In this document: piece by piece, positions 1-64,000 of the stretch
How positions within the stretch are numbered: position 1 is the first letter of the stretch
How the letters are laid out: every line of letters starts with the position of its first letter
DNA from: an uncultured Bacilli bacterium
Lineage (GTDB): Bacteria > Bacillota_I > Bacilli_A > RF39 > UBA660
Length of the DNA stretch: 64,000 nucleotides
Assembly (NCBI GenBank): GCA_934085585.1
Contig: CAKOHI010000001.1
Span: 8,549 to 72,548 of the forward strand
Reading direction: 5' to 3'
The notes under the pieces: generated by a model
Told to the model about the DNA's origin: nothing
What the model saw: only the letters and a program-made list of their open reading frames with translations
The model's database searches: none
Position numbers and translations under genes: made by a program

Positions 1-233
1 TGTAATCCACTTTGTAAAGGTCTTGCTGTTACTATGTTATTTATCATAATGGCATATGGCCTAGATGTAGAATCTTCATTTACTATTTTTAATTTTTTCG
101 TTTCGTTCGTATTTGTCTTGCTACCACTCGTGGACCTCTTATCTTCTTCCTCTTTTTTTCCACATCCAGTTATGGAAACACATGTTATTATAACAAGCAA
201 TACTGCAAATATTTTTGAGAATTTAGATTTCAT
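1..233 (-). CDS. lipoprotein, DUF3048/YerB-like, N-terminal part only (gene continues past window start)
   Basis: Not in the ORF track because it runs off the edge. ATG at 233 with GGAGG a few nt upstream. MKSKFSKIFAVLLVIITCVSITGCGKKEEE has a signal peptide plus lipobox. The later ...RPYAIMINNIVTARPLQSGL resembles DUF3048-family proteins. Confidence 0.55.
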   Translation of the reverse strand, partial: MKSKFSKIFAVLLVIITCVSITGCGKKEEEDKRSTSGSKTNTNETKKLKIVNEDSTSRPYAIMINNIVTARPLQSGL

Positions 234-238
234 TAAAA

Positions 239-667
239 CTACCTCCTTAATCTATTATCTCTTTCTAAATCCCTTTTCTTAATAGTTTCTCTTTTGTCAT
301 AAAGCTTTTTACCTTTTGCTATGCCAATTAGCACTTTGGCTTTGCCTTTTTTCAAATAAACTTTTAATGGGATTAGTGTATAACCATCACGACTAGTTAG
401 TTCTGATAACCTTTTTATTTCTTTTTTATGAAGTAATAGCTTTCTTTCACGAGTTGTTTCATGATTAAAAATACTTCCTTCATCATATTTATCAATGAAC
501 ATATTTATTATATATGCTTCATTTTTTTTAATTCTTATATAACTATCTGTTATATTGGCAGAACCTTTTTTTATAGATTTAATTTCAGTTCCTACGAGAA
601 CCATACCCGCTTCTATTTCAGATGAAACAAAATAGTTAAAATATGCTTTTTTATTTGCTATTTCCAT
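239..667 (-). CDS. smpB: SsrA-binding protein SmpB
   Basis: 142 aa with SmpB hallmarks (GTEIKSIKKG, RERKLLLHKKEI, KGKKLYDKRETIKKRD). Lies directly downstream of rnr, the usual Firmicute arrangement. Confidence 0.93.
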   Translation of the reverse strand: MEIANKKAYFNYFVSSEIEAGMVLVGTEIKSIKKGSANITDSYIRIKKNEAYIINMFIDKYDEGSIFNHETTRERKLLLHKKEIKRLSELTSRDGYTLIPLKVYLKKGKAKVLIGIAKGKKLYDKRETIKKRDLERDNRLRR

Positions 668-2765
668 CTGTTTCTCCTTTTACTAATTCAAAATCTATTA
701 TACCTTGATTTTTATTAGCATTGGTTACAACAATTCTTACTTTATCTCCGATACGATATTTTTTCCTTTTGTCATTACTTATTAATGATAATAGTTCAGG
801 AACATATGTGAAAAATCCATCCAGGGTACTTATATGAACAAGACCTTCGATTAAATTATTAAGTTCTACGAATAAACCAAAGTTGGTAACACCACTTATG
901 ATACCTTCATATTCTTCACCAATATGACTTTCCATATATTCAGCCATTTTCATATCAAGAACATCTCTTTCAGCTTCAATAGCATTAACTTCTGTTTCAC
1001 TAGAGTGATCAGCTACATCTATTAAATATTTTGCATTAAAATTGACAGTTTCTAAGTCAATTCTCTTTTCAAAAAGATATGTTCTTAAAAGTCTATGAAC
1101 TGTAAGGTCTGGAAATCTTCTTATCGGACTAGTAAAATGTGTATAATTTTTACTAGCTAGACCAAAATGTCCGATGTTATTTGTACTATAAATTGCTTTT
1201 TTCATACTGCGTAAAAGCATGTCAGAAAGAATTATAAATTCATCTTTATCACGTAATTCATTTAAAATACTTTGCATTGTTAATGGTGATATCTTTTTCA
1301 TATTAGTATGAATTTGATAACCCATTTGTTTAATTAAATTACTAAAATCTTCAATTTTTTCAGCGTTTGGTAAATCATGAACACGATAAATGAATGGTAA
1401 ATCCATATTACTTATGTGAGTTGCCACTGTTTCATTTGCAGCGATCATAAAGTCTTCGATAAGTTTTTCACCAGTTCCTTGAACTCTTTTTACTATATCA
1501 ATCGCTTTGCCATTTTCATCTTGAATTACTTTTGCTTCGTCAATACCAAAATCTATATAACCACGTAATGTTTTTTCTCTTCTTAAAATTTTGGATAGTT
1601 CGTGCATTAGTTTTAATGTGTCAACAAATTCTTCATATCCTTCAGGAACTTCATTTAAATCTAAAATCTTATTAACATTTTTGTAAGTCATTTGTTTTCT
1701 AGATTTAATAAATGATTGAAATATGTCGTAAGATTTTACTTTTCCAGATCCATCAATAGTCATTTCACAACTGATTGTTAATCTCACTACTTCTGGATTT
1801 AAGGAACAAATACCATTTGATAATTGATGAGGAATCATTGGAATAACAGTATCTGCTAAATAACTTGATGTTCCTCGGGAAAAGGCACTTTCATATAATT
1901 CTGTTCCAACTTTTACATAATATGATACATCTGCAATATGAACACCAAGGTGATAATTGTTACCATCAAAACTTACACTTATGGCATCGTCAATATCTTT
2001 AGTATCATCTCCATCTATTGTAAATATCATTTCATTTGTTAAATCTTTACGACCAATTAAATCATTTTCACAAACTTCATCAGGTATGTTTTTAAGTTCT
2101 TGTTTTACTGCTTCGCTAAATTCTGTTTCGATACAGTGTTTAGCTGCAATTGTTAAAATGTCAACTCCAGGATCATTTTTATGCCCAATTATTTTTTCTA
2201 CTTTACCTAAAAATGTTCTATTTCCAATTTCTTTAATAATTGAAACTATTACTTTATGTCCTTCAACACAGCCTTTCATGCTTTCTTTAGTAAGTTTAAC
2301 AGCGATATTTAATTTTTCATCATCAGGCCTAAAAACTAATGTTTTTTTATCTTTTACCATTTCCCCAACAACTGTTTTTAAATCTCTTTTTAATATATTT
2401 CTTATATATCCTTCTGGTTCTGGATCATTAAGTCTAGTTTTAATTTCTACTTCAACAAAATCTCCGTTTATAGCTCCGTTTAAATCATTACTATGAACAA
2501 ATATATCTTCTGGTTCACATTCTACAAAACCATTGCCACTTTTATTAATTTTTAATTTTCCTACTTTTAATGATTTTGTATTATTTAGTAACATATATTC
2601 TCTATTTTTTGACATATGCAAAACACCTTCACTAACTAATTCGTGAAGGGTATTTTCTAACTCATTTACCCCATTTAAATCTGTTAAATGAAGTTTATTA
2701 TTTATTTCATTTATACTTTGGCCTTTTGTTTCGTCTTTTAATACTTCTACAATTTTTTCCTTCAT
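651..2765 (-). CDS. rnr: ribonuclease R
   Basis: Track ORF is 651..2792. RNB catalytic motifs (DGDDTKDIDDAISV, HFGLA...YTHFTSPIRRFPDL) and a C-terminal S1 domain. I prefer the ATG at 2765 (MKEKIVEV, GAAGGA upstream) because it removes the overlap with the upstream gene. Confidence 0.92.
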   Translation of the reverse strand: MKEKIVEVLKDETKGQSINEINNKLHLTDLNGVNELENTLHELVSEGVLHMSKNREYMLLNNTKSLKVGKLKINKSGNGFVECEPEDIFVHSNDLNGAINGDFVEVEIKTRLNDPEPEGYIRNILKRDLKTVVGEMVKDKKTLVFRPDDEKLNIAVKLTKESMKGCVEGHKVIVSIIKEIGNRTFLGKVEKIIGHKNDPGVDILTIAAKHCIETEFSEAVKQELKNIPDEVCENDLIGRKDLTNEMIFTIDGDDTKDIDDAISVSFDGNNYHLGVHIADVSYYVKVGTELYESAFSRGTSSYLADTVIPMIPHQLSNGICSLNPEVVRLTISCEMTIDGSGKVKSYDIFQSFIKSRKQMTYKNVNKILDLNEVPEGYEEFVDTLKLMHELSKILRREKTLRGYIDFGIDEAKVIQDENGKAIDIVKRVQGTGEKLIEDFMIAANETVATHISNMDLPFIYRVHDLPNAEKIEDFSNLIKQMGYQIHTNMKKISPLTMQSILNELRDKDEFIILSDMLLRSMKKAIYSTNNIGHFGLASKNYTHFTSPIRRFPDLTVHRLLRTYLFEKRIDLETVNFNAKYLIDVADHSSETEVNAIEAERDVLDMKMAEYMESHIGEEYEGIISGVTNFGLFVELNNLIEGLVHISTLDGFFTYVPELLSLISNDKRKKYRIGDKVRIVVTNANKNQGIIDFELVKGETDGNSK

Positions 2766-2770
2766 ATTTT

Positions 2771-3136
2771 CTATCCTTCTTTGTGTGTACATATCATTTT
2801 ATTATCTTTCCAAGATATTTCTATATAGCTCTTTGTATCATCACTAATTTTTTTCTTCGTCAAAGGATTTTTTAAATCTTTGTTAATATAACCTCGATCA
2901 ATTAATTTTTCGTATTTTACTTTACATAAATACTCGAACCCATTGCAAATTTCTTCGGTATAGTTTTCATCTTTAGCTAATTGGCAAGCATAATTTTCTA
3001 ATTTTTTATGATATTCATCCATTTGTTTTGATTTTATACCACCAAAAATCAGAATAATTGCCAAGAAAATTGTAATGGCTATAATTAATATTAGTAATAT
3101 TGTTAACACCCTTTTTTTATTCTTCATAATTATCAC
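2771..3136 (-). CDS. small membrane-anchored protein, pilin-like C-terminal pattern
   Basis: N-terminal TM helix (VLTILLILIIAITIFLAIILIFGG) and Cys-containing globular part. ...GYINKDLKNPLTKKKISDD parallels ...GLISKNLKNPSSNKLVTED of the adjacent prepilin. The track start is GTG; the ATG at 3127 is an alternative. Confidence 0.5.
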   Translation of the reverse strand: MIIMKNKKRVLTILLILIIAITIFLAIILIFGGIKSKQMDEYHKKLENYACQLAKDENYTEEICNGFEYLCKVKYEKLIDRGYINKDLKNPLTKKKISDDTKSYIEISWKDNKMICTHKEG

Positions 3137-3164
3137 ATATAAAGTATAACATATTTATTCTTAT

Positions 3165-3521
3165 TTAACTAGTCTTTATTTTACAACTTTTTTCATTATT
3201 AGCTAAAGAAAAGTTAATTTCCACACCTTTTATATCGGTATCTTCTGTTACTAACTTGTTACTTGATGGATTTTTTAAATTTTTACTAATTAATCCAGCG
3301 GTTAATAAAGTATCAATATTTACTATTTTAGATTCATTAAGATTATTTATTTCTGCATAAACACATGCGGCTTTTTCAATTGTTTCATAATAATCTTTTA
3401 ATTTTTTATCATCTTCATTTTTAAATACCTTACTCATGCTTACTCCGACTGTTACAGATATTGCTGCAACTAGGGCGATAACTACTAAAATTTCAATTAA
3501 TGTAAATCCTTTTTTTTCCAT
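3165..3521 (-). CDS. prepilin-type N-terminal cleavage/methylation domain protein (type IV pilin or pseudopilin-like)
   Basis: Start moved to the ATG at 3521, which has AAGGAGAAG upstream. MEKKGFTLIEILVVIALVAAISV is the canonical class III signal (G|FTLIE plus hydrophobic helix). Confidence 0.75.
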   Translation of the reverse strand: MEKKGFTLIEILVVIALVAAISVTVGVSMSKVFKNEDDKKLKDYYETIEKAACVYAEINNLNESKIVNIDTLLTAGLISKNLKNPSSNKLVTEDTDIKGVEINFSLANNEKSCKIKTS

Positions 3522-3683
3522 TTTCTTCTCCTTAATATTTTCTAAATAAATTATACTATATAAATTTATAAATTGCATTATTTTTAATAAATTTAAAAGA
3601 AGCATTATTTTTGCTTCTTACTAATTATGTTAGACTTTCAACTTCACCATTGTTTTCATATTTATAAATGTTAAAATAAAAAC

Positions 3684-4726
3684 TGATAAAATTGGTTCTT
3701 CGAAATCTGGTGGGGAGTAAAAATTGAATAAAGTCAATTAAAACCTAAATATAACAAGTATTTTAACCATTCATTTTAAAATGCTTGTTTTTTATTGCTG
3801 ATACACCTTTATTTTTATATTTTTTTAATTCTTACTTTTTTAGTTTTTTTAATCTTTTCATATTTTTATTATTTAAAATATATAATAATCTAAGTCTAAA
3901 AAAAACAAAATCTTTATATCCAAATCCTACTCTTTTAATCACTTTTATTTTATTATTTAATCCGTCTGTAAATCCGTTTGAAAATCTTTTATTAATTACA
4001 TATATATTCTAACCAATTTTCTATTGTATTTGCTGCCTCGTTCATTTCTTCTATGTTTTGTTCTCTTACTAAAGCTATCCAGTTAATTAATTGATTTTTT
4101 ATATTCTCATATGTAGCGTGATGTGTTATGTCTAGAAACAATTCTTTTAATTGATATGACATTTTTAATTCTTCATCAATATCAAGCATACTTTCTCTTA
4201 AGCTAACGTTCTTTTTATTCTTTAAGTATTCTATATTCTTTACTATTATAACCATAATTATCTTGCAACCTAATTCTGACTTTATCTAGCGCATCCATTA
4301 TATATCTGGTATAATGAAATGGGTCAACCGCATACTTTGCTTTGGGAAACATTATTGTGGTGACTATTCGGTATGATTCATACATTTCTGATATGACATA
4401 CTCAACTGAATGCCTATTTTCACAATATGTAAAATATTGTATTAGGTATTCTTTTTTTCTATTTGAAAGTACATCCAACGTTTTTTATGTATTGGGTCAT
4501 TTAATACAAATGCATATTTTCCTTCTTTTGTATCTGCTTTAAATTCATCAAATGATATAACTCCTTCATCTAACCCCATGATTTTTCTTAGCTCAATCAC
4601 TAAAAAATTTCACCTCTTTCTATATTCATTATCACATATAAAAAGAGATGATTAAATACTTTCATCATCTCCCCATCAGTTTTCGAAGTTTTTCTATAAA
4701 AACTCCCCACTACTTTTCGAAGAGCC
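3684..4726 (-). mobile_element. degraded ISL3-family insertion sequence (internally deleted, about 1.04 kb)
   Basis: Imperfect terminal inverted repeats: ggttcttcgaaatctggtggggagt from 3684, and the reverse complement of the right end, ggctcttcgaaaagtagtggggagt, ending at 4726. Flanked by near-identical direct repeats gataaaatt (3675-3683) and gataaatt (4727-4734), a likely target duplication. Transposase remnants lie inside. Confidence 0.7.
3832..4600 (-). pseudogene. ISL3-family transposase pseudogene (N-terminal third missing, at least 3 frame breaks)
   Basis: Pieces in three frames: ...GVISFDEFKADTKEGKYAFVLND..., ...MFPKAKYAVDPFHYTRYIMDALDKVR..., ...NWLEYICN, and ...FSNGFTDGLNNKIKVIKRVGFGYKDF.... 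These are typical ISL3 DDE-transposase blocks. The zinc-finger/HTH N-terminus is absent. Confidence 0.7.
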
Positions 4727-4770
4727 GATAAATTAGTATTATCATCTCCTTAATAGAATTTGAAAAGTTA

Positions 4771-4989
4771 TTATTTTAAGAATAATATTAAAGATATAAC
4801 AAAGAATAATATTCCTAGTATCATTGTAATTCTTGTTATTACTAGTTCTAGTCCTCTTTCTTTTTGGTGCATAAACAAATTATCATTTCCACCAGTTATT
4901 ATTCCACCGGCATCACTAGCTTTGTTCCCTTGTAAAAGAACTATAGCTATAAGTAATACAGATATTATAAGTAATATATTTTCTAACAT
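4771..4989 (-). CDS. secG: preprotein translocase subunit SecG
   Basis: 72 aa with two TM helices joined by a Gly-rich loop (LLQGNKASDAGGIITGG). Typical SecG size and layout. Confidence 0.8.
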   Translation of the reverse strand: MLENILLIISVLLIAIVLLQGNKASDAGGIITGGNDNLFMHQKERGLELVITRITMILGILFFVISLILFLK

Positions 4990-5044
4990 TTTAACACATC
5001 CGTTTCATTAATAATCTATCACAAGTTTATGAACTTTGCAATAA

Positions 5045-6979
5045 TTATTTATCTTCTTCCTTTGTTTTTCTAGTTTTTTTCTTTGTTTCTTTGACTTCTT
5101 CAGTTTTTTCTTCCTTTTCGATTTCATCGATTGGTTTTATTTCTCCAGTTTCTACGATTGATTCAATTTGTTCTTTTGTGATTGTTTCATATTTCATTAG
5201 TGCATCGCTTAATGCAAATATTAAATCTTTATTATCACCGATAATTTTTTTAGCTTTTTCATAACAATCTTCGATTATCTTACGAACTTGTTCATCTATT
5301 TCTAAAGCTACTTGATCTGAGAAGTCTCTTGATTTTGCATAATCTCTTCCTAGGAAGACATTTTCACTCTTTTCTTCATATTGAACTGGGCCTAAGTCAC
5401 TCATTCCGTATTCAGTTACCATACTTCTTGCAATACGTGTTGCTTTTTTGAAGTCATCGCTAGCTCCGGTTGAAATTTCATTTAAGAACATTTCTTCACT
5501 TACACGTCCACCAAGTAGACCTGTGATTTGAGCAAGTAGTTCATCTTTAGTCATAACGGCAATTTTTTCTTCTTTTGGAAGCATCATTGTATATCCACCT
5601 GCCATACCACGTGGTATGATTGTAATTTTATGAACTTCTTGAGCATCTTCTAGTTTAATACCAATAACAGCATGTCCGGCTTCATGAATTGAAACAAGTT
5701 TCTTTTCTTTATCTGTTATTTTTCTAGTTGTTTTAGCCGGCCCAAGTAAAACTCTGTCTGTTGCCTCATCTATTTCATCCATCGTAATAGCATTTTTGTT
5801 ACGACGAACTGTTAATAATGCAGCTTCATTTAGTAAGTTTTCTAGATCAGCTCCAGAAAATCCTGGTGTACGTAAACTTAAATTATTTAAATTAACGTCT
5901 TTTCCTAATGTTTTATTTTTAGCATGAACTTTTAAAATTTGTTCACGTTCATTAGCATCTGGAAGACTAACTGTTACTTGTCTATCAAAACGTCCTGGAC
6001 GAAGTAATGCTGGATCTAATACATCTGGTCTATTTGTAGCAGCTATAATTATAATTCCTTCATTTTCTCCGAAACCGTCCATTTCAGTTAATAATTGGTT
6101 AAGTGTTTGTTCTCTTTCATCATGTCCACCACCAAGGCCTGTTCCTCTTTGACGGCCTACAGCATCAATTTCATCTATAAAAATTAGGCATGGAGCATTT
6201 CTTTTAGCTTCTTTGAACATATCACGTACACGAGAAGCTCCGACACCTACGAATAATTCTACGAAATCTGAACCACTTATAAAGAAGAATGGTACATTAG
6301 CTTCTCCAGCAATTGCTTTTGCAAGTAACGTTTTACCTGTTCCTGGAGGGCCTACTAATAAAACCCCTTTAGGAATTCTAGCACCCATTTTTTCAAACTT
6401 TTTAGGATTCTTTAAGAAATCTATTAATTCTTCAACTTCTTCTTTTTCTTCTTTTAAACCAGCTACATCTTTGAAACTCTTTTTGTCATTGTCATTGCTT
6501 AAACGAGCTTTACTTTTTCCAAAATCCATGGAATTCTTATTTGAATTAGCTAGTTTAGTAAATAAAATGTACATAACCACTACCATCAAAACTAATGGCA
6601 ATACATTTACTAGTATATATAAGAAAACACTTTCTCCTGGATCTGAATTTGTATCATATTCTTTTACTTCATTTGTTTTAATTAATGCTAAAACTGTATC
6701 AAGTTCACTTCCAACAACTTTAGATTCAAAACTTTCAGTTTTCTTGTAACCATCTAATTTACCTGTGATTACATAAATACTTTCATTACTTTTCGGAGTT
6801 ACAGTTACTTCGGTTACATTATTTTCTTTTAGTTCTGTTATTAACTCTCCGGTTTTTAATTCATGAACTTTTGTACCTTGCATATTTAAGGCAAATAACA
6901 CTAGTGCTATTACACCTGCTAAAACTAAATATGGTAAAAGGTTTTTAAAATTGTCATTTTTATTTGTTTTTACATTCAT
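5045..6979 (-). CDS. ftsH: ATP-dependent zinc metalloprotease FtsH
   Basis: Two N-terminal TM helices, AAA+ Walker A GPPGTGKT, second region of homology, and HEAGHA zinc motif. 644 aa. Confidence 0.96.
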
Positions 6980-6988
6980 TTATTAATT

Positions 6989-8296
6989 TCACCTTGCCTT
7001 ACATCTAATTATTATATCATATTTTTCTGATTTGTCTTTAGAAAATTGTGATTTTTTTATATTTGGTACCCATAAAACTGTATTATTGGTGTCAACTAGA
7101 AGTGGATATGTACTTCTTTTGTCTTTAGGTACTTTACTATTTATAAAAATATCACTAATTTTTTTGCTTCCATTTAGGTTTTTTACAATCATTTTATCTC
7201 CGGGCATCATCGCTCTTAACTTTAATGGTAATTTAATTTCTTTACTATTTAATAAAATACATGAATTTGAATTATCTATATCTTTATTATTATAGTAAAA
7301 TTTAAAATCATCTAGAACAATGTCTTTATCTAAAATTATTTCTTCAAATATTTCTGTCTTTTTTTTCTTTAAATAAATATTGCCATAACTGTTAATACCT
7401 TGATAGTTATTATTTAAATCTATAGTCTTATTATTTTGTTTATAAAGTTTTAATAAATTATTCATTTGTTCATCAGATATATCAAAATAATCATAGTTTT
7501 GAACCTTTTTTACTAAAACTTCAAGACACTTTCTTTTAATAAATAAGCTTTCATTTTTTAAATTGTTAATAACTATCTTGTTATCCACAATAAAATTATT
7601 ATTACTAATATAAGTATTAACAAAATTATCATATTCTATTAACTCTTTAGAAAATTTTAAATATTTTTCATGCACTTTTGGATTTTCTTTTTTTAAAAAA
7701 GGTAATATTATATGTCTATATCGATTCCTTGTATGCTCTAGTTCTTCATTTGTTTTATCGATAGCATATAAAACGTTTTCATTATTTAGATAATTCATTA
7801 TATCTTTTTTTGTAACATACAAAAGTGGCCTTAATATTTTTTCATTATTATATATAGCTATTTCTTTAATTCCTATATAACCATTTAGGTTGCTTCCCCT
7901 GGTTAATCTCATTAGAATTGTTTCAATTAAATCATCTCCATGGTGTGCTGTTAATAAAATGTTAGTATTATATTTTGTTAACAGTTCAGAAAAGAAATTA
8001 TATCTTCTTTTTCGAGCATCACTTTCTGTAAAATTCGATGTTAAGTACTCATTTATTTCTAATAATTCAAAGTTCAAATTATTTTTTTGGGCATATTCTT
8101 TAACCATGACTTCCTCAGAATCACTTTCTTTACGTAACTTATGATTAACATGGGCAACAACTATTTTTAAATTTAATTCCTCTTTTAATTTTGTTAATAA
8201 GTCTAAAAGACACATAGAGTCTGGGCCACCACTACAAGCTACAACTACAGTTTCATTTCTTAAATTATTTTTTAAAAATTCAATAACCTTTTTCAT
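6989..8296 (-). CDS. tilS: tRNA(Ile)-lysidine synthase
   Basis: N-terminal PP-loop ACSGGPDS and a 435-aa TilS-like architecture. Sits immediately upstream of ftsH as in many Firmicutes (no hpt between them here). Confidence 0.88.
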   Translation of the reverse strand: MKKVIEFLKNNLRNETVVVACSGGPDSMCLLDLLTKLKEELNLKIVVAHVNHKLRKESDSEEVMVKEYAQKNNLNFELLEINEYLTSNFTESDARKRRYNFFSELLTKYNTNILLTAHHGDDLIETILMRLTRGSNLNGYIGIKEIAIYNNEKILRPLLYVTKKDIMNYLNNENVLYAIDKTNEELEHTRNRYRHIILPFLKKENPKVHEKYLKFSKELIEYDNFVNTYISNNNFIVDNKIVINNLKNESLFIKRKCLEVLVKKVQNYDYFDISDEQMNNLLKLYKQNNKTIDLNNNYQGINSYGNIYLKKKKTEIFEEIILDKDIVLDDFKFYYNNKDIDNSNSCILLNSKEIKLPLKLRAMMPGDKMIVKNLNGSKKISDIFINSKVPKDKRSTYPLLVDTNNTVLWVPNIKKSQFSKDKSEKYDIIIRCKAR

Positions 8297-9376
8297 CGTA
8301 ACTCCTTTAAATTATATACTAGCATTTCTTTAATATTTCCATCAAGTATTTTTTCTGGTTCATTACTTTGATAATTACTTCGATGATCTTTAACCATTTT
8401 ATAAGGTTCTAATATATAACTTCTTATTTGACTTCCAAAATTTATACTTGAAGCTTCACCTTTTATAGCATTAATTCTTGCTTCTTCCTTTTCTAATTCT
8501 ATCATGTATAATTTATTTTTTAATATTTTCATTGCTTGATCTTTGTTATTTAATTGACTTCTTTCATTTTGACAAGTTACCACAGTTTTTGTTGGTAAAT
8601 GTGTTATACGTACTGCACTATTGCTGGTATTTACTGATTGTCCTCCGGCCCCGCTTGAATGATATACATCAATTTTTAAATCTTCTTCTTTAATGTCAAT
8701 ATTAATTTCTTTTTTTATTTCAGGCATAATGCTTACAGATGCAAAGGATGTATGACGTCTTGCACCAGAATCAAAGGGAGATATCCTAACTAAACGATGA
8801 ACCCCATTTTCTTTTTTTAAGTACCCATATGCAAAGTCTCCATTTATTTTTAGAGTAATACTTTTTATTCCAGCTTCTTCACCTTTTTGTTCATCTATAA
8901 CTTCCCATTTATATCCTTCTTTTTCACAAAACCTTTCATACATTCTAGCAAGCATACTTGCCCAATCACAAGATTCTGTTCCTCCGGCTCCAGGATGAAT
9001 TTCTAAATAAGCATTTAAAATGTCAAATTCTCCACTTAAAGTAACAGTTGTTTCTAATTCACTTATTTCTTCATTTAATGTTATTAACTCATCACTTATC
9101 AACATTAAAATTTCATTTTCATCAGTTGTTAATAATTCTAAACTATCATTAATTTTTGTTGTTAAGTTATTGTATAATGCTACTTCTTTTTTTAAGTTTG
9201 CTAAATTTTTGTTAATTTCGTTGGCTTTATCAATATTTTGCCAAAAATTTTCTTTTTTTTGTTCTTCTTCAAGAGATTTTATTTGTGCTTCTTTTTTTGA
9301 TAAGTCAAAGATACCTCCCTAAAGATGTTAGTTTTTCTTTATATTCTTTTAATTTTGTTAATAGTTCTTCTTTCAT
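8293..9376 (-). CDS. prfB: peptide chain release factor 2, requires programmed +1 ribosomal frameshift
   Basis: The track shows only 8293..9105. The ATG at 9376 opens MKEELLTKLKEYKEKLTSLGRYL followed by TGA. After a +1 shift the frame continues DLSKKEAQIKSLEEEQ... into the track ORF. SPF and GGQ motifs are present (RISPFDS, HSSGAGGQSVN). Confidence 0.92.
9304..9325 (-). promoter_or_regulatory. prfB +1 frameshift site (internal SD-like GGGAGG, spacer, CTT TGA C)
   Basis: The minus strand reads TTA GGG AGG TAT CTT TGA C. This is the canonical autoregulatory RF2 recoding signal. Confidence 0.9.
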
Positions 9377-9435
9377 AGAATTTTCCTTTCGAACCTTATT
9401 TTATCATAAAATTTATTAAAAAACTAGTATATTAA

Positions 9436-9456
9436 AACCCAGCAAATTACTGGGCT
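9436..9456 (-). terminator. intrinsic terminator after the 592-aa surface protein gene
   Basis: cccag-N7-ctggg hairpin followed on the minus strand by TTTTAAT. Located between the gene's stop (9462) and the prfB start. Confidence 0.5.
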
Positions 9457-9461
9457 ATATT

Positions 9462-11240
9462 TTAATTAAAATATTTTTTTCTTTTAGCAATACTTTTTGC
9501 TACTAATATTAAACCAATTACAGATGTTGATCCTACTAGTAAATCTATAACAATACTATCTAATGTTGAAGGATTTTCAATTTCTGTTTTGTCTTCAATA
9601 TTTTCTATTTCATTTTTAATATCTTCATAAACAAGAGCATATGTTGAGAACTTATCTGATTCAAATGTTATAATATTTCCTTCAAGTGTTGTTGGTAACA
9701 TTTCACTTTTTCCATCATGATATCTAACAATAAAATATTTTCGTGTATAGCCTTCACTAACTTTAGTTATATCTTCTGGTAAAGCCATATTAAATTTTAT
9801 TTTATTATTTAAAACATTTAAGGTGCCTAGTTTTTCTCCGGTAATGTTATTTTTTACATTTAATGTTATATCGAAGAACGAAACTACTTTAATATCATTT
9901 TTTTCTTTAGCAAGTTCTTTAATACTTTTTGTTGCATCAGCTGGTGCTTCTTCCTCTTTTTGATTATCAATAGTTACCATTACTATAGCATTTATATCTG
10001 CTACATCAAGTTTAGAATCTTTTATGGCTTTTACTAATGTTTCTTTTAAAGTATCATCACCTTTAACACCAACAATAACTTCTTTAACTGGTTTTGTTGT
10101 ATCTATTGTTGGGGTTTCAACTTTAACTTCTTTTTTAGCTACAACAAATTCACTTTCTACTTTGGATTCTACATATTCATCTGTTACGTATTTAACAACA
10201 CTACTAGAGTACTTTCCACCTGTGATAGACACTTTGTCTTTATCAACTACTTCAACCGCTATATTATTTTTGCCTCCGATGAACGCACCATTTTTTATAG
10301 TAAGATTTTCTAGGCTATTGTTTACAGTTTCTCCATTTTTAGAGGCTAAATAATGATGAATTGCGTATGCATTAATACTTTCGTATTTTCCACCATCTAT
10401 AGTTATGTCAATTCCGCCCGCATAACCATTATTTGATTCAATCTGAATTGCAGCTCCATTTGAATAGATTCCATTTCCCCAATATTTGGGGTCCATGTAA
10501 GGGTCTGTAGCCTTAATAATAACATTTTTTAAATTAAATATTCCTGATTTTGCACCAATACCAATTCCTCCGGTTATTTTTGCCCCCTCGATATTCCACT
10601 TTGCAAAACCTGCAGCATAAATACCATCTCCTGGAGTATTAATAATTGCGCCTTCATAAATGTTTATAACAGGATAATTTTCTTTATGTTTAATATTTCC
10701 ATTAACGTATATACCATGTCCACGGTCTCCGCTACTATCTGCAAATCCATTTAATGTTCCGTATAAGTTAACTGTTATTCCGTAAGAATCTTTTATTTTA
10801 TTAACGCCATTTAATTGGTTAATAAAAATCGGAGCCCAACCTTCTAAAGTAACATCTTTTCCAACTGTTAAAGTACTGTAGTTTATATCCTCTTTATTGG
10901 CTGATCCTCTTAACATTACCGCTCCATAATAAGGGGTTTCTTCTTTGACCGTTCCTTTTCCTGTAAGTGTTAAGTTCCCTCCAATAACTTCAAACATATT
11001 ATTCTTAGTAAAACTAATATTTTTTCCATTTAAATCAACAGTTATTTCTTTGTTAATAAGTATTGTCTTATTGATATTACTTATATTATCTGTTAATATT
11101 ACGTTTTTTCCAGCTTCAATTGCATTAGTTAATGTTTCAGCATTTTTAACTTCTTCAAATTCTAAAGCAAATATTTTAGTTGGAATTAATATAGATACTA
11201 ACAATATTGTACTTAAAAATATTTTTTTAATTTTCTTCAT
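9462..11240 (-). CDS. cell-surface protein: signal peptide, parallel beta-helix-like repeats, C-terminal TM anchor
   Basis: MKKIKKIFLSTILLVSILIPTKIFA signal. Gly/Asn-rich repeat region (GHGIYVNGN, GDGIYAAG, GIGIGAKSG, GNGIYSNGAAI). C-terminal hydrophobic helix plus KRKKYFN. Confidence 0.6.
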   Translation of the reverse strand: MKKIKKIFLSTILLVSILIPTKIFALEFEEVKNAETLTNAIEAGKNVILTDNISNINKTILINKEITVDLNGKNISFTKNNMFEVIGGNLTLTGKGTVKEETPYYGAVMLRGSANKEDINYSTLTVGKDVTLEGWAPIFINQLNGVNKIKDSYGITVNLYGTLNGFADSSGDRGHGIYVNGNIKHKENYPVINIYEGAIINTPGDGIYAAGFAKWNIEGAKITGGIGIGAKSGIFNLKNVIIKATDPYMDPKYWGNGIYSNGAAIQIESNNGYAGGIDITIDGGKYESINAYAIHHYLASKNGETVNNSLENLTIKNGAFIGGKNNIAVEVVDKDKVSITGGKYSSSVVKYVTDEYVESKVESEFVVAKKEVKVETPTIDTTKPVKEVIVGVKGDDTLKETLVKAIKDSKLDVADINAIVMVTIDNQKEEEAPADATKSIKELAKEKNDIKVVSFFDITLNVKNNITGEKLGTLNVLNNKIKFNMALPEDITKVSEGYTRKYFIVRYHDGKSEMLPTTLEGNIITFESDKFSTYALVYEDIKNEIENIEDKTEIENPSTLDSIVIDLLVGSTSVIGLILVAKSIAKRKKYFN

Positions 11241-11269
11241 CTTTCTTCTCCTTACTTATAATAATACTA

Positions 11270-11316
11270 TTAAAAAAAATAAAGTAAATAGATATCTGTC
11301 AATATCTGTTTACTTT
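11270..11316 (-). terminator. strong intrinsic terminator (15-bp stem)
   Basis: aaagtaaatagatat-ctgtca-atatctgtttacttt with one G-U pair. An A8 run on the plus side gives a U-tract on the minus strand, directly after the stop at 11321. Confidence 0.7.
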
Positions 11317-11320
11317 ACAT

Positions 11321-13039
11321 TTATTTGCTTAACTCGACATTATTTACAAATAACTTATAGCCTTTTTGATCAATGTTTGAGTAAGTTGTATCTTCATCTT
11401 CTAAACTGGTAACATATGTATCCGCGGTCAATTTTATCTTTGAATTTTTATCTATTTTTAATGTTATTTCTTGTGCTGTATTATTAGTGTTTATGGCTCC
11501 TTCGTAATATGAATTATTATTTAAAGTCATATCTAATGTTGATATTGAATCAACATCAATATTACCATTTATTTTTTGATTAGTTAAAGTAAGTGTTACA
11601 TTTCCACCATTTGAACCATTAGATCCCCATGAATCTTCTTTTATTCTTAAAAAATTTCCTGATTTATCATTATTTGTTATAGTATTATTTTCAAGGATTA
11701 TGGTTGCTGTTGTGTTAGTAACATAAAATGTATCTCCTTGATTAGTTATAATATTACTATCTTTAGCACTAAATGTTGCTGTTCCTACGGAAGCATCACC
11801 ACTCATTGATTGGTATAAAAATATATTTTTATAAGTAGTTGATTGGCCATTTAATGTGTTATTTGTATCTGTTAAAGTTACATTATTTAATGAAACACTA
11901 TTTTTTCCTTCAATAACAACACCTTCAGATGCTGTACTTGTTAATGTTGCATTTGATACAGTTATATTGGCTGTTGAATAAACACTTGGTGATCCTTTTC
12001 CTGTTGTCTTGTATGTTCCTCCATCAACATTTACATTTCCTCCACCTCGATCAGATCTTATCGCAGCACCAGATGTACCTGATGTTTCAATAGTTAAATT
12101 TGAAGCATTAGTTGTTCCACCACCAGTTGTCATAATACCTCCGGCATTATCACCACTCGTTGTTATTTTTGTGTTACTAATATTTACTGTTGTTTTATCA
12201 CTAGATGAATTATTAGTTGTTGCACTTCCACCATAACTAAATACTCCGTTGGCACCATCAGCTGTTGTATTTATATTAGAATTATTTATAGTTAATGTTG
12301 CTCCATCTTTAGCTATTATTGCAGAATTTGTTCCATAAAAATTAGAATTATCTCCGGTTGTGGAATCTCCACTTTTATTTATTATGATGTTTTCCAAGGT
12401 AACATTTGCTTTGCTTACAGATATCGCATTTTCTTCAGCAGTCTTTGATGTGTATTCTTCATTTTCAATGGTTTTATCTTCCATTATAGATGCTACACTT
12501 TGATATGTTGCATTACTATTATTGTTATTTTGAGTTTCTTTATTTGCATTATCATTTTTTAATACAACATTATTTGTAATAACACTACTACCTAAAGTTA
12601 TAAGGCCAGTTAAAATTATTAGTGATAATAAGGAAATAATTACTTTATCTTTATTTTCAAACGTTTCTTTGATATTTTTCTTATTAAAATTTGACATTAT
12701 TAAATATATAATTAATGTTGATAAAATTAAACCTTCAATAGTAAAGGCTATATAATATCCCGTTGTAATGCTTGATGTTTCTTTTTCACTTGGCATATTT
12801 CCCATTTCGGGAGGAATACTTCCATCATTATTTGGCATTTGGGGTCTTTCATTATCTGATGTGTTATTACTATCTGGTTTTTCTGGTGGTGTCCCCATCT
12901 CATTGGAATTATTTTGAGGTTCCATCATATTTTCGTTTGATGTAATATGATTTTTGGCATAATACATTGTAAAATCAATTGATGCAATTGTTAAAATAAT
13001 AAGAATTACTATTATGATATTTTTATTTCTTCTTTTCAT
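11321..13039 (-). CDS. polytopic membrane-anchored parallel beta-helix repeat protein
   Basis: Three predicted TM segments with a Pro/Asn-rich loop. Then a long Thr/Asn/Gly-rich repeat region (TTSGDNAGGIMTTGGG, TSGAAIRSDRGGG, GKGSPSVYSTANITVSNATL). Immediately downstream of the two-component system. Confidence 0.55.
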   Translation of the reverse strand: MKRRNKNIIIVILIILTIASIDFTMYYAKNHITSNENMMEPQNNSNEMGTPPEKPDSNNTSDNERPQMPNNDGSIPPEMGNMPSEKETSSITTGYYIAFTIEGLILSTLIIYLIMSNFNKKNIKETFENKDKVIISLLSLIILTGLITLGSSVITNNVVLKNDNANKETQNNNNSNATYQSVASIMEDKTIENEEYTSKTAEENAISVSKANVTLENIIINKSGDSTTGDNSNFYGTNSAIIAKDGATLTINNSNINTTADGANGVFSYGGSATTNNSSSDKTTVNISNTKITTSGDNAGGIMTTGGGTTNASNLTIETSGTSGAAIRSDRGGGNVNVDGGTYKTTGKGSPSVYSTANITVSNATLTSTASEGVVIEGKNSVSLNNVTLTDTNNTLNGQSTTYKNIFLYQSMSGDASVGTATFSAKDSNIITNQGDTFYVTNTTATIILENNTITNNDKSGNFLRIKEDSWGSNGSNGGNVTLTLTNQKINGNIDVDSISTLDMTLNNNSYYEGAINTNNTAQEITLKIDKNSKIKLTADTYVTSLEDEDTTYSNIDQKGYKLFVNNVELSK

Positions 13040-13141
13040 AATTAACCATCTCCTTTTTGATATTCTTATATACTATTTTTCCAATCCATTTTAACAATAT
13101 ACCTTATTTATTAAACAAATATTAAATAAAAGAAAAAATCC

Positions 13142-14356
13142 TTATTTTTTAAATAAAACCTTAAAAGTGGTTAACCCATCTTTTGATGAAGCACTGATTA
13201 CTCCATTGTGATTTATGACAATATTTTTAGCTATGGCTAATCCCAGTCCATATCTAGATTGGCTTCTATTTCTCGATTTGTCACTTCGATAGAATCTTTC
13301 AAATATTTTTTCTTCTTCACCAGGTAAAATTTCTTCACCTTCATTTACTACCAAAAGTTCAATATTTTTATTTTCTTCTTTTAATGTAACTTTAATTGTT
13401 CCTTTTTCTTTAGAATGTTTAACTGCATTATCTAATAATATTTCTATGAGTTCCTTGATGTTGTTCTCATTTAAATTCATTTTAATATTTTCTTTGATGT
13501 CATAATTTATTTTAATTTTCTTCTCATATGCTATTCCCTCGAATGTTAAAAGAGACAATTCTATGATTTTTGATAAGTTTTCCTCTTTATAAATAACATT
13601 ATTTTTTCCTTCACTTTTAGCTAGTTCTAACAACTCAATAATTAAGTTATTCATTCTTTCTGATTCATTTTTTATATTGTCTAGCCATTTAGTCTCTTTA
13701 GGATTATCTGCTAGGGCTTCTGCACTTGCCATTATAACGGAAAGCGGAGTTTTAAGTTCATGTGAGGCATCAGCAATAAATTCTTTTTGACGGTTGAAAC
13801 TCTCTTTAACCGGCGTAGTTATCCATTTAGTTATTATTTTAGTTAAATATATTATTAAAATTTCCAAAATTATAAAGATTAAAAGTGATGTAATAAGATT
13901 TGATTTTAATTCTTTATTAATATTTGTATTATCTAAAATAACAAGACTTCTTTGATCATATTTGTAACTATACTTTTCAAAATAAAGATTACCAATGTAT
14001 TTATTTTTAAAATTTTTGCTATTTAGGATTTTTGTTGCTATGGTAGAAATTTTTTCTGTTGATAAAGAATTATTAGAATGGTTTATAATTTCTTTGATGT
14101 TAGCATCTTCTAAAATAACTGTATACATAGTTGTATCCATAAATTTTATATTTTTATTTAAAGGTTCTGCGGGTTCATTTTCAGGTTTATCCGGAGGATT
14201 ATCTTTATTAAATTTTTCTTCAAGATTTAAACTATTATCTACTTGTCTTTGCTTATTTAAATAATTTTGTGTATTAAAAATAACTATAAAACTTAATAAA
14301 CTTATCGTTAAAATAAAAAGAATTGTAAAATATATTTTATTATTTAATTTTTTCAT
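13142..14356 (-). CDS. sensor histidine kinase (HisKA/HATPase_c)
   Basis: Two TM helices flank a sensor loop of about 130 aa. H-box FIADASHELKTPL, N-box LDNAVKHS, G-box GLGLAIAKNIV. Confidence 0.9.
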   Translation of the reverse strand: MKKLNNKIYFTILFILTISLLSFIVIFNTQNYLNKQRQVDNSLNLEEKFNKDNPPDKPENEPAEPLNKNIKFMDTTMYTVILEDANIKEIINHSNNSLSTEKISTIATKILNSKNFKNKYIGNLYFEKYSYKYDQRSLVILDNTNINKELKSNLITSLLIFIILEILIIYLTKIITKWITTPVKESFNRQKEFIADASHELKTPLSVIMASAEALADNPKETKWLDNIKNESERMNNLIIELLELAKSEGKNNVIYKEENLSKIIELSLLTFEGIAYEKKIKINYDIKENIKMNLNENNIKELIEILLDNAVKHSKEKGTIKVTLKEENKNIELLVVNEGEEILPGEEEKIFERFYRSDKSRNRSQSRYGLGLAIAKNIVINHNGVISASSKDGLTTFKVLFKK

Positions 14357-15027
14357 TTTGCCTCCAGCTTATAACCTAAATTTCTTACGGCTTTTATATT
14401 ACATGTTGAACCAATGGCTTTTAGTTTTCTTCTTAAAAATGTTAAAAAAACTTCTAAATTATTTGATTCAATATCACTGTCAATTCCCCAGACTTTATCA
14501 TATATTTGCATTTTAGATAAAATTTGTTCTGGATTATTTAAGAAATATTCTAAAAGTTGAAATTCTTTGCATACTAAATCTATTGAATCATTTGTTTTTT
14601 TACATGTTAATTTTGACTTATCTAAATCAAGTGTTAAGTCTTGATATTCTAATACATTTTTATTTGTTAAATTATTTTTTAATTGAATATTTATTCTTGC
14701 TACAAGCTCATCCATGTGAAATGGTTTAGTAATATAATCATTTGCACCATGTTCTAATCCATCTAATTTATCTTCTATTGTGCTTTTAGCTGTTAACATT
14801 ATTATTTTACTTGTTATGTTATCTTCACGTAATTTCTTTAAAATTTCAAATCCATCCATATTAGGTAGCATTACATCTAGTATTATTAAATCATAAGCAT
14901 TGGTTGTGGCATCAAAATATCCATCTAATCCATCTGTTTTAATATCCACGAGATATTTTTCTTTTTTTAGGCTTGCTTTTATGGCATCTGCTAAATTAAA
15001 TTCGTCTTCAATAATTAAAATTCGCAT
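14353..15027 (-). CDS. OmpR-family response regulator
   Basis: Receiver domain (DLIILDVMLPNMDG, ...LTAKS) plus a C-terminal winged-helix domain. There is a 4-nt overlap with the kinase gene. Confidence 0.92.
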   Translation of the reverse strand: MRILIIEDEFNLADAIKASLKKEKYLVDIKTDGLDGYFDATTNAYDLIILDVMLPNMDGFEILKKLREDNITSKIIMLTAKSTIEDKLDGLEHGANDYITKPFHMDELVARINIQLKNNLTNKNVLEYQDLTLDLDKSKLTCKKTNDSIDLVCKEFQLLEYFLNNPEQILSKMQIYDKVWGIDSDIESNNLEVFLTFLRRKLKAIGSTCNIKAVRNLGYKLEAK

Positions 15028-15144
15028 AGAATCACTCCCTTTGTTTATATAATCATACTAAAATTAAGTGAAAATTAAATGATTATTGTTTTTAAATTTT
15101 TAATTGTTTTAAAAAGGATATGAACTTAATTCATACCCTTTAAA

Positions 15145-16407
15145 TTATTTTATTTTTCTAGCTTCAAGATAATATCTTTTGTCATAAGAATGTCCCATTG
15201 AGAATGTTTTTCTAGGTAATGAGCCATCTAAAATAACTGTTTTAAATAATTCGCTCTTTGGCATTGCATCAAATATGAAGCCAACATTGTTATCATTTTT
15301 GTGTGTTAGTTCTTTAGTTACATCTTCACCATGTATATAATCAACTTTTCCAGCATTTTCTTTTAAATATTCATCTAAAAACATTTGAATTGATCCAACA
15401 GCAATATTTGATTTTGGATTTTCTATATACCATACTTCATCAATATCTTTAGTGATTATTTCAAATTTTTCTCCTTTACCTTCCTTGTTTATTCTATAAT
15501 ATTCTTTTAATTTATTTACTAGATCTTCTGGATTAGTATCGAAAACTACTCTATTTATAGCTTCAAATTCTAATGCTTCACTATGTAAATTTACAATTTC
15601 TACTAGAGCATAACGAGCAGGATGATTCAAGTACTCTTCTTCTTTCATAGTTTTCTTTAAACTTTCATAACAGGCTTTAGCTGTTGCTAATGAATGGTTA
15701 CCATCTCCCATTGCAAATAATAAAACACCTTTATCTTTAACATCGTATTTTTCATTAAATGTTGTTTGATCTGCTAAAAGTTCTAATTTTTTATCAATTT
15801 CATCCATGGTTTCATTATTTAAAAGATATCCTTTTATATGACCACCATTTTTCATTAAATCAAAATCATAAACTACATCTTTTTCAGATACTTTTGTTTT
15901 TAAACTTTCAATAATATCTTTTTTATCATCATCAATTAAAATCATTATGTGAGGCAATTCTAAAGGAGCATTTTCTCTGATCTTTACACGAGGTGGAATT
16001 CTTTCAATTACTGTTTTTTCTGTAGCTCTGATCGGAGTTTGGCTACCAACTTCATAATTATATCCTTCAAGGTCTACAATTCCCATTACTCCTTCACGTA
16101 CTTTGCCATCTTGTCCAGTTCTTTCTAGATAAATCATACTGTCTTTATATTCTTTAAAGAAATCTTCATCAAGTAATTTTTTCATATTAGAATTAATATT
16201 TTCAATTCTTTTATCTACATCGTTTTCTTCAAGGTATATTTCTGGTAATGTAAGATTTAATGTTGATGGATTATTACCAACAATTCTTTCTACATCACTC
16301 CAATATTCTGGTTCACTTGTATATTGGTCACAAGCTACTACACTCCATTTTGTCATATCTGTATTTTTTGGAAGTAGTATATTTCCTCTTTTAAAAGGCA
16401 CGTTCAT
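15145..16407 (-). CDS. DUF1015-family protein
   Basis: 420 aa. N-terminal ...KWSVVACDQYTSEPEYW... and overall length resemble DUF1015 proteins of Firmicutes. Assigned from memory of the family only. Confidence 0.5.
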   Translation of the reverse strand: MNVPFKRGNILLPKNTDMTKWSVVACDQYTSEPEYWSDVERIVGNNPSTLNLTLPEIYLEENDVDKRIENINSNMKKLLDEDFFKEYKDSMIYLERTGQDGKVREGVMGIVDLEGYNYEVGSQTPIRATEKTVIERIPPRVKIRENAPLELPHIMILIDDDKKDIIESLKTKVSEKDVVYDFDLMKNGGHIKGYLLNNETMDEIDKKLELLADQTTFNEKYDVKDKGVLLFAMGDGNHSLATAKACYESLKKTMKEEEYLNHPARYALVEIVNLHSEALEFEAINRVVFDTNPEDLVNKLKEYYRINKEGKGEKFEIITKDIDEVWYIENPKSNIAVGSIQMFLDEYLKENAGKVDYIHGEDVTKELTHKNDNNVGFIFDAMPKSELFKTVILDGSLPRKTFSMGHSYDKRYYLEARKIK

Positions 16408-16534
16408 TATATCATCTCCTTATAAAGGATTATAACATAAATTCATTTAAAATTTAAGAAATTTATTTAAATTCTAATTATTTTAGTTCTTTTTATCCGC
16501 AAACGAAAATAAAATAAAATTTTTAAATGTTTGT

Positions 16535-16563
16535 TTGATTTAATGGCTTGATTTTGCTATAAT
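16535..16563 (+). promoter_or_regulatory. sigma-A-type promoter for the small plus-strand ORF
   Basis: TTGATT (16535-16540), 17-nt spacer, then TGcTATAAT (-10 at 16558-16563, extended TG). Confidence 0.55.
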
Positions 16564-16632
16564 AATTTCCATGGGAACTTTGATTGTTGGGTGTTAACCT
16601 TCTTTATTTTAATAAATGAGGGAGGAATGTTT

Positions 16633-16725
16633 ATGAAGTTACAAACTTTCATTTTGAGGGTTTTGGCATTTATATCATTTGATTTGTTATTAATTATCAT
16701 TTTGATTTTGATAATAAAGAAATAA
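16633..16725 (+). CDS. 30-aa hydrophobic peptide, candidate type I toxin
   Basis: Not in the ORF track. GAGGGAGG sits 7 nt before the ATG. MKLQTFILRVLAFISFDLLLIIILILIIKK is a single TM helix with a KK tail. It has its own promoter and a perfect terminator hairpin. Confidence 0.5.
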   Translation: MKLQTFILRVLAFISFDLLLIIILILIIKK

Positions 16726-16825
16726 TACCCAATCAAGCTTGATTGGGTAAAACCTAAATATATGGCTGACACTCAACGTGCAAAATCGAAGTGTCCCATT
16801 TTTATTTTATGCAAATTTCTTTGCT
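16715..16825 (-). ncRNA. candidate convergent antisense sRNA (antitoxin) overlapping the 3' end of the small-ORF mRNA
   Basis: Minus-strand promoter TTGAAA (16855-16860), 17 nt, TATGAT (16832-16837). The transcript would end at the 16727-16748 hairpin. Boundaries are inferred only. Confidence 0.3.
16727..16748. terminator. perfect 22-nt palindrome, bidirectional terminator
   Basis: acccaatcaagcttgattgggt, with A-rich sequence before it and T-containing sequence after it. Lies 2 nt after the stop of the small ORF. Confidence 0.6.
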
Positions 16826-16871
16826 AGATACATCATATCATAGCTAAATATTTTTTTCAAGTCGAGTTATT

Positions 16872-17969
16872 TTAATTATTTTGTTGATATTTTGTTATGT
16901 CATTTACTCTCATTGCAAAATAAGGAATATCTTTTTTATTTTCTTTTAAGAATAATGCAAATGTATCGTCAATGTTAAAGTGTCTTATTTCTGTTATATC
17001 TCCACTAGCTGTTTTTACAGCATCTAATCCAGCTTCACTTTTTACTTTGCCACCTTTTTCATTTATTTGAAATTCAATACTTTGCATTGCTTTTTCAATG
17101 ACGCATGTATCTTCATCTTGAGCCTTAAATGGTTTGTTTTCAAGTTCTGTAAATTCTTTTTTTACTTTAAAATCCATATATGGAGCTTTAAAATTTTCTT
17201 CATCTAATAACGATTTTGAACCTTTATATTTCTCTTTTTCTTTTAAAAGATTTTCATATATTTCATTAAATGTTACTCCTTTTGGATTCTTATAGAATAT
17301 TAATTCATCATTATCTTTGGTTGATATTGATATAGCAAAATCATCTTCATTATTATAAAACAATACTTTTATTTGTGATCTAACTTTGTCTTTAGATTTT
17401 TCGTCAGTTCCAAAATATTTTATATCCTTAATATCTTTAAATGAACCTTTTTCTAACTCTTTAAATTTGTAATTATATTCAAATTCACGATAGAGCATTG
17501 AATAGAAAAAATATCTTTTACTATCTGGATCATCATCATTATTTAAACTTTTTTCATCCCAATCAAAGTCATTTATAATATCACTTGTTTGATTAAATTT
17601 TTCTTTTATACCTTTTTCAATTTCATCTTTTAATTCTAGTGTTTTTAAACCATATTTTTTGTAATAATAATCTTCACTTATCATTTTGTCTGTAAAATAT
17701 TCTTTGTTTAAATTATCTACCATTTTGCTTTTTTCTTCAAAAACAATGTCTTGCTTTACAAGTTCGTTTTTAAAATCATTCCATACAAGTTGAAATGTTG
17801 GACTCCATGCTGTATCAGTTGTTATTTCGTCATACATTGTTGGAACTACGGTTATTCCTTTTGTTTCTTTTAATGCCTTATTGTTATCATTCTTGTAGAT
17901 TACTCCGATAACAATTGCTATAGTTACTACACCTACTAAAATTGTTTTAATAATCATTTCTTTTTTCAT
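16872..17969 (-). CDS. membrane-anchored serpin-like protein (divergent)
   Basis: N-terminal TM anchor. The C-terminus ...INEKGGKVKSEAGLDAVKTASGD...FNIDDTFALFLKE resembles the serpin hinge and reactive loop. It is a near-match to the serpin signature, with two mismatches. Confidence 0.4.
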   Translation of the reverse strand: MKKEMIIKTILVGVVTIAIVIGVIYKNDNNKALKETKGITVVPTMYDEITTDTAWSPTFQLVWNDFKNELVKQDIVFEEKSKMVDNLNKEYFTDKMISEDYYYKKYGLKTLELKDEIEKGIKEKFNQTSDIINDFDWDEKSLNNDDDPDSKRYFFYSMLYREFEYNYKFKELEKGSFKDIKDIKYFGTDEKSKDKVRSQIKVLFYNNEDDFAISISTKDNDELIFYKNPKGVTFNEIYENLLKEKEKYKGSKSLLDEENFKAPYMDFKVKKEFTELENKPFKAQDEDTCVIEKAMQSIEFQINEKGGKVKSEAGLDAVKTASGDITEIRHFNIDDTFALFLKENKKDIPYFAMRVNDITKYQQNN

Positions 17970-18021
17970 ATTTTCTCCTTATAATTATAATAACATAATT
18001 TAAGAATCATTCAAATCTTTT

Positions 18022-19647
18022 TTAGTCATTTTCTTCTTCAAGCATTTCATAATGTAATACTATATCTCTATCATAATATGTAATACGCCCACTTGGTAAA
18101 AGTAACATTCTATTAATATTTAAATTATCTACAAAATCTAAATTGTGAGAAACTACTAGCATTGTTCCTTCATAATTTTTAAATGTATCGGAAATTATTA
18201 ATTGTGTCATAGGATCCAAATGGTTGGTTGGTTCATCTAAAAGTAATGTATTTGCACCAGTTAAAGATATTTTGGCTAATGCTACTCGGCTTCTTTCTCC
18301 CGGAGATAAAACATCTACTTTTTTAAAAATATCATCTCCAGAAAATAAGAAATTACCTAACATTCTTCTGATTTCATAATCTGCAAGGCCAAAGTTAGCA
18401 AAATTTTCTAAAATTGTTTTATTTGATTCTAATATTTCATGTTCTTGAGCATAATATGCAATATCTGTTTTTTCTGTAATTTCAATATTTCCATCAAGCG
18501 GAGTTAGATATCCCATTATTAAACGAAGTAAAGTGGTTTTACCTATACCATTTTCTCCTACTACTAAAAGTTTTTCTCCACGTGATAAATCAAATGTTAA
18601 ATTTTCATATAAAAGATTTTCCTCATTATAGCCAAAAGTTAAATTATTGCATTTGATTGGGATACTATAGCTTGGTCTATTTATTTTCATATTAAATTTT
18701 GTGTATTTGTTCTTTTTTTCAAGTTCAACTTTTTCATTTTCTAACTTTTCAAGTTTTTTTATCCTGTCTTTAGCAATGTTAGCTTTTTTTTCATTACCAC
18801 GAATATATTTAGCTATTATATTTTTTAATTTTTCTTCTTCTTTTTGTTGACGTTCATATAATCTTTTCTTGGCTAAATCTCTCTCATTTTTTATTTTTAT
18901 ATATTTTTCATAGTTTCCATTGTAAATTTCTATGTTATGTTTTATTTTATCCACATAAAGTGTTTTTTTGGTTACTTCATTTAGAAAATCAACATCATGT
19001 GATATTACCAAAATGATACCATGATAGTTTTTAAGGTAGTCAATAATATAATCTTTAGTATCCAAATCTAGATGATTAGTTGGTTCATCAAGTAACATTA
19101 TTTCTGGATTCGAATATAAAAGTTTTGCAAAAGCTACTTTAGATTTTTGACCACCAGAAATGTTTTTTAATTTTAAATCAAGTAGGGCATCATCTATTTT
19201 CATGCCACTTATTATTTTAAGAAGATGACTTTCAGCATTATATTCGTCATAGTATTCTAAAAGGTCACTAACATGATTTATTTTTTTATAATATTTTTTT
19301 AATTCATATTCATTTTGAATGTTTGCAATGGTTTCATAAAGATTATTTAATTCTTCTTTTAGTTTTTTTATTGGTCTACCTTCTAGTAAATATTCAAATA
19401 CAGTTTCTTCTTCACTACTTGCTTCATCCATAATAACTTGGGGTAAATATCCAAGACTTATTTTGGTGTTTAATGAAATATTTCCGGAATCTGGTATTAA
19501 GTTACCTAATAATATATTAAATAAAGTTGATTTTCCCGCGCCATTAACACCAATTATACCTACTTTATCATTGTTATTTATTTGAAATGATACATTATCA
19601 AAAATAACTTGAGTTCCAAATGACATACTTAAATTTTCTATTTTCAA
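18022..19647 (-). CDS. ABC-F family ATPase (two ABC domains, no TM domain)
   Basis: Two Walker A motifs (GVNGAGKST, GENGIGKTT), two LSGG-type signatures (ISGGQKS, LSPGERS) and a charged linker. Track start is GTG at 19656. The TTG at 19647 has better SD spacing (AGGAAGTGG). Confidence 0.85.
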   Translation of the reverse strand: MKIENLSMSFGTQVIFDNVSFQINNNDKVGIIGVNGAGKSTLFNILLGNLIPDSGNISLNTKISLGYLPQVIMDEASSEEETVFEYLLEGRPIKKLKEELNNLYETIANIQNEYELKKYYKKINHVSDLLEYYDEYNAESHLLKIISGMKIDDALLDLKLKNISGGQKSKVAFAKLLYSNPEIMLLDEPTNHLDLDTKDYIIDYLKNYHGIILVISHDVDFLNEVTKKTLYVDKIKHNIEIYNGNYEKYIKIKNERDLAKKRLYERQQKEEEKLKNIIAKYIRGNEKKANIAKDRIKKLEKLENEKVELEKKNKYTKFNMKINRPSYSIPIKCNNLTFGYNEENLLYENLTFDLSRGEKLLVVGENGIGKTTLLRLIMGYLTPLDGNIEITEKTDIAYYAQEHEILESNKTILENFANFGLADYEIRRMLGNFLFSGDDIFKKVDVLSPGERSRVALAKISLTGANTLLLDEPTNHLDPMTQLIISDTFKNYEGTMLVVSHNLDFVDNLNINRMLLLPSGRITYYDRDIVLHYEMLEEEND

Positions 19648-19712
19648 ATGTACCACTTCCTTTCTTTTGAAATTATAATAAAATATAAGTAATTAGTCAA
19701 CGAAAAAGTCTG

Positions 19713-20060
19713 CTAGCACTTTAGCAGACTAATTAAAAATAGAATTATTCCAACAAATAAATATATATTTATTAAATTATTAGTTGTCCCATATATTTCA
19801 AGAAATCCTCGCATTAAAGAGTAAATTGTTAAGGTTATTGCCCCAGTTGTATATAAACCCAGATTTAATTTAATTACTTTCCTTGTTTTTAATATTTTTA
19901 AAATTATATCAAATATTAAAGGAATTATAAAAGCATAAGTCATAAATATAGAATATACATTATGAGAAAAAAGATTATAAATTTGGGCAAATATAAATGT
20001 AACTATTATTATAATTAAATATATTTTTTTGTAGTTAGTAACCGATGTATACAATATCAC
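19713..20060 (-). CDS. small polytopic membrane protein (last gene of the VTC operon)
   Basis: 115 aa with 4 hydrophobic segments. Overlaps the upstream gene by 26 nt. A hairpin (agtctgctag...ctagcagact-like) spans its stop. Confidence 0.5.
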   Translation of the reverse strand: MILYTSVTNYKKIYLIIIIVTFIFAQIYNLFSHNVYSIFMTYAFIIPLIFDIILKILKTRKVIKLNLGLYTTGAITLTIYSLMRGFLEIYGTTNNLINIYLFVGIILFLISLLKC

Positions 20061-20895
20061 TTACCATCCTTTCTGCTATCTTTTTACCATTTGTGGTTGG
20101 ATTATTAATAACTTTACCATTAAAATACATTGTATTTGATCCACCGCCATCTAAATTATATAAAGTTTTTACCCCAATAGATTTTGCAAATGTAGCAAGT
20201 TGGTAAAGTGATAAGCCTTTATTTTCATTTGTTCTTCCGTCTGATACAATAAATATATAATGGTTTTCATCTATTATACCAAGTGCTGTTCGTGGATTAC
20301 TAGCCATAGATTTACTAACTTCTTTAGTTTCATTTATGTTAATAACTCCATCAATTAATAGTGCTGGACCAAAAGATAGTACTTGATATGCTCCTTTTTC
20401 TTTTAGTTTTTCAAGGCTAACGTTTTTTTCATTTATTATTTCAAATGTACCATTTTCATATATTACTAAATCTTCTTGATTAGATTTTGGTTTATCTCGA
20501 TATATTTCTCCGTTTCTTAAAACATATCCTGATTCTTGAACTCCATAATAATCTCCATTTATAGCAAGTATGGCATTATTTGCTGAAGCAATACTAGAAG
20601 TTTTACTTGTTACATTTTTTCCATAAGAATTATTAGCAAATGCTGTTTTTAAATAATTACTACTAGCATATATATTTGCTACATACATATTTGTATTATA
20701 TTCTCTGTATGTTGATATATCTATTTTAATGTTTTCATCTTCATAAGAATTATCAGTGTATGTACCATTGTAATTTATTGTACTTATATTATCTACTTTT
20801 TTATAGACTTTTGTTAATACTAATGTGTCTAAAATAACATAAACTGTAAAACTCGTTAACATGATGTAATATATGATTAAAGCTCTTTTTTTCAT
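20035..20895 (-). CDS. phosphodiester glycosidase family protein (NAGPA/DUF2233-like), membrane anchored
   Basis: N-terminal TM. AILAINGDYYG, NPRTALGIID..., SDGRT...GLSLYQLA..., NLDGGGSNTM match the family blocks. Confidence 0.8.
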   Translation of the reverse strand: MKKRALIIYYIMLTSFTVYVILDTLVLTKVYKKVDNISTINYNGTYTDNSYEDENIKIDISTYREYNTNMYVANIYASSNYLKTAFANNSYGKNVTSKTSSIASANNAILAINGDYYGVQESGYVLRNGEIYRDKPKSNQEDLVIYENGTFEIINEKNVSLEKLKEKGAYQVLSFGPALLIDGVININETKEVSKSMASNPRTALGIIDENHYIFIVSDGRTNENKGLSLYQLATFAKSIGVKTLYNLDGGGSNTMYFNGKVINNPTTNGKKIAERMVSDIVYIGY

Positions 20896-22445
20896 TATCT
20901 TCTTGGTCCACCTTGATTATTAGGTCTACCTGATGGATTACGGCTAGATGTTTCAGCTGTTGTAGAAATGTTATTAATTGTAATAACTTGTACTGATACG
21001 CCATTAATTTTTATTGTGTAAGTTTCTCCATCTTTTAAAGATTTGCTACTATAACATAATGATGAAAATGATTTTTTAGCAGTGTAAGAAAAAACTTCCT
21101 TATTTGAACTATCAACAATGGAAATTACATCATTTGAATTATATGTATTACTAAAATTGACTAAAATACCATATTGAGTTGAAGTGTTTGAAATTCCTTG
21201 TGCCATACCACTTGAACCAACTGCTACTAATGTACCACCAGATATAATTAATTCTTTATCATAATCCAATGCACCATCACCATTACTAGTTGGTCCATCG
21301 ACATATACCGAACCTCCATAAATATAAATACTTCCATTTGCATCTAATCCGTCACCGGAAGCATTAACACTTATATCTCCGCCATTTATTGTTAATGTTG
21401 CTGTTGTATTTGTTTTCCCAGTGGCATTTATTCCATCATCACTTGCAAATATGTTGATAACTCCATTGTTAATAACTATATTTTGAGCTTCTAAACCTTC
21501 GTAAGATTTGTTAATAACTATATTACCATCTTCAATTATAAGTTCATTATCAGCGTGAATACCGTCATCTTTCGGATATATTTCAAAATTTCCATTATTT
21601 ATTTTTATATTATTATTTGAATGAATTGCATCATCTGTTGTATTTATATTAAATTTGCCTCCGTTTATTAAAATAAGATTAGATGATTTTATTCCTTTGG
21701 CACTATCACTTTCATTTGTACTTGTCGTTGTTATATTAAATGTACCTCCATCAATTTTAACATAACCTTTTGTAGTATCAGTTTCATTTGTGGATTTTAT
21801 CGCATCACATACACTAGTAATTGTAATATTTCCATCTTTTATATATACAGAGTCTTTTCCACGTATACCATCATCTTTTGCATTAATTATATATGTTCCA
21901 CTATTAATGAGAAGATCATCTTTAGAAACAAGTGAATCACCTTTATTACCATTTAATATTAATGTTCCAGTTCCTTCTAAAACTAAATCATCTTTACTAA
22001 AAATAGCTCCTTCAATTCCGTCATCAAATCCAGTATAAGTACTTGAATCACTTAAAGTATTGGTTGTACCTTCCATTGTACTTATTATCACATTATCAGC
22101 ATTTTTAACATATATTGCTGGACCATTATCACTAGTTATGGTTACACTATTTAATATAAGTTTGACATTTGCATTTGTATTAATTGTAATATTTCCAGTT
22201 AAGGTTCCGTTTAAAGTATAAACTCCAGGATTTGTAATTGTTAAAGATTCACTTAATTCAATATTTTTTTCTTCATAATTATCCCAGTTTATATCATCAC
22301 TCGAAGTATCAATGTTTATACTAGTTTCTATATCAATTATATTACTATTTTTATTTTTGTAGAAATAATATAATAAAATACCTAGGATAATAACTAAAAC
22401 TATTGGTATAACTATCCACAATTTCTTTTTATAGGTCACATCCAT
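20895..22445 (-). CDS. Cthe_2159-type carbohydrate-binding beta-helix protein, N-terminal TM anchor
   Basis: VYTLNGTLTGNITIN...VKLILNSVTITSDNGPAIYVKNADNV...GAIFSKDDL. Then periodic (D/G)D(G/A)I(R/H/K/N) turns: DDGIRGKD, CDAIKSTN, DDAIHSNN, DDGIHADN, DDGINATG, GDGLDANG. Confidence 0.8.
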   Translation of the reverse strand: MDVTYKKKLWIVIPIVLVIILGILLYYFYKNKNSNIIDIETSINIDTSSDDINWDNYEEKNIELSESLTITNPGVYTLNGTLTGNITINTNANVKLILNSVTITSDNGPAIYVKNADNVIISTMEGTTNTLSDSSTYTGFDDGIEGAIFSKDDLVLEGTGTLILNGNKGDSLVSKDDLLINSGTYIINAKDDGIRGKDSVYIKDGNITITSVCDAIKSTNETDTTKGYVKIDGGTFNITTTSTNESDSAKGIKSSNLILINGGKFNINTTDDAIHSNNNIKINNGNFEIYPKDDGIHADNELIIEDGNIVINKSYEGLEAQNIVINNGVINIFASDDGINATGKTNTTATLTINGGDISVNASGDGLDANGSIYIYGGSVYVDGPTSNGDGALDYDKELIISGGTLVAVGSSGMAQGISNTSTQYGILVNFSNTYNSNDVISIVDSSNKEVFSYTAKKSFSSLCYSSKSLKDGETYTIKINGVSVQVITINNISTTAETSSRNPSGRPNNQGGPRR

Positions 22446-23103
22446 CTTCTTCTCTTTCTAGAACAATTTTTAAATTGCCATTTCTTGTTCTTAATTTATC
22501 TATAAATTCTTTTTCAGATATTTCTTTTTTAATATTTACCTTATAACTTAATTCAAACATACTTCCCATGTTAGTTGTTTTAGTTTTTTCTAATATAGCC
22601 TTATTTGTACATTCATTAAATATATCTTCAAAAACATTATCGTACTCTAAATTTTCTGGTATTAATATTTTTAATTTTTTTTCTCCTTTTTCTTTTTCAA
22701 AAATATTAACTTTATTTAATAACAATAATAGTAAACATCCAATAACAGTTAAAATAATTGCAAACCATATTTGACCCATGCCACAAGATAAACCTACAGC
22801 CATAGCAAAGAACACTATTAATATTTCTTTTGATGTACCTGGTATACTTCTAAATCTTACTAAACTAAATGCTCCCATTATGGCTACAGATGTGCCTAAA
22901 TTGCCATTTACCATTAACATTACTGCTTCCACTAATATTGGTAAAAGTGATACAGTTATTAAAAAATTCTTGCTATATCTAGATGTTTTTTTATGTGTTA
23001 AAGCTATAATAAAACCTAATATTATAGCTATGATCATACTAATTAATACTTCAGTTAAACCAATAGAACTGGAAGCACTTGATCCAAAAATACTGTTAAG
23101 CAT
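22429..23103 (-). CDS. DUF4956 family membrane protein
   Basis: Four TM segments with GAFSLVRFRSIPGTSKEILIVFFAMAVGLSCGMG, the family's conserved core, plus a soluble C-terminal domain. Overlaps both neighbouring genes. Confidence 0.75.
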   Translation of the reverse strand: MLNSIFGSSASSSIGLTEVLISMIIAIILGFIIALTHKKTSRYSKNFLITVSLLPILVEAVMLMVNGNLGTSVAIMGAFSLVRFRSIPGTSKEILIVFFAMAVGLSCGMGQIWFAIILTVIGCLLLLLLNKVNIFEKEKGEKKLKILIPENLEYDNVFEDIFNECTNKAILEKTKTTNMGSMFELSYKVNIKKEISEKEFIDKLRTRNGNLKIVLEREEDGCDL

Positions 23104-23788
23104 TTTTCACCATCTCCTTCATTTCACGCTCATATATTTTTCCGTATTTTGAAAAACTAGTTGGGTATATCTCTAGTTTTGATAAACTTCTTGCAAGCCA
23201 TAACGGTAAAGCCCCGATAGTTTTAATTTCCATTATGTAGTAATCTTCATTAAAGTATTTCTTCATTTTTATTTCTTTAAAATTTAAATCATTTCTTCGG
23301 CTTCTTAAATTACTATCAAACGTTATTCTTAAATTGCTATCTTCTTTACCTTTATAACTTTCTCTGTCATAAGCAATATATATTGCCTTTTGTAAATTAT
23401 AAAATTTGTAATAATATATTATTTCTTTTAATATTTTATTATCTGTTTCTTTATTATTTTCTAAATAGTCATCTATTTCATTTAATTTTACCTTTATTCT
23501 TCTTTTACCTACCACTCCTTTATATTTTGTTTTCATTTCTAGAAATACATAATCATTATATTTTGGTATACCATAACTTCTTATTCTAAATTTATCCTTA
23601 TATATTGGCTTTTCTAATGAATTAATTATTAAATCATTATTTTTGGTGTCAAAGTAAATATTATGTATTTCACTTTTAAAATACTCATCTTCTTTAATAT
23701 AACTATTTATTATTTTTAATAATTTTTCTTTATCTTCCTTTGTTATTACATATTTTTCTTCCACTCTTTGAAAGTTATTTATGTACAT
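23096..23788 (-). CDS. VTC-domain (polyphosphate polymerase-like, triphosphate tunnel) protein
   Basis: EEKY..., IHNIYFDT, FRIRSY, FLEMKTKYKGVVGKRRI, YIAYDRESY, RITFDSNLR, YIMEIKT match the beta-barrel strands of the VTC/CYTH tunnel fold. AAAGGAGG RBS. Confidence 0.8.
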   Translation of the reverse strand: MYINNFQRVEEKYVITKEDKEKLLKIINSYIKEDEYFKSEIHNIYFDTKNNDLIINSLEKPIYKDKFRIRSYGIPKYNDYVFLEMKTKYKGVVGKRRIKVKLNEIDDYLENNKETDNKILKEIIYYYKFYNLQKAIYIAYDRESYKGKEDSNLRITFDSNLRSRRNDLNFKEIKMKKYFNEDYYIMEIKTIGALPLWLARSLSKLEIYPTSFSKYGKIYEREMKEMVKNA

Positions 23789-23979
23789 GAATTCCTCCTT
23801 TCATGGTTTCATTGTATGTTATAAAAATTAAATGAAAGTTAAATATCTGATTAAATAATAATACATTAAAAAAGATAATATTTTTAAAAACATTATCTTT
23901 CAAATCGTAAAACATAACTTCAAAATTAATTGCTATTATTAGTAACATAATATTTCATAATTCGATATGTGTTTTATTA

Positions 23980-26187
23980 TTATTTTAAATTTTTTTCTAA
24001 TATTTTATTTAAAGCTTCGTTTCCTTTTTCTGTTAAATGAATACCATCTGCCATAACATAATCTTTATTTTTTTGTATTTTTCCGTAAAAATTAATTATA
24101 GTAACATTATCATAATTTCCTAAACTATCTAATGGTTTTCCACTTGATAATATATATATTTTGCTATCTTTACATAACTCTATTAATTCTTGATATTCTT
24201 TTGTAGAAATAACTGTTGAATTATCGAATGCAAGCACTATTTCATTTGATAAAGTATTTTCTTTTAATGATTTTTCTATACTTTCTTTTAAATCTTTGTA
24301 ACTAAAATCTTTATTTACTACAAATCTAGCATCACTAAAGTTAGTTTGTAATTTTTCAAAATCATAGAATAATATATCATTTCCATAAAAAGTCATTTTC
24401 TTCTTTAATTCTTCTTGATGCTCTCTAATCAACTCTTCTTTTTTTATTTTAAATTGATCTTTATAAACATCTAAAATTGCATTATATACAATATTCGTAT
24501 ATTCTTTTCTTCCAGTTGGTGGTAAATGTATTCCATCAGCATAGAACCAATCACTGTGTCCTTTTGATAAACTATACCAATCAATTACATGTAAATTGCT
24601 ATACTTTTCTGATAGTTCATTTATGGAATCATTAACATAAGTATAATTTGTTGTATTTATCCAAAATACTGTTCGATCTGTTAATAAATCCATTATTTTT
24701 TCTTTACAATTATTTTTACAATCTCCATTTGTACCAAGATGGATTACTACAGGATCTCCAAGTTTTTTGGAATTTTTTAATTCTTCTATTAATGTGTATC
24801 CTACATATGTTGATCTTGATTCTTTTGAATCAAAATAACTATTTGGAAATGCTTTTTTCAAATTATTCATTGCTCCGAGCATTACTGAATCTCCGATAAA
24901 AGTTACAGGCAATTCTGATGTCATTTGTTCATAATTGCTAGAATCTTCTAATTTTTCTAGTTCTTTTGTCCAATCTTCTTCCTCTTTTTGTTCTAGAATT
25001 TTATATTCAGCTTGCTTTTCTAACATTATTTTTTCATTTTCTGCTAATTCAAGTTCTAATTTTTTCATTTCTTTTTCATGAGATTTGGTAGTAATATATT
25101 TAAAGCCTCCGAATAAAGATAAAATTACAACTGCAATTAATAATATTTTTCTTATTTTTTTCATATTTTCCCTCTTATTTACTATAAAATGTATTATGTA
25201 TGAAATAATTACCACTATAATTATTATTAATGGAGTTTTAAAATAATGATTAATATTTATATATTGAAATAAAAATATAACTGGATATTGTACTAAATAT
25301 ATTTCATAACTAATACTTGATATACTTTTTATAATTTTATCAAATCTATTTAATGGTTTATTATTTACTGTTGCATAATCAATTAATCGACATGATATTA
25401 ATGTTACTAAAATCATGCTTAATACAAAGAATTTGGACGTTGATTTTACAAAAATAAATAAAATGATCATTATTATTAAATATAATACATATATTATGTG
25501 ACGTAATGGTTTTTTCTTTACTTTTTCTGGCACTAATGGTTTGTAATATGAATGAATAAATCCTAGTGATAAGCCAAATAGTATGGAGTAAACTCTAGCA
25601 AAAGTGTTATAATACGCATTCATTAAATTTGCACTTAGACTACATTTATAAAAGTAAGCAGTTCCAATAATTGCCAAAAATAAAGATATGGCACAAGGAA
25701 AAGCTTTGTTTACTTTGTCACCAAGTTTTTTTAATCCTTTAAAAATAAAAGGAAATACAATATCAAATTGTAATAAAATTGCTATATACCATAAGTGCAT
25801 AAATGGAGAATCAACATGTCTTGCAAAATAATCTAAATTTGCACTGATTTGCCAAAAATTATTATACCCAAGTAATATTGACGTTGTTTCATTTTTTAAA
25901 CTTAACCAATATATATTATTAAACATTGAAACCACAGCAATTGATATAAAAACTACTATAAGTAAAGGGACATAAAGTTTTAAAAATCTATTTTTATAGT
26001 ATTCTTTATACGAAAAATTTTTCTTTTTAAAACTAGATATACAAGATAAATAGCCACTTAAAACAAAAAAGGTACAAACAGCTAAATATCCGCCCTTTAG
26101 TATTCCTATATGATATAATAATACTGCTATACAGCATATAACTCTTATTAAATCTAACTCTTTATAATATTGTTTTTTTACTTTCAT
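23980..26187 (-). CDS. OatA-like O-acetyltransferase (acyltransferase-3 membrane domain plus SGNH domains)
   Basis: N-terminal polytopic acyltransferase-3 region (LDLIRVICCIAVLLYH...). C-terminal FIGDSVM...DGIHL and a second ...ADGIHLTEKGN. I prefer the start at 26187 (MKVKKQYY). Confidence 0.8.
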   Translation of the reverse strand: MKVKKQYYKELDLIRVICCIAVLLYHIGILKGGYLAVCTFFVLSGYLSCISSFKKKNFSYKEYYKNRFLKLYVPLLIVVFISIAVVSMFNNIYWLSLKNETTSILLGYNNFWQISANLDYFARHVDSPFMHLWYIAILLQFDIVFPFIFKGLKKLGDKVNKAFPCAISLFLAIIGTAYFYKCSLSANLMNAYYNTFARVYSILFGLSLGFIHSYYKPLVPEKVKKKPLRHIIYVLYLIIMIILFIFVKSTSKFFVLSMILVTLISCRLIDYATVNNKPLNRFDKIIKSISSISYEIYLVQYPVIFLFQYININHYFKTPLIIIIVVIISYIIHFIVNKRENMKKIRKILLIAVVILSLFGGFKYITTKSHEKEMKKLELELAENEKIMLEKQAEYKILEQKEEEDWTKELEKLEDSSNYEQMTSELPVTFIGDSVMLGAMNNLKKAFPNSYFDSKESRSTYVGYTLIEELKNSKKLGDPVVIHLGTNGDCKNNCKEKIMDLLTDRTVFWINTTNYTYVNDSINELSEKYSNLHVIDWYSLSKGHSDWFYADGIHLPPTGRKEYTNIVYNAILDVYKDQFKIKKEELIREHQEELKKKMTFYGNDILFYDFEKLQTNFSDARFVVNKDFSYKDLKESIEKSLKENTLSNEIVLAFDNSTVISTKEYQELIELCKDSKIYILSSGKPLDSLGNYDNVTIINFYGKIQKNKDYVMADGIHLTEKGNEALNKILEKNLK

Positions 26188-26287
26188 TATAACACCCCGA
26201 CACAAATCTATTTTTAACGTATTCATTATATCACGGAAACTCTTATTTAATAAAGATTTTTAATGGCATTTGACATTAGTTTATTAA

Positions 26288-26794
26288 TTATTTTTCTCTT
26301 TTTAAAATTTGATTCTTTTCTTCAAAAATATGATTTAAGCAAACGTTTTCATTTTTATAAATTGAAGACAAATTTATTAATGTCATTTTTGCCTCTCCGA
26401 CACTTGATACCACTATATCTAGAGGTTTTAATTTTGCAAGTAGAACTGGATTTTCTACTTCATTTTTATAAAAAACCCATCCATCTTCTGGCTTCATTTC
26501 TAAAAGATCTTTATAGTCTAGCCCTTCTGAATAACTCACTAACATTTTAGAATCATCAATTTCTTTAAGTGTTGATGTTGATCCAATAAAAATCCTAAAC
26601 CATGAGCAAGCATTATTTGTGTTTAAATCAACAATTAAAGTATCCAATTCTAAAAGATTTGATGGTAATTCTATCTCACTTAAATCTTGTTCTAGATTTA
26701 CAACTAATGGGCTATTTTCTTTTGTTTTTACAGAGTCAAACCCTAAACTATATTTATTAATTACTATTACTTTATATTTTTCATTATTTTTCAT
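26288..26794 (-). CDS. hypothetical protein (168 aa, no recognisable motif)
   Basis: Strong RBS (GGGAGGAAAAGG). Soluble and acidic. First gene of the accessory island when read from the OatA side. Confidence 0.5.
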   Translation of the reverse strand: MKNNEKYKVIVINKYSLGFDSVKTKENSPLVVNLEQDLSEIELPSNLLELDTLIVDLNTNNACSWFRIFIGSTSTLKEIDDSKMLVSYSEGLDYKDLLEMKPEDGWVFYKNEVENPVLLAKLKPLDIVVSSVGEAKMTLINLSSIYKNENVCLNHIFEEKNQILKREK

Positions 26795-26894
26795 ATCCTT
26801 TTCCTCCCTGTTATTAATTCTATTTTTAAATACATATTTTATTTTACATAAATATTATAGTTTAGTCAATGAAAATAGACTTTTTTTGGTCTAT

Positions 26895-27577
26895 TTAAAA
26901 TATTTTTACAAGATTTAATATTGCATTTGTACTTACATCAAACTCAATCGTAGTATTTGAAGTTGTTCTTACACAAAGTTGTATAATATCATTTTCCAAT
27001 AAGGGAGATATTATTGTATTACTATATCTATTTATTGCTGTTCCTTCCCAGTAAGAATTAGTATTTGATGCTGGTGATATTTGTAAAATATCCCTTACCA
27101 TTGGTTTTCCACTAAATAAATATGATTTAAATAAATTCCACTTTCTTTTATAACAATTGAATCGATTGTGTTTAAATCAACATTTACAAAAGATCCTTTA
27201 TCTGCTAAATTGTTGTTTCTGTTCCATCTATAGTTATAACTTCGCTTATACTTATTTCGCCCGGAAAATCTTGAAGTCCAATTGGACCACGATCTTCTTT
27301 ATCTCCTTTTTCACCTTTAGGCCCTTGAATTCCATTTGGTATATGAACCTTTAAAACCGCATCTTCTTTTGTACCAATATTTTCAACAAAAGCATTTTCT
27401 GTTGAACCAAGAGTTATTGTTTCACCAATTCTAATCGTTGCTGGTCCTGGGATCTCCCTTATCTCCCTTGGTACCTGTTGGTCCTTCAACATAAAAGTAT
27501 TTTAAGTTCTTATTTGCTTCTTCAACTAGTCGTTTTGCTTTACTGCAATTGTCATTGAAATTACAATTTTTATTCAT
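26895..27577 (-). pseudogene. collagen-like / BclA-C1q-like surface protein, decayed (at least 3 frame breaks)
   Basis: ATG at 27577 (GAAGGAAG RBS) gives ...YVEGPTGTKGDKGDP, then a stop. Shifting frame at a C3 run (about 27449-27451) gives GPATIRIGETITLG...GIQGPKGEKGDKEDRGPIGLQ. Two more shifts lead into a C-terminal jelly-roll-like domain ending ...AILNLVKIF. Confidence 0.6.
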
Positions 27578-27620
27578 GTTTGCAAACTTCCTTCTTTATG
27601 GTTTATGTTTGCATTAAAAA

Positions 27621-27646
27621 TGTTGATAACCTAATCGTTATCAACA
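27621..27646 (-). terminator. conserved palindrome family member a (TGTTGATAAC-ctaatc-GTTATCAACA)
   Basis: Lies 6 nt after the stop of the lipoprotein gene. The A5 on the plus side gives a U-tract on the minus strand. Confidence 0.65.
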
Positions 27647-27651
27647 TAATT

Positions 27652-28506
27652 TTATTTTTTTGTAATGCTCATATACATTTTGGCTTCTACTTCATAAAAA
27701 TTTAAATCTACTTCATAACCATCTTCATTTTTTCCTGTAAAATGAATCGAAGAATAACTGTTTTCTTTAAAACCGTCACTTATGAGTTTATCTGCATATT
27801 CATAATAAGAATCACTTGATATACCATAAAAATAAATTAAAAGATTATTTTCTTCATCTGAAAGTATCAAATGATGATTTTCTTTTGGAAATGATAGTTT
27901 TTGCCACATTTTAGTATTAATTTTTGTATCTAAATCTACTTTTTCATCATCAATTAACCATTTTTTATCTTCAATATTATAATGTACTCTATATAGTTTA
28001 TTATCACGCCCTATAACACCTATGTAAAGTTCACTTGGTTCCATTAAATTTACTTGTTCATTAGTTGGATATTCATTCCAAAAACGTTCATCATATCCTA
28101 GCAATATATTAATATCACTAACTTCACTACCTTTTTGTATTTCTGAATTAAAATATGATTTTAAAACGATTTTGTTATTGTCGGGATTTTCTGTTATATA
28201 ATCTGTATGAGAACTTAAAAAGTTATTAAATATTTTCATATCATCTTCTGTAGCGGTACTCTTTTTTGTGAAACTTAATTCCATTTCAATTAAATCATAT
28301 TCTGAATTATTTTTAAATGTTAATAATTGACATTCTCCATTTTGACATGCACTTGAATTAATTTCCCATTTAAAATCATCAATTGATAAATCCCTTATTT
28401 TTAAATTTTTATCTTCTTTAATTGGTTCTTCTTTTTCTCCACATCCAGATAATATTATAAAACTTACGAGTAAAAGTAGTATACTAACTATTTTATTTTT
28501 CTTCAT
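27652..28506 (-). CDS. lipoprotein, unknown function
   Basis: MKKNKIVSILLLLVSFIILSGCGEKE gives a signal peptide plus lipobox. 284 aa. Confidence 0.7.
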   Translation of the reverse strand: MKKNKIVSILLLLVSFIILSGCGEKEEPIKEDKNLKIRDLSIDDFKWEINSSACQNGECQLLTFKNNSEYDLIEMELSFTKKSTATEDDMKIFNNFLSSHTDYITENPDNNKIVLKSYFNSEIQKGSEVSDINILLGYDERFWNEYPTNEQVNLMEPSELYIGVIGRDNKLYRVHYNIEDKKWLIDDEKVDLDTKINTKMWQKLSFPKENHHLILSDEENNLLIYFYGISSDSYYEYADKLISDGFKENSYSSIHFTGKNEDGYEVDLNFYEVEAKMYMSITKK

Positions 28507-28608
28507 TAATAATCACCTGCAATTTTATTTTATCAAATTCTATAAATTAAAAATACATTTATTATCAAAATTATTAATAATTTACAACTTTTTATTCAAT
28601 ATTAAAAG

Positions 28609-28632
28609 GTTGATAACAATTAAGTTATCAAC
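28609..28632 (-). terminator. conserved palindrome family member b (GTTGATAAC-aattaa-GTTATCAAC)
   Basis: Identical in stem and loop to member c. Preceded on the plus strand by AAAA. Confidence 0.65.
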
Positions 28633-28758
28633 AGAGTTATAAATTTAATCTTTTTAATTTTATGGCGTTAGTGGGTAATGTACTGAATCTTATTAGTTGG
28701 ACAGTTAGCTTTGATATGAAATCCGTTTTTGAACATAGAAATGACTATTTTCAGTAAA
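28633..28758 (-). pseudogene. 3'-terminal remnant of a paralogue of the 31357..32055 gene
   Basis: Reads ...IRFSTLPTNAIKLKRLNL-stop, compared with ...ERFIEIMNDTISKEIKLERLMS-stop of the intact gene. It is followed by the same hairpin at the same distance. Confidence 0.45.
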
Positions 28759-29877
28759 TTATTTTACTTCATTTGAATCAACAACAATTAACGGTATATA
28801 TACTTCTTCATCTGAATATCCGGCATGTTGTGAAGTTAATGGGTAATCACCTTTATAAATAAAAGCCTTTTTAGTATAAGATATTGCAATATAATCACCT
28901 AATTCACTTCTAAACTTTTTGTTTTCTTCTCCATCTCCAAACAATTTCATGTTTATGATTTCACTTTTTGTAAATAAATAAAAATAATTTCCAAAATATT
29001 TTTCAAATAAATACTCAAAAGTTTTTTTCATATTATTTTTTACAAAAAAAGCTGTTGTTCTAGGTTCAATTGATGGTAATTTTTCTAAACAATCTAAAAG
29101 GTCTTGATAATTTTCTAAAAATATATTTTCTGCGTTTAAATGTCCGTGATCAGCTATAACAAAAATCAAAGTATCGTTTAATTTTTGTGCTAATTTATAA
29201 ACTCTATCTTGCATATTTACAATAATATTTTTTATTTCGCTATTGTCAGTACCTAAATCATGTAATGTATAGTCTGGTTCATCATAATATGAATAAATAT
29301 ATTTTTTTTCATTAATATTACATAAATTTTCTATTTTATTAAACATATCATCTAAATCAGTATATTTTTGATCATCAAATGGAATGACTTTATATCCTTT
29401 AAATTTTGTTTCTTCATTTATTCTATCCGTAACTTCTTTTTGCGTTAAATATTTTTTTATGTATTCTGTTGCACTATCTAAAACTTTGTTATCTTCATCA
29501 CCCTTTGATGATTTAGCAAATGTAACAATTGTATCGTCACATTCATCAAAATACATAGTCCACCCTAGCATTCCCGTTTCACACGGATTTAATCCAGTTC
29601 GCATACTTGTAGTGGCAGCAACAGTTGTGGCAGGAAAAACTGTTGAAATACTTTTTATTCTATTTTTTATAAAAAATGAATCTTTTGTTAAATGTTTATC
29701 TAATAAAGAATTCCCCATTCCATCTAAAAGAATAGTTACCACATTTTTTGGCTTTTTTTCTTCAAGCAATTTATCAATATAATCTATGGTATTATGTTTA
29801 TATGAAGATCCAAAGTATTTTGAAATTGAGCATGCTAAATTAGTAAGGCATTCATTATAGTTGTTTTTTAACTTCAT
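28759..29877 (-). CDS. alkaline-phosphatase superfamily protein (nucleotide pyrophosphatase/phosphodiesterase-like)
   Basis: TILLDGMG (metal Asp), FPATTVAATTSMRTGL (nucleophile Thr block), IADHGH. No signal peptide. The second ATG (29877) has better SD spacing than the track start at 29883. Confidence 0.7.
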   Translation of the reverse strand: MKLKNNYNECLTNLACSISKYFGSSYKHNTIDYIDKLLEEKKPKNVVTILLDGMGNSLLDKHLTKDSFFIKNRIKSISTVFPATTVAATTSMRTGLNPCETGMLGWTMYFDECDDTIVTFAKSSKGDEDNKVLDSATEYIKKYLTQKEVTDRINEETKFKGYKVIPFDDQKYTDLDDMFNKIENLCNINEKKYIYSYYDEPDYTLHDLGTDNSEIKNIIVNMQDRVYKLAQKLNDTLIFVIADHGHLNAENIFLENYQDLLDCLEKLPSIEPRTTAFFVKNNMKKTFEYLFEKYFGNYFYLFTKSEIINMKLFGDGEENKKFRSELGDYIAISYTKKAFIYKGDYPLTSQHAGYSDEEVYIPLIVVDSNEVK

Positions 29878-30493
29878 TTTCATTGCTCCTTATTATCCAA
29901 TATAGATCTTGTATAGTATGATTTTTATCAACTATATAACAATCTATCCCTACGTTATCAGCACCAACTTTATCACTTTTGATACTATCACCAATCATAA
30001 TACAATCTTCTTTGTCGGTTTTGCCAATTGCTAATTTAAAGGACTCTAAATCAGGTTTCATCGCATTTTCACCAGCTACAATTTTATCAATATATTCAAG
30101 TAATCCAGCTCTTTTTAATCTTGGAATTTGTGTTCCACTAAACCAACTAGTTAAAATAACTATTTCTTTACCATTTTCTTTTAAATATTTAAATAATTCT
30201 AAAGTACCTTCTACTACTTCATCCACAATTGTTTTTCCATTATATAGCATCCAACCATTAATAACATCTTCGGTCACAGTAAAACCATATTTTCTAAAAT
30301 AATCACTTAATGTCTTTGTATCATATTTTGGAAATTCATGTTCATATTTATTTAAAATATCTTGTTTTTGTTTAAAAAATTCTTCTTGTTCTTTTAAAGG
30401 AATATTTAATTTAAAATAATCATCTTCTTTAGACCAATCTGGAATTAATATTGTATAATCTATATCAAAAATATATTTTTTATAATTTTTCAT
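29855..30493 (-). CDS. HAD-superfamily hydrolase
   Basis: Motif I is FDIDYTIL, motif II is LTSW, and motif IV is MIGDSIKSD. Start moved to the ATG at 30493 (GGAGGAG RBS). Overlaps both neighbours. Confidence 0.8.
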   Translation of the reverse strand: MKNYKKYIFDIDYTILIPDWSKEDDYFKLNIPLKEQEEFFKQKQDILNKYEHEFPKYDTKTLSDYFRKYGFTVTEDVINGWMLYNGKTIVDEVVEGTLELFKYLKENGKEIVILTSWFSGTQIPRLKRAGLLEYIDKIVAGENAMKPDLESFKLAIGKTDKEDCIMIGDSIKSDKVGADNVGIDCYIVDKNHTIQDLYWIIRSNENEVKKQL

Positions 30494-31139
30494 CTGTACT
30501 CCTCCATTTAAATAAAGCATATATATTTATTAATAAATACATAATGGACATTAATAAAACCATGAGTGAATCAAACCCACCACTACTGTAATTAATTATC
30601 CATAATATTAAATCTAAAACATTGTTTATTAAATATAATATCCAAGATTCATTATATCTTAACATTAATAGTATACCAGCAATAAAACTAATAACGTTAG
30701 TAAAAGAATCTAAATATGTTAATCGTTCCCCGGGAATTAGCCCCAATAAATAGGCAACAATTAGTCCAATAATAATTGCTGTAATAATTGTAATAATTCC
30801 GTTTTTAACACCTAATCCTCTATTTTCTACTAAATCCTTATTTGAATTATTATTCCATTCAAAATAACCTTTAATATTAATTGGCATAAAAAGAAATAGA
30901 TTAAATATTACCAAGCCATAATTATTATTTTTAAAAGCAATATATGATAAAACAAGATTATTAACAATACCTATTAGAAAATTTATCTTATTACCTATAC
31001 TACCGTAATAACTATTTAATATTCCAGTTATTAATACTATTATTCCTAATAATGTGTTATCTGTGGTTAAACCAATAATTGTAGATATAATACATACTAA
31101 TAATGGAATCAATATTTGCTTCAATTTTATCTTTTTCAT
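30480..31139 (-). CDS. pnuC: PnuC-type nicotinamide riboside transporter
   Basis: 219 aa with about 7 TM helices. The Trp-containing segments (WILYLINNVLDLILWI...) are typical of PnuC. First gene of a three-gene overlapping operon. Confidence 0.65.
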   Translation of the reverse strand: MKKIKLKQILIPLLVCIISTIIGLTTDNTLLGIIVLITGILNSYYGSIGNKINFLIGIVNNLVLSYIAFKNNNYGLVIFNLFLFMPINIKGYFEWNNNSNKDLVENRGLGVKNGIITIITAIIIGLIVAYLLGLIPGERLTYLDSFTNVISFIAGILLMLRYNESWILYLINNVLDLILWIINYSSGGFDSLMVLLMSIMYLLINIYALFKWRSTDEKL

Positions 31140-31327
31140 TTTTCACCTTCTTTCAAGTGTAAAATATTTGAAGCACATAATTTCAAACTAATTATACCAT
31201 TAACCCACTAAAAAATATAGTTAAAATGAACTTTATGAGTTTAATTTTGGATTAATATTAAAAAAATTTGTTTAGCCATTTTAAGTTTTTATCTGTAAGA
31301 AATGAAAGGCGTGGATAGTATAAAAAA

Positions 31328-31353
31328 TGTTGATAACAATTAAGTTATCAACA
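31328..31353 (-). terminator. conserved palindrome family member c (TGTTGATAAC-aattaa-GTTATCAACA)
   Basis: Lies 3 nt after the stop at 31357. A6 on the plus side. Confidence 0.65.
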
Positions 31354-31356
31354 CAA

Positions 31357-32055
31357 TTATGACATTAATCTTTCTAATTTGATTTCTTTAGAAATTGTAT
31401 CATTCATTATTTCTATAAATCTTTCGTTAGAAATATTAACTAGTAATTTTCTTATTTCGTCTTCATTTAAGTGAGAAATAATGTTCATTATATATTCATA
31501 TTCCATTTCAAATAACATTTTTTCTTTATATTTTTGAATATTTTCTTGCCAATATTGTGTTTGTTTTAATTCATTATAATATGTATTAATTATAAATATC
31601 AAATATTCTTTTAATTGCTTTTCTAGTTTTAAATCTGTTATTCTAATTTCTAAACTAATATTCTCTAGTGAAATCCCTGGTGTTATATAAAAATCATTAT
31701 TTTTAGAAAATGATAAAGTAAATGAAATGGAATTACTATTTACATTGAAGCTGTATACTACAGGAAAATTCGCTAGTAGATAATCAATTAATACTTTTAA
31801 AGTACTAATGCTTAAAAAATAATTAGTTGTTAATTCTCCATTTTCCGCACTGCTTTTACAACTTTCTGTACCATCGAGAACACTAATAAATGTGTATGGC
31901 AAATTATCTATTTCCACTAGATTTATTATTATGTCTGTTGATGGTCTTTTAAAACTTGGCATATCTAAATCTACTCTTGGTGTTTTAACGGGATGCAATT
32001 CATTTATTAAACTAATTATTCTTTCTGTTATATCTTTTTCTTTTGTTATTTCCAT
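31357..32055 (-). CDS. hypothetical protein (232 aa)
   Basis: Start moved to the ATG at 32055 (GGAGG 9 nt upstream; the track start is TTG at 32103). No recognisable motif. The C-terminal half is a helical, charged region. Confidence 0.5.
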   Translation of the reverse strand: MEITKEKDITERIISLINELHPVKTPRVDLDMPSFKRPSTDIIINLVEIDNLPYTFISVLDGTESCKSSAENGELTTNYFLSISTLKVLIDYLLANFPVVYSFNVNSNSISFTLSFSKNNDFYITPGISLENISLEIRITDLKLEKQLKEYLIFIINTYYNELKQTQYWQENIQKYKEKMLFEMEYEYIMNIISHLNEDEIRKLLVNISNERFIEIMNDTISKEIKLERLMS

Positions 32056-32194
32056 GACCAAAACCTCCATTCTATTTTTAAAATGCGTAAATGTTTCATT
32101 CAAACTATTCTATAATCTGTCAATATATTTGTTTCTTATTAACTATTTTTTATACCACTATCTTTTTTTATCACAATTAAATAAATAAAAAATA

Positions 32195-33079
32195 TTAGTC
32201 GGTTATTAAATTATTTTCTTCTTTCACCTGTTTTTGTAACACTTCTAAATCTTTAATATTCTTATTTTCTTTTAATACTTTCATTTGTCTTCTTGCAGAA
32301 TTATTAAGTTTTATCAATCTTTCTCTTTGAGGGATTTTTTCCTCAATTAACTCTGCATTTGTATTTTGCAAATTGTTTAATATTACTAAATGTAATAAAT
32401 CAGTATAATCTCTTATATTTCCACTTTTAGCAAGTTCTGGGTTTTCTTTTCGCCATTCTTTAGCTGTCATACCAAATAAGGCAACATTTAAAACATCAGC
32501 TTCTTCGGCATAAACGAATTTTTTCTGTTCTTCAGTAAGTGCTGGAACGATATATGTTTTTACCGCATCCGTATGAACTACATAGTTTAATTTGGATAAA
32601 ATTCTATTTGCTTGCCAATCTATTTTTTCTTGGTATGCTTCATTTGCTTTTAATCTTTCAAACTCTGTTATTAAATATAATTTAAATTCTGGAGATAACC
32701 AACTAGCAAACTCAAATGCTATATCTGGATGAGCATATGTTCCAATACTATATCTTCCACCTTTTGAAATTATTCCTATTGCATTAGTTCTTTTTATCCA
32801 TTGAGACGGGGACATTGCAAATGAATTTTTGCCATATTCTGTTTTAATTTGGTCGAATTCGACCAAATTAAAATTTTTATTATGAATTTCTTCCCATAAA
32901 CCAATATAATCAATTGTGGTTATTCTTCTTAACCAATTTTTCACTGTAAAAGATGGATCACTAGAATTTTGATATTTTGCCAAGTCAGTTAATGATATAT
33001 AACTTACTTTTCCAATTCTTAATATTCCTATTTTATTTTCCTTAACAATTATTTGTGCTTTTACTAAATCATTTTTCAT
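32195..33079 (-). CDS. KilA-N domain-containing protein
   Basis: ...ISLTDLAKY..., ...YAHPDIAFEFASWLSPEFKLYLITEFERLK is the KilA-N core. The C-terminal coiled region is typical of phage or ICE cargo. Confidence 0.75.
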   Translation of the reverse strand: MKNDLVKAQIIVKENKIGILRIGKVSYISLTDLAKYQNSSDPSFTVKNWLRRITTIDYIGLWEEIHNKNFNLVEFDQIKTEYGKNSFAMSPSQWIKRTNAIGIISKGGRYSIGTYAHPDIAFEFASWLSPEFKLYLITEFERLKANEAYQEKIDWQANRILSKLNYVVHTDAVKTYIVPALTEEQKKFVYAEEADVLNVALFGMTAKEWRKENPELAKSGNIRDYTDLLHLVILNNLQNTNAELIEEKIPQRERLIKLNNSARRQMKVLKENKNIKDLEVLQKQVKEENNLITD

Positions 33080-33178
33080 TTTTTATCTCCTTTCAATTTT
33101 TATATTTTAAAAAGTATTAAATAATTTATTTTTTAATTATAATCTTCATTATAAAAATTTAGTATTTTTTTAAATTCT

Positions 33179-33316
33179 AATTAATTTACTATTCATATTT
33201 CCCCCTATAAATAGAATTATTTGTTAATTTAATTATACCATTAATTTCTTTTAGCCACAATAACATATCATTAATTTCAAAAAAATTGTTGATAACATTT
33301 AAGTTGTCAACAATTT
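33179..33316. repeat. copy 1 of a ~135-bp module: family hairpin, promoter, RBS and the first codons of rhuM
   Basis: Aligns base-for-base by eye with 35127-35262 (offset 1948). Contains TTGTGG-17-TGgTATAAT on the minus strand, GGGGGAAAT, and then ATG AAT AGT AAA TTA ATT AGA ATT TAA (MNSKLIRI-stop) versus MNNKLIGTEK of rhuM. Confidence 0.7.
33285..33314 (-). terminator. conserved palindrome family member d (ATTGTTGATAAC-atttaa-GTTGTCAACAAT)
   Basis: 12-bp stem with one A-to-G change that still pairs as G-U. A5 on the plus side. Downstream of the NUDIX gene stop at 33330. Confidence 0.65.
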
Positions 33317-33329
33317 TTGTTTGATATCT

Positions 33330-33935
33330 TTATCTACCCCTTGATCCAAATTTTCTTTTATAAATTTCAATTAAATCTGGATCATTTTGATTTTCTGGCA
33401 AATTATCTAAATCGAAGAATTTCATATTTTTGGATTCACTATCCCATTTTAATTCACCGCTATAATTTCTAATACAATAAAGTGCTGTGTTATTAATTAC
33501 TACATCCCCATTTGGATAATCATTTCTTCTTGAAGCTCCAGATACAATGTCTATTAATTCTAAATCTTCTTCTTTAACATCAAGATTTGTTTCTTCTTTT
33601 ACTTCTCTTAAAACTGTATCTTGAAACCTTTCTCCTAGTTCTTGACAGCCACCAGGTAATCCCCATTTATCTCTGTCTGCTCTACTTTGTAATAAAATTT
33701 GTCCCTCACTATTAACAATTATTGCAGCAGCACCATCTTGTAATAAAACAAATCTATGTTTTAATACACCCATACATAATCTAGTAAATACAGGATATCC
33801 AATAACATTACTTAATTCAATTATTTCATCTGACGTTAATGGTTCAATTATTTTTACTAAATCTTCATATGATAAATCTCTTTTTTCTTGTGTTGATAAG
33901 TTTCTTATTTTATCAATTACTTCTTTGCTACTCAT
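33330..33935 (-). CDS. NUDIX hydrolase with about 70-aa N-terminal extension
   Basis: Nudix box GLPGGCQELGERFQDTVLREVKEETNL. Confidence 0.85.
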   Translation of the reverse strand: MSSKEVIDKIRNLSTQEKRDLSYEDLVKIIEPLTSDEIIELSNVIGYPVFTRLCMGVLKHRFVLLQDGAAAIIVNSEGQILLQSRADRDKWGLPGGCQELGERFQDTVLREVKEETNLDVKEEDLELIDIVSGASRRNDYPNGDVVINNTALYCIRNYSGELKWDSESKNMKFFDLDNLPENQNDPDLIEIYKRKFGSRGR

Positions 33936-34132
33936 TATTTTTCCTCCTTAAATAATTAAGACTAGTATAACATATATTTTTTTATTTATCTACTTTTTTC
34001 TAATCGCGGATAACTTTGATTGTAATTTAAAAAGGCTTACAATGCACTAGTAATAGCACTACTATCAAAAATTGCTCTTTTATAAAATCCACTTGTTAAG
34101 TAACCTGTAATGCCATTTTCTTTATTTATTTT

Positions 34133-35144
34133 CTATTTTTTTGTCTCCAGTATTAACTTATCAAAGTCTGAAATATAATTTTTATCTTGAATTATTCTAT
34201 ATTTTTCATATTCTTTCATAGCTTTTTCTAAAGATTTTTTATGAGATATTTTGCCTTTGTTTTCTAAAACATCATAATGCAGTAATATTAATTCATTTTC
34301 AACTTCTTTTATCCAATCATTCATACATTGGAATATTTCTTTCTGCATTATTTTCAGCAATATCTAAAAATAAATTTACTAAATTATTTAAATTTTTAAT
34401 TTCTTTTTCATCTAAATAATTTTTTGCTATTATTACATCTGATTTTAAAATTTTCCCATCCGGAGATTTTTCCCATGTTGTTAATCCCATGTTATCTTTG
34501 TTGGCATCAACCCTGTTATAAACTATTTCTGCTGCTGTTTGTCTAGTAATGGCGTAATGAAATTTATTTTGAATGGTTTTGTAAAATGTTATTGCTTCAT
34601 TAGCGTTTTTATTATAATCAATTGAACATTCTGCAAATATATCAGTGATTTTTTGATAAAACATTCTCTCACTAGTACGAATTAACTTAATTCTTTCCAA
34701 TAATCTTTTAAAATATTCCTGATCTGATTTTCTAGCTTTCATGAATCTGTCATCATTTAAAGCAAAACCTTGAATCATGTAATCTTTAATTATTTTGTTA
34801 GCCCAAGTTCTAAATTTAATTGCCTTTTTTGAATTAACTCTGAAACCTATAGAAATAATCATATCAAGATTATAATAAGAATATGTTCTTTGCACACTTC
34901 GATTTCCTTCTTTTTGAACTTGTGCAATTTTTGCACAAGTTGCCACTTCTTTTAATTCATCATCTTTATAAATATTATTAATGTGCCTGATAATACCTGT
35001 TCTATCAACATTAAAAAGTGCTGCAATAGCTTCTGTATTTAACCAAACATCTTCATTTTCAAGTAATACTTCAATTTTTGTATTACCTTCTTCATCATTA
35101 TAAAATATAATATTCTTTTCTGTGCCAATTAATTTATTATTCAT
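34133..35144 (-). pseudogene. RhuM-family protein, interrupted by a frameshift near 34325
   Basis: The two track ORFs (34317..35144 and 34133..34360) together give a full-length RhuM. The junction reads ...ATT CCA ATG T ATG AAT GAT TGG..., where the family normally has IPMTMxDW. Confidence 0.7.
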
Positions 35145-35262
35145 ATTTCCCCCTTATACATAATTATTTGTCAATTTAATTATATCATTAATTTTCTTTA
35201 GCCACAATAACAATGCTATATTTTAGAAAAAAATGTTAATAACTTTATAGTTATTAACTCAT
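35127..35262. repeat. copy 2 of the hairpin-promoter-RBS-rhuM-start module (the functional one)
   Basis: See copy 1. The minus strand carries TTGTGG (35202-35207), 17 nt, TATAAT (35179-35184), and the rhuM ATG at 35144. Confidence 0.7.
35235..35258 (-). terminator. conserved palindrome family member e (GTTAATAAC-tttata-GTTATTAAC)
   Basis: Same family, with a compensatory double change (G-to-A in the left arm, C-to-T in the right arm) that preserves pairing. A7 on the plus side. Confidence 0.6.
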
Positions 35263-35338
35263 TATTTATATATTGCCTTTTAAATTTTAATGGTAATGTT
35301 AAACATTTTTTTCTAACACCTAATTATTTCGCTATGTT

Positions 35339-36148
35339 TTATCTTTTTATACTTTGTTGCTCTCTAGTTTCATTCATCATAAATACTAATGCTTCTACTT
35401 GTTCTATATCATCTTTAGAAATAATTTTGGTTTCACCTTTTGAAATATTTCTGCGTGCTTTAAAACATTTTAGAAACACAACTTGAGTAAAGTCGATGTA
35501 GTTTTGTCCTCCGAGATTTTTAGCAAATGATAATAAGTTACCAGTAACATATGTTTTTTTAATTTCATCTCTAAATGTTTTATAAAACAAATTAATTACT
35601 GGGAATAACTGCTCTTGCCATGATGAAGATATTTTTAAATCTATGCCTAGTCTTTTAAGTTCCTCCAAAATATCTATTGTTATTTTTTGATTAATTATTT
35701 CATTTAAGTCATTATCATTGGATACTATTCCATTATTTTGTTCTGTTATTGTACTTAAACCACTTATTATTCTTAATGGATTTTTTGATAAAACATGGCA
35801 ACTAATCATATGATTCATTTCGTGAATTATATGGGTTATATTATATGATAAAGGTAGAATTAAAACATCTAATTCATCAATAAAAGCACTTTGTGAAAAA
35901 CATTTCTCTTTATATTTCTTTAAGTATTCATCTATAATTTCTTTTGGCAAAGAGGTTTCTATTATATCATTTATATCGCTATAATTTTGTATTTCATCAT
36001 CATACCAAATAATCTTCAGCTCTTTAAATCTATTAGTGATAAAATCGGAATACTCAGTTCCATAAACATTAATAAAAGCCTGAATTATTACATCTAAATC
36101 TTCGTTTAATTTTATTTTACAAATATTATGTTTTGGTTTTAAATCCAT
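35339..36148 (-). CDS. hypothetical protein with HExxH motif (possible zinc metallopeptidase)
   Basis: 269 aa with ITHIIHEMNHMISCH. There is no other family signature I can place. Confidence 0.45.
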   Translation of the reverse strand: MDLKPKHNICKIKLNEDLDVIIQAFINVYGTEYSDFITNRFKELKIIWYDDEIQNYSDINDIIETSLPKEIIDEYLKKYKEKCFSQSAFIDELDVLILPLSYNITHIIHEMNHMISCHVLSKNPLRIISGLSTITEQNNGIVSNDNDLNEIINQKITIDILEELKRLGIDLKISSSWQEQLFPVINLFYKTFRDEIKKTYVTGNLLSFAKNLGGQNYIDFTQVVFLKCFKARRNISKGETKIISKDDIEQVEALVFMMNETREQQSIKR

Positions 36149-36167
36149 AGTACATATCCCCTTTATA

Positions 36168-36746
36168 TTAATCTATAATTCCTAAAAAAATTGTTACCAC
36201 GCCAATAATGCAATGACTAATTGATACTCCAAATAAATTTTTATCTTTTATATACAAATTATACCAAATTAAACCAATTATAAAAGTTAATACAATGGTT
36301 AATATATCTTTGTATATAATATGGACAAATGCATACATAGACGAAGATATTAACATAGTACTATGTTTGCCATTATCAAAATAGCCATAGAAACCACGAT
36401 ATAGGAATTCTTGAATTGGGCATGAAATAAATATATAAAATAAATAAAAGTATATTGTTTCCCTTGGAACAAACTTATTTATATTTAAAAATTTCATTAA
36501 GATAATAATTGATACGGATATAATGATTATGGGTAAATTGCTGATTAATGAGTTTGCAATATTTCTTTTAGTTATACCTAAATCCTCATTACTTATATTA
36601 TTTTTTCTTAACCAAAAGTATATTAGAATTCCAAATGTTACTTATATATAAAATTTATATTTAAACAATTGCTGAAAAATTAAAATTGATAAGGGAACTA
36701 ATATATATAAAGTATTGATAACAATAAATATTTTTTTGTTTTTCAT
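36168..36746 (-). pseudogene. CPBP (CAAX/Abi) intramembrane protease-like gene with in-frame TAA
   Basis: ATG at 36746 (GAGG RBS) gives MKNKKIFIVINTLYILVPLSILIFQQLFKYKFYI, then TAA (36642-36644). The same frame continues VTFGILIYFW... into track ORF 36168..36497, which carries QEFLYRGF, FVHIIY and HCIIG motifs. Confidence 0.6.
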
Positions 36747-36802
36747 TCTACCTCATTCCTTCGTTGCTTTTTATCGCATTAAAACTTCCGTATTTTTAAA
36801 TT

Positions 36803-36840
36803 AAAAGGTGTAACCTAACTATTTTGTTTACACCTTTTTG
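36803..36840. terminator. terminator after secA
   Basis: aaaaggtgtaa-N14-ttacacctttt hairpin with flanking A and T runs, 11 nt after the secA stop. Confidence 0.65.
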
Positions 36841-36850
36841 TTAAATTATA

Positions 36851-39340
36851 TTACTTTCCGCAGCAATTCTTATATTTTTTCCCTGAACCGCAAATGCAGG
36901 GATCATTACGGCCAATTTTGTGGCTAACTCTTTTAGGTTGATTCTTTATTTTTTCTTTACCATCGTTAGCTGTACCTTTTAAAGTTTGTTTTCTTTCAAC
37001 ATTTTGACGAACTTCGGCTTTAAGTAAGAAAAGTGCAATATCATTATCTATTTTGTTAAGTAAGTTATCAAACATTTCAAAGCCTTCCATTGTATAGACT
37101 TGAACTGGATTTGATTGACCATAGCCTCGAAGACCAACACCTTCTTTTAAATGTTCCATTGCACTCATGTGGTCTACCCAACTTGTATCTATAACACGTA
37201 GTGATATAGCTTTTTCAAAATCATTCATAAGTGGTGATGATATCATTTTCTTTTCATAATTTTTGATAACAAGTTCACTTATATGATCTATTACTTCTTT
37301 TTCTTTCATCCCTTCAAGAACCTTGGCATTTAATTCTTCACCTTTTAAGAAGTTGGTATTTACATATTCTGCAATTTCAGATAAATCATTTTCTGTTAGA
37401 CAATTTTCTGGTGGAATATGGCTATCTACAAGGTTTGTTATAGTATTTTTAAATGTTTCAATAATAGTATCATGAATACTTTCTTGGTCTAGTATTTCAT
37501 TACGACGCGCATAAATTATTTCTCTTTGTTCATTTAAAACATTATCATAATCAAGAAGACTCTTACGATAATCAAAGTTATTTCCTTCAACTTTCTTTTG
37601 AGCTGATTCAATACTTTTTGTCAAGGCTTTAGAACGTATTGCTTGATCATCAGTTATTCCCATACTTACTAACATATTTTTAATTTTATCTGTACCAAAA
37701 CGACGCATTAGATCATCTTCGAATGATACAAAGAATTGACTTGTTCCTGGATCTCCTTGACGTCCCGAACGTCCACGCAACTGATTATCAATACGACGTG
37801 ATTCATGTCTTTCTGTACCGATTACGTAAAGCCCACCAATTTCACGAACTCCTTCGCCAAGTTTAATATCGGTTCCACGTCCAGCCATGTTAGTGGCAAG
37901 TGTTATAGCATCTTTTTCACCTGCATGAGCAATAATTTCTGCTTCTCTTTCATGATTTTTGGCATTTAATACTTCATGTTTTAAACCATTTTTAGTAAGT
38001 AATTTACTTAACTTTTCATTGGCTTCAACTGATATTGTACCAATTAGAATTGGTTGATGTTTAGAATGGATTTCTTTTACAACGTTTATGATGGCTTTAT
38101 ATTTGCCATTTTCTCCAGAATATACTAAATCTGCTAAATCTTCACGAATTACTGGTTTGTTAGTAGGAATTCTTATAACATACATGTTGTAAATATTTCT
38201 AAATTCTTCTTCTTCTGTCTTTGCAGTACCTGTCATACCAGATAATTTATTATACATTCTAAATAAATTTTGGAATGTAATTGTAGCCATTGTTTTAGTT
38301 TCAGTGTTAATTGTAACTCCTTCTTTTGCTTCAATAGCTTGATGAAGACCTTCAGAATATTGTCTTCCGTGCATAAGACGTCCAGTAAATGGGTCTACAA
38401 TTATAATTGCATCATTATCAACAACGTAATCTATATCTTTTTTAAATCCATAATTAGCCTTTAAAGCTTGATTAATGTGATGAACTAAACTTGTGTTATC
38501 TAAATCATAAAGATTAGTTACATTTAATAACTTTTCAACTTTTTTACTACCTTCAGCAGTTAAAGATACACTCTTTGTTTTTAAATCAATTGTGTAGTCA
38601 TCTTCTTCTTTTAATCTTTTAGCAACTCTGTCTGCTTCAATATAAAGACTATTCGTGTTAAACTGACCTCCGCTGATAATCAATGGCGTTCTTGCTTCAT
38701 CAATTAAAATTGAGTCAACTTCATCGATGATACAGAAGTTAAGTCCTCTTTGAACTCTGTCTTCACGTTTTACTACCATATTATCTCTTAAATAGTCAAA
38801 ACCTACTTCATTATTGGTAGAATATGTAATATCGGCATTATATGCTTCTTGTTTTTCTTTCGGAGTTAATTCTCTTAAATTTATTCCTACTGAAACACCT
38901 AATAAATCATAAATTGGTCTCATCCATTCAGCATTACGACTTGATAAATATTCATTAGTTGTTACAACATGAACACCTTTTCCTTCCAATGCATTTAAAT
39001 ATGCCGGTAAAATAGTTGTCAAAGTCTTACCTTCACCAGTTTTCATTTCAGCTATATTACCATAATGGATAGCAAGTCCACCAAGTATTTGAACATGGAA
39101 TGGTTTTTCACCAATAGCACGATATGCTGCTTCACGTGCTAAAGCAAATGCTGGAACTACAATATCATCCAATGTTTTTCCATCTTCTAGCATTGCTTTA
39201 AATTCTAAAGTTTTATCTTTAAAATCTTCATCTTTTAAAGCTTGCATTTCAGGCTCTAATTTTTCAATTTCTTCTGCTAATTTTTCAAAGCGACATAATT
39301 CTTTATATTCACTATCTAATAATTTTTTTATAAAATTCAT
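36851..39340 (-). CDS. secA: preprotein translocase ATPase SecA
   Basis: 829 aa. MKTGEGKTL Walker A, DEVDSILIDEARTPLIISG, and the C-terminal zinc-binding tail CICGSGKKYKNCCG. Confidence 0.97.
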   Translation of the reverse strand: MNFIKKLLDSEYKELCRFEKLAEEIEKLEPEMQALKDEDFKDKTLEFKAMLEDGKTLDDIVVPAFALAREAAYRAIGEKPFHVQILGGLAIHYGNIAEMKTGEGKTLTTILPAYLNALEGKGVHVVTTNEYLSSRNAEWMRPIYDLLGVSVGINLRELTPKEKQEAYNADITYSTNNEVGFDYLRDNMVVKREDRVQRGLNFCIIDEVDSILIDEARTPLIISGGQFNTNSLYIEADRVAKRLKEEDDYTIDLKTKSVSLTAEGSKKVEKLLNVTNLYDLDNTSLVHHINQALKANYGFKKDIDYVVDNDAIIIVDPFTGRLMHGRQYSEGLHQAIEAKEGVTINTETKTMATITFQNLFRMYNKLSGMTGTAKTEEEEFRNIYNMYVIRIPTNKPVIREDLADLVYSGENGKYKAIINVVKEIHSKHQPILIGTISVEANEKLSKLLTKNGLKHEVLNAKNHEREAEIIAHAGEKDAITLATNMAGRGTDIKLGEGVREIGGLYVIGTERHESRRIDNQLRGRSGRQGDPGTSQFFVSFEDDLMRRFGTDKIKNMLVSMGITDDQAIRSKALTKSIESAQKKVEGNNFDYRKSLLDYDNVLNEQREIIYARRNEILDQESIHDTIIETFKNTITNLVDSHIPPENCLTENDLSEIAEYVNTNFLKGEELNAKVLEGMKEKEVIDHISELVIKNYEKKMISSPLMNDFEKAISLRVIDTSWVDHMSAMEHLKEGVGLRGYGQSNPVQVYTMEGFEMFDNLLNKIDNDIALFLLKAEVRQNVERKQTLKGTANDGKEKIKNQPKRVSHKIGRNDPCICGSGKKYKNCCGK

Positions 39341-39424
39341 TTTCTCATTTCTCCTTAATGTGTATTATATCATAAGTAAAATAAAAGAAAAAGCTTTTAG
39401 AAACTTTTTCACCTTTATTTCACC

Positions 39425-39447
39425 CAAAAAGAAGCCACTTGGGCTTC
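39425..39447 (-). terminator. terminator after hpf
   Basis: gaagcc-acttg-ggcttc hairpin followed on the minus strand by TTTTTGGG. Confidence 0.6.
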
Positions 39448-39456
39448 AATTATAAA

Positions 39457-39993
39457 CTATTTAACATTTATGATTCCAAACTTGCCATCTTTTCTTTTAT
39501 AAAGAACTGACACACAATCTTCATCAATATTTTTGAAAACAAAGAAATCATGATTTAATAAATCTATTTGAAGCAATGCTTCTTCTTCATCCATTGGCTT
39601 CATTTCCATTTCTTTTCTTTTAATGATTTTTGGTAAATCCATTTCTTCATCATCTTCAACTTCAAAATCAAAACTCATTTCAAATTTAGGAACATCGCGA
39701 TATTTTTTACCCAAACGACTTTTATTTTTTCTAATTTGTCCTTCAAGTTTATCAACGACTAGGTCCACAGCTGCATAAAGGTCAGGATGTCTTTCTTCTG
39801 CTCTTAAAGTAAATTTACTTGTTGGCACTGTTACTTCAATACATTGATCTTGGTTTTTTACCTTAATTAAGACCTTACAATCAGTTGCCTTAGGACTTTC
39901 AAAATACTTATCAAGTTTTCCTAACTTTTCTGTTATGTATTCTTTCATTGATTTTGTGACTGTTATTTTGTCACCACGAATACTTATTTTCAA
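39457..39993 (-). CDS. hpf: ribosome hibernation-promoting factor (long form)
   Basis: 178 aa with an N-terminal YfiA/HPF fold and a C-terminal dimerisation domain. Located upstream of secA, as in Bacillus yvyD-secA. Confidence 0.88.
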   Translation of the reverse strand: MKISIRGDKITVTKSMKEYITEKLGKLDKYFESPKATDCKVLIKVKNQDQCIEVTVPTSKFTLRAEERHPDLYAAVDLVVDKLEGQIRKNKSRLGKKYRDVPKFEMSFDFEVEDDEEMDLPKIIKRKEMEMKPMDEEEALLQIDLLNHDFFVFKNIDEDCVSVLYKRKDGKFGIINVK

Positions 39994-40039
39994 TATATCA
40001 CCTTCCTAATTTTAATATACCACAAAAAAAAGAAAAAAA

Positions 40040-40258
40040 CTACTTAATTGTAGTCATTTCTTGTTCTAAAACATCAACTGCTTGTAAACCTTTTGAAGTT
40101 TCTATTAATTTAAAATTTACTACAGCACCTTCGTTTAATGTCTTATAACCATCTTTTACAATTGCTGAATAATGAACAAAGATATCTGATAGTTTATCAC
40201 ATTCGATGAAACCATATCCTTTGTCATTATTAAACCATTTTACAGTTCCTTGCATCAT
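40040..40258 (-). CDS. cold-shock protein (CspA family)
   Basis: Start moved to ATGATG at 40258 (AGGAAGGAG RBS). MMQGTVKWFNNDKGYGFIE...DIFVHYSAI carries the RNP1 and RNP2 motifs. Confidence 0.9.
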   Translation of the reverse strand: MMQGTVKWFNNDKGYGFIECDKLSDIFVHYSAIVKDGYKTLNEGAVVNFKLIETSKGLQAVDVLEQEMTTIK

Positions 40259-40349
40259 ATTTTGCTCCTTCCTACATTTAAACTTTAACACACTAAAATA
40301 TATAATGCAACAAAAACCGTTCGACAAATATTGACAAATCCTTTTAAAT

Positions 40350-40952
40350 TCAAGCTTTGGCGCTAGCAATTATAAGAGTTTCATGATTTGAAAAAATATA
40401 TGTTTTTTTATCAAATTTATTTTCTAAATTAGCAAAAACTTCTTTTAAAAGATCTCCGTTACCAAGAAGACATACTTCTTTATCTTTTGTTATATAGTTT
40501 ATATAATTTAATATATCTTCATTATTATAAAATGATTTAGTTTCCATATAAATATTGTTAATCTTTTTATATTCATCTAGAAAAGTAACATTAAAATAAT
40601 TATCAAAGATATTTATATATGTATTTTTTTCATTTAGTTTATAATAGTTAAGTTCTTTTTCAATTACTATTTTTCTATAATTAAAACATGTCATAATATT
40701 TTTTAAAAAAGTTATGTCAGCTGGTGTATAATTTGAACTAACAATTATTTTTATTGTTTCACCAAATAAAGAGTTATTTAAATGATTTTCATTTAATAAC
40801 TTTTCAAATGTTTTCATAAATTTTTTTATGTTATATATTTTTCCACCATAAACTGTATTTAAAGCTAACTTTTGTTTAATAATACTTTTATGTTTTTTAG
40901 CTTTTAAATATAAAAAATCATCTGTTATATGTAATATATTATTAAATTTCAT
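40350..40952 (-). CDS. hypothetical protein (200 aa) downstream of spoIIID
   Basis: Asn/Lys/Tyr-rich, with no TM helix and no motif I can place. Separated from spoIIID by 2 nt. Confidence 0.45.
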   Translation of the reverse strand: MKFNNILHITDDFLYLKAKKHKSIIKQKLALNTVYGGKIYNIKKFMKTFEKLLNENHLNNSLFGETIKIIVSSNYTPADITFLKNIMTCFNYRKIVIEKELNYYKLNEKNTYINIFDNYFNVTFLDEYKKINNIYMETKSFYNNEDILNYINYITKDKEVCLLGNGDLLKEVFANLENKFDKKTYIFSNHETLIIASAKA

Positions 40953-40954
40953 AA

Positions 40955-41203
40955 TTATCCTCTTTTATATTTTTGTCTTGTTACTTCTCCCCCACGAATG
41001 TGTTTTTCTCGATCATGAATTTTAAAAATATCATCTATTTCTGACGATAGTTTATTATCTATTTCTTTTAATCTTTCAGATAAATCAGTATGCACCGTAC
41101 TTTTACTTACATTAAAATGATCTGCTGTTTTACGTATTGTATCTTGTGTTTTAATTATGTGATTTGCTTCACTTAATACTCTTTTTTTTATATCTTTATT
41201 CAT
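40955..41203 (-). CDS. spoIIID: sporulation transcriptional regulator SpoIIID
   Basis: 82 aa. ...FNVSKSTVHTDLSERL...HIRGGEVTRQKY matches the SpoIIID HTH and basic C-terminal region. Confidence 0.88.
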   Translation of the reverse strand: MNKDIKKRVLSEANHIIKTQDTIRKTADHFNVSKSTVHTDLSERLKEIDNKLSSEIDDIFKIHDREKHIRGGEVTRQKYKRG

Positions 41204-41253
41204 TAACCAAACAACCCCTTAATAAACTATATTATTAAAGGGTTTTCTTTATG

Positions 41254-41889
41254 CTATTTTAAATCTTCGATTGACATGTTATAGAAATCTTCTGGATCAA
41301 TAGCTGTTCCGTTGTGATAAACTTCAAATAATAGACAATTTTCTGATTCACCATTTAAGCTATTATCTCCACTTTTACCTAGGACATCTCCGCTTACAAC
41401 TGTGTCATCTTTTTTTACTGTAACTTCACCCAAACTATAGTAAATTGTTTTTAAATTTGGATTATGAGTTATTTCTACATAATTTCCTAATATTTCATCT
41501 TTGGAAACGTTTGTTACTGTACCATCAAATGCACTTACTACATCAAAGGCAGATGTTGACGAATATAAGACACCACTATTTTGTAAATATGTGTTTTCAT
41601 AGTAAACTAGAGAATTTTGTTGTTTTGTATCATCATCTGACATATCATAAAATGACTTACTTATTGCAACATTACTACTTACATATGGACGTTCTATTTT
41701 ACTTTCATAGACATCATTATTCTTAATTACTGGTGTAACATTATCCTTTAGAGCACTGACTGCCATGTTGCCATATTCAATTTTATTTTGTAAGACATTC
41801 CCTAGAAAGGAAATACTTATAAATAATACACCAATAACCATTACATAAATAGTTGGTAATACATAGTTCTTGAGTTTTTTTGTTTTCAT
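41254..41889 (-). CDS. SpoIIQ-like protein with degenerate LytM/M23 domain
   Basis: N-terminal TM helix. LytM-like core (AFDGTVTNV...GNYVEITHNPNLKTIYYSLGEV...GDVLGKSG...LLFEVYHNG) lacks the HxxxD and HxH metal ligands. Lies between spoIID and spoIIID. Confidence 0.6.
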   Translation of the reverse strand: MKTKKLKNYVLPTIYVMVIGVLFISISFLGNVLQNKIEYGNMAVSALKDNVTPVIKNNDVYESKIERPYVSSNVAISKSFYDMSDDDTKQQNSLVYYENTYLQNSGVLYSSTSAFDVVSAFDGTVTNVSKDEILGNYVEITHNPNLKTIYYSLGEVTVKKDDTVVSGDVLGKSGDNSLNGESENCLLFEVYHNGTAIDPEDFYNMSIEDLK

Positions 41890-41932
41890 TAATTCACCAT
41901 CCTAATTAAAGTATGGGAATAATTAACATTTT

Positions 41933-42859
41933 TTATACACTAATTTGTTCAACATTTACATTTTGATAATAATGTTTTAATATTTCATCATATTTATAAC
42001 CATTTTTAGCTAATTCATTTGCTCCGTATTGACTCATTCCTACGCCATGCCCATATCCTTTTGTGGTTATTTCTATCGAATCATTTACTTTTATTTCAAA
42101 GTCTGTTGATTTAAGATTAAGTAGTGTTCTTACTTCGGTTCCTTTAAATACTTTATCATTTATTGTAATAAAATTTATTCTACCTGATTGGGATTTTGAA
42201 ATATCTTTGATAATTATGTTATCACATTCTATATTTAATTTATTACAAAATTCACTTTTATTTATTGTAATACTATTTACAATATTTTCTTCTGGTGAAT
42301 CGACACTTTTTAAATATTCTTTATTAGAACCAAAGACATATTGCGAATCTTCTGTTTTACCATTAGATTTAGCAAAATACATACTAATTATTACATTTCC
42401 TTCATAAGTCATTATTAAACCTTTAGTTTCATTAACTGCATCTTTTATTTTATTAAAGTAATATTCATAATTACTTTGCCAGTTTTCTTGCATTGCATCT
42501 TTTGTTATATATACTTGATTAGATTTATCTGTTACTAAGTCATAAGTTCCTTTTGAGATCTTCATTTTATATATTGCATATGTTCTAGATGCTATTGCTT
42601 GTGCTTTTAACGCTTCCATTTCAAATGAAGCTGGCATTTCTCCGGCAACAACACCGATAATATATTCTTCTAGATCTATATTTGTTATATTTCCAGTGGT
42701 AGCATCTTTAATTGCTAATTTTATATTTTCTTGATTATTTTGATTACTATTGGTATTTTCTTTGGCTTCATTATTAAAAAAAGCAGATTCTTTTTTAGAA
42801 CTGCTTACTGCTATAAATGATAAAACTACTACTATTAATAATAGAATTTTATTTTTCAT
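41933..42859 (-). CDS. spoIID: stage II sporulation protein D (SpoIID/LytB domain)
   Basis: ...ALKAQAIASRTYA..., ...GYGHGVGMSQYGANELAKNGYKYDEILKHYY. ATG at 42859 preferred (GAGG RBS). Confidence 0.88.
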   Translation of the reverse strand: MKNKILLLIVVVLSFIAVSSSKKESAFFNNEAKENTNSNQNNQENIKLAIKDATTGNITNIDLEEYIIGVVAGEMPASFEMEALKAQAIASRTYAIYKMKISKGTYDLVTDKSNQVYITKDAMQENWQSNYEYYFNKIKDAVNETKGLIMTYEGNVIISMYFAKSNGKTEDSQYVFGSNKEYLKSVDSPEENIVNSITINKSEFCNKLNIECDNIIIKDISKSQSGRINFITINDKVFKGTEVRTLLNLKSTDFEIKVNDSIEITTKGYGHGVGMSQYGANELAKNGYKYDEILKHYYQNVNVEQISV

Positions 42860-42880
42860 ATTTTGCCTCATTTAATCATA

Positions 42881-43075
42881 TTACATATTTATAAAATCTA
42901 GCACAAAATTTGTTAATAAGTATCCAAATGAAAAACTTAATACCATGACAAGTACCTTAGCCTCAAGGCTTTTTCCACTTTTAATAATTCCGTTATAATT
43001 TATACCTGATAATCCAAAGGCACTTATAAAGGTAAAAAAGATATATAATAATAACTTAACAATCATAATTTTCAC
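42881..43075 (-). CDS. small two-TM membrane protein
   Basis: 64 aa and hydrophobic. Overlaps the rpiB 3' end by 20 nt. Coding status is uncertain. Confidence 0.35.
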   Translation of the reverse strand: MKIMIVKLLLYIFFTFISAFGLSGINYNGIIKSGKSLEAKVLVMVLSFSFGYLLTNFVLDFINM

Positions 43076-43514
43076 TTTCTATTTTATTTATTTTTTCTAT
43101 TCTTCTTAAATGTCTTTCTTCACTTGGTTCTTTAGTCATTATAAAGTTGTCTATAATGTTATGTATTTTTTCAGTATCTAAATTAACACTAAATGCAATT
43201 ACATTGGCACCATTATGATTTTTTGCTGAAAATGCGTCATTTCCATCTGTTACTCTGGCACATCTAATACCTCGCACTTTATTAGCTGCGATAGACATTC
43301 CTATTCCAGAACCACATACTAAAATTCCTAAAGCATGTTCTTTTAAAACATTTTGGCATACCCATATAGCAAAGTCTGGATAGTCATCTTGATCATTATT
43401 TTGAATATCTGGGGTTTTAACTTCATAGCCGTATTCATTTAAATAATTAATTATGTCATCTTTACATTTAACCCCTTGGTGGTCATAGCCCAAAAATATT
43501 TTTATTGTAATCAT
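43056..43514 (-). CDS. rpiB: ribose-5-phosphate isomerase B
   Basis: GYDHQG..., ILVCGSGIGMSIAANKVRGIRCA..., NHNGANVIAF are RpiB/LacAB blocks. Confidence 0.9.
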   Translation of the reverse strand: MITIKIFLGYDHQGVKCKDDIINYLNEYGYEVKTPDIQNNDQDDYPDFAIWVCQNVLKEHALGILVCGSGIGMSIAANKVRGIRCARVTDGNDAFSAKNHNGANVIAFSVNLDTEKIHNIIDNFIMTKEPSEERHLRRIEKINKIESENYDC

Positions 43515-43595
43515 CTCCCTTAATTTATTATACTAAAGTTTATCTTTGTTGTCCATTTAATCATAGACTTATTGACAAAAGAAAAGAACAAACTA

Positions 43596-43808
43596 CTAAT
43601 TTTGTTCTTTATCTAAACCAAATTTTTTATTGAATTTTTCAATATTTCCAGTTTTCTTTGCTTTTCCTTGTGTTCCTGTATAGAATGGATGACATTCACT
43701 ACAAATTTCAACATCTATTTTTTCTTTAGTTGATTTTGTTTGAAATGTTGCTCCACATGCACAAGTAACAGTAGCATCTTTTACTTCTGGATGGATATTT
43801 GCTTTCAT
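43596..43808 (-). CDS. rpmE: 50S ribosomal protein L31 (type A, zinc-binding)
   Basis: MKANIHPE...CACGATF...[10 protein letters not shown]. Start at 43808 (GGAAGGAGAG RBS) rather than the track's 43826. Confidence 0.92.
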
Positions 43809-43973
43809 ATTCTCTCCTTCCGCCATACCATATTCATGGCATAGTAATTCGTTTTCTTACATATTATAACATATTTTATGTTTTTAGCAAGAGGATTTTG
43901 ATATATTTACATTATAACTATTGACATTATTTCATAATGCTTTTTATCTTTTAAACTTTTCTTATAAAATAAA

Positions 43974-45345
43974 TTAACTTTTCTTTTTTAAAATCTCATA
44001 TGTATCAGATTCTGTAAATTTAACTTTTACTTGATCATCACCTATTACTGTTGTATCTAAAGAACTCCATGAACCATTATTATATTTTTTTACAGTTACT
44101 GTATCTCCAGATTTGCACCCTGGAACATGTAATATAACATCTGTATCTACAATATTAACAAACGTAACATCCACAACTCCGAGTAAATAATAATCACTTA
44201 AGTTTTCTCCTTCAATAGCTGAACCATTAATTATCAAATAATTTTTCATACTATCTACATCATTTACTTCTATAACCTCTCCATCCATTGTACTAATAGT
44301 TCCGCTTACAGCTACTATTTCTTTTTCTGGCTCTGGTAATGGAACAAAATTATATCTTTTTACATAAATATTACTTCTTTCGCCATTTACATCTTCTACA
44401 TAAATTCTTACATTGTAATAACCATATGCTAAATTACTAAATGTATATGATGAAGAGCTAGATTCAATATAATTTCTACCATTATCTATTGAAAAATAAT
44501 ATTTTGATATATTACTTGCATCTGTTAATGTAGTTACGCTAGCGATGATGATACTAGTTTTATCGTTTGTAAAACTAACGCTTCTTATCACTGGTAAATC
44601 TCCATTACTTGAATATTTATAGTCATACGTATTTGTTTTAACATTTTTTGTGTCTACCGCATAGGCATAAATTTTATAATTTGTTCCATCTTTAACATTT
44701 GTAAAAGTATAAGAAGTATCACCACTTTCAACATATGTTATTGAATTTGCTGATAGAGTGTTTGCTAATTTTATTACTTTTGAACTTTCATTTACCATTG
44801 CTAATCCATTTACTTCTTCAATTGCATAGTAATATTTATCTATCTCATTACTTCCTTGTTCTACATTTAAATCTACTATTAAATTACTTCCACTCTTTGT
44901 GGCACTTAATGTATTTATTGTTCCTGGGGTATAATTATCAAACGTTTCTTTTGATATTAATATTTGACCCGCAAAAGATTTTCAGCATTTGCTGATTGAT
45001 CTTTGTTATAATTTATAAATGTTATTGTTATATTCCATGTATCTGTTTTGGTACTAGTCGTTGTTATTGCTCTATTATTTAAAATTGTTATTAATCCTGA
45101 TGTTGTTGTAATATCAAATCCTTTTACTGTTGCTCCTTTGCCATCTGTTACTGTTTTATATGTTAAACCACTTATACTCGTTATTTCATTATTACTTCCA
45201 TCTTTTACTGTAAGTAATAATTCTGGATATGTTGCACTATCTGTGTATATAAAATCATTATCTGATATATTTAGATATAGATTATAATTATTAGTTGCAC
45301 TATTTGTTTTATTATTGGCTGTTAGTATTGCTTTGGCAAATGTCG
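43974..45345 (-). pseudogene. 5'-truncated, frameshifted second copy of the 45510..47417 surface-protein gene
   Basis: 44821-45343 aligns with 46670-47183 (roughly four-fifths identical by eye). The copy lacks the first ~75 codons, including the signal peptide and promoter. A 1-nt deletion near 44983 creates a TGA. From there one frame is open to 43974 (track ORF 43974..44798) with a different C-terminal domain. Confidence 0.55.
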
Positions 45346-45509
45346 TTCCAGTTTGATTTCCTTTATTTTATACTTTACATAATAGATTATAATAAAAAAC
45401 ATTATGACAGTCAATTACATTTATATCTATATTTGTTCTCTTTATTACATATTTCTATCATTTATCAATTAAATATATAAAACCATTAAAAAAAGCCAAT
45501 AATTGACTT

Positions 45510-47417
45510 TTAATATTCTTCATCTACTACTAGAGCGAAAATAACATTATCATACAATGAAACATTAATTGTATTATCTTGTTCATTTATAGAATTTGGA
45601 TCTACCATCCAAAAATCATCCGTAGAAGGATTGTACTCTATAATTTGCAAGGTCTCCATATTGTTATTCAGGTATGGAACTGATAAAAGAATCTCATATC
45701 TAGAATCTTCATCTACATTAATACCTGATGAATCATTTACTTTAAATATATAAGGAAGTGAAATAACTTCTTTACCTTCAAGTTTTTCAGCTATTTCTTC
45801 TCTTCCCGCTAAAATATCTTCATCTGTTATATTTTGAAAATCATTAAAGGCACTTAAATCTTCTTTATACAATGATTTTAGTTTTATTAATGCCTCGTCA
45901 GAGGCACTTGAATTATTCGGCATGTTTTTAAAGTTTTTTTCAGTAAAATTAAATATAGAAACACCTTCTGTTTTTGCATTTATATAATACCTATCAGTGG
46001 TATCAGGATATATTTTTATAACAGCTCCTTCTTTTAAAACTTTATCAAGATTTACATGATACTCATTAGCTGTGTAACCCCATGGGTTATATTCACTATT
46101 TATCCATTCTTTTAAGGTCATACCATTTTCAGCATTATAACTAGCATCTTCAAATGTAAAAGTTATTAAATTATTGGAATTTTCTATTTTTTCACTAACT
46201 ACATAACTATTTGAATACTTTCCGTTCGTATCCATTACTTTTACCATTATTCTATAACTTCCACCGTTAAGATTACTAAATGTATAACTATTACTTGTAC
46301 TTTCTATATATGTACTCCCATTATCTATTGAATAATAATATTTTGATATATTATTTGTTCCTTTGGTTGCACTTACTGTTGCTGTGATGGAACTTGATGT
46401 TGTACTTGTTTCTACTTTATTTATTGTTGGATACACATATGATCCTGAATAAACATTGTATTCATATGTATTTGTCTTTACTTTTCTTTTATCAACTGCA
46501 TATGCTGATACTTTGTAATCTTTTGTACTACTTAAATTCGTAAATGTATATGTACTTGAATTACTTTCTATATATGTCAGATTACTTACTGCTAGTCTTT
46601 TACTTAATCTTTGTACTTTATTTGTATTATCTAACATAGCTATTCCATTTGTTTCTTCGATTGCATAATAATATTTATCTATCTCATTACTTCCTTGTTC
46701 TACATTTAAGTTTACTGTTAAGTTTGTTCCACTTTTTGTTGCTGACAATGTATTAATTGTATTTGGTGTATAATTATCAAATGAATCTTTACTTATTAAT
46801 ATTTGGCCTGCAAATGATTTTCCGGCATTTGCTGATTGATCTTTATTATAATTTACAAATGTTATCTTTATTGTCCATTCTTCTGTTTTTGTACTAGTTG
46901 TTGTTATTGCTCTATTTGTAAATAGATTTATTAATCCTGTTTTATTTGTTATATCAAATCCTGATATTGATGTATTTTTATTATCTGTTACTGTTTTGTA
47001 TGTTAGACCATCTATACTTGTAATAGAATTATTACTTGCATCTGTTATTTGAAGTAATAATTCTGGTGTACTTGTATCTTGTGTATATGTAAAATTATTA
47101 TCTGATATATTTAGATATAAATTATAATTATTAGTTGCAGTATTTGTTTTGTTATTTGCAGTTAATATTGCTTTAGCAAATGTAGTATCAGATAGACTTG
47201 CTTTACCATTAGCAAATGTATCTTGGTCAGCTGTAAAAGTTAGTGAAGAACCGGTTTCAAAAGATAGAGTATCAACGGTATTTGCATTAATTTTCACATC
47301 TGTTTGTGAACCTTCCCCGGTTTGGGCTTGAAAATAAGCATATGTTGCCGTTATCACAGTTAAAACTAATGCTATTATTGCAATAGAAGATACTATTTTT
47401 GTCTTTTTATTTTCCAT
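45510..47417 (-). CDS. surface protein: TasA/SipW-type signal-like N-terminus, two Fn3-like repeats and a C-terminal domain
   Basis: MENKKTKIVSSIAIIALVLTVITATYAYFQAQTGE resembles SipW-dependent signals (..TxAyFsd..). Repeated ...YIES.S.(S)YTF(T/S)NL....Y...(A/V)(Y/K)..D... modules follow. 635 aa. Confidence 0.6.
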   Translation of the reverse strand: MENKKTKIVSSIAIIALVLTVITATYAYFQAQTGEGSQTDVKINANTVDTLSFETGSSLTFTADQDTFANGKASLSDTTFAKAILTANNKTNTATNNYNLYLNISDNNFTYTQDTSTPELLLQITDASNNSITSIDGLTYKTVTDNKNTSISGFDITNKTGLINLFTNRAITTTSTKTEEWTIKITFVNYNKDQSANAGKSFAGQILISKDSFDNYTPNTINTLSATKSGTNLTVNLNVEQGSNEIDKYYYAIEETNGIAMLDNTNKVQRLSKRLAVSNLTYIESNSSTYTFTNLSSTKDYKVSAYAVDKRKVKTNTYEYNVYSGSYVYPTINKVETSTTSSSITATVSATKGTNNISKYYYSIDNGSTYIESTSNSYTFSNLNGGSYRIMVKVMDTNGKYSNSYVVSEKIENSNNLITFTFEDASYNAENGMTLKEWINSEYNPWGYTANEYHVNLDKVLKEGAVIKIYPDTTDRYYINAKTEGVSIFNFTEKNFKNMPNNSSASDEALIKLKSLYKEDLSAFNDFQNITDEDILAGREEIAEKLEGKEVISLPYIFKVNDSSGINVDEDSRYEILLSVPYLNNNMETLQIIEYNPSTDDFWMVDPNSINEQDNTINVSLYDNVIFALVVDEEY

Positions 47418-47461
47418 ACTACTACCATCCTTATGTTTATTAGAAATATTATATCATGAAT

Positions 47462-47476
47462 ATTACAAATTGTAAT
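47462..47476. promoter_or_regulatory. perfect 15-bp palindrome ATTACAAATTGTAAT in a divergent promoter region (candidate operator)
   Basis: Lies between the surface-protein gene (start 47417) and the RHH gene (start 47541). Related half-sites (cagatttgtg, acaaatttgt) follow it. Confidence 0.4.
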
Positions 47477-47540
47477 CAGATTTGTGTTACTTTTATAATA
47501 CAAATTTGTTTGTTATTATTTCATTGAGAGGTTTAATATA

Positions 47541-47747
47541 ATGCGTAAATTTATTATACCCAAAATAGAAGAGGAAAATACTATTACTAAAACTATTAGA
47601 ATAAAAAGAAATACTGCCGACAAGTTAAAAAAATTGGCAGTTAATAATAATATAACTTTTAATAGATTAGTAAATGAGTGTATTGATTATACTCTTCAAA
47701 ATATGGAAGAAGATACTAATAAGAAAGTTCAAATTCAAAATAATTAG
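47541..47747 (+). CDS. ribbon-helix-helix (CopG/Arc-like) small DNA-binding protein
   Basis: 68 aa. ...TKTIRIKRNTADKLKKLAVNNNITFNRLVNECIDYTL fits a beta-strand, helix, helix pattern. GAGAGG RBS. Confidence 0.5.
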   Translation: MRKFIIPKIEEENTITKTIRIKRNTADKLKKLAVNNNITFNRLVNECIDYTLQNMEEDTNKKVQIQNN

Positions 47748-47840
47748 TATCTTATTTTGCAAAATACTATGCGATATATAATTCGCATTGTATTTTAGAT
47801 ATTACTTATATTATGATACGCTTGACAAGGTGAGCGTGTA

Positions 47841-48083
47841 ATGAAAATTAAGGTAAGTGACTATACCACAAATGAAATAATTAAAATAATGAGAGAGTAT
47901 GTTGATAGAACTCAATTTGAATTTGCAGATGATTGTAATTTAAACCGAAGAAGCATACAAAATTATGAATATGGTACTGTTAATTATACTTTTGAAACAT
48001 TAGTGAAAATTGCTAAATTTTATCATTTTGAAATTACTATTGAAAGCACCGTGAAAACAGAACAAATGATAAATAAATATTAA
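47841..48083 (+). CDS. XRE-family helix-turn-helix protein
   Basis: 80 aa. ...RTQFEFADDCNLNRRSIQNYEYGTVNYTFETLVKIAKFY is an HTH_3-like core. Confidence 0.6.
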   Translation: MKIKVSDYTTNEIIKIMREYVDRTQFEFADDCNLNRRSIQNYEYGTVNYTFETLVKIAKFYHFEITIESTVKTEQMINKY

Positions 48084-48769
48084 TTTTTGTAAATGTTATA
48101 TATCATTTTAGCTATTTCTTTGTGGGCCAAATAATTCATGTAATATGATTCTTTTTCTAAATAGTATTTTTCATTTAATGATAAAGCTATTATGTCAAGA
48201 AAATAAGCATTGTATTTTCCACATATTTTTTTTAAATTAGAATTTATTTCTATAGCATCTTTTTTTGTTAAGTTATTGGCTGGATATAATCCTAAAACGA
48301 TTATATCTTTTTCATAAAAGTCTCTAATTTTGGATAATAAACCATTCATTTCATTTAAATAAGTATAAATCATTTCATCAGTTACTTTGTCTACTAGAGA
48401 AATACTGGCCAATTCATCTATACCTATAGCTATTGTTACTATATCCGATTTAGCAATTATTTGTTTAATCGGAATTTTTGTTGTTTTTCCATAATTATTT
48501 TCATCTATTTGTTCATTTAATTCATGAATCGTTTGATGAACATAAGAAAATTCATAGTTATAACTAGACAAATTATTTTCTTTGTCTAATTTTTCTTTTA
48601 AATAATCATTAAAACTAGTCCCTACGACGTTATATGGTGTCATTCCAGCACTTAATCCGTCCCCAAGTGCAGTAATATTAGTTTTTGATATTACATGAAA
48701 ACTATTTATTATTATAGTTAAAATAATGCCAATAACGATTATTAATAAAAGTTGATATCTTCTTTTCAT
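48080..48769 (-). CDS. SGNH/GDSL-like hydrolase, membrane anchored (block I variant GDGLSAG)
   Basis: N-terminal TM. ITALGDGLSAGMTP instead of GDSxxxG. IAIGIDEL and LGLYP blocks. 229 aa. Confidence 0.6.
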   Translation of the reverse strand: MKRRYQLLLIIVIGIILTIIINSFHVISKTNITALGDGLSAGMTPYNVVGTSFNDYLKEKLDKENNLSSYNYEFSYVHQTIHELNEQIDENNYGKTTKIPIKQIIAKSDIVTIAIGIDELASISLVDKVTDEMIYTYLNEMNGLLSKIRDFYEKDIIVLGLYPANNLTKKDAIEINSNLKKICGKYNAYFLDIIALSLNEKYYLEKESYYMNYLAHKEIAKMIYNIYKN

Positions 48770-48810
48770 AAAAAAGCCCCCATTAAAAAATGTAAAGATT
48801 TCTCTTTACA

Positions 48811-50064
48811 TTATATTTCTTCTATTTTAATATTAGCACCAACATGTGACAATTTGTTAATTATTCTTTCATAACCGCGAAGAATATGTTCAGCATCATT
48901 TATTATAGTTGTTCCTTCTGCTAAAAGACCAGCTGTTACTAAAGCGGCTCCAGCTCGAAGATCGGTTGCTGTTATTTCTTTACCATATAATTTTGTTGGA
49001 CCAGTTATTTTAGCATGTTGTCTTTCAGCTTCAATATTTGCTCCCATCATGTTTAGATATTTAACATGCCCCATTCTATTTTCCCAAATGGTTTCTTCAA
49101 ATAAAGATATACCATTTGCTTGTGTTAATAAAACTGACATTGGTTGTCCTAAATCTGTTGGAAAGCCAGGATATACCACGGTTCTTACATTTGTGGGCTT
49201 TAAATTTGAACTTTTATTTAATATCATTTTGTGGTTTTTTAGTTGAAAATTTACTCCCATCTCTTGAAGTTTATTAAGTAAAACAATGTTATGTTCAGGT
49301 ATCATTCCATCTATCTCTAAATTTTCTCCGAGTAAAGCTCCCATTATGATATACGTTCCTGCTTCTATTCTATCTGGAATAACCTTAATTTCAGCACTAT
49401 GAAGTTTATCTACGCCTTCAATTGTTATTTCTTCTGTTCCTGCTCCAGTTATTTTAGCTCCCATATTATTTAATAAATCAGCTATATTCACAATTTCGGC
49501 TTCACGAGCTGCATTTTTTATCGTAGTTGTTCCTTGTGCCATACTTGCAGCAATCATCAAATTAATAGTGGCTCCGACGGATGCAAAATCTAAAAATATT
49601 TCTGCTCCGTGTAATTCTTTGGCATCTATAATATATTTTGTATTTTCTTTAGTGATATTGGCACCAAGAGATTCAAAACCTTTTAAATGCAAATCAATAG
49701 GTCTTGATCCAATATTACATCCACCTGGAAAATACATTTCAACATGCTTGAATCTGGCTAGTAAAGATCCCATAAAATAATATGATGCTCGAAGTTTATT
49801 ACTTAAATTTTCTGAAATTACAACATTTTTCATTTCACTAGCATCAATATCAATTGTATCTTTGTTGTTAATAACTTTGACATTTAATAATTTTAAAATA
49901 TCTATTAAGGCATCTCTATCAGATATGTTTGGAACGTTAGAAATATGAACATTTCCTTGCGCCATAATAGCTGCAGGTATTAAAGCTACTACACTATTTT
50001 TAGCTCCTCCAATTTTTATTTTTCCACTTAAAGGTCTGTTTCCTTCAATTATTATTCTCTTCAA
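48811..50064 (-). CDS. murA: UDP-N-acetylglucosamine 1-carboxyvinyltransferase
   Basis: 417 aa. ...GGAKNSV..., catalytic-loop Cys in ...FPGGCNIGSRPIDLHL.... TTG start with AAGAGGTG RBS. Confidence 0.93.
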   Translation of the reverse strand: MKRIIIEGNRPLSGKIKIGGAKNSVVALIPAAIMAQGNVHISNVPNISDRDALIDILKLLNVKVINNKDTIDIDASEMKNVVISENLSNKLRASYYFMGSLLARFKHVEMYFPGGCNIGSRPIDLHLKGFESLGANITKENTKYIIDAKELHGAEIFLDFASVGATINLMIAASMAQGTTTIKNAAREAEIVNIADLLNNMGAKITGAGTEEITIEGVDKLHSAEIKVIPDRIEAGTYIIMGALLGENLEIDGMIPEHNIVLLNKLQEMGVNFQLKNHKMILNKSSNLKPTNVRTVVYPGFPTDLGQPMSVLLTQANGISLFEETIWENRMGHVKYLNMMGANIEAERQHAKITGPTKLYGKEITATDLRAGAALVTAGLLAEGTTIINDAEHILRGYERIINKLSHVGANIKIEEI

Positions 50065-50089
50065 AATAATTCACCTCTTAATAATATTT

Positions 50090-50275
50090 ATGGCATGTTT
50101 AAAAAATTATTATTGTTCTTTTCACATGTCTGAACAAAACTTAAATTTCTAACGAAATTCAAGTATCTATGTTACCTCACGGTAACACATTTCTGTTTCA
50201 TTGAAACCTTTAGTTTCTCCACAGACCAATTTTGGATGGTTGCCACCCTACTTGTTTTTATTTTTTTGTTCTTAT
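50090..50275 (-). ncRNA. structured omega-RNA/right-end-like tail of an IS605-family element (remnant)
   Basis: Directly follows the TnpB stub. Locally GC-richer, with several tight hairpins on the minus strand (gaaac-taaag-gtttc, gtttc-aat-gaaac, tgttacc-gtga-ggtaaca, gggtggcaaccatcc). Ends about 25 nt before the murA RBS. Confidence 0.35.
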
Positions 50276-50548
50276 TTATATTATACATTGTTTCATATAT
50301 ATTTTCAATCCTTCAAACATTATATTTATACTTGCGTTTATATCTCTATTATGTACTAATCCACATTTTGGACATATCCACATTCTTACACTTAAATTCT
50401 TTACTTTTTCATTCTTAAATCCACATCTATTACAACTTTGACTACTTGGATAGTATTTATTTATCTCAATTACTTTTTTACCTAACCAATTTGATTTGTA
50501 TTTTAAGACTCGTATAAATTCACTGATTGGTAAGTTTTTTATTATAAA
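50276..50548 (-). pseudogene. TnpB (IS200/IS605 OrfB) C-terminal fragment
   Basis: ...ISEFIRVLKYKSNWLGKKVIEINKYYPSSQSCNRCGFKNEKVKNLSVRMWICPKCGLVHNRDINASINI... is the RuvC-III plus zinc-finger end of TnpB. It has no start codon and no N-terminal ~300 aa. Confidence 0.75.
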
Positions 50549-50626
50549 TTAAAAGTATGGTAGAGATTCCACATATTTTTATCTCCTTTTGCAAGACAAA
50601 ATAAAAAATGATCGAACTATAATTTC

Positions 50627-50824
50627 TTATTCCATAATATTTATATTTCTTGCAATCTTTATATTAGAAAGTTTTACTTCTAATCTAAATTCAACTATAT
50701 CACCTATTTTAATATTTTGATTAAAGGATATATCCTTAACATCAAAATCAACCAATTCGTTATCTTGAGTTAAAATTGTACCATATTTACCATTATATGT
50801 ATTTATTTTGCCTATTAATTTCAT
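50627..50824 (-). CDS. 65-aa OB/cold-shock-like small protein
   Basis: AAGGAGGG RBS. ...GKINTYNGKYGTILTQDNELVDFDVKDIS...IGDIVEF loosely resembles a CSD/S1-like beta-barrel. Confidence 0.45.
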   Translation of the reverse strand: MKLIGKINTYNGKYGTILTQDNELVDFDVKDISFNQNIKIGDIVEFRLEVKLSNIKIARNINIME

Positions 50825-51133
50825 AAATACCCTCCTTATATTTTAAGGTAGTGTGAATAGTTTCATACATTTTTTCCTTATTTCACAATGATTTTTCTAT
50901 ATTTTGTTATAACCCTCTTATTTTAGGTGTTTTTTTATAGAAATTTTATTTTATATCTATCAAAAAATGACATATTCCTCTATAATTATTTTAGAACAAA
51001 CAATGTCATGTCTAAAATAATATCTCTTTTTATTAAATTTTTAAATAGAATTAATAAAATTATTTGGAAAATTATCATTTTTTATCAAAATTAATCAATT
51101 TAATCATGTTGATAATAAACCAGAAAACGTTAA

Positions 51134-51373
51134 TATCGTTTATTTAATGTTGATGAACCAGCAATTATCGAACTTTTTGTTAAAATTGAACACAAAGATT
51201 ACAAACAACTTATCAAAGATAATAACATCAAACCAATAAAACGTCGTAATGGTAAGAACATTACCATAGATGTTAAATGCCCACGCTGTGGTGCTCCTAA
51301 AGATTATCTTTATGATAATACTGGTAAACAACATCAATTTGAGTGTAAAGTTTGTTCCTATGTTTTTTATTAA
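51134..51373 (+). pseudogene. zinc-ribbon N-terminal fragment of a transposase-like protein (family unassigned)
   Basis: Open frame without a start codon: ...IKPIKRRNGKNITIDVKCPRCGAPKDYLYDNTGKQHQFECKVCSYVFY-stop. The CxxC...CxxC pattern is typical of IS transposase N-termini. Confidence 0.3.
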
Positions 51374-51494
51374 TTCTATTTTCAAAGATCATTTTTTTCT
51401 ATCTTTTTTGATAGATTTATATCAAGATTTTCATCTTAATAACATTTTTATCTAGTATAACTAGTTTTCCATAAAACTTTTCACACTATCTATT

Positions 51495-54400
51495 TTAACG
51501 TTTAATTTCTTGAGTCTCATGCATAGTTTTTTGTTCTTCGTTTTTTGAATTTATTCCTAAAGCGATTTTTATCTGTTCAATTTCTTCTATTGCCCTAGCA
51601 TCATTTATTGGTAAAACAAGTTCTTCCACAGTTCCATCACCTTTAATAGCGATATACCAATCTTCTCCGCATACTACTTTTATATACTCTTTAGAATAAA
51701 ATGGTTCAAAATTTCTAGACATATTTTCTTTGTTTTCAGGATTAATTTCCATAGTTATTCTTAAAGCACGTAATCTAGTTATTTCAGTCTCCATTGGTTG
51801 ATAAGTTATTTTTTTTCTAGGTTTTTGATAAGTAACTTTTGGCTCAATATCAAAATTTAATTTTAATTCTTTTTCTTCAAATCCTTGCATTTTTCTTTTT
51901 GAACTTAATAGTAAAGCAGAATTAGAAAAATCAGCATGAGAGAAATTATTAACAAATCTACTATCTTTTACTGAAATATAATTATCATTACTCCAACAAG
52001 AAGAGCTATTTACAAAAACATAATCAATATTGTCATTGCTTGAAATTGATTGTTGTATAATTTGATCAGCAATTGATTTGTATAAATCTATTGGTAAGTT
52101 TTCACCACCGTGTGTTACCATTTGAATAATATTTCCTCTTCTAAAAAGAAGTATTCTAGAAATAAGTCTTTTTTGAAGATCTCTAATTAAAATTACATCT
52201 CCTGAATTTTGTAGCAGCACTTCATTATATGTTTTTATACCTGCTGGATTTAACAAATCTATACAACTATCCTTGCTAGGCTTTTTACCTATAAGTAATC
52301 TTTCAGGATCAGAATACATACCGGATTCTAAATAATAATTTTTAGTTTGTAAAAAAATTGAAGGAATATTACCACTTTGTTTATTCACCATTTGTGTATA
52401 AAATTCCAAATATTTAGAACTGTTGTATTCACCAACTTCAGATACAATTCCTCTACCTAATGCAAATAAAGTTATATCATCTATTGAACTGTACGCATTA
52501 GCCAAAGAAATCAAATCATCAATTTTCTTTAAAACAATAGTAGTAAAATCTAAATTTTCTAAAACATCCATTGTACCCATGATTTTAGTTTTAATTCTAT
52601 CATAATCAACTAATATATTAATGAATGTATTTATATCTAATTCATCAATTAAATTTATAAAAGGTAGTAAGAATGAAATATCTCTAATTAAATCTTTATT
52701 ATCTAATATTTTTACTATAGTTTCTTCATCAAGATTAATTAATAATTTAGAAAGATTTTTTATGCACCTATCATTATCACCAATAACATAATTTGCTTGA
52801 TTTAGTCCACCTAATTTACTCTTTTCCCATTGTGAAATATGAGATTCCTCTTCCGTTAAGGTTACACTGTTTATAAATTTGAATTTAATTTGTTCAAATT
52901 TCTTCAAAATAAATTTAGATATTTCAAAATTATCAATTTTTAAGACACCAATAACTGCTTCATCAATTCTTCCATAACACTTAAATTCATTTGCAATATA
53001 ATTTAATCCTTGCATGTCTATTTGTATACCAGATTTTTTAATATCCTTATTATTTATAATTAAATTAATAACATTCTTAATTTCATTTATAAATTGTTCT
53101 TCGGTAATACCTAATTGTAGATAATTGCCTTCTCTAATACATTTTTCTATTTTATTAATTTTTCTTCCATTAAGAATTGCTGTCTTTTTCTTTTCAGTTA
53201 ATTTCATATTCTTTTCTATATCAGTTAATATTTTTCTTTTTTCGTTACTCATAAAATAATTTCTATGTTGATTTAGAATTTTATTACAAAATTCATTTGT
53301 AACGGTTAGATCAATAGATTGAGTATTAACATAGATATTGTAATAGTTTTCTATTTCATTTTTTAACTGTTCAATAGGAATTGTTTCTCCGGCAAAGGAG
53401 TAAAGTTCTTTAATATATTCAGAAATCAATTCATAATTTTTTGTGTCAACTACATTTCTAAACAATTGAATGAGCGAGTCATTTATTGCCACTATATCAG
53501 GATATTTGAATGAAAACTTATTTTGTGTATACCTTATGTTTACTATACCATCTACTACTTTATCAAGTACTTGTAAATATCCTTGTTGTATAGTTATGTC
53601 ATTTTCGTTTATAGAAAAATTAAAATATTCTAGTAATTCATTTATTTTTTTTATATCTACTTTACCACCAAATTTAGTATCTAAAAACGGTAATTTGTCA
53701 GTGGTTAATACATATGAATTACCTAAAACACTAGTAATGGCTTCTTCCTTTTTTTCACTTGTCAAATATGCAGAATATAAGGAAAATTCAGGAAACTTGC
53801 TCATTAATCTATAATTTTTAGTTAATGCAGGATTTTGTTCCAAGTCTTCTTTAGTAATTTTATATTTTTCTAATGTTTCTTCTATTAAAAAGTCATCTAT
53901 ATAGCAATTTTCTCCTAATAACCTTATTAATATAGGATTTTTCTTAATTGCATCTTCCATAATATACTGATTATTTCGTAAATTTATATTTTTTAACAAA
54001 TCTTCTTCGCTTGCAATAAATCCTCTTTCTCTTGCAGACATCACTGATTCATAAGTTATTTTCTCTGCATCAAAATATACAATCATTGATGGATCATTTA
54101 GAAAAGCCTTCAATATCAAAATATTATTATTTAATAAATAAGGATTCTTAATAAAATGAATTTTTTCAGGAATATAACCATTGCGTAAAGCAATTCTAAT
54201 AAGTTCATCAGAAGGTTTTTCTATTCTTAAAATTAAAATAGGATTTTCAGAAATTGCTCTTTTTATTAGTTTTTCACTTTTTAAAAATAAAGGGCTTTTA
54301 TTAATATCTTCTTCATCAGGGGTATAGTATGAGTCTTCTAATATGGATATAATATTTTCAGTTATTTGAGATTCGTTTAATTTTTTAATTAATGCAGGAA

Positions 54401-54755
54401 ATTCTTTGATAACAGATTCACATATTTTTGCATTTTGTAACAACATTGGATACTTATCAATATGATAAAATTGTATCTCTGAATCTAAATCTGCAATCTT
54501 ATTAATACATTCTACGGAAAAAGCTTCCGGTTCAAAATATTCAAAAGAATTTTTATTAATATCTAGCATATAATTTAATACTTTTGCATCTCTATTTAAG
54601 CTTTTATTTTTTCTAATATAAGAAACTGGAATATCTACTTTTTTTATTATTTGAAAAAAATCATCAATAGATAATTCAGAAAAATGATTTAACAAATATC
54701 TCTTTAACAAAGGTTTAGGTAACGACATTATTATTCTATTCATATTTGTACACAT
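51495..54755 (-). CDS. very large hypothetical protein (1086 aa), N-terminal helical repeats, no catalytic motif recognised
   Basis: Uninterrupted ORF. The N-terminal ~330 aa contain recurring ...(A/V)I.(E/K)NP.LI..(L/I)... units (AISENPILILRIEKPSDELIRIALRNGY; AIKKNPILIRLLGENCY; LEQNPALTKNYRLM), reminiscent of DUF4116-type repeats. No Walker A or HExxH. The real start may be the ATG at 54743. Confidence 0.6.
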   Translation of the reverse strand: MCTNMNRIIMSLPKPLLKRYLLNHFSELSIDDFFQIIKKVDIPVSYIRKNKSLNRDAKVLNYMLDINKNSFEYFEPEAFSVECINKIADLDSEIQFYHIDKYPMLLQNAKICESVIKEFPALIKKLNESQITENIISILEDSYYTPDEEDINKSPLFLKSEKLIKRAISENPILILRIEKPSDELIRIALRNGYIPEKIHFIKNPYLLNNNILILKAFLNDPSMIVYFDAEKITYESVMSARERGFIASEEDLLKNINLRNNQYIMEDAIKKNPILIRLLGENCYIDDFLIEETLEKYKITKEDLEQNPALTKNYRLMSKFPEFSLYSAYLTSEKKEEAITSVLGNSYVLTTDKLPFLDTKFGGKVDIKKINELLEYFNFSINENDITIQQGYLQVLDKVVDGIVNIRYTQNKFSFKYPDIVAINDSLIQLFRNVVDTKNYELISEYIKELYSFAGETIPIEQLKNEIENYYNIYVNTQSIDLTVTNEFCNKILNQHRNYFMSNEKRKILTDIEKNMKLTEKKKTAILNGRKINKIEKCIREGNYLQLGITEEQFINEIKNVINLIINNKDIKKSGIQIDMQGLNYIANEFKCYGRIDEAVIGVLKIDNFEISKFILKKFEQIKFKFINSVTLTEEESHISQWEKSKLGGLNQANYVIGDNDRCIKNLSKLLINLDEETIVKILDNKDLIRDISFLLPFINLIDELDINTFINILVDYDRIKTKIMGTMDVLENLDFTTIVLKKIDDLISLANAYSSIDDITLFALGRGIVSEVGEYNSSKYLEFYTQMVNKQSGNIPSIFLQTKNYYLESGMYSDPERLLIGKKPSKDSCIDLLNPAGIKTYNEVLLQNSGDVILIRDLQKRLISRILLFRRGNIIQMVTHGGENLPIDLYKSIADQIIQQSISSNDNIDYVFVNSSSCWSNDNYISVKDSRFVNNFSHADFSNSALLLSSKRKMQGFEEKELKLNFDIEPKVTYQKPRKKITYQPMETEITRLRALRITMEINPENKENMSRNFEPFYSKEYIKVVCGEDWYIAIKGDGTVEELVLPINDARAIEEIEQIKIALGINSKNEEQKTMHETQEIKR

Positions 54756-54978
54756 CCTATCATATATAGTATATCATAAATTCCACAAATTTTTAAAGTC
54801 TTTAAAAAAACTGCAATTACTCTAAAAACTTATGCAAAAAATGGATGACTTTCCTAGTATATAAAAAAACTAGAATCTTCAATTAAAAAACTCTTCTTTA
54901 TCTATATTTTATCGGCACTAATAAGAAAAGTCAATTAAAACCAAATAAATAAAAAGAAAAGATGTTAACTAATTTATT

Positions 54979-55512
54979 TTATAAAATATGATATATTCCT
55001 AGTAATATTAATAAAACTATTCCTATAATATTTGCATATTTACCTATAAATCTATTTGAATACTTCCCTATTAAAAGTCCAATCGAAGTAAAAGAAAAAC
55101 TACATACTGCAAAAATAAAACTAGCTAAAATAAATTTATTGGTTATTTCACTAATTCCTAAACCAATTGTAAATGAATCAATACTTACACTAAATGCTAA
55201 AAATACCAAACTTAATAAATTTATATTTATATTTATTTCTTCTTTTTTAAAATATTGAATGGCTATATTAACTCCTAGTATAATGAGTATTAAACCTAAA
55301 ACAATATTACTTGCAATATTAAAATAATTCATAATAGTAATTCCTATTTTATTTCCTATGATTGGCATTATAAAATGAAACAATGCTACTACAAAAGGAA
55401 ATAATGTTAATAATTTGTTATTTTTTATTAAAGTTCCCATGCTTAATGATAAAGAAAAAGTATCCATAGATAAGGATACTCCGATTAAAAATATGGATAC
55501 TAATTCTTGCAT
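54979..55512 (-). CDS. mntP: manganese efflux pump MntP
   Basis: Duplicated ...SMDTFSLSLSMG... and ...SIDSFTIGLG... motifs and 6 TM helices. ATG at 55512 (GGTGA RBS). Confidence 0.8.
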   Translation of the reverse strand: MQELVSIFLIGVSLSMDTFSLSLSMGTLIKNNKLLTLFPFVVALFHFIMPIIGNKIGITIMNYFNIASNIVLGLILIILGVNIAIQYFKKEEINININLLSLVFLAFSVSIDSFTIGLGISEITNKFILASFIFAVCSFSFTSIGLLIGKYSNRFIGKYANIIGIVLLILLGIYHIL

Positions 55513-55535
55513 TTTTATCACCAGTTAATTATATG

Positions 55536-56149
55536 CTATTTTTCTTTTTTTAATAATCCTTTTATGGAAAATATTAAACCTATAATTCCTAGTAATGTGT
55601 AAATGTATACTTCAAAATTATAAATATTAAAATGAAATACTTCAGGTATAGTTAAAAGTAATATAATTCCAGATACAAATAAAAGTATTTTGTTTTTATT
55701 CTTTTTATAAAGCCAATACATAAATAGTCCAGAAACAATTATAATTATATATGAAAATGCACTTACTTTAATTATTGTCATAATATTTTCTGGTTCTAAT
55801 ACACCTGTTTTTTCATATACTGATATAACAGTATCACCGACTACATACTCATTAATACTATAATAAATCATTGGAATAATACTTATTAAAAATATTATTA
55901 CTATTTGGAGAAAATTTTTGTTTTCATATTTATTTTTAATTTCTTTACTATTTTCTTCATTAATTCCGAGAATTTCATTTATTGATACACCTAATTCTTG
56001 TGATAAGGAAATTAATATTTCAATATTTGGTAAATTATGATTATTTTCATATCTACTTATCGTTTTTGGACTTACATTAATCTTTTTAGCTAGTTCTTCT
56101 TGAGTTAAATTTTTTTTCTAAACTCAGTTATATTTTTTCCAACATTCAT
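55536..56149 (-). pseudogene. XRE-HTH plus TM protein, paralogue of 56171..56704, frame broken in an A8 tract
   Basis: ATG at 56149 gives MNVGKNITEFRKKI-stop. One extra A in the A8 run (56110-56117) would give ...FRKKNLTQEELAKKINVSPKTISRYENNHNLPNIEILISLSQELGVSINEILG... continuing into track ORF 55536..55871. Confidence 0.6.
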
Positions 56150-56170
56150 TTCTATATTTCTTTCAAATAT

Positions 56171-56704
56171 CTATATAGTAACTATAAGTATTGCCATTAA
56201 AAATATAATCAAGAATGATACTATTATAGTAGTTACAAGATTCTTTTCGTTTAATTTAAAATAGTAAATTAAATATATCCATACAACAGATACTATATAA
56301 ATTAAACCATTATTAATTATTATTTTTATAACGTCTTTCATTGATAAATATTCTTTTAAATCACCTGATACAGTTACTAAACTACCTACTACCATAAATT
56401 CATGAATACAAAATAGACATAATGAAAATAAACTTATAGCAAATATTATTAGTAAATTATTCTTTCTTTGTTTGTCATATTTTTCTTTTGTATCGTTTTT
56501 GTCTTTGTTTGTTTTGCCAACTATTTCATCAATTGAGACCTCTAAAACTTGAGATAATAATAGTAGTGTTTCTATTGTTGGCAAATTTCTATTGTTTTCA
56601 TAACTACTTATTGTTTTAGGACTTACATTAATCTTTTTGGCTAATTCCTCTTGAGTTAAATTTTTTTCCTTTCTAAATTTTGCAATGTTTTTTCCAACAT
56701 TCAT
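56171..56704 (-). CDS. XRE-family HTH protein with C-terminal transmembrane domain
   Basis: MNVGKNIAKFRKEKNLTQEELAKKINVSPKTISSYENNRNLPTIETLLLLSQVLEVSIDEIVG, followed by 3-4 TM helices. Confidence 0.75.
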   Translation of the reverse strand: MNVGKNIAKFRKEKNLTQEELAKKINVSPKTISSYENNRNLPTIETLLLLSQVLEVSIDEIVGKTNKDKNDTKEKYDKQRKNNLLIIFAISLFSLCLFCIHEFMVVGSLVTVSGDLKEYLSMKDVIKIIINNGLIYIVSVVWIYLIYYFKLNEKNLVTTIIVSFLIIFLMAILIVTI

Positions 56705-56771
56705 ATGCACACCTCTTTCTAAAAAAAGAATACCATATTTGGATTAAATATGGTACCTATTTATTCGAGAG

Positions 56772-57275
56772 TTAGTATTTATTTAATAATTCCTGTAAAT
56801 AAGATGTATATGTGATATCGTCATAATCAGTTTCGTTTGCTTCAAGTAAACATAACGGAGGAAATAATACACACCACCAATTATCTCCGAGACCATCTCC
56901 TAAGGTTACTACTAGAGATTCGTAATTTCCACCTTTATAAGTTACTCCTTTATAATTTTTTTCAGGGAAGTAGTTAAGACCATAATTTATATTATAATTA
57001 GAATTATACTTATTAATAACGTTATTTATTTTATTCATATTTAAATCTATTTCATTTTTTGTTTCTTCTTTAGAATCTGAATTATTTAAAATATCAGCTA
57101 TAATTGGTTCTAGTTCATTTCTTATTTCAATTTTTTCTTTTTGATCTTCAATCGAGTTGCTATTAGCTATAATTCTAAATCTTATAGCATCATCTGGTAT
57201 TAATACTTTAGTATCATTTTTATTAACTAAAACAAGTATTGTCATTATAAATAAACTTATTATTATTTTTTTCAT
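56772..57275 (-). CDS. spoIIR: stage II sporulation protein R
   Basis: IRFRIIANSNSIEDQKEKIEIRNEL... and ...WWCVLFPPLCL are SpoIIR hallmarks. ATG at 57275 (AGGTGA RBS). Confidence 0.85.
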   Translation of the reverse strand: MKKIIISLFIMTILVLVNKNDTKVLIPDDAIRFRIIANSNSIEDQKEKIEIRNELEPIIADILNNSDSKEETKNEIDLNMNKINNVINKYNSNYNINYGLNYFPEKNYKGVTYKGGNYESLVVTLGDGLGDNWWCVLFPPLCLLEANETDYDDITYTSYLQELLNKY

Positions 57276-57414
57276 ATTGATCACCTAAAATATTGATGGG
57301 CATAAAATAGAATATTTATTCATTGAATCATAATAATTAAATTTTAAAATACTATAAGTAAATATATAAAAACTTTTTTTGGTATTTTATTTTCCTAAAA
57401 GCCACATTATCCCC

Positions 57415-57443
57415 TTTACTGATAGCCACATTTTTGGTATAAT
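57415..57443 (+). promoter_or_regulatory. promoter of the second small-ORF locus
   Basis: TTTACT (57415-57420), 17 nt, TGgTATAAT (-10 at 57438-57443). Confidence 0.45.
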
Positions 57444-57539
57444 AAATATTGAAACATTTGATTGTTGGACGCCTACTACCGGAGTAGTTAGCAATCTCCT
57501 TTAAACGGGGGTTTTGGTAATTATGAAAGGGGTGGTCTT

Positions 57540-57650
57540 ATGAGATTAAAGTCGATTAAGTCTTTTTTAATGATGCTTTTAGCAACATTAAAAAAATGTT
57601 TACTTGTCATTATAAATGTTCAAGTAAACATCCAAATCAATAAAAAGTAG
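57540..57650 (+). CDS. 36-aa peptide, candidate type I toxin (paralogous locus)
   Basis: Not in the ORF track. AAAGGGGTGG lies before the ATG. The peptide is MRLKSIKSFLMMLLATLKKCLLVIINVQVNIQINKK. It is embedded in a highly structured ~230-nt transcript. Confidence 0.45.
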   Translation: MRLKSIKSFLMMLLATLKKCLLVIINVQVNIQINKK

Positions 57651-57711
57651 GCATCTGACTGACAAAAATCAAATGTTTCTTTTTTTTATTATATGAAATG
57701 TTCTTTCATAT
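57588..57711 (-). ncRNA. candidate convergent antisense sRNA overlapping the 3' half of the 36-aa ORF
   Basis: Minus-strand promoter TTGAAA (57741-57746), 17 nt, TAATAT (57718-57723). The perfect 11-bp hairpin atgtttacttg/caagtaaacat (57596-57631) is followed on the minus strand by T7, an intrinsic terminator inside the ORF. Confidence 0.35.
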
Positions 57712-57820
57712 ATACCTATATTATCATATATTTAATGGTATTTCAAGTTATTTGATTATGAATTCTTTATCGTTTTTTAAATGTACTAACAATTTCAAAA
57801 TTTAGTTAATTGTAAATCAA

Positions 57821-58540
57821 TTATTTAAAAATAAACAAATATCTTGGTAATCCTTGGAAATCATTTTCAAAACTGTATTTTAAATTTAGTTTTTTTATAA
57901 TATCTTCTAATAAATTTTTTTGATTATCTCCGAATTCAAAGGCTATTATTCCTGGACTATTTAAATTATTCAAATGTTTTTTTAATATTTCTTTATAGAA
58001 AAATAGTCCATTATCACTTGCAAATAAAGCTATATTTGGTTCATTTTCTTTAACTTTATCTTCAACATAACCATTATATGGAATATATGGTGGATTAGAT
58101 ATAATAATGTCATAATTATTACTTAAATTTTCAGTCATACTTTTATTTATAAAATTTATTTCTGTGTTATTAAGTTTAGCATTTGTTTTTGCTACTTCTA
58201 AAGCATCCTTGGAAATATCTAGAGAAGTTACATTACAATCTAAATTTTTCTTTAATGAGATTGCTATACATCCACTACCTGTTCCTAAATCGATTATATT
58301 TATTTTTTTATTAAATATACTCTTTGCGTATTTAATAGTTTTATCTACAAGCAATTCTGTTTCAAATCTTGGAATTAATACTTTTTCATTTACATTTATT
58401 ATATTTCCGTAAAATTCCACATTCCCAAGTAAGTATTGAGGTGGATAACCTGTTGCTAACTTGTCTAAAAGTTCATTTATATTTGGATATTTTTTTGTTA
58501 ATAACTCCCAGTCTGGGAAACTTATATAATCTGGTTTCAT
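57821..58540 (-). CDS. prmC: release-factor glutamine methyltransferase (short form)
   Basis: DLGTGSGCIAI SAM motif and NPPY. Immediately downstream of prfA. Confidence 0.85.
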   Translation of the reverse strand: MKPDYISFPDWELLTKKYPNINELLDKLATGYPPQYLLGNVEFYGNIINVNEKVLIPRFETELLVDKTIKYAKSIFNKKINIIDLGTGSGCIAISLKKNLDCNVTSLDISKDALEVAKTNAKLNNTEINFINKSMTENLSNNYDIIISNPPYIPYNGYVEDKVKENEPNIALFASDNGLFFYKEILKKHLNNLNSPGIIAFEFGDNQKNLLEDIIKKLNLKYSFENDFQGLPRYLFIFK

Positions 58541-58565
58541 GTATACTCCATAATAAAGAAGCTGG

Positions 58566-59630
58566 TTACTCTAAAGACATACCAGCTAATTTTAATTTTA
58601 AATCTTCATTTATTAAAGCTTCTATAACAGGTTCTAGTTCACCATCCATTACTCTATCTAATGTCATTGTTGAAAAATTAATTCTATGATCTGTAACCCT
58701 ATTTTGTGGATAGTTGTATGTTCTTATTTTTTCTGAACGATCCCCGGTACCAATTTTAGATTTTCTTGTTGCTCCGATTTCACTTTCTTGTTTATGTGTT
58801 ATCTCATCATTAATCTTTATTTTTAATAGTTGCATTGCTCTTTCTTTGTTACGAAGTTGACTTCTTTCTGTTTGGCATGTAACTACTACTCCGGTTGGAA
58901 CGTGTGTTATTCGTACTGCTGAATTGGCGGTATTTACTGATTGACCACCAGCTCCACTTGAATGATATACATCTATTTTTAAATCACTTTCTTTTATATC
59001 AATATTAACGTTATCTACCTCAGGCATTACAAGTACAGTTGAAGTCGATGTGTGAACACGACCTTGTGTTTCCGTTACGGGTACTCTTTGAACTCGATGT
59101 GAACCACTTTCATATTTTAACTTACTATATACATTTGAGCCTTTTACCATAAATTCAATTTGAGAATATCCTCCGCTAGTACCAGCTAGTTCATGAAGAA
59201 TTTCTATTTTCCAACCATTAGCTTCAGCATAATATGAGTACATTCTAAATAAATCTCCGGCGAAAATATTTGCTTCATCACCACCTGCCGCACCTCTTAT
59301 TTCCATGATAACGTTTTTGCCATCATTTTCATCTTTAGGTACTAGCAATACCTCTAAATCATGATATAATTCATCAAGTTTCTTGGTTAAAACCTCAATA
59401 TCTTCTAAAGCTATTTCTTTTAGTTCTGGATCATTTTCCATAACATGGGCTTCTTCTAAATTATTTTTAGTAAGTTTGTATTCTTGATATGTTTTATATG
59501 TTTCTTCTAAATCACTTTGTTCTTTTGATAATTCTTTTACTTTATTAAAATCATTAAGAATTTCTGGATTTGATAAGTCTTTAGTTAATTCATTATATTT
59601 TTTTTCGATTGCATCTAATCTATTAAACAT
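58566..59630 (-). CDS. prfA: peptide chain release factor 1
   Basis: 354 aa with PVT tripeptide context (RVPVTETQGRVHTS) and GGQ (HSSGAGGQSVN). Confidence 0.95.
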   Translation of the reverse strand: MFNRLDAIEKKYNELTKDLSNPEILNDFNKVKELSKEQSDLEETYKTYQEYKLTKNNLEEAHVMENDPELKEIALEDIEVLTKKLDELYHDLEVLLVPKDENDGKNVIMEIRGAAGGDEANIFAGDLFRMYSYYAEANGWKIEILHELAGTSGGYSQIEFMVKGSNVYSKLKYESGSHRVQRVPVTETQGRVHTSTSTVLVMPEVDNVNIDIKESDLKIDVYHSSGAGGQSVNTANSAVRITHVPTGVVVTCQTERSQLRNKERAMQLLKIKINDEITHKQESEIGATRKSKIGTGDRSEKIRTYNYPQNRVTDHRINFSTMTLDRVMDGELEPVIEALINEDLKLKLAGMSLE

Positions 59631-59669
59631 TTTATCCTCACTTTCTTTTTGGTTTAAATCGGTAAAAAG

Positions 59670-60104
59670 CTATAGATTATTTTCATCAATGTCATCAACT
59701 ACTACTAAATCTGCTAAATCGTCATCTGCAACATCGTCTGTTTCATCGGCTTTATCATAGAAAATGTCTTCATCTTCTACTTCACTATCTTCTTCGTCTT
59801 GTTCTTCGTCATCAACGATTTCTTCTTCATCCTCTTCATCAAATACTAAATCTAATTTATGTCTTGATTGAAGATCCCAATATCCTTTATCTAGCATTAT
59901 GAATTTTTTATTAATAGACATTTGTTCAAAAAAATCCATTAGTTCATTATCAATTGTATCTTCAGGTAATCCTAAAGCATTACATACTTTCGCAAATATA
60001 TCACGTAATTTCATCTTTTTGCCACTTTCTTGTAGCACCAATAAAGCAATGTCATCATATCCCATTAATTCAAGTTCTTCTTTAGGTATTTGCTTTAATT
60101 TCAT
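59670..60104 (-). CDS. rpoE: DNA-directed RNA polymerase delta subunit
   Basis: N-terminal HARE-HTH-like domain plus an extremely acidic C-terminal tail (DEEDEEEIVDDEEQDEEDSEVEDED...). Confidence 0.85.
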   Translation of the reverse strand: MKLKQIPKEELELMGYDDIALLVLQESGKKMKLRDIFAKVCNALGLPEDTIDNELMDFFEQMSINKKFIMLDKGYWDLQSRHKLDLVFDEEDEEEIVDDEEQDEEDSEVEDEDIFYDKADETDDVADDDLADLVVVDDIDENNL

Positions 60105-60116
60105 AAATCATTCTCC

Positions 60117-61724
60117 TTACATTTTTTCTGGTGGATTAACTCCGATTAGATCTAGAGCATTAAATAATGTTTGTTTAACACCCATGATTAAATTTAAATT
60201 TTCTAAAGTTTCTTCTTCGTCATCAGTTAGTATACGATTTTTTGCATAGTATAAATGGAATAAACTTGCAAGTTCATATACATAGTTAGTAATTAAATGT
60301 GGCAATTCCTTGGTCGCAGCATTTTTTACTACTTCTGGAAATTCGTAAACTTTTTCTAAAACATTATATGATGTATCGTCATTAATTGCAATATATTTTT
60401 CACAGTTTTTAATATTTTTTTGTTCTTTTAAAATTGAACAAATTCTTGCATATGCGTAACATACATAAAATACTGGGTTTTCATTAGATTTCTTTTTAGC
60501 TAAACTTAAATCAAAATCCATTTGAGTATCTAGGCTATATTTTGAAAAATAATATCTGGCAGCATTTACTCCGACTTCATCTATTAATTCCTTTAATGTG
60601 ACAGATTTACCTGTTCTTTTACTCATTTTAACTACTTCGCCGTTTTCTACGAGTCTTACAAGTTGAAGCAATTTTACTTCAAGTTTGTCGGAATCATTTC
60701 CTAAAGCCTTTACACTACTTTTTAAACGAGCAACATAGCCATGATGATCCGCACCGAATATATCAATCATTTTATCAAACCCACGATTGTATTTATCCAT
60801 GTGATATGCTATATCTGGTAAAAAATATGTTGGTATACCATCTTCTTTTATTAAAACATGATCTTTATCATCAAATAGACTACTGCACTTAAACCACGTT
60901 GCTCCATCTAGTTGGTAAGTATATCCGTTTTTAGTTAAAATATCCACAATATTTTTTAAATCATATTTTTCTGATAAAGCTTTTTCACTTGTTTTAACAT
61001 CATATTCTATTCTATATTCTTTTAAATCACTAAATATATGACCAATCATTTCTTCTGTTCCTAGTTTTTTGAAGTAATCTAGGTCTTTATTTAATAAGGC
61101 ATCTTTATTTTCATCATATAATTTTTTTGCTATAGCAATTATTTCTTTTCCAAAGTAGCCATTTTCAGGCATACTAGCTTCAAGCCCACATATTTCTTTA
61201 TATCTAGCAAGAATTGATAATCCCAGATTAGTTATTTGGTTTCCTAAATCATTTATATAGTATTCTGTTGTAACATTATATCCACTAAATCTCATTATGC
61301 GAGCTAGAGAATCTCCGTATGCACCTCCACGAGCATTTCCTAAATGAAGTATTCCTGTTGGATTAGCACTTACAAACTCAATATTAATTTTTTTACCTGC
61401 TCCGATATTTGAACTACCATATTTTTCTTTTTCTGCAAGTACTTTATTTAGATTTTCAAATAAATAATCTTTAGTTACAAAAAAGTTTATAAATCCTGGA
61501 GCTTTTATCTCAATCTTTTTAATTTTTTCATCCTTAATGATATTTACTATTGAACTTGCAATTTCCATCGGATTTTTCTTTAATGTTTTTGCAAGTTTCA
61601 TAGCTATGTTACTTGAGTAATCACCATTTTCTTCTAAAGCGGGTTTAGTTATTTCAACTTCTACATCACTTACACCTAAAGATTCTAATTCTTTATTTAT
61701 TAATTCTTTTAATAATTCTTTCAT
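60117..61724 (-). CDS. argS: arginine--tRNA ligase
   Basis: 535 aa. ANPTGILHLGNARG (HIGH region), ...MSKRTGKS (KMSKS-like), and a C-terminal anticodon-binding domain. Confidence 0.95.
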   Translation of the reverse strand: MKELLKELINKELESLGVSDVEVEITKPALEENGDYSSNIAMKLAKTLKKNPMEIASSIVNIIKDEKIKKIEIKAPGFINFFVTKDYLFENLNKVLAEKEKYGSSNIGAGKKINIEFVSANPTGILHLGNARGGAYGDSLARIMRFSGYNVTTEYYINDLGNQITNLGLSILARYKEICGLEASMPENGYFGKEIIAIAKKLYDENKDALLNKDLDYFKKLGTEEMIGHIFSDLKEYRIEYDVKTSEKALSEKYDLKNIVDILTKNGYTYQLDGATWFKCSSLFDDKDHVLIKEDGIPTYFLPDIAYHMDKYNRGFDKMIDIFGADHHGYVARLKSSVKALGNDSDKLEVKLLQLVRLVENGEVVKMSKRTGKSVTLKELIDEVGVNAARYYFSKYSLDTQMDFDLSLAKKKSNENPVFYVCYAYARICSILKEQKNIKNCEKYIAINDDTSYNVLEKVYEFPEVVKNAATKELPHLITNYVYELASLFHLYYAKNRILTDDEEETLENLNLIMGVKQTLFNALDLIGVNPPEKM

Positions 61725-62053
61725 TTTTCCTCTTTTCTAGTTATTTCTATAACTTTTTTCTCATCTCCGAGTGAATATGTTAACCTTATTATATTATCTA
61801 TTTCTTCAAATGAGGCATTTATATTATACTTTAAATCAGTGTTTGCAAATGATACTTGTAATTGTTCAGTTTTAAAATCAATTTTAAATGTATCTTCACT
61901 ATTTTTTCTTTCATATGTTTTATTTATTAAATCTATAGCATGTGTACCATATTCATCTCTATAAAAAATCGTATCATTTATAAATTCTACTTTATTCTCT
62001 AGTGATTCTATTAAAATTTCTTCATCATCATAAAGTTTCCAATCAATTATCAT
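61721..62053 (-). CDS. DUF1934 (YwiB-like) protein
   Basis: 110 aa. Overlaps the argS start by 4 nt. This small beta-barrel gene precedes argS in many Firmicutes. Confidence 0.55.
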   Translation of the reverse strand: MIIDWKLYDDEEILIESLENKVEFINDTIFYRDEYGTHAIDLINKTYERKNSEDTFKIDFKTEQLQVSFANTDLKYNINASFEEIDNIIRLTYSLGDEKKVIEITRKEEK

Positions 62054-62166
62054 GGTTAGTCACCTCTTTTTTTCTCACATATTATAACAAACTTTATTAT
62101 AAATGTATAGTAATATTTGAATATTTTTAGTCTTTTAAACTCATACTAGTTTTTAGGTGATATCCT

Positions 62167-64000
62167 TTGAAAGCTATGAGATTTTTGGTAAAAAGTTTTA
62201 TTTTCTTGTTTATATCCTTCGTGGTAATACTAGTCGGGCTTTATACCTATGCTTATTTAAGCCCAAAACTTGATTTAAAAACTAGTGGAAGTCTTTATTT
62301 ATATGATAATAAAGGTGAATTATTATATCAAGGATCAAGAAGTAATGAATGGGCTAATTTAGAAGATATAAATGAAAATTTAATTAATGCTGTGATTGCT
62401 GTTGAAGATAAAAATTTTTATAATCATCATGGATTTGATTACTTGAGAATAGCTAAAGCAATGGCTACGAATATTAAGAAAAAAAGTATTGTTCAAGGAG
62501 CATCTACTATTTCTCAACAATATATAAAAAATTTATATTTAGATTTTGATAAAACTTGGAAAAGAAAAATTGAAGAGGCATTTTTAACTTTAGAACTCGA
62601 GGTACATTATGATAAAAATGATATTTTGGAAGGTTATCTTAATACTATAAACTATGGTCAAGGGAATATGGGAATTGTAAATGCTGCAAGCTATTATTTT
62701 AATAAAAAACCTAGTGAACTTTCTTTAGAAGAAGCAATTATTTTGGCGGGTATTCCTAAAAATCCTGGTAATTATAATCCTGTTTCTAATTATGATGCTG
62801 CGATTAAAAGAGCTTGGGTTGTTGCTAAAGCTATGCTAAATAATAATTATATAGATGAAGAGACTTATAATAGCTTATTTCAAAATAAAATAGAAATCTA
62901 TGGACAAGTAAAAAATAATAATTTACAAATGATTATGTATTATCAAGAAGCAGTTTTAAATGAATTAAGTAATATTAAAGAAGTTCCATCTTCTTTAGTT
63001 AATGCTGGTGGTTTAAAGATTTATACTAATTTGGATTTGGAAATGCAAAAAAATATGGAAGAAAATATTTTAAGTAATAAAGCTAATGATGATATACAAG
63101 TTGCAAGTGTTATTGTTGATCCAAATACGGGAGCAATTAAGGCTTTAACCGGTGGTATGGATTATGCAAAAAGCCAGTATAATAGAGCTTTAAAAAGTAA
63201 AAGACAAGTTGGATCTACGATGAAACCATTTTTGTATTATGCGGCTTTGGAAAATAATATGACTATGTCTAGTACCTTTAGAAGTGAAGAGACTACTTTT
63301 AATTTATCTAATGGGAAAACTTATACACCTGGAAATGCCGGCAACTTATATGCAAGTAAAGAAATAACTATGGCTGCTGCTTTGGCTTTATCTGATAATA
63401 TATATGCTATTAAAACTAATTTATTTTTAGGTATTGATAAAATGATTGAAGTTGCTAAAAGAACTGGTATTAAAACTAATTTAGATGAGGTTGCATCTTT
63501 ACCTCTGGGAACAAGTGAAATAAATATTTTAGATTATGCAACTGGGTATACAACACTTGCTTCCGGAGGTTTTAAAAAAGATTTATATTTTATAGAAAAA
63601 ATTGAAGATTTGGATGGAAATATACTATATGAACATGAAAGTTATGATAATTTAGTTATAAATCCCAATTATACTTATATTTTAAATGAAATGATGAATA
63701 CCACTACGAATGATGCGTATGTTGATTATACTACGCCAACTGCTTTAAATATAGCTTCTAGTCTTACACATAAGTATGCCTTAAAAACTGGATCTACGAA
63801 TACAGATTATTGGATTGTTGGTTATAATAAAGATGCACTTGTTATGATGTGGATGGGATATGACAATAATTTAAATGTTGATAATAAAGTAAGAAACAGT
63901 GCTAAAAAAACTTGGGCATCTACGATTGAATTTGCATTAAAAGATATTGATACAAGTTGGTATGAAACACCTAAAAATGTGGTAGCTTTACCCCTTGATG
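62167..64000 (+). CDS. class A penicillin-binding protein (glycosyltransferase GT51 plus transpeptidase), 3' end outside the window
   Basis: Not in the ORF track because it is open at the edge. TTG at 62167 (AGGTGA 6 nt upstream) or ATG at 62176. AVEDKNFYNHHGFD, GASTISQQ, RKIEEA (GT51), then STMKP and ...KTGST... transpeptidase motifs. Confidence 0.9.
   Translation, partial: MKAMRFLVKSFIFLFISFVVILVGLYTYAYLSPKLDLKTSGSLYLYDNKGELLYQGSRSNEWANLEDINENLINAVIAVEDKNFYNHHGFDYLRIAKAMATNIKKKSIVQGASTISQQYIKNLYLDFDKTWKRKIEEAFLTLELEVHYDKNDILEGYLNTINYGQGNMGIVNAASYYFNKKPSELSLEEAIILAGIPKNPGNYNPVSNYDAAIKRAWVVAKAMLNNNYIDEETYNSLFQNKIEIYGQVKNNNLQMIMYYQEAVLNELSNIKEVPSSLVNAGGLKIYTNLDLEMQKNMEENILSNKANDDIQVASVIVDPNTGAIKALTGGMDYAKSQYNRALKSKRQVGSTMKPFLYYAALENNMTMSSTFRSEETTFNLSNGKTYTPGNAGNLYASKEITMAAALALSDNIYAIKTNLFLGIDKMIEVAKRTGIKTNLDEVASLPLGTSEINILDYATGYTTLASGGFKKDLYFIEKIEDLDGNILYEHESYDNLVINPNYTYILNEMMNTTTNDAYVDYTTPTALNIASSLTHKYALKTGSTNTDYWIVGYNKDALVMMWMGYDNNLNVDNKVRNSAKKTWASTIEFALKDIDTSWYETPKNVVALPLD

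Follow-up and report, generated by a model that had tools for sequence, protein, structure and literature searches.

The Bacillus subtilis toxins BsrG and TxpA are 38 and 59 amino acids (aa) long, respectively. In the B. subtilis toxin-antitoxin (TA) systems of type I with 3'-overlapping RNAs, first contact is made through a loop of the antitoxin small RNA (sRNA) and decay is assisted by RNase III (PMC3834814; PMC8594479, T1TAdb), with SR4/bsrG as the precedent for a translational switch (PMC3834814). The AapA1 peptide is shorter, at 30 aa, and its system relies on loop-loop recognition and on decay by RNase III (PMC5416894).

We examined a locus with features of both designs within the window, which here means the whole 64,000-nucleotide stretch of DNA that was analyzed. 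This module (locus 1) fills the entire 464-bp gap between two minus-strand genes, one encoding a 420-aa protein (15145-16407) and the other a 365-aa membrane-anchored, serpin-like protein (16872-17969). From the sequence evidence, we consider locus 1 to be a chromosomal type I TA-like module, belonging to a lineage-specific family, with a probability of about 0.75. The family appears to be undescribed because no Rfam, Pfam, or NCBIfam family was matched. The first-pass annotation of this DNA had likened the locus to txpA/RatA and bsrG/SR4, and the layout on which that comparison was based (a small hydrophobic ORF, a sequestered Shine-Dalgarno sequence (SD), and a convergent, 3'-overlapping sRNA) holds at the locus and family-wide. 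The features of the locus are listed in Table 1.

Table 1. Predicted features of locus 1, with positions in the window.
Feature	Position	Strand	Basis
Toxin promoter: TTGATT (16535-16540), 17-nt spacer, extended -10 TGcTATAAT (16555-16563)	16535-16563	+	Consensus scan
5' arm of mRNA terminal helix, AUGGGAACUUUGAUUGUUGGGUGUUAA	16571-16597	+	MFE fold; covariation over 65 loci
SD-burying hairpin, CCTTCTTTATTT/AAATGAGGGAGG (also given as CCUUCUUUAUUU/AAAUGAGGGAGG)	16598-16625	+	Scan, MFE fold
30-codon ORF, MKLQTFILRVLAFISFDLLLIIILILIIKK plus stop; putative toxin, one TM helix, GRAVY 1.93	16633-16725	+	ORF list
Palindrome, TACCCAATCAAGCTTGATTGGGTA	16726-16749	+	Read from sequence
Intrinsic terminator of the antisense RNA: stem-loop 16749-16726, then UUAUUUCUUU (16725-16716)	16716-16749	-	Scan, 10 pairs
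Antisense sRNA, ~110 nt, putative antitoxin	16716-16825	-	Covariance model R1
Variable single-stranded linker between two hairpins	16750-16763		Least conserved block, alignment A2 columns 221-245
3' arm of mRNA terminal helix, GGCUGACACUCAAC...AAAUCGAAGUGUCCCAU	16764-16799	+	Fold, covariation, accessibility
T-run TTTTTATTTTA, probable toxin mRNA 3' end	16799-16809	+	Read from sequence
sRNA promoter: TTGAAA (16860-16855), 17-nt spacer, TGaTATGAT (-10 at 16837-16832)	16832-16860	-	Scan

The promoter that the first-pass annotation had placed upstream of the ORF scored 10 of 12, with the TG element, in our consensus scan. The same promoter arrangement was found in about 100 family members, 5-7 nt upstream of a conserved (A/U)GGAAC start. 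Transcription is predicted to begin at ~16571 and to produce a leader of 62 nt (~65 nt in the first-pass annotation), and the leader hairpin buries the SD as had been suggested. The SD itself (GAGGGAGG, 16618-16625) lies inside a stem of 12 pairs (consensus scan) with a predicted probability of being unpaired of 0.001. This hairpin corresponds to helices 4-5 of the family fold, where compensatory changes were present among the 65 aligned loci. The leader motif TTTGATTGTTGG had also been recommended as a handle for finding further copies; 19 matches with up to two mismatches were found against 12.8 expected, so the motif on its own is not over-represented. The sole other exact copy, at 57457, is in the leader of a paralogous locus (locus 2). 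The antisense RNA proved to be the better search handle.

The ORF encodes the 30-aa peptide with one TM helix that had been reported previously, except that its start codon lies at 16633, a base before the position that had been implied. An ATG 6 bases further upstream was considered as the start and rejected for being too near the SD. Locus 1 thus carries the kind of gene that defines a type I toxin, a short hydrophobic-peptide ORF (about 20-60 aa) with its own SD and promoter. Among the 121 loci anchored by the sRNA, 89 had a convergent, SD-preceded hydrophobic ORF of 20-33 aa, and these peptides form two subfamilies with the consensus sequences MKTKTFILKVLKLIAIILFLLIIMIVVIKK (subfamily A) and MNKKDFLILSLVILIFLLVLLLFIVLI (subfamily B). 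The peptide of locus 1 is a diverged member of subfamily A, with ~50% identity to the subfamily consensus and an Asp in the helix. In the subfamily B toxin promoters (e.g., L077, L095, L111), the -35/-10 spacer is unusually conserved (GAACAAATGTTTGATATAAT) and holds a small palindrome, AACA-nn-TGTT, which could be a transcription factor operator or simply extended -10 context.

The alignment of 65 full-length mRNAs gave evidence for the coding capacity of the plus strand. The near-invariant columns of the ORF are T residues spaced by three, at the second codon positions of the plus frame, which argues that hydrophobic residues are selected. The open stretch on the antisense strand ranges from 33 to 78 codons and differs between loci, and conservation tracks the plus-strand frame; the 71-aa minus-strand ORF is thus an artefact, as the first-pass annotation had stated. 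Pfam and NCBIfam scans of five peptides returned only noise below the cut-off and no toxin family at E ≤ 10. A potential pairing of the ORF end (AAUAAAGAA) with the anti-SD, seen at locus 1, was dropped after inspection by eye found it absent from subfamily B.

The palindrome downstream of the ORF had been interpreted as a terminator common to both transcripts. It is present and would end the minus-strand RNA, but the T-run follows it on the minus strand only (TTATTTCTTT) and the plus strand continues AAAACCTAAA; the palindrome is therefore the terminator of the sRNA and not a shared one. Its tail overlaps the toxin stop codon, the last two complete codons, and one base of a third. Locus 1 has its own terminator sequence (ACCCAATCAAGCTTGATTGGGT), and the terminator stem covaries in the family (helix 9, with compensatory change in 10 of 11 pairs). 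Judging from the sequence, the plus transcript most likely ends at the T-run at 16799-16809, which has a weak terminator hairpin upstream of it (GACACT...AGTGTC, 16768-16796). All family members share this mRNA end as CC(A/T)TTTTTATTTT, with ...AAUGUUCC followed by the U-run. With the mRNA reading on to this position, the two RNAs would overlap by ~93 nt and not merely at a shared hairpin.

The predicted mRNA (16570-16812) folds at -78.1 kcal/mol compared with -45.3 ± 4.0 kcal/mol for shuffled sequences (z = -8.3). In the MFE fold, its first 27 nt pair with 16764-16799 in a terminal helix, in which an internal loop of the 3' arm (CGUGCAAAA, 16777-16785) is predicted to be open. The linker preceding the 3' arm is predicted to be unpaired in the mRNA and may carry specificity between paralogous modules. 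A pairing of the leader with the palindrome's left arm had been proposed before, and it too covaries family-wide (74.9% paired, compared with 31-57% with slid partners). By subfamily, the diagonal energies of this pairing were -12.6 to -14.1 kcal/mol, and the off-diagonal ones among the three multi-member groups lay mostly at -4.7 to -7.8 kcal/mol. The main partner of the leader, however, is the segment 40 nt further downstream. Since both pairings covary, the leader core (UUGAUUGUUGGGU), which lies inside the 5' arm and is able to pair with either the palindrome's left arm or the 3' arm, appears from sequence to have two alternative partners.

The minus-strand promoter was found where the first-pass annotation had placed it and scored 10 of 12 with TG in the consensus scan. 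All seven full-length copies in the genome have TTGACA or TTGAAA, a spacer of ~17 nt, and TAnnAT at an equal distance from a conserved GUAUnUAGCAAAG. The minus-strand RNA of ~110 nt, previously proposed to end at the palindrome, is predicted to run from ~16825 to ~16716, and it comprises a 5' hairpin (GCAAAGAAAUUUGC, 16824-16811), an A-rich spacer, hairpin 2, and the terminator. It folds into three hairpins at -32.2 kcal/mol compared with -18.9 ± 3.1 kcal/mol for shuffles (z = -4.3). A covariance model (R1) built from seven sRNA copies recovered the sRNA of locus 1 with 107 bits (E = 3e-17). No Rfam match was found at E ≤ 10 over 15000-18500, nor at E ≤ 1 for six paralogous loci except for tRNAs.

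The ~93-nt overlap of the sRNA with the mRNA is perfectly complementary and covers the mRNA 3' UTR, most importantly the 3' arm of the terminal helix. As the body of the sRNA is complementary to this arm, hairpin 2 has the same sense as the mRNA leader and is its sequence mimic, not its complement. The best joint accessibility of the two RNAs is predicted at 16776-16786, where the loop of sRNA hairpin 2 faces the internal loop of the terminal helix. The second defining component of a type I TA system, a gene whose small antisense RNA is complementary to the toxin mRNA, is therefore predicted at locus 1.

Family-wide covariation supported these folds. RNAalifold recovered the terminal 5'-3' helix, the SD hairpin, and the terminator hairpin from the 65 mRNAs, and 87.7% of cells were paired in the consensus fold compared with at most 48% when partners were slid. 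Double-sided (compensatory) changes were found in 34 of 49 pairs and the observed values were reached by none of 500 shuffles, although the relatedness of the aligned sequences inflates these statistics. The terminal helix alone (helices 1-3 of the consensus) was 93.7% paired, with 8 of 12 pairs compensated. The energy of the cognate 5'/3' duplex was -30 to -45 kcal/mol at 19 loci, and a shuffled leader gave -13.9 ± 3.1 kcal/mol. The helix is also retained, in a different sequence, by the most divergent member (-30.4 kcal/mol cognate versus -10.7 kcal/mol non-cognate).

At the DNA level, the leader and the 3' arm are inverted repeats of ~30 bp around the ORF, and these could be the terminal inverted repeats of a miniature mobile element whose copies arose by transposition. 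The many copies per genome and the proximity of several copies to tRNA genes would agree with such an origin. The pairing is strand-specific, however. The toxin strand gives the stabler helix at 67 of 68 loci (-34.4 versus -26.6 kcal/mol), with 185 G-U pairs on the toxin strand compared with 51 on the other, where each G-U becomes an A-C. This asymmetry indicates that the helix is an RNA feature of the plus transcript and not a DNA terminal repeat, and on this basis the reading as a MITE, or as terminal inverted repeats, was rejected. The repeats also begin precisely where transcription is predicted to start, conserved promoters and the sRNA 5' hairpin are found outside of them, and the interior is a conserved ORF with a terminator. 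We therefore give a mobile element hardly any credence.

We also evaluated whether the 3' UTR alters access to the SD. When 67 mRNAs were folded by partition function, once with the 3' UTR and once lacking it, no consistent change was observed at the SD (mean accessibility of 0.18 with and 0.22 without the 3' UTR). A switch at the SD like that of bsrG/SR4 or AapA1 was thus not supported by these predictions, and decay of the message is only the default assumption as a result.

Locus 1 is one of ~10 related modules in a genome of 1.2 Mb and 26% G+C, and its 3' half is repeated within that genome. Full paralogous modules are present at four sites, namely a tandem pair on C3, which encodes MYK(K/R)DFLILGLWIIIILLIL..., and the modules at C4:56873 (peptide MTKDGIIIGLWLIIILLILVLLLK) and C5:14359. 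The sRNA model found eight copies in the source genome. In our first sample, its matches were confined to relatives of this genome: they were found in 33 of the 55 species sampled from the genus and in 35 of the 60 family genomes, and the 40 genomes drawn from 21 other families had none. When the order was sampled evenly, 84 of 149 genomes and 50 of 86 genera were matched, and individual genomes had as many as 17 copies. Across 185,579 species genomes, a scan for an exact pattern matched at least 119 contigs, among them a complete chromosome of 1.34 Mb. Nearly all of these contigs are labelled as metagenome-assembled genomes of uncultured gut Bacilli, Tenericutes, or Erysipelotrichaceae, with a few exceptions titled Clostridium sp., Bacillales, Muribaculaceae, or "bacterium." The hosts named in the matches include rabbit, goat, water deer, mouse, and Hadza human. 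Together, these searches place the module in hundreds of related genomes, and this recurrence, like the fold energies, speaks against a chance pattern at locus 1.

Several modules are located ~100-150 nt from tRNA genes (L022 1347-1420, L027 1380-1450, the 3' end of L026, and G000:C4:104629-105118), which hints at preferred insertion or duplication sites. We also observed a third subfamily with three copies, at G000:C10:14440-14860 and G000:C4:18940-19340 (both on the minus strand) and at 57415-57746 of the window (locus 2). It has a longer leader, in which AUGGAAACAAUUUGAUUGUUGAGUGUUACC pairs with GGUAACAUUCAAC...AAAUGUUUCC and the U-run, as well as a convergent sRNA. Its product is a cationic, amphipathic peptide of 36 aa (MVVKRFKNFLVKLLRSLKKCLFVIVNIQINIQINKR) instead of a TM helix.

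The peptide gene and the sRNA differ in how often each occurs without the other. All 15 loci anchored by the leader carry a convergent sRNA 130-250 nt downstream (the search pattern caught only the AATAAGTTG variant, and the co-occurrence test rests on these 15 loci), and 32 of the 121 sRNA-anchored loci, about a quarter, lack an intact peptide ORF. Finding the sRNA without the ORF but never the leader without the sRNA is, as far as the sequences can tell, the imbalance that a toxin-antitoxin pair should show. In other genomes, two orthologues of locus 1 (L019, at G011:C1:205202-208318, and L153) have a TTA-to-TAA change at codon 19 (MKFKTFFLRGLAFISFDL*), and their promoters, leader, terminal helix, and sRNA are still intact despite the premature stop. 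Because the peptide of locus 1 is diverged and has such pseudogene orthologues, it may itself be weak or decaying.

Two sRNA copies elsewhere in the source genome illustrate other forms of the locus. An orphan sRNA directly after a CDS (G000:C4:12763-13247; L002 1500-1640) is 84% identical to the sRNA of locus 1 and has the same terminator, ACCCAATCA(A/G)GC(T/C)TGATTGGG, with neither toxin ORF nor leader. Locus 1 could receive additional antitoxin from it in trans. At G000:C4:104629-105118 (minus strand), the sRNA is kept beside a tRNA gene, the toxin promoter and leader are lost, and the toxin ORF is frameshifted in an A-run, where one extra A would give MKKILKLIAIILLLSTLLVLAIKK.

Copies that stand alone, together with the 5' part of the sRNA being the most conserved element, could also mean that the sRNA is the conserved unit, a family of trans-acting riboregulators for which the adjacent small ORFs are secondary targets or incidental. 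We regard this as very improbable. The stand-alone copies keep remnants of the toxin 3' end or frameshifted ORFs and thus look like decay products, the body of the sRNA covaries with the leader and terminator of its cognate mRNA, and the conservation of the ORF is codon-periodic.

An alternative with somewhat more in its favor, though still unlikely, is that the peptide is a harmless small membrane protein, such as a regulator or a subunit of a membrane complex, under cis-antisense control, with the RNA architecture tuning expression instead of guarding against a poison. Non-toxic membrane proteins of 20-40 aa are numerous in bacteria. The loci also sit in core intergenic regions and not on obvious mobile elements, and the third subfamily uses the same scaffold for a peptide that is not strongly hydrophobic. 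A housekeeping small protein, however, would be expected to be single-copy and syntenic, and these modules form a multi-copy family with tandem duplication and a patchy distribution among close species. Furthermore, the peptide genes are often lost or broken where the sRNA is kept, none was seen without the sRNA at the leader-anchored loci, and the message has both translational and structural locks. Tandem duplication and patchiness would instead fit selfish, addictive modules, in keeping with the TA-like reading that we prefer. Against this reading, the Pfam and NCBIfam scans linked the peptide by homology to no proven toxin.

For a TA-like module, the following mechanism can be proposed. 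The toxin message would be a plus-strand mRNA of ~235 nt encoding a single-helix membrane peptide. In silico it is doubly locked, by the local hairpin over the SD and by a 5' end that is paired just before the terminal U-run, and the 5'-3' pairing gives a predicted closed, circle-like fold. The terminal helix would guard both ends against RNase J and 3' exonucleases, so that the closed message would be long-lived and poorly translated. The hairpin-2 loop of the sRNA would nucleate on the open internal loop of the terminal helix, and the sRNA would then zip up ~93 bp and displace the mRNA leader. Cleavage of the duplex by RNase III and degradation of the freed ends would follow, and no peptide would therefore be made as long as the sRNA is transcribed. 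Any peptide that was made would be inserted into the membrane and cause depolarization or damage. The alternative pairing of the leader core, with the palindrome's left arm, may represent an intermediate formed during transcription or the state after 3' processing. The source genome has genes for RNase III, RNase Y, and two RNase J paralogues.

A more specific version of this mechanism is offered tentatively, as a possibility that we think somewhat doubtful. Here the antitoxin invades a closed-loop toxin mRNA, with hairpin 2 docking and displacing the leader, and the leader core toggles between its two covarying partners. The displaced leader would leave both mRNA ends open to exonucleases, and the toggling would make the RNA a switch with three states, setting the order of co-transcriptional folding, storage, and destruction. 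Type I antitoxins would then, if this is true, have a new mode of action that combines a hok-like fold-back with Bacillus-like 3' antisense control, and reduced genomes of 1 Mb would maintain it at a very high density of 10-17 copies.

These results add type I TA-like modules to a large, uncultured lineage of small-genome gut bacteria, where contigs from the gut of rabbit, goat, mouse, and human, labelled as Bacilli or as "Tenericutes", carry them unannotated. The density of modules is striking for genomes of 1.0-1.5 Mb (~10 here and up to 17 elsewhere). With the covariance model and the leader and peptide signatures, hundreds of blank intergenic regions could be annotated and spurious antisense ORF calls, such as the 71-aa ORF, removed. 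The covarying 5'-3' closure, with a putative antitoxin aimed at the closing arm, also links the fold-back logic of hok and AapA with the 3'-overlap logic of Bacillus.

Compared with known systems, the locus shares most with the B. subtilis families. Like bsrG/SR4, txpA/RatA, bsrE/SR5, bsrH, and yonT/SR6, it is predicted to have a convergent mRNA and antisense RNA (~100-200 nt in those systems) with overlapping 3' ends, an SD held in a helix, and a host with RNase J/Y-type machinery, and the proposed mechanism shares with them the first contact through an sRNA loop and the RNase III-assisted decay. A 3'-encoded, convergent antisense RNA overlapping the mRNA 3' end, as in TxpA/RatA and BsrG, is thus predicted, but neither peptide nor RNA has sequence or profile similarity to the TxpA and BsrG families in Rfam, Pfam, or NCBIfam, and homology to them was not detected. 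The peptides here are also shorter than the B. subtilis toxins, at 24-30 aa, and lack the long charged tail. The overlap is limited to the 3' UTR and the last codons, whereas in the B. subtilis families it enters the ORF (PMC8594479). Unlike in those systems, the sRNA would be directed at the 3' arm within a conserved 5'-3' terminal helix, and no extension of the SD helix like that caused by SR4 is predicted.

With hok/sok of plasmid R1 and aapA1/IsoA1 of Helicobacter pylori, the locus shares a full-length mRNA locked by long-distance 5'-3' pairing together with SD sequestration, and with AapA1 a peptide of 30 aa; at locus 1, the long-distance interaction that closes the mRNA is predicted from folding and covariation. 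In hok/sok and aapA1/IsoA1, the antisense RNA lies over the ORF or the 5' part, and it does not bind until 3' processing has activated the mRNA. Here, by contrast, it is 3'-encoded and aimed at the locking arm itself, and in the thermodynamic predictions the SD did not open when the 3' UTR was removed. The host is also of Gram-positive type, and there is no homology.

The fst/RNAII (par of pAD1) and sprA1/SprA1as systems resemble locus 1 in a convergent overlap limited to the terminator and 3' UTR, in peptides of ~30 aa, and in a 5' structure that represses translation (PMC8594479). In fst and sprA1, the 5' part of the sRNA pairs with the toxin translation-initiation region through repeats, whereas the sRNA here mimics the leader. 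The terminator is not bidirectional here, with its T-run on the minus strand only, and neither the pairing outside the overlap through repeats nor the bidirectional terminator that mark Fst/SprA1 was found. The Fst-type peptide signature was absent, and Pfam and Rfam gave no match. Without homology to the txpA, bsrG, or fst families, the likeness to them appears from the sequences to be one of design and not of membership. By design, then, the B. subtilis 3'-overlapping systems are the closest to locus 1, which has its fold-back in common with hok and AapA1 and its ORF-sparing overlap in common with fst and sprA1.

Follow-up and report, generated by a model that had tools for sequence, protein, structure and literature searches.

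A gut-bacterial operon joins two independently conserved gene modules of the cell envelope

Five overlapping minus-strand genes, g1 to g5 (23788-19713), make up a single transcription unit in which two cell-envelope modules, each conserved independently of the other, are joined. Module A consists of g1-g2-g3, encoding a VTC-domain protein, a DUF4956 membrane protein and a Cthe_2159-type beta-helix, and module B of g4-g5, encoding a NAGPA-family enzyme and a small membrane protein (Table 1). Both are uncharacterised gene sets of the cell surface, each with its own conservation, brought together in this operon of a gut bacterium. The organism is known from gut metagenomes, and the window, by which we mean the whole stretch of DNA analysed, is 64 kb long.

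An ORF check recovered all five consecutive genes and their overlaps as first annotated: 8 nt for g1/g2, 17 nt for g2/g3, 1 nt for g3/g4 (TAATG) and 26 nt for g4/g5. The first-pass annotation had taken these overlaps to imply stoichiometric co-translation; they fit translational coupling without demonstrating stoichiometry. The ribosome-binding site ahead of g1, AGGAGG, is strong, and the hairpin at the g5 stop codon has a dG of -12.9 kcal/mol (z -3.28). The promoter-like site upstream of g1 is a candidate only, because such sites are equally frequent in shuffled sequence (84 found in this AT-rich DNA, 82.5 expected). Profile-HMM searches placed all four proposed families, VTC, DUF4956, Cthe_2159 and NAGPA, above the Pfam curated cutoffs. 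The topology first proposed was also recovered: the basic g1 is predicted to be soluble, g2 and g5 to be membrane proteins, and g3 and g4 to be extracellular with an N-terminal anchor. On this prediction, g1 lies in the cytoplasm together with the C-terminal domain of g2, and the conserved loops of g5, like g3 and g4, face outwards.

Table 1. Features of the operon and its possibly associated neighbours
Feature	Coordinates	Strand	Details
Promoter-like site TTGAAA-17-TATTAT	23875-23903	-	candidate; in 191-nt gap upstream of g1; 10/12 positions match
Shine-Dalgarno AGGAGG	23794-23799	-	5 nt ahead of g1 ATG; read from sequence
g1, soluble basic VTC-type triphosphate-tunnel protein	23096-23788	-	230 aa; Pfam VTC, 133 bits, 1.3e-38
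g2, DUF4956 membrane protein	22429-23103	-	224 aa; Pfam DUF4956, 58.5 bits, 9e-16
g3, N-terminally anchored extracellular acidic Cthe_2159-type beta-helix	20895-22445	-	516 aa; Pfam, 274 bits, 1.4e-81
g4, N-terminally anchored extracellular NAGPA-family phosphodiester glycosidase	20035-20895	-	286 aa; Pfam, 126.7 bits, 1.4e-36
g5, small 4-helix membrane protein	19713-20060	-	115 aa; GTG start; AF2 pLDDT 84
Intrinsic-terminator-like hairpin and T-run	19707-19730	-	9-bp stem; overlaps g5 stop codon
OmpR-type response regulator	14353-15027	-	Pfam; region 13142-15027, 4.7 kb downstream of operon
Histidine kinase	13142-14356	-	Pfam; pair with OmpR-type regulator
Family 'k10' membrane-anchored protein	11321-13039	-	572 aa; possibly associated

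We compared two sets of loci, 80 related species loci anchored on VTC and 80 loci anchored on g5. At the VTC-anchored loci, DUF4956 follows VTC in 78/80 and Cthe_2159 comes next, tightly spaced, in 66/80, with NAGPA and g5 found in only 7-8. At the g5-anchored loci, NAGPA lies directly upstream of g5 in 60 of the 61 that were testable, which makes g5 an obligate partner of the NAGPA subfamily of g4. Among the 23 g5-anchored loci with long flanks, VTC falls within the flanks of 8, and NAGPA-g5 stands without VTC in 15. Because NAGPA-g5 is rare at VTC loci and mostly VTC-less elsewhere, we regard the operon as a junction of two modules; the expectation that the five genes would be co-conserved as a unit fails on the same VTC-anchored count. 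Modules A and B are joined in both orders, the junction recurs at L028, L091, L086, L115, L150 and L166, and Cthe_2159 adjoins NAGPA-g5 in the VTC-less loci L097, L107, L108 and L168. This recurrence in different gene orders speaks for a functional connection and not for a single obligate machine; the single five-part machine first envisaged finds partial support. A GT2-GtrA gene occurs near NAGPA-g5 in 29/48 g5-anchored loci. This fusion, whose two domains are those of a polyprenyl-phosphate sugar synthase, usually precedes module B in relatives; the 64-kb window contains none.

Other genes near the operon have counterparts at these loci. The two-component pair shares 62% and 50% identity with the pair immediately ahead of the VTC module in L036, and 46% and 35% with the pair immediately ahead of NAGPA-g5 in L131, from which we infer that it is possibly associated with the operon. 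The 'k10' protein, which has no Pfam match, is 41-49% identical to proteins flanking NAGPA-g5 in L131 and L144, and members of its family are immediate neighbours of NAGPA-g5 elsewhere.

As the best explanation of the whole, we tentatively favour a model in which the two modules jointly remodel a phosphate-containing surface glycopolymer. In this model, g1 would dock on g2 at the inner membrane face and build a phosphate chain from nucleoside triphosphate, and g2 would couple the chain, or pass it, to the outer face, where g3 would bind or handle an anionic surface polymer. Held at the membrane by g5, g4 would cleave or transfer a sugar linked via a sugar-1-phosphate diester, its substrate being either a polyprenyl-phosphate sugar or else a wall phosphoglycan. 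Remodelling by the two modules would probably be controlled by the nearby two-component system. Polyphosphate export by g1 and g2 is a plausible prediction of this scheme. Counting against the model, the five genes occur together only in a minority of genomes, and the window lacks the GT2-GtrA gene expected to provide a polyprenyl-phosphate sugar.

By sequence, g1 is homologous to the catalytic domain of the polyphosphate polymerase Vtc4. The motifs on which its first assignment to the VTC/triphosphate-tunnel domain had rested, among them FRIRSY, RITFDSNLR and YIMEIKT, are present, and a Pfam search and sequence scan found no SPX domain and no membrane or hydrophobic segment. Searching the PDB with the g1 family profile matched Vtc4 (7.8e-11), Vtc2 (1.6e-5) and Vtc3 (1.2e-4), which places g1 nearer to catalytic Vtc4 than to non-catalytic Vtc2/Vtc3. 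Across 18 g1 homologues, the counterparts of Vtc4 K200, R264, R266, E279, K281, K294, Y359, R361 and R373 (K12, R68, R70, E84, K86, K99, Y140, R142 and R154 in g1) are invariant, so that the Lys/Arg/Glu tunnel positions are conserved wherever Vtc4 is alignable; for E426, S457 and K458 no counterpart was alignable.

The second protein, g2, belongs to DUF4956 and carries the FSLVRFRS core, as first described, but its proposed four-helix layout gives way to a different prediction. AF2 (pLDDT 70) models an MgtC-like membrane domain of five helices (residues 16-131) and a soluble, cytoplasmic ACT-like domain (141-217) with a beta-alpha-beta-beta-alpha-beta fold. Whole-length MgtC profile matches, spanning this type of membrane domain, were found in 24/32 members, below the Pfam cutoff (16.2 vs 31.4 bits). 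Foldseek with the g2 model returned matches to ACT/PII-like folds alone (E about 0.01), and no solved channel, the Vtc1/Vtc4 transmembrane domains included, matched its membrane domain. The label of membrane conduit given to DUF4956 is supported neither by the channel search nor by the MgtC-like domain, as the known roles of MgtC are regulatory.

These features of g2 would also fit a scheme in which g1 and g2 export nothing. In such a scheme, which we consider somewhat unlikely, g1 would make or hydrolyse a (poly)phosphate or triphosphate that serves as a signal in the cytoplasm, and g2 would act as a regulator at the membrane in the manner of MgtC, its ACT-like domain being the sensor of a small ligand; together they would tune surface polysaccharide output, and g3 and g4 would bind or trim the polysaccharide. 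Consistent with this, the literature describes MgtC as regulating ATP synthase and phosphate metabolism, and in S. intermedius deletion of the g2-type gene raised the Pel level and deletion of the VTC-domain gene had no noted phenotype. However, besides scoring below the cutoff, the MgtC matches come from sequences that are close relatives of one another. The third gene of the module almost always encodes an extracytoplasmic protein (Cthe_2159 here, CotH elsewhere), suggesting that something crosses the membrane, and the basic tunnel residues, which in Vtc4 guide the growing chain, are conserved.

It is also conceivable, though improbable, that g1 is no polymerase but works as a triphosphatase or as a nucleotide cyclase, releasing Pi/PPi or a cyclic nucleotide that has a local effect on g2. 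The tunnel centre alone does not reveal the activity of triphosphate-tunnel (TTM) enzymes, since those in which it is conserved may be hydrolases rather than polymerases, as with AtTTM3, and the literature shows activity for no bacterial VTC-domain protein. The first strand of g1 reads R8-x-E10-x-K12, equivalent to R196-x-T198-x-K200 of Vtc4, so that the invariant E10 retains a single glutamate of the hydrolase acidic patch where Vtc4 has Thr. Against a hydrolase, g1 has a basic residue (R8) at the first acidic-patch position, as does Vtc4, and E187-x-K189 appears, from motif pattern only, to replace the hydrolase ExE. Moreover, g1 scores with Pfam VTC, its best PDB matches are Vtc4, and a Pfam search gave no CYTH-family match at E<=0.01.

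The glycopolymer-remodelling model assigns its remaining steps to the outer face. The call of g3 as a displayed Cthe_2159-type beta-helix is borne out by five DD[GA]I turns (residues 141, 191, 271, 293 and 336), a match to PDB 4peu (E 3.9e-26) and a single N-terminal hydrophobic segment, its predicted anchor. As g3 is acidic (61 D+E vs 36 K+R), polyanion binding would be possible only via bridging cations. The reading of g4 as a membrane-anchored NAGPA-type phosphodiester glycosidase likewise stands: it matches the uncovering enzyme (6pki, 4.6e-8) and a DUF2233 protein (3ohg, 8.7e-10), and the DGGGS motif, reported to be catalytically critical (PMC13474241), is intact at residue 249. For g5, AF2 agrees with the four helices first noted, and the invariant FSH and IYGTTN motifs lie in the two loops predicted to face outwards. 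No family match was found in Pfam, NCBIfam or Foldseek; the g5 family is nevertheless large (about 1,390 cluster representatives at E<=1e-3), with no curated model. It is a real gene, being conserved, with invariant motifs and a similar NAGPA overlap at other loci where it is called (26 nt in L086, L087, L089 and L090; 20 nt in L091). Gene callers usually miss g5, which is uncalled in public assemblies with the identical operon.

A dietary role, with g3 and g4 as surface proteins binding or degrading plant or host gut glycans and g1 and g2 as unrelated passengers, is very unlikely: binding of cellulose and polygalacturonic acid and a likeness to PL9 pectate lyases are reported for C. thermocellum Cthe_2159, the source is gut metagenomes, and one distant NAGPA neighbour (L081) carries a dockerin, but passengers leave the tight spacing of Cthe_2159 after VTC-DUF4956 unexplained, the locus encodes no sugar transporter, no battery of glycoside hydrolases and no sugar regulator, and in the neighbourhoods of relatives NAGPA is linked to capsule regulators as well as to the polyprenyl-phosphate sugar synthase, which points to the cell's own envelope.

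The glycopolymer-remodelling model can be set against several known systems. The g3 beta-helix is homologous to C. thermocellum Cthe_2159 (PDB 4PEU/4PHB) but has a longer sequence, a membrane anchor and a gene placed after VTC-DUF4956, its binding or lyase role being putative. The g4 core is homologous to human NAGPA and bacterial DUF2233 (BACOVA_00430, PDB 3OHG), sharing the invariant DGGGS, and like human NAGPA it is predicted to be membrane-tethered with its catalytic domain outside the cytoplasm. Unlike human NAGPA, its anchor is N-terminal rather than C-terminal, it has no EGF stalk or propeptide, and its obligate partner is a 4-helix membrane protein, joined in relatives by a GT2-GtrA synthase. 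Three-component Gtr-type surface glycosylation uses a GT2 synthase (GtrB/CsbB), a small 4-TM flippase (GtrA/GtcA) and a GT-C transferase (such as GtrC/YfhO). Similar parts occur with module B in relatives, namely a GT2 that carries a GtrA-type membrane domain, a small 4-helix membrane protein and an enzyme located outside the cytoplasm; however, g5 has no GtrA match, the outer enzyme has a NAGPA fold rather than being a polytopic GT-C, and the window lacks GT2-GtrA. MgtC/SapB resembles g2 in size and in having about five membrane helices before a soluble ACT-like C-terminal domain, although the g2 family scores below the MgtC cutoff; we know of no pairing of MgtC with a VTC-domain enzyme.

With yeast VTC, which combines the Vtc4 tunnel with a Vtc1/2/3/4 channel (PDB 3G3Q, 7YTJ, 8I6V), the operon shares a homologous tunnel domain that retains the aligned basic and tyrosine residues, genetic coupling to a membrane protein, and a predicted geometry of enzyme on the cytoplasmic face and partners beyond the membrane. 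It differs in that g1 lacks SPX and a fused membrane domain and has E10 in place of T198, the partner is DUF4956 rather than DUF202-type three-helix subunits, with no structural similarity, the proposed target is the cell surface rather than the vacuole, and the activity of g1 is predicted.

The VTC-DUF4956 pair itself is not new, being known already from Gram-positive pel loci. The first-pass annotation knew of no function for it, which holds insofar as the literature gives knockout phenotypes only; the pair had, however, been described beside pel loci and deleted in S. intermedius, where knocking out the MgtC/ACT-type gene or CotH alters exopolysaccharide level and aggregation. No pel genes lie within 10 kb of the operon, and CotH was found neither in the annotated (commoner) neighbour clusters of the 80 related loci nor in the Pfam-scanned window proteins. 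The pel accessory module (CotH/polyP-polymerase-domain/DUF4956; SIR_1594-1592 in S. intermedius, also NELoc-2 in C. perfringens) likewise pairs a VTC domain with an MgtC-TM/ACT protein, whose published description agrees with our result for g2, followed by an extracytoplasmic protein. In the operon described here, that extracellular partner is a Cthe_2159 beta-helix rather than a CotH kinase, and NAGPA-g5 is added.

The five-gene operon is real, well delimited and a good candidate for experiment. It is made up of five overlapping genes, here called g1 (VTC-type), g2 (DUF4956), g3 (Cthe_2159-type), g4 (NAGPA-type) and g5 (a small membrane protein), and all five reading frames lie exactly where the first-pass annotation had placed them. 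Consecutive genes overlap by 8, 17, 1 and 26 nt, from the g1/g2 junction through g4/g5. These overlaps are consistent with translational coupling; the stoichiometric co-translation earlier read into them exceeds the sequence evidence. An AGGAGG stands 5 nt ahead of the g1 start, the upstream acyltransferase gene lies 191 nt away from g1, and the g5 stop is overlapped by a 9-bp hairpin with a T-run (dG -12.9 kcal/mol, z -3.3). As promoter-like sites are no commoner than in shuffled sequence (84 found vs 82.5) and so not enriched in this AT-rich DNA, the operon promoter is a candidate only. The four family calls all exceeded the curated Pfam cutoffs when checked with profile HMMs (VTC 1.3e-38, DUF4956 9e-16, Cthe_2159 1.4e-81, NAGPA 1.4e-36), and NCBIfam holds no model for any of g1-g5.

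Features of the operon and its surroundings in the window
Feature	Position	Strand	Description
g1	23788-23096	-	230 aa
g2	23103-22429	-	224 aa
g3	22445-20895	-	516 aa
g4	20895-20035	-	286 aa
g5	20060-19713	-	115 aa, GTG start
Release-factor ORF	8293-9105	-
Large protein	9462-11240	-
k10-family protein	11321-13039	-	572 aa
Two-component pair	13142-15027	-	OmpR-type response regulator, histidine kinase
ABC-F protein	18022-19656	-	directly downstream of operon
OatA-type O-acyltransferase	23980-26226	-	748 aa, directly upstream of operon
Short collagen-like ORF	27205-27492	-
Nucleotide/phosphate-scavenging cluster	28759-33935	-	upstream of operon
Protein	45510-47417	-	635 aa, no Pfam match at 1e-5
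Protein	51495-54755	-	1,086 aa, no Pfam match at 1e-5
GC-skew change	62000-64000

The whole window is chromosomal DNA of housekeeping content, from a low-GC (~25%) gut bacterium. The identical locus is found in several gut metagenome assemblies, one of them from a Hadza human-gut sample, and the closest genomes carry the label uncultured Bacilli. The operon is flanked upstream by an OatA-type acyltransferase and downstream by an ABC-F protein. The former combines an Acyl_transf_3 domain with a weak C-terminal SGNH/GDSL signal and is kept upstream of the operon in the closest relative only (L006). The latter scores 420 bits against the NCBIfam model NF000355, 'ribosomal protection-like ABC-F family protein' (cutoff 380), and on that match may be of the antibiotic-resistance type. 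Further upstream, a short ORF carries a G-x-y run of the collagen type (GPKGEKGDKEDRGPIG), and beyond it comes a cluster encoding a type I phosphodiesterase/nucleotide pyrophosphatase, a HAD hydrolase, an NMN transporter and a NUDIX hydrolase, a nucleotide- and phosphate-scavenging neighbourhood that lies near the operon. A small collagen-like protein, divergent, also sits just upstream of the VTC gene in several relatives (L006, L024, L030, L040). At the other side of the window, the release-factor ORF has no counterpart for about 70 positions at the start of the PCRF profile, and its shortness probably reflects the usual prfB programmed +1 frameshift. Up to 62 kb, every ORF that reaches 150 aa and matches a Pfam family is on the minus strand; the ORF list (50 aa or longer) has no entry after 62053. 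Within the final 2 kb the GC skew turns from negative to positive, which could mark a replication-related switch or a non-coding element.

The product of g1 matches the Pfam VTC family (PF09359, TTM superfamily) at 133.4 bits (cutoff 23) over positions 2-229 of the 235-position profile. It is basic (47 K+R vs 36 D+E) and has zero hydrophobic segments. Searched against the PDB, a profile of 18 homologues found the Vtc4 catalytic domain as its best match (7.8e-11), with the non-catalytic Vtc2 and Vtc3 at 1.6e-5 and 1.2e-4. Counting along the printed profile alignment, we find that Vtc4 K200, R264, R266, E279, K281, K294, Y359, R361 and R373 correspond to g1 K12, R68, R70, E84, K86, K99, Y140, R142 and R154, respectively, each invariant over the 18 homologues. 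The tunnel Lys/Arg/Glu residues, whose loss the first-pass annotation had seen as the danger to its proposal, are thus kept within the alignable part. The full-profile alignment ends at Vtc4 residue 386, and a sub-profile of the C-terminal third of g1 has no PDB match at E<=10. The invariant g1 E187-x-K189 and S213-K214 are motif-level candidates for Vtc4 E426, which binds metal, and S457/K458, which are catalytic, K458 being the catalytic lysine of Vtc4 (Martinez et al., PMC4641920).

TTM hydrolases carry an acidic patch where Vtc4 has basic residues instead, leading the chain away (Martinez et al., PMC4641920). The first strand reads R8-x-E10-x-K12 in g1, R196-x-T198-x-K200 in Vtc4 and E-x-E-x-K in the hydrolases. 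At these alignable positions, the first acidic-patch residue of g1 is the basic R8, as in Vtc4, and at the second an invariant Glu, E10, takes the place of the Thr of Vtc4. In this strand g1 thus resembles Vtc4 at the first position and the hydrolases at the second.

The membrane partner, g2, belongs to DUF4956 (PF16316; 58.5 bits, cutoff 30.6), which all 32 aligned homologues match. An AF2 model (pLDDT 70) predicts five helices in residues 16-131, where four transmembrane segments had been counted before, followed by a beta-alpha-beta-beta-alpha-beta domain at 141-217. The charge distribution predicts that loop 38-46, the conserved RFRSxPG loop and the C-terminal domain face the cytoplasm. 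In Foldseek searches, the C-terminal domain (model pLDDT ~65-70) weakly matched ACT/PII-type regulatory folds (E ~0.01), and the membrane part had no structural match, the VTC channel subunits (Vtc1/3/4 membrane domains) included. Looking for a channel-like or VTC-like structure in g2, we obtained Foldseek matches, weak ones, in the C-terminal domain only. Against the g2 family, the MgtC/SapB profile (PF02308) scores 16.2 bits, under its 31.4 cutoff, with sub-threshold matches in 24 of the 32 members over profile positions 1-119 of 121; we take this consistent but below-cutoff signal as resemblance, not family membership. For the S. intermedius homologue, an ACT domain joined to an MgtC membrane domain has been described independently (2025 mBio paper). 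A 'conduit' role for g2, as the first-pass annotation proposed, is conceivable but unsupported; its closest known relatives act as regulators.

The remaining products were largely as first described. As an externally displayed beta-helix with periodic turns, g3 matches Cthe_2159 (PF14262) at 274 bits, is homologous to the solved structure 4peu (3.9e-26), and has a single N-terminal anchor ahead of an acidic beta-helix, predicted to be extracellular, with five DD[GA]I turns. Members of the Cthe_2159 family are reported to bind cellulose and polygalacturonate. The membrane-anchored g4 matches NAGPA (PF09992) at 126.7 bits (cutoff 25) and, in the PDB, both vertebrate NAGPA and bacterial DUF2233 structures. 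It too has one N-terminal anchor, and it keeps the DGGGS motif intact at residue 249, a motif critical for substrate recognition and catalysis (2026 JBC paper, PMC13474241).

For g5, AF2 returned the expected small four-helix bundle (pLDDT 84), with no structural match in Foldseek and no Pfam or NCBIfam family. Its invariant motifs FSH (31-33) and IYGTTN (89-94) sit in two loops predicted to face outward. The exact protein is not present in a collection of 15 billion proteins, where g1-g4 of the operon occur on 26-32 contigs, and gene callers left g5 uncalled in 5/5 loci shown for the identical operon. By a word-index search the family had looked like a small orphan group of 19 clusters, but an exhaustive profile search raised the count to 1,390 cluster representatives, of which 841 score E<=1e-10. 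When 49 diverse members were compared with Pfam and NCBIfam, no common family was matched. A GtrA-type small flippase (PF04138) was rejected as an identity for g5, since neither g5 nor 48 diverse family members matched; the GtrA domain in relatives is fused to the neighbouring GT2 glycosyltransferase. To the first description we can thus add a widespread, unannotated four-helix family that partners NAGPA-type enzymes.

The first-pass annotation had proposed a single machine of five genes, which co-conservation should have borne out, and here the comparison with other genomes told otherwise. A single scan anchored on the VTC gene gave 80 species loci in which the VTC protein is 46-81% identical to g1. 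A g2 homologue follows g1 in 78 of these and a g3 homologue follows in 66, g4 is present in 8, and g5 is present in 7, each time directly after g4. Some Lachnospiraceae have the VTC-DUF4956 pair by itself amid housekeeping genes, which marks the pair as the minimal unit. Conversely, among 80 metagenomic loci anchored on g5 (36-50% identity), NAGPA lies directly upstream on the same strand in 60 of the 61 with at least 900 nt upstream, a fused GT2-GtrA gene is present in 29 of the 48 with at least 2.1 kb upstream, and VTC falls within the flanks in 8 of the 23 with at least 5 kb on either side. The operon is thus a junction between a common module A (g1-g3) and a rarer module B (g4-g5), not one obligate unit.

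This junction recurs very often and in many arrangements, which rules out chance. Five loci (L086, L115, L119, L150, L166) have a six-gene version, VTC-DUF4956-Cthe_2159-GT2/GtrA-NAGPA-g5; two (L028, L091) have the reverse module order; and Cthe_2159 adjoins NAGPA-g5 in four loci that lack VTC (L097, L107, L108, L168). Immediately ahead of NAGPA-g5 in L028, L043, L047 and L069 stands a GT2 that carries a fused GtrA/DPMS membrane domain; no GT2-GtrA gene occurs within the 64-kb window. In another VTC-less locus (L087, 989-10221), the GT2/GtrA-NAGPA-g5 triad directly follows Wzz, a CpsD-like kinase, a CpsB phosphatase and LemA, and has two unannotated proteins (536 and 586 aa) at its flanks; its place beside the Wzz/CpsD/CpsB capsule regulators connects NAGPA-g5 with regulation of the capsule type.

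An OmpR-type response regulator and a histidine kinase recur beside both modules in relatives. The pair in the window shares 62%/50% identity with the one that immediately precedes the VTC module in L036, and 46%/35% with the one ahead of NAGPA-g5 in L131. Next to the window pair is a protein of the k10 family, members of which directly flank NAGPA-g5 in L131, L144 and L168. Both this protein and the other large one further along have an N-terminal hydrophobic segment and no Pfam match.

The analysis shows the anatomy, family membership, predicted topology, conserved catalytic signatures and two-module structure of the operon. In the reading we favour, g1, seated on g2, would make a phosphate chain coupled to the outer face; g3 would handle an anionic surface polymer; and g4 with g5 would act on a sugar-1-phosphate diester, possibly a polyprenyl-phosphate sugar. 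We hold this model of export and remodelling tentatively, at a little short of an even chance. Since the locus is common in gut Bacillota, the polymer concerned may belong to the envelope of gut commensals. In the main rival, g1 and g2 would regulate polysaccharide output from the cytoplasm or the membrane, in an MgtC-like manner. The regulators among the relatives of g2 point that way, and the invariant tunnel residues of g1 have to be set beside them; we consider this rival unlikely, if far from negligible. Whether g1 would be a hydrolase or a polymerase is a question common to both the export and the regulatory models.

More doubtful again is a joint reading, in which g1-g2 would be a surface-directed synthase-translocase of polyP or phosphoryl groups and the NAGPA-fold protein with g5 a new extracytoplasmic polyprenyl-phosphate-sugar enzyme. 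Polyprenyl-phosphate sugars are sugar-1-phosphate diesters; NAGPA-g5 would use or destroy those from the adjacent GT2-GtrA synthase of relatives, standing in for the GT-C transferases of Gtr-type glycosylation. An anti-phage defence reading was dropped, as none of the five proteins matches any PADLOC defence-system model.

If the joint reading is true, then g1-g2 would be the first bacterial polyP exporter, and the MgtC-like fold would gain a transport-type biochemical role. Known bacterial polyphosphate synthesis follows the PPK1 and PPK2 routes; a working Vtc4-type polymerase with a membrane partner would add a third and offer the first candidate for surface delivery. Extracellular polyP at the bacterial surface affects host cells and biofilms. 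The likeness of g2 to MgtC could also illuminate the long-debated biochemical role of this virulence-factor family. NAGPA-g5, with its strict coupling, its frequent link to a polyprenyl-phosphate sugar synthase and a g5 family commonly skipped by gene callers, is a concrete, testable lead on the role of bacterial 'uncovering-enzyme' homologues.

The first-pass annotation held that no function had been assigned to the pairing of VTC with DUF4956. This stands in so far as the openly accessible literature yielded no biochemical function or study for bacterial VTC-domain proteins, DUF4956 or bacterial NAGPA homologues. The pair itself, however, had already been noted, together with CotH, both in C. 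perfringens NELoc-2 and beside Gram-positive pel genes as an accessory set, and knockouts have been published in S. intermedius. There, in artificial sputum medium, mutants lacking the DUF4956-type gene or CotH lost more than half of their aggregation; Pel levels rose in the DUF4956-type mutant and fell in the CotH mutant, and the VTC-domain mutant retained aggregation and Pel, with no change noted. The Cthe_2159/NAGPA-g5 arrangement is new; the VTC-DUF4956 module had been noted without characterisation. We found neither CotH nor pel genes (pelDEADAFG) in the operon or within 10 kb, nor among 27 window proteins scanned against Pfam, and no CotH among the annotated, commoner clusters of neighbours in the 80 related loci. 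The eukaryotic VTC complex has an SPX domain and DUF202-type transmembrane channel subunits, whereas g1 is a VTC domain alone and g2, a DUF4956 protein, has no fold match to those subunits. The pel accessory module has CotH as its third partner; here, Cthe_2159 and NAGPA-g5 take the place of CotH.

Follow-up and report, generated by a model that had tools for sequence, protein, structure and literature searches.

Locus organization

The region between spoIIR and prmC was analyzed in a 64,000-nt segment of a contig from an uncultured Bacilli bacterium of the RF39 lineage (GenBank CAKOHI010000001.1, positions 8,549 to 72,548), which is referred to here as the window and has a composition of 26% GC. 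Both genes lie on the minus strand, as does prfA, and they are separated by a spacer of 536 nt. A preliminary description of the window had proposed that this spacer holds a type I toxin-antitoxin (TA)-like locus, here termed locus 2, with a paralogue, locus 1, elsewhere in the window. The sense promoter, the convergent antisense promoter, and the 36-aa open reading frame (ORF) that it named are all present, as is a leader 12-mer in common with locus 1 (Table 1).

Table 1. Coordinates of the features of locus 2, its neighboring genes, and locus 1 in the window
Feature	Position	Strand	Remarks
spoIIR	56772-57284	-	
Sense promoter TTTACT-17-TGgTATAAT	57415-57443	+	Scan score 10/12; extended -10; left edge of the module
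Predicted sense RNA, ~240 nt	about 57450-57688	+	From ~7 nt past the -10 to the T8 run
Closing helix, 5' arm	57451-57477	+	Includes the 12-mer TTTGATTGTTGG (57457-57468)
Closing helix, 3' arm	57646-57679	+	Spans the stop codon; T8 (57680-57687) follows directly
Closing helix, inverted pairs	57451-57463/57667-57679 and 57471-57477/57646-57652		
Leader hairpin, 16 bp	57484-57524	+	Top formed by CUCC paired with GGGGG (57508-57512)
CTCCTTT	57496-57502	+	
Shine-Dalgarno sequence AAAGGGGTGG	57526-57535	+	AAAGGGG at 57526-57532; 5-8 nt ahead of the ATG
ORF, 36 aa, MRLKSIKSFLMMLLATLKKCLLVIINVQVNIQINKK	57540-57650	+	
Antisense terminator	57590-57631	-	11-bp stem (57596-57631) and inner 4-bp stem, then U-run; within the ORF
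Predicted antisense RNA, ~120 nt	about 57711-57590	-	Limits set by promoter and terminator
Antisense RNA, 5' hairpin	57711-57691	-	
Antisense promoter TTGAAA-17-TGaTAATAT	57746-57718	-	Right edge of the module
prmC	57821-58540	-	
Locus 1	16535-16860	+	Distant paralogue of locus 2
Locus 1 sense promoter TTGATT-17-TATAAT		+	
Locus 1 hydrophobic ORF, 30 aa	16633-16725	+	
Locus 1 antisense terminator hairpin	16749-16726	-	
Locus 1 antisense promoter TTGAAA-17-TATGAT	16860-16832	-	

From this layout, a sigma-A-type promoter would give rise to a sense RNA of ~240 nt carrying a Shine-Dalgarno (SD) sequence and the 36-codon ORF, and a convergent promoter would yield an antisense RNA of ~120 nt whose end is set by an invariant hairpin within the ORF. 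Promoter-like matches are not in themselves enriched in the scan (8 seen versus 6.2 expected), and the significance of the two promoters derives from their conservation across alleles, not from scan counts. The window and two homologous loci from relatives, L075 and L054, have identical antisense promoter hexamers (TTGAAA and TGnTAATAT) at the same 17-nt distance, and the spacer sequence itself differs throughout among the three. Both promoters are altered in one lineage, in which the ORF is truncated: the sense promoter is weaker (TTTATT with a 16-nt spacer, and TATAAC in L003), and the antisense -35 reads CTGAAA.

Structure of the sense RNA

The predicted sense RNA (57450 to about 57689) folds with a minimum free energy (MFE) of -73.9 kcal/mol (z = -8.0 versus shuffled sequences). 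The duplex between its first ~28 to 30 nt and its last ~34 to 36 nt has an energy of -31.3 kcal/mol; 4,000 control windows with matching geometry averaged -5.8 +/- 2.7 kcal/mol, with a minimum of -24.2 kcal/mol, and none reached -25 kcal/mol. This closing helix is 26 to 27 bp long, and in locus 1 as in locus 2 it begins 1 to 2 nt past the predicted transcription start site and finishes at the U-run, so that the predicted transcript is bracketed exactly. The 5' end of the sense RNA would thus pair with its 3' end just ahead of the U-run, closing the whole transcript into a compact, poorly translatable fold.

The two fold-back pairings of the preliminary description are the inverted pairs of this helix, and only the T-run behind the 3' arm had to be shortened, from nine residues to eight. 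A further pairing that it had suggested, between CTCCTTT and the SD, was not borne out: both elements are there, and in the MFE and consensus folds alike CUCC pairs instead with the GGGGG that tops the leader hairpin, and the terminator scan marked this top as terminator-like. The SD is weakly paired in the consensus fold, and the closing helix is strong and covarying.

The consensus fold of the sense RNA in six homologues retains 77 pairs, and 97% of the cells are paired. Covariation in collected homologues, which had been put forward as a check on the locus, is found at four pairs in which both positions have changed in a compensatory manner; two belong to the closing helix (alignment columns 20/206 and 24/202) and two to the 16-bp leader hairpin (columns 39/71 and 42/68). 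Only 4 of 500 column shuffles matched this number, and slid controls gave 0 to 3; all four pairs come from the divergent homologue L054, and their statistical weight is therefore modest. In the recombinant L075, whose 5' half is of the window type and whose 3' half is of the L054 type, one of these covarying pairs is broken, as expected if both sides had co-evolved. A mini-ORF encoding MKGVVL, coupled by ATGA, is not conserved among the homologues and was dropped.

Antisense RNA

The antisense RNA (57711 to about 57590/57586) also has a stable predicted fold (z = -4.95). A long loop and a bulge kept its terminator hairpin (-12.6 kcal/mol) from being picked up by a simple terminator scan. The 11-bp hairpin inside the ORF had been noted previously with a T7 run; the hairpin stands, and the run has 6 or 7 residues, according to whether A57596 is assigned to the stem. 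All 15 of the 15 stem pairs are invariant in six homologues, substitutions being confined to the loop, and between the window and L054 only 1 of 42 positions in the A-run and hairpin is changed, compared with 14 to 21% in the other segments of the RNA. With a promoter and a terminator of its own, the predicted transcript qualifies in silico as a cis-antisense RNA.

The predicted transcripts overlap by ~100 nt (57590 to 57688) at the 3' part of the sense RNA. Full complementarity would extend over the final ~100 nt of the sense transcript and take in the 3' arm of its closing helix. The antisense RNA is complementary to this 3' part only and ends 50 nt downstream of the ATG. A near-copy of the sense 5' arm also lies within the antisense RNA, which would compete with that arm for the 3' arm. 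In L054, an IS110-family element (Pfam, 3e-30) lies within the T-run that separates the sense 3' arm from the antisense 5' hairpin, and cuts the antisense promoter from its target; the ORF remains open there.

The 36-aa ORF and its peptide

The locus 2 peptide has a GRAVY of 0.74 and a net charge of +7, and a Lys-Lys pair sits midway in its only hydrophobic stretch (best 19-aa hydropathy, 2.06). The ORF is open in the group of the window, in L075, and in L054, where Leu13 is replaced by Pro. A TAA at codon 17 leaves 16 aa in L003-5, L063, and L076 (5 of 12 loci, all of one lineage), and it falls just ahead of the terminator hairpin, as does the stop codon of locus 1. The objection that the ORF is simply unconserved, which the TAA in L003-5 had raised, is softened by the open frames of L054 and L075.

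Between the window and L054, the ORF differs by 7 nonsynonymous and 4 synonymous changes, with a pN/pS of 0.74 in codons 1 to 16 and 0.12 in codons 17 to 36, the latter value being confounded by the hairpin that overlaps these codons. Between the window and the truncated lineage there are 5 nonsynonymous changes and no synonymous change. Together these comparisons point to little coding constraint on the ORF. Translation signals are retained in all homologues, including the one of 84% identity: an SD with a purine-rich GG core, the ATG, and a similar spacing, together with an N-terminal MR(L/F)KSIxSFLM. Three of four lineages keep the 36-codon frame open in DNA of 26% GC, in which stop codons are frequent, and the lineage with the nonsense codon is the one with the weakened sense promoter and the mutated antisense -35. 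Such joint decay of ORF and promoters is what would be expected once a toxin is dead.

The function of the locus 2 peptide as a toxin is nevertheless doubtful. The claim is weak in view of the charge and the lysines, the truncation to 16 aa, the low coding constraint, and the open frame of L054.

Locus 1, a distant paralogue

Locus 1 encodes an extremely hydrophobic peptide of 30 aa (GRAVY, 1.93; best 19-aa window, 3.24), which by its sequence reads as a textbook hydrophobic toxin. Its sense RNA (z = -8.3) is closed by a 26-bp 5'-3' helix (duplex, -30.8 kcal/mol), and the SD is fully locked in a 12-bp hairpin. The locus is 90 to 93% identical across species, compared with 84 to 86% for its flanking coding sequences. 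The ORF is polymorphic: four loci have a TAA at codon 19, and slippage in an A-run gives either 30 or 36 aa.

The two loci match element for element in layout, as the preliminary description had claimed, and have nearly equal lengths, with the 12-mer at +8, the same antisense promoter motif, an antisense 5' hairpin, and antisense terminator hairpins at an equal distance from the 12-mer. Exact copies of TTTGATTGTTGG occur in the window only at 57457-57468 and 16579-16590, and the motif TTGAAA-N12-TATGATA likewise has exact matches only at locus 1 and locus 2. A third 12-mer match with one mismatch at 63810 and a BLAST match at 20419 are chance occurrences inside coding sequence.

Global identity between the two loci is 50%, compared with 42 +/- 3.6% (maximum, 47.5%) for random pieces of the window, and blastn gives two weak colinear matches. 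In nhmmer searches of ~700 kb of related DNA, the locus 2 profile detected locus 1 orthologues with E values of 3e-4 to 0.04, and locus 2 was in turn detected with the locus 1 profile at an E value of 0.17; these cross-matches are reciprocal, colinear, and nearly full length and are the best non-self matches. The two peptides have no BLASTP similarity to each other. Locus 1 differs from locus 2 in its clean hydrophobic helix, its locked SD, and an ORF that stops ahead of the hairpin, and it is better conserved than its flanking genes, whereas locus 2 is not. Judged from the layout and the profile matches, locus 1 and locus 2 are old, distant paralogues of one narrow family, with weak homology.

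Distribution among relatives

By its SpoIIR homologues, the source is an uncultured Firmicute of the human gut, related to "Firmicutes bacterium CAG:460" and with genomes of about 1.1 to 1.3 Mb. A prmC-spoIIR spacer of ~540 nt is found only in the lineage of the window and in the group with 95% identical SpoIIR (L003-5, L063, and L076), whose spacer is 92 to 93% identical to that of the window. Locus 2 is in this respect slightly less conserved than its flanks (92 to 93% versus 95%). In groups with 82% and 75% SpoIIR identity, prmC and spoIIR are 42 to 45 nt apart, and in a group at 87%, prmC has been replaced by other genes and only 35 nt of the left arm of the hairpin remain.

The unit also occurs in other surroundings. 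In L075 it lies between a holin-like gene and spoIIR, and homology to the window ends just beyond the antisense -35. In L054, from a different species and 84% identical, it adjoins a T-box-regulated gene; its flanks have no homology to the window, the sense -35 is where the match starts, and a promoter module much like the antisense one drives the T-box leader. These limits of homology, together with gain and loss, define a mobile interval that reaches exactly from -35 to -35, about 57415 to 57748. On this comparative evidence, locus 2 is a self-contained module that would have been gained, lost, and moved as a unit.

Searches for known families and further copies

In the Rfam covariance scan, which had been named beforehand as a check against a known RNA family, no family reached its gathering threshold in the whole window, and matches to the two loci at E <= 10 were noise only. 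Neither peptide matched Pfam or NCBIfam at E <= 10. Searching 1.84 billion representative proteins with the locus 1 peptide (phmmer) returned a single match, a miscalled 66-aa "hypothetical protein" that is a locus 1 orthologue, and five peptide variants were absent, by exact lookup, from a collection of 15 billion proteins.

A three-part DNA pattern recovered 3 true loci among GTDB species representatives and 16 in metagenomes, all of them orthologues with at least 84% identity and from the human gut where a source is given; no third, more divergent subfamily was found in either set with this pattern. No additional copies were detected by nhmmer in the ~700 kb of related DNA, no match to plasmids by blastn, and no true match on viral contigs with the hairpin pattern or the three-part pattern; a two-part pattern gave 36 matches on viral contigs, all by chance. 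Within the reach of these searches, the putative family is unannotated and narrow, and, as far as could be searched, it is confined to one clade of uncultured gut Bacilli with small genomes.

Comparison with known type I systems

In Gram-positive type I pairs, convergent toxin and antitoxin RNAs overlap at their 3' ends by ~75 to 120 nt (PMC4147584; PMC8594479), with ~75 nt in txpA/RatA and ~120 nt in bsrG/SR4 (PMC4147584). Locus 2 resembles these Bacillus subtilis systems, and also bsrE/SR5 and yonT/SR6, in its convergent RNAs and their 3' overlap of ~100 nt, and further resembles txpA/RatA and bsrG/SR4 in its short ORF, its antitoxin with a promoter and terminator of its own, and its position at a variable spot of the genome. 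The predicted transcripts thus have the 3' overlap of the TxpA/RatA and BsrG/SR4 type but no similarity to the family models, neither the peptide nor the RNA of locus 2 having a match in Pfam, NCBIfam, or Rfam. Further differences from txpA/RatA and bsrG/SR4 are the 5'-3' helix that closes the entire sense transcript, a cationic peptide whose hydrophobic stretch is interrupted, and a host from an uncultured, small-genome gut lineage.

A 5'-3' fold-back keeps the full-length toxin mRNA translationally inert in hok/Sok of plasmid R1 and in aapA/IsoA of Helicobacter (PMC8594479; PMC6733600). Locus 2 has such a long-distance fold-back as well, but the antisense RNAs of hok/Sok and aapA/IsoA are directed at the 5' part, near or upstream of the start codon, whereas that of locus 2 covers the 3' part together with the fold-back's 3' arm. 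Locus 2 also differs in having no conserved coupling ORF, and these proteobacterial families show no sequence similarity or profile match to it. Chromosomal copies of the hok/Sok and aapA/IsoA types are often inactivated.

Like locus 2, the par system (Fst/RNA II) of Enterococcus faecalis pAD1 is Gram-positive, with convergent RNAs, a small peptide, and translation limited by structure. The par RNAs end at one common bidirectional terminator, and direct repeats in their 5' parts mediate the interaction, whereas the RNAs of locus 2 have separate terminators ~100 nt apart and ~100 nt of full complementarity. The locus 2 peptide had no match to any Pfam model at E <= 10, a search that would cover an Fst model if Pfam has one.

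Interpretation and alternatives

The two predicted promoters, the bracketing helix, the terminator, the overlap, and the behavior as a module are all evident from the sequence and its comparison among relatives. Locus 1 and locus 2 probably form a new and as yet unannotated family within the known kind of Gram-positive, type I TA-like modules that overlap at their 3' ends. For locus 2 itself, we lean slightly toward a type I TA-like module of the Gram-positive kind, an atypical member of one narrow, undescribed family with locus 1; it may be an atypical or a decaying copy. If locus 2 works as txpA/RatA and bsrG/SR4 do, its antisense RNA would pair with the 3' region of the sense RNA, the duplex would be cut by RNase III and/or the mRNA remodeled, and the peptide would in this way be kept from being made. 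From the type I TA family first suggested, then, the convergent RNA pair, the module, and the paralogy are retained, and the toxin nature of the locus 2 peptide is doubtful.

The serious rival, which we regard as possible but rather doubtful, holds that the RNA pair alone is conserved, either as a relic with an inactive toxin or as a regulatory cis-antisense small RNA pair, and that the ORF is incidental because its frame crosses the selected antisense terminator hairpin. It would account for the reduction of the ORF to 16 aa in one lineage by a stop just ahead of the hairpin, as in locus 1, for the weak coding constraint outside the hairpin, and for the atypical composition of the peptide and the lack of BLASTP similarity between the peptides of the two loci; the intact ORF of L054, which has no usable antisense RNA, and the conservation of locus 2, no better than that of its flanks, fit it as well. 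It does not sit easily with an SD, ATG, and spacing kept in every homologue, with the retained MR(L/F)KSIxSFLM, or with a 36-codon frame open in three of four lineages despite 26% GC, and the decay of both promoters alongside the nonsense mutation is what would be expected if the ORF mattered.

On a more novel but improbable reading, the two loci would define a new, RNA-centered module in which the closing helix would itself be the sense terminator, the antisense RNA, as a mimic of the sense 5' arm, would act on this helix by strand displacement, the conserved 12-mer at +8 would be a specific recognition site for an RNase or a protein, and the locus 2 peptide could be a non-membrane cationic effector or dispensable. 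The closing helix would on this reading be an intrinsic terminator because locus 2 has no local terminator hairpin.

Two further readings are rejected because the boundaries and contexts of the module contradict them. It is very unlikely that the elements are signals of the neighboring genes, with the hairpin and T-run as the prfA-prmC terminator, the minus-strand promoter serving spoIIR, and the sense features coincidental: all neighbors are indeed on the minus strand, the stretch from prmC to the hairpin holds no other terminator, and a very similar promoter module precedes the T-box leader in L054, but the unit occurs without prmC in L075 and without either neighbor in L054, relatives with the 42-nt spacer lack it altogether, the terminator sits between the promoter and spoIIR, and the sense fold and its covariation would be left unexplained. 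Just as unlikely is a miniature, MITE-like nonautonomous element with the 13- to 27-bp inverted repeat as a terminal inverted repeat and not an RNA helix, since the moved unit, although present or absent between close relatives, found at other sites, and furnished with nearly perfect repeat arms, reaches 36 nt and ~70 nt past those arms to take in both promoters, has only two copies of ~50% identity in the window and no more in ~700 kb of related DNA, carries arm changes that are compensatory and not identical, and has no match in plasmid and viral collections.

The practical consequence of a type I TA-like reading would be modest, namely, two short genes and two small RNAs to annotate in these genomes. 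If it is correct, an unannotated family would be added in uncultured, small-genome Bacilli of the human gut, for which natural variants that bear on function already exist in the nonsense alleles, the antitoxin severed by IS110, and the recombinant that breaks a covarying pair. The helix abutting the U-run would also offer a testable idea of how such mRNAs are terminated and silenced.

Disruption of locus 2 by an IS110-family element

The homologue of locus 2, the candidate type I toxin-antitoxin-like module of the spoIIR-prmC spacer, that was found in contig L054 is interrupted by an IS110-family element, the transposase ORF of which contains DEDD_Tnp_IS110 (3e-30) and Transposase_20 domains. 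The element sits exactly in the T-run that separates the 3' arm of the sense RNA from the antisense 5' hairpin. The 36-aa ORF is still open despite the insertion, and the insertion is a natural "knock-out" of the putative antitoxin RNA.

A second promoter module, resembling the locus 2 antisense promoter of the same contig, precedes a T-box leader by ~57 nt, and the leader in turn is followed by a thrS-like gene. This module may have arisen by duplication or co-option of a promoter cassette, or it may be what remains of a tandem copy.

Features identified in the window and in related contigs
Feature	Location	Strand	Remarks
IS110-family element	L054:2292-3861	+	Transposase ORF, 2541-3746 (the strand given is that of the ORF); Pfam domain matches
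Second promoter module	L054:1855-1938	-	~90% identity over ~45 nt to locus 2 antisense promoter (L054:3862-3928)
T-box leader	L054:1661-1845	-	Score, 54 bits (below Rfam gathering score of 93); E value, 2.5e-11
Genes replacing prmC upstream of spoIIR	L006:206-2040 (also L007)		Group with 87% SpoIIR identity
89-aa membrane protein gene	L075:3135-3404	+	Weak Phage_holin_5_2 match (2e-4, under cut-off)
Insertion junctions of locus 2 module	Window 57316-57326 and 57815-57827		Compared with module-free genomes
12-mer TTTGATTGTTGG	Window 57457-57468 and 16579-16590		+8 of sense RNA in both loci
Mini-ORF MKGVVL	Window 57523-57543		TGA overlaps ATG of 36-aa ORF (ATGA)
Polymorphic locus 1 ORF	Window 16633-16725; orthologues in L055, L058, L060, L069; L052, L053, L061, L067, L083		
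RF2-type gene, CTTTGAC site	L052:~450-470	-	Programmed frameshift

Insertion junctions and gene neighborhood

Upstream of spoIIR, L006 and L007 carry genes for a 243-aa PemK-like protein and a 361-aa HTH/Peptidase_U49-like protein in place of prmC, and 35 nt of the hairpin are all that is left of locus 2. The region upstream of spoIIR is therefore a hot spot for recombination or insertion. In L075, the membrane protein gene directly adjoins the locus 2 module and occupies the place of prmC. Short similar repeats were found at the two module junctions, TTATTCA on one side and TTATTTA on the other, at the prmC stop codon. The junction on the left resembles a remnant of a former 3' end of prmC, and it may represent a target duplication or a scar of recombination.

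Conserved and polymorphic elements of the two paralogues

The 12-mer is the sole long identical block between locus 2 and its distant paralogue, locus 1, the remainder being ~50% identical, and certain locus 2 alleles read TTTGATTGTTAG at this position. One candidate cause of the frozen 12-mer may be an RNase or protein site. The overlap of the MKGVVL stop codon with the start of the 36-aa ORF resembles mok/hok coupling, but the mini-ORF is probably due to chance, because L004 has a frameshift in it and L054 lacks it.

Within the locus 1 ORF, the identical TTA-to-TAA nonsense change at codon 19 occurs on two distinct A-run backgrounds, and A7/A8 slippage at the end of the ORF yields products of 30 or 36 aa. 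Notwithstanding this polymorphism, locus 1 is more conserved than its flanking genes.

Genetic code of the clade

The RF2-type gene of L052 contains CTTTGAC, the classical site of programmed frameshifting. It follows that UGA serves as a stop codon in this clade and that translation table 11 is the right one to use, "Tenericutes" labels notwithstanding.
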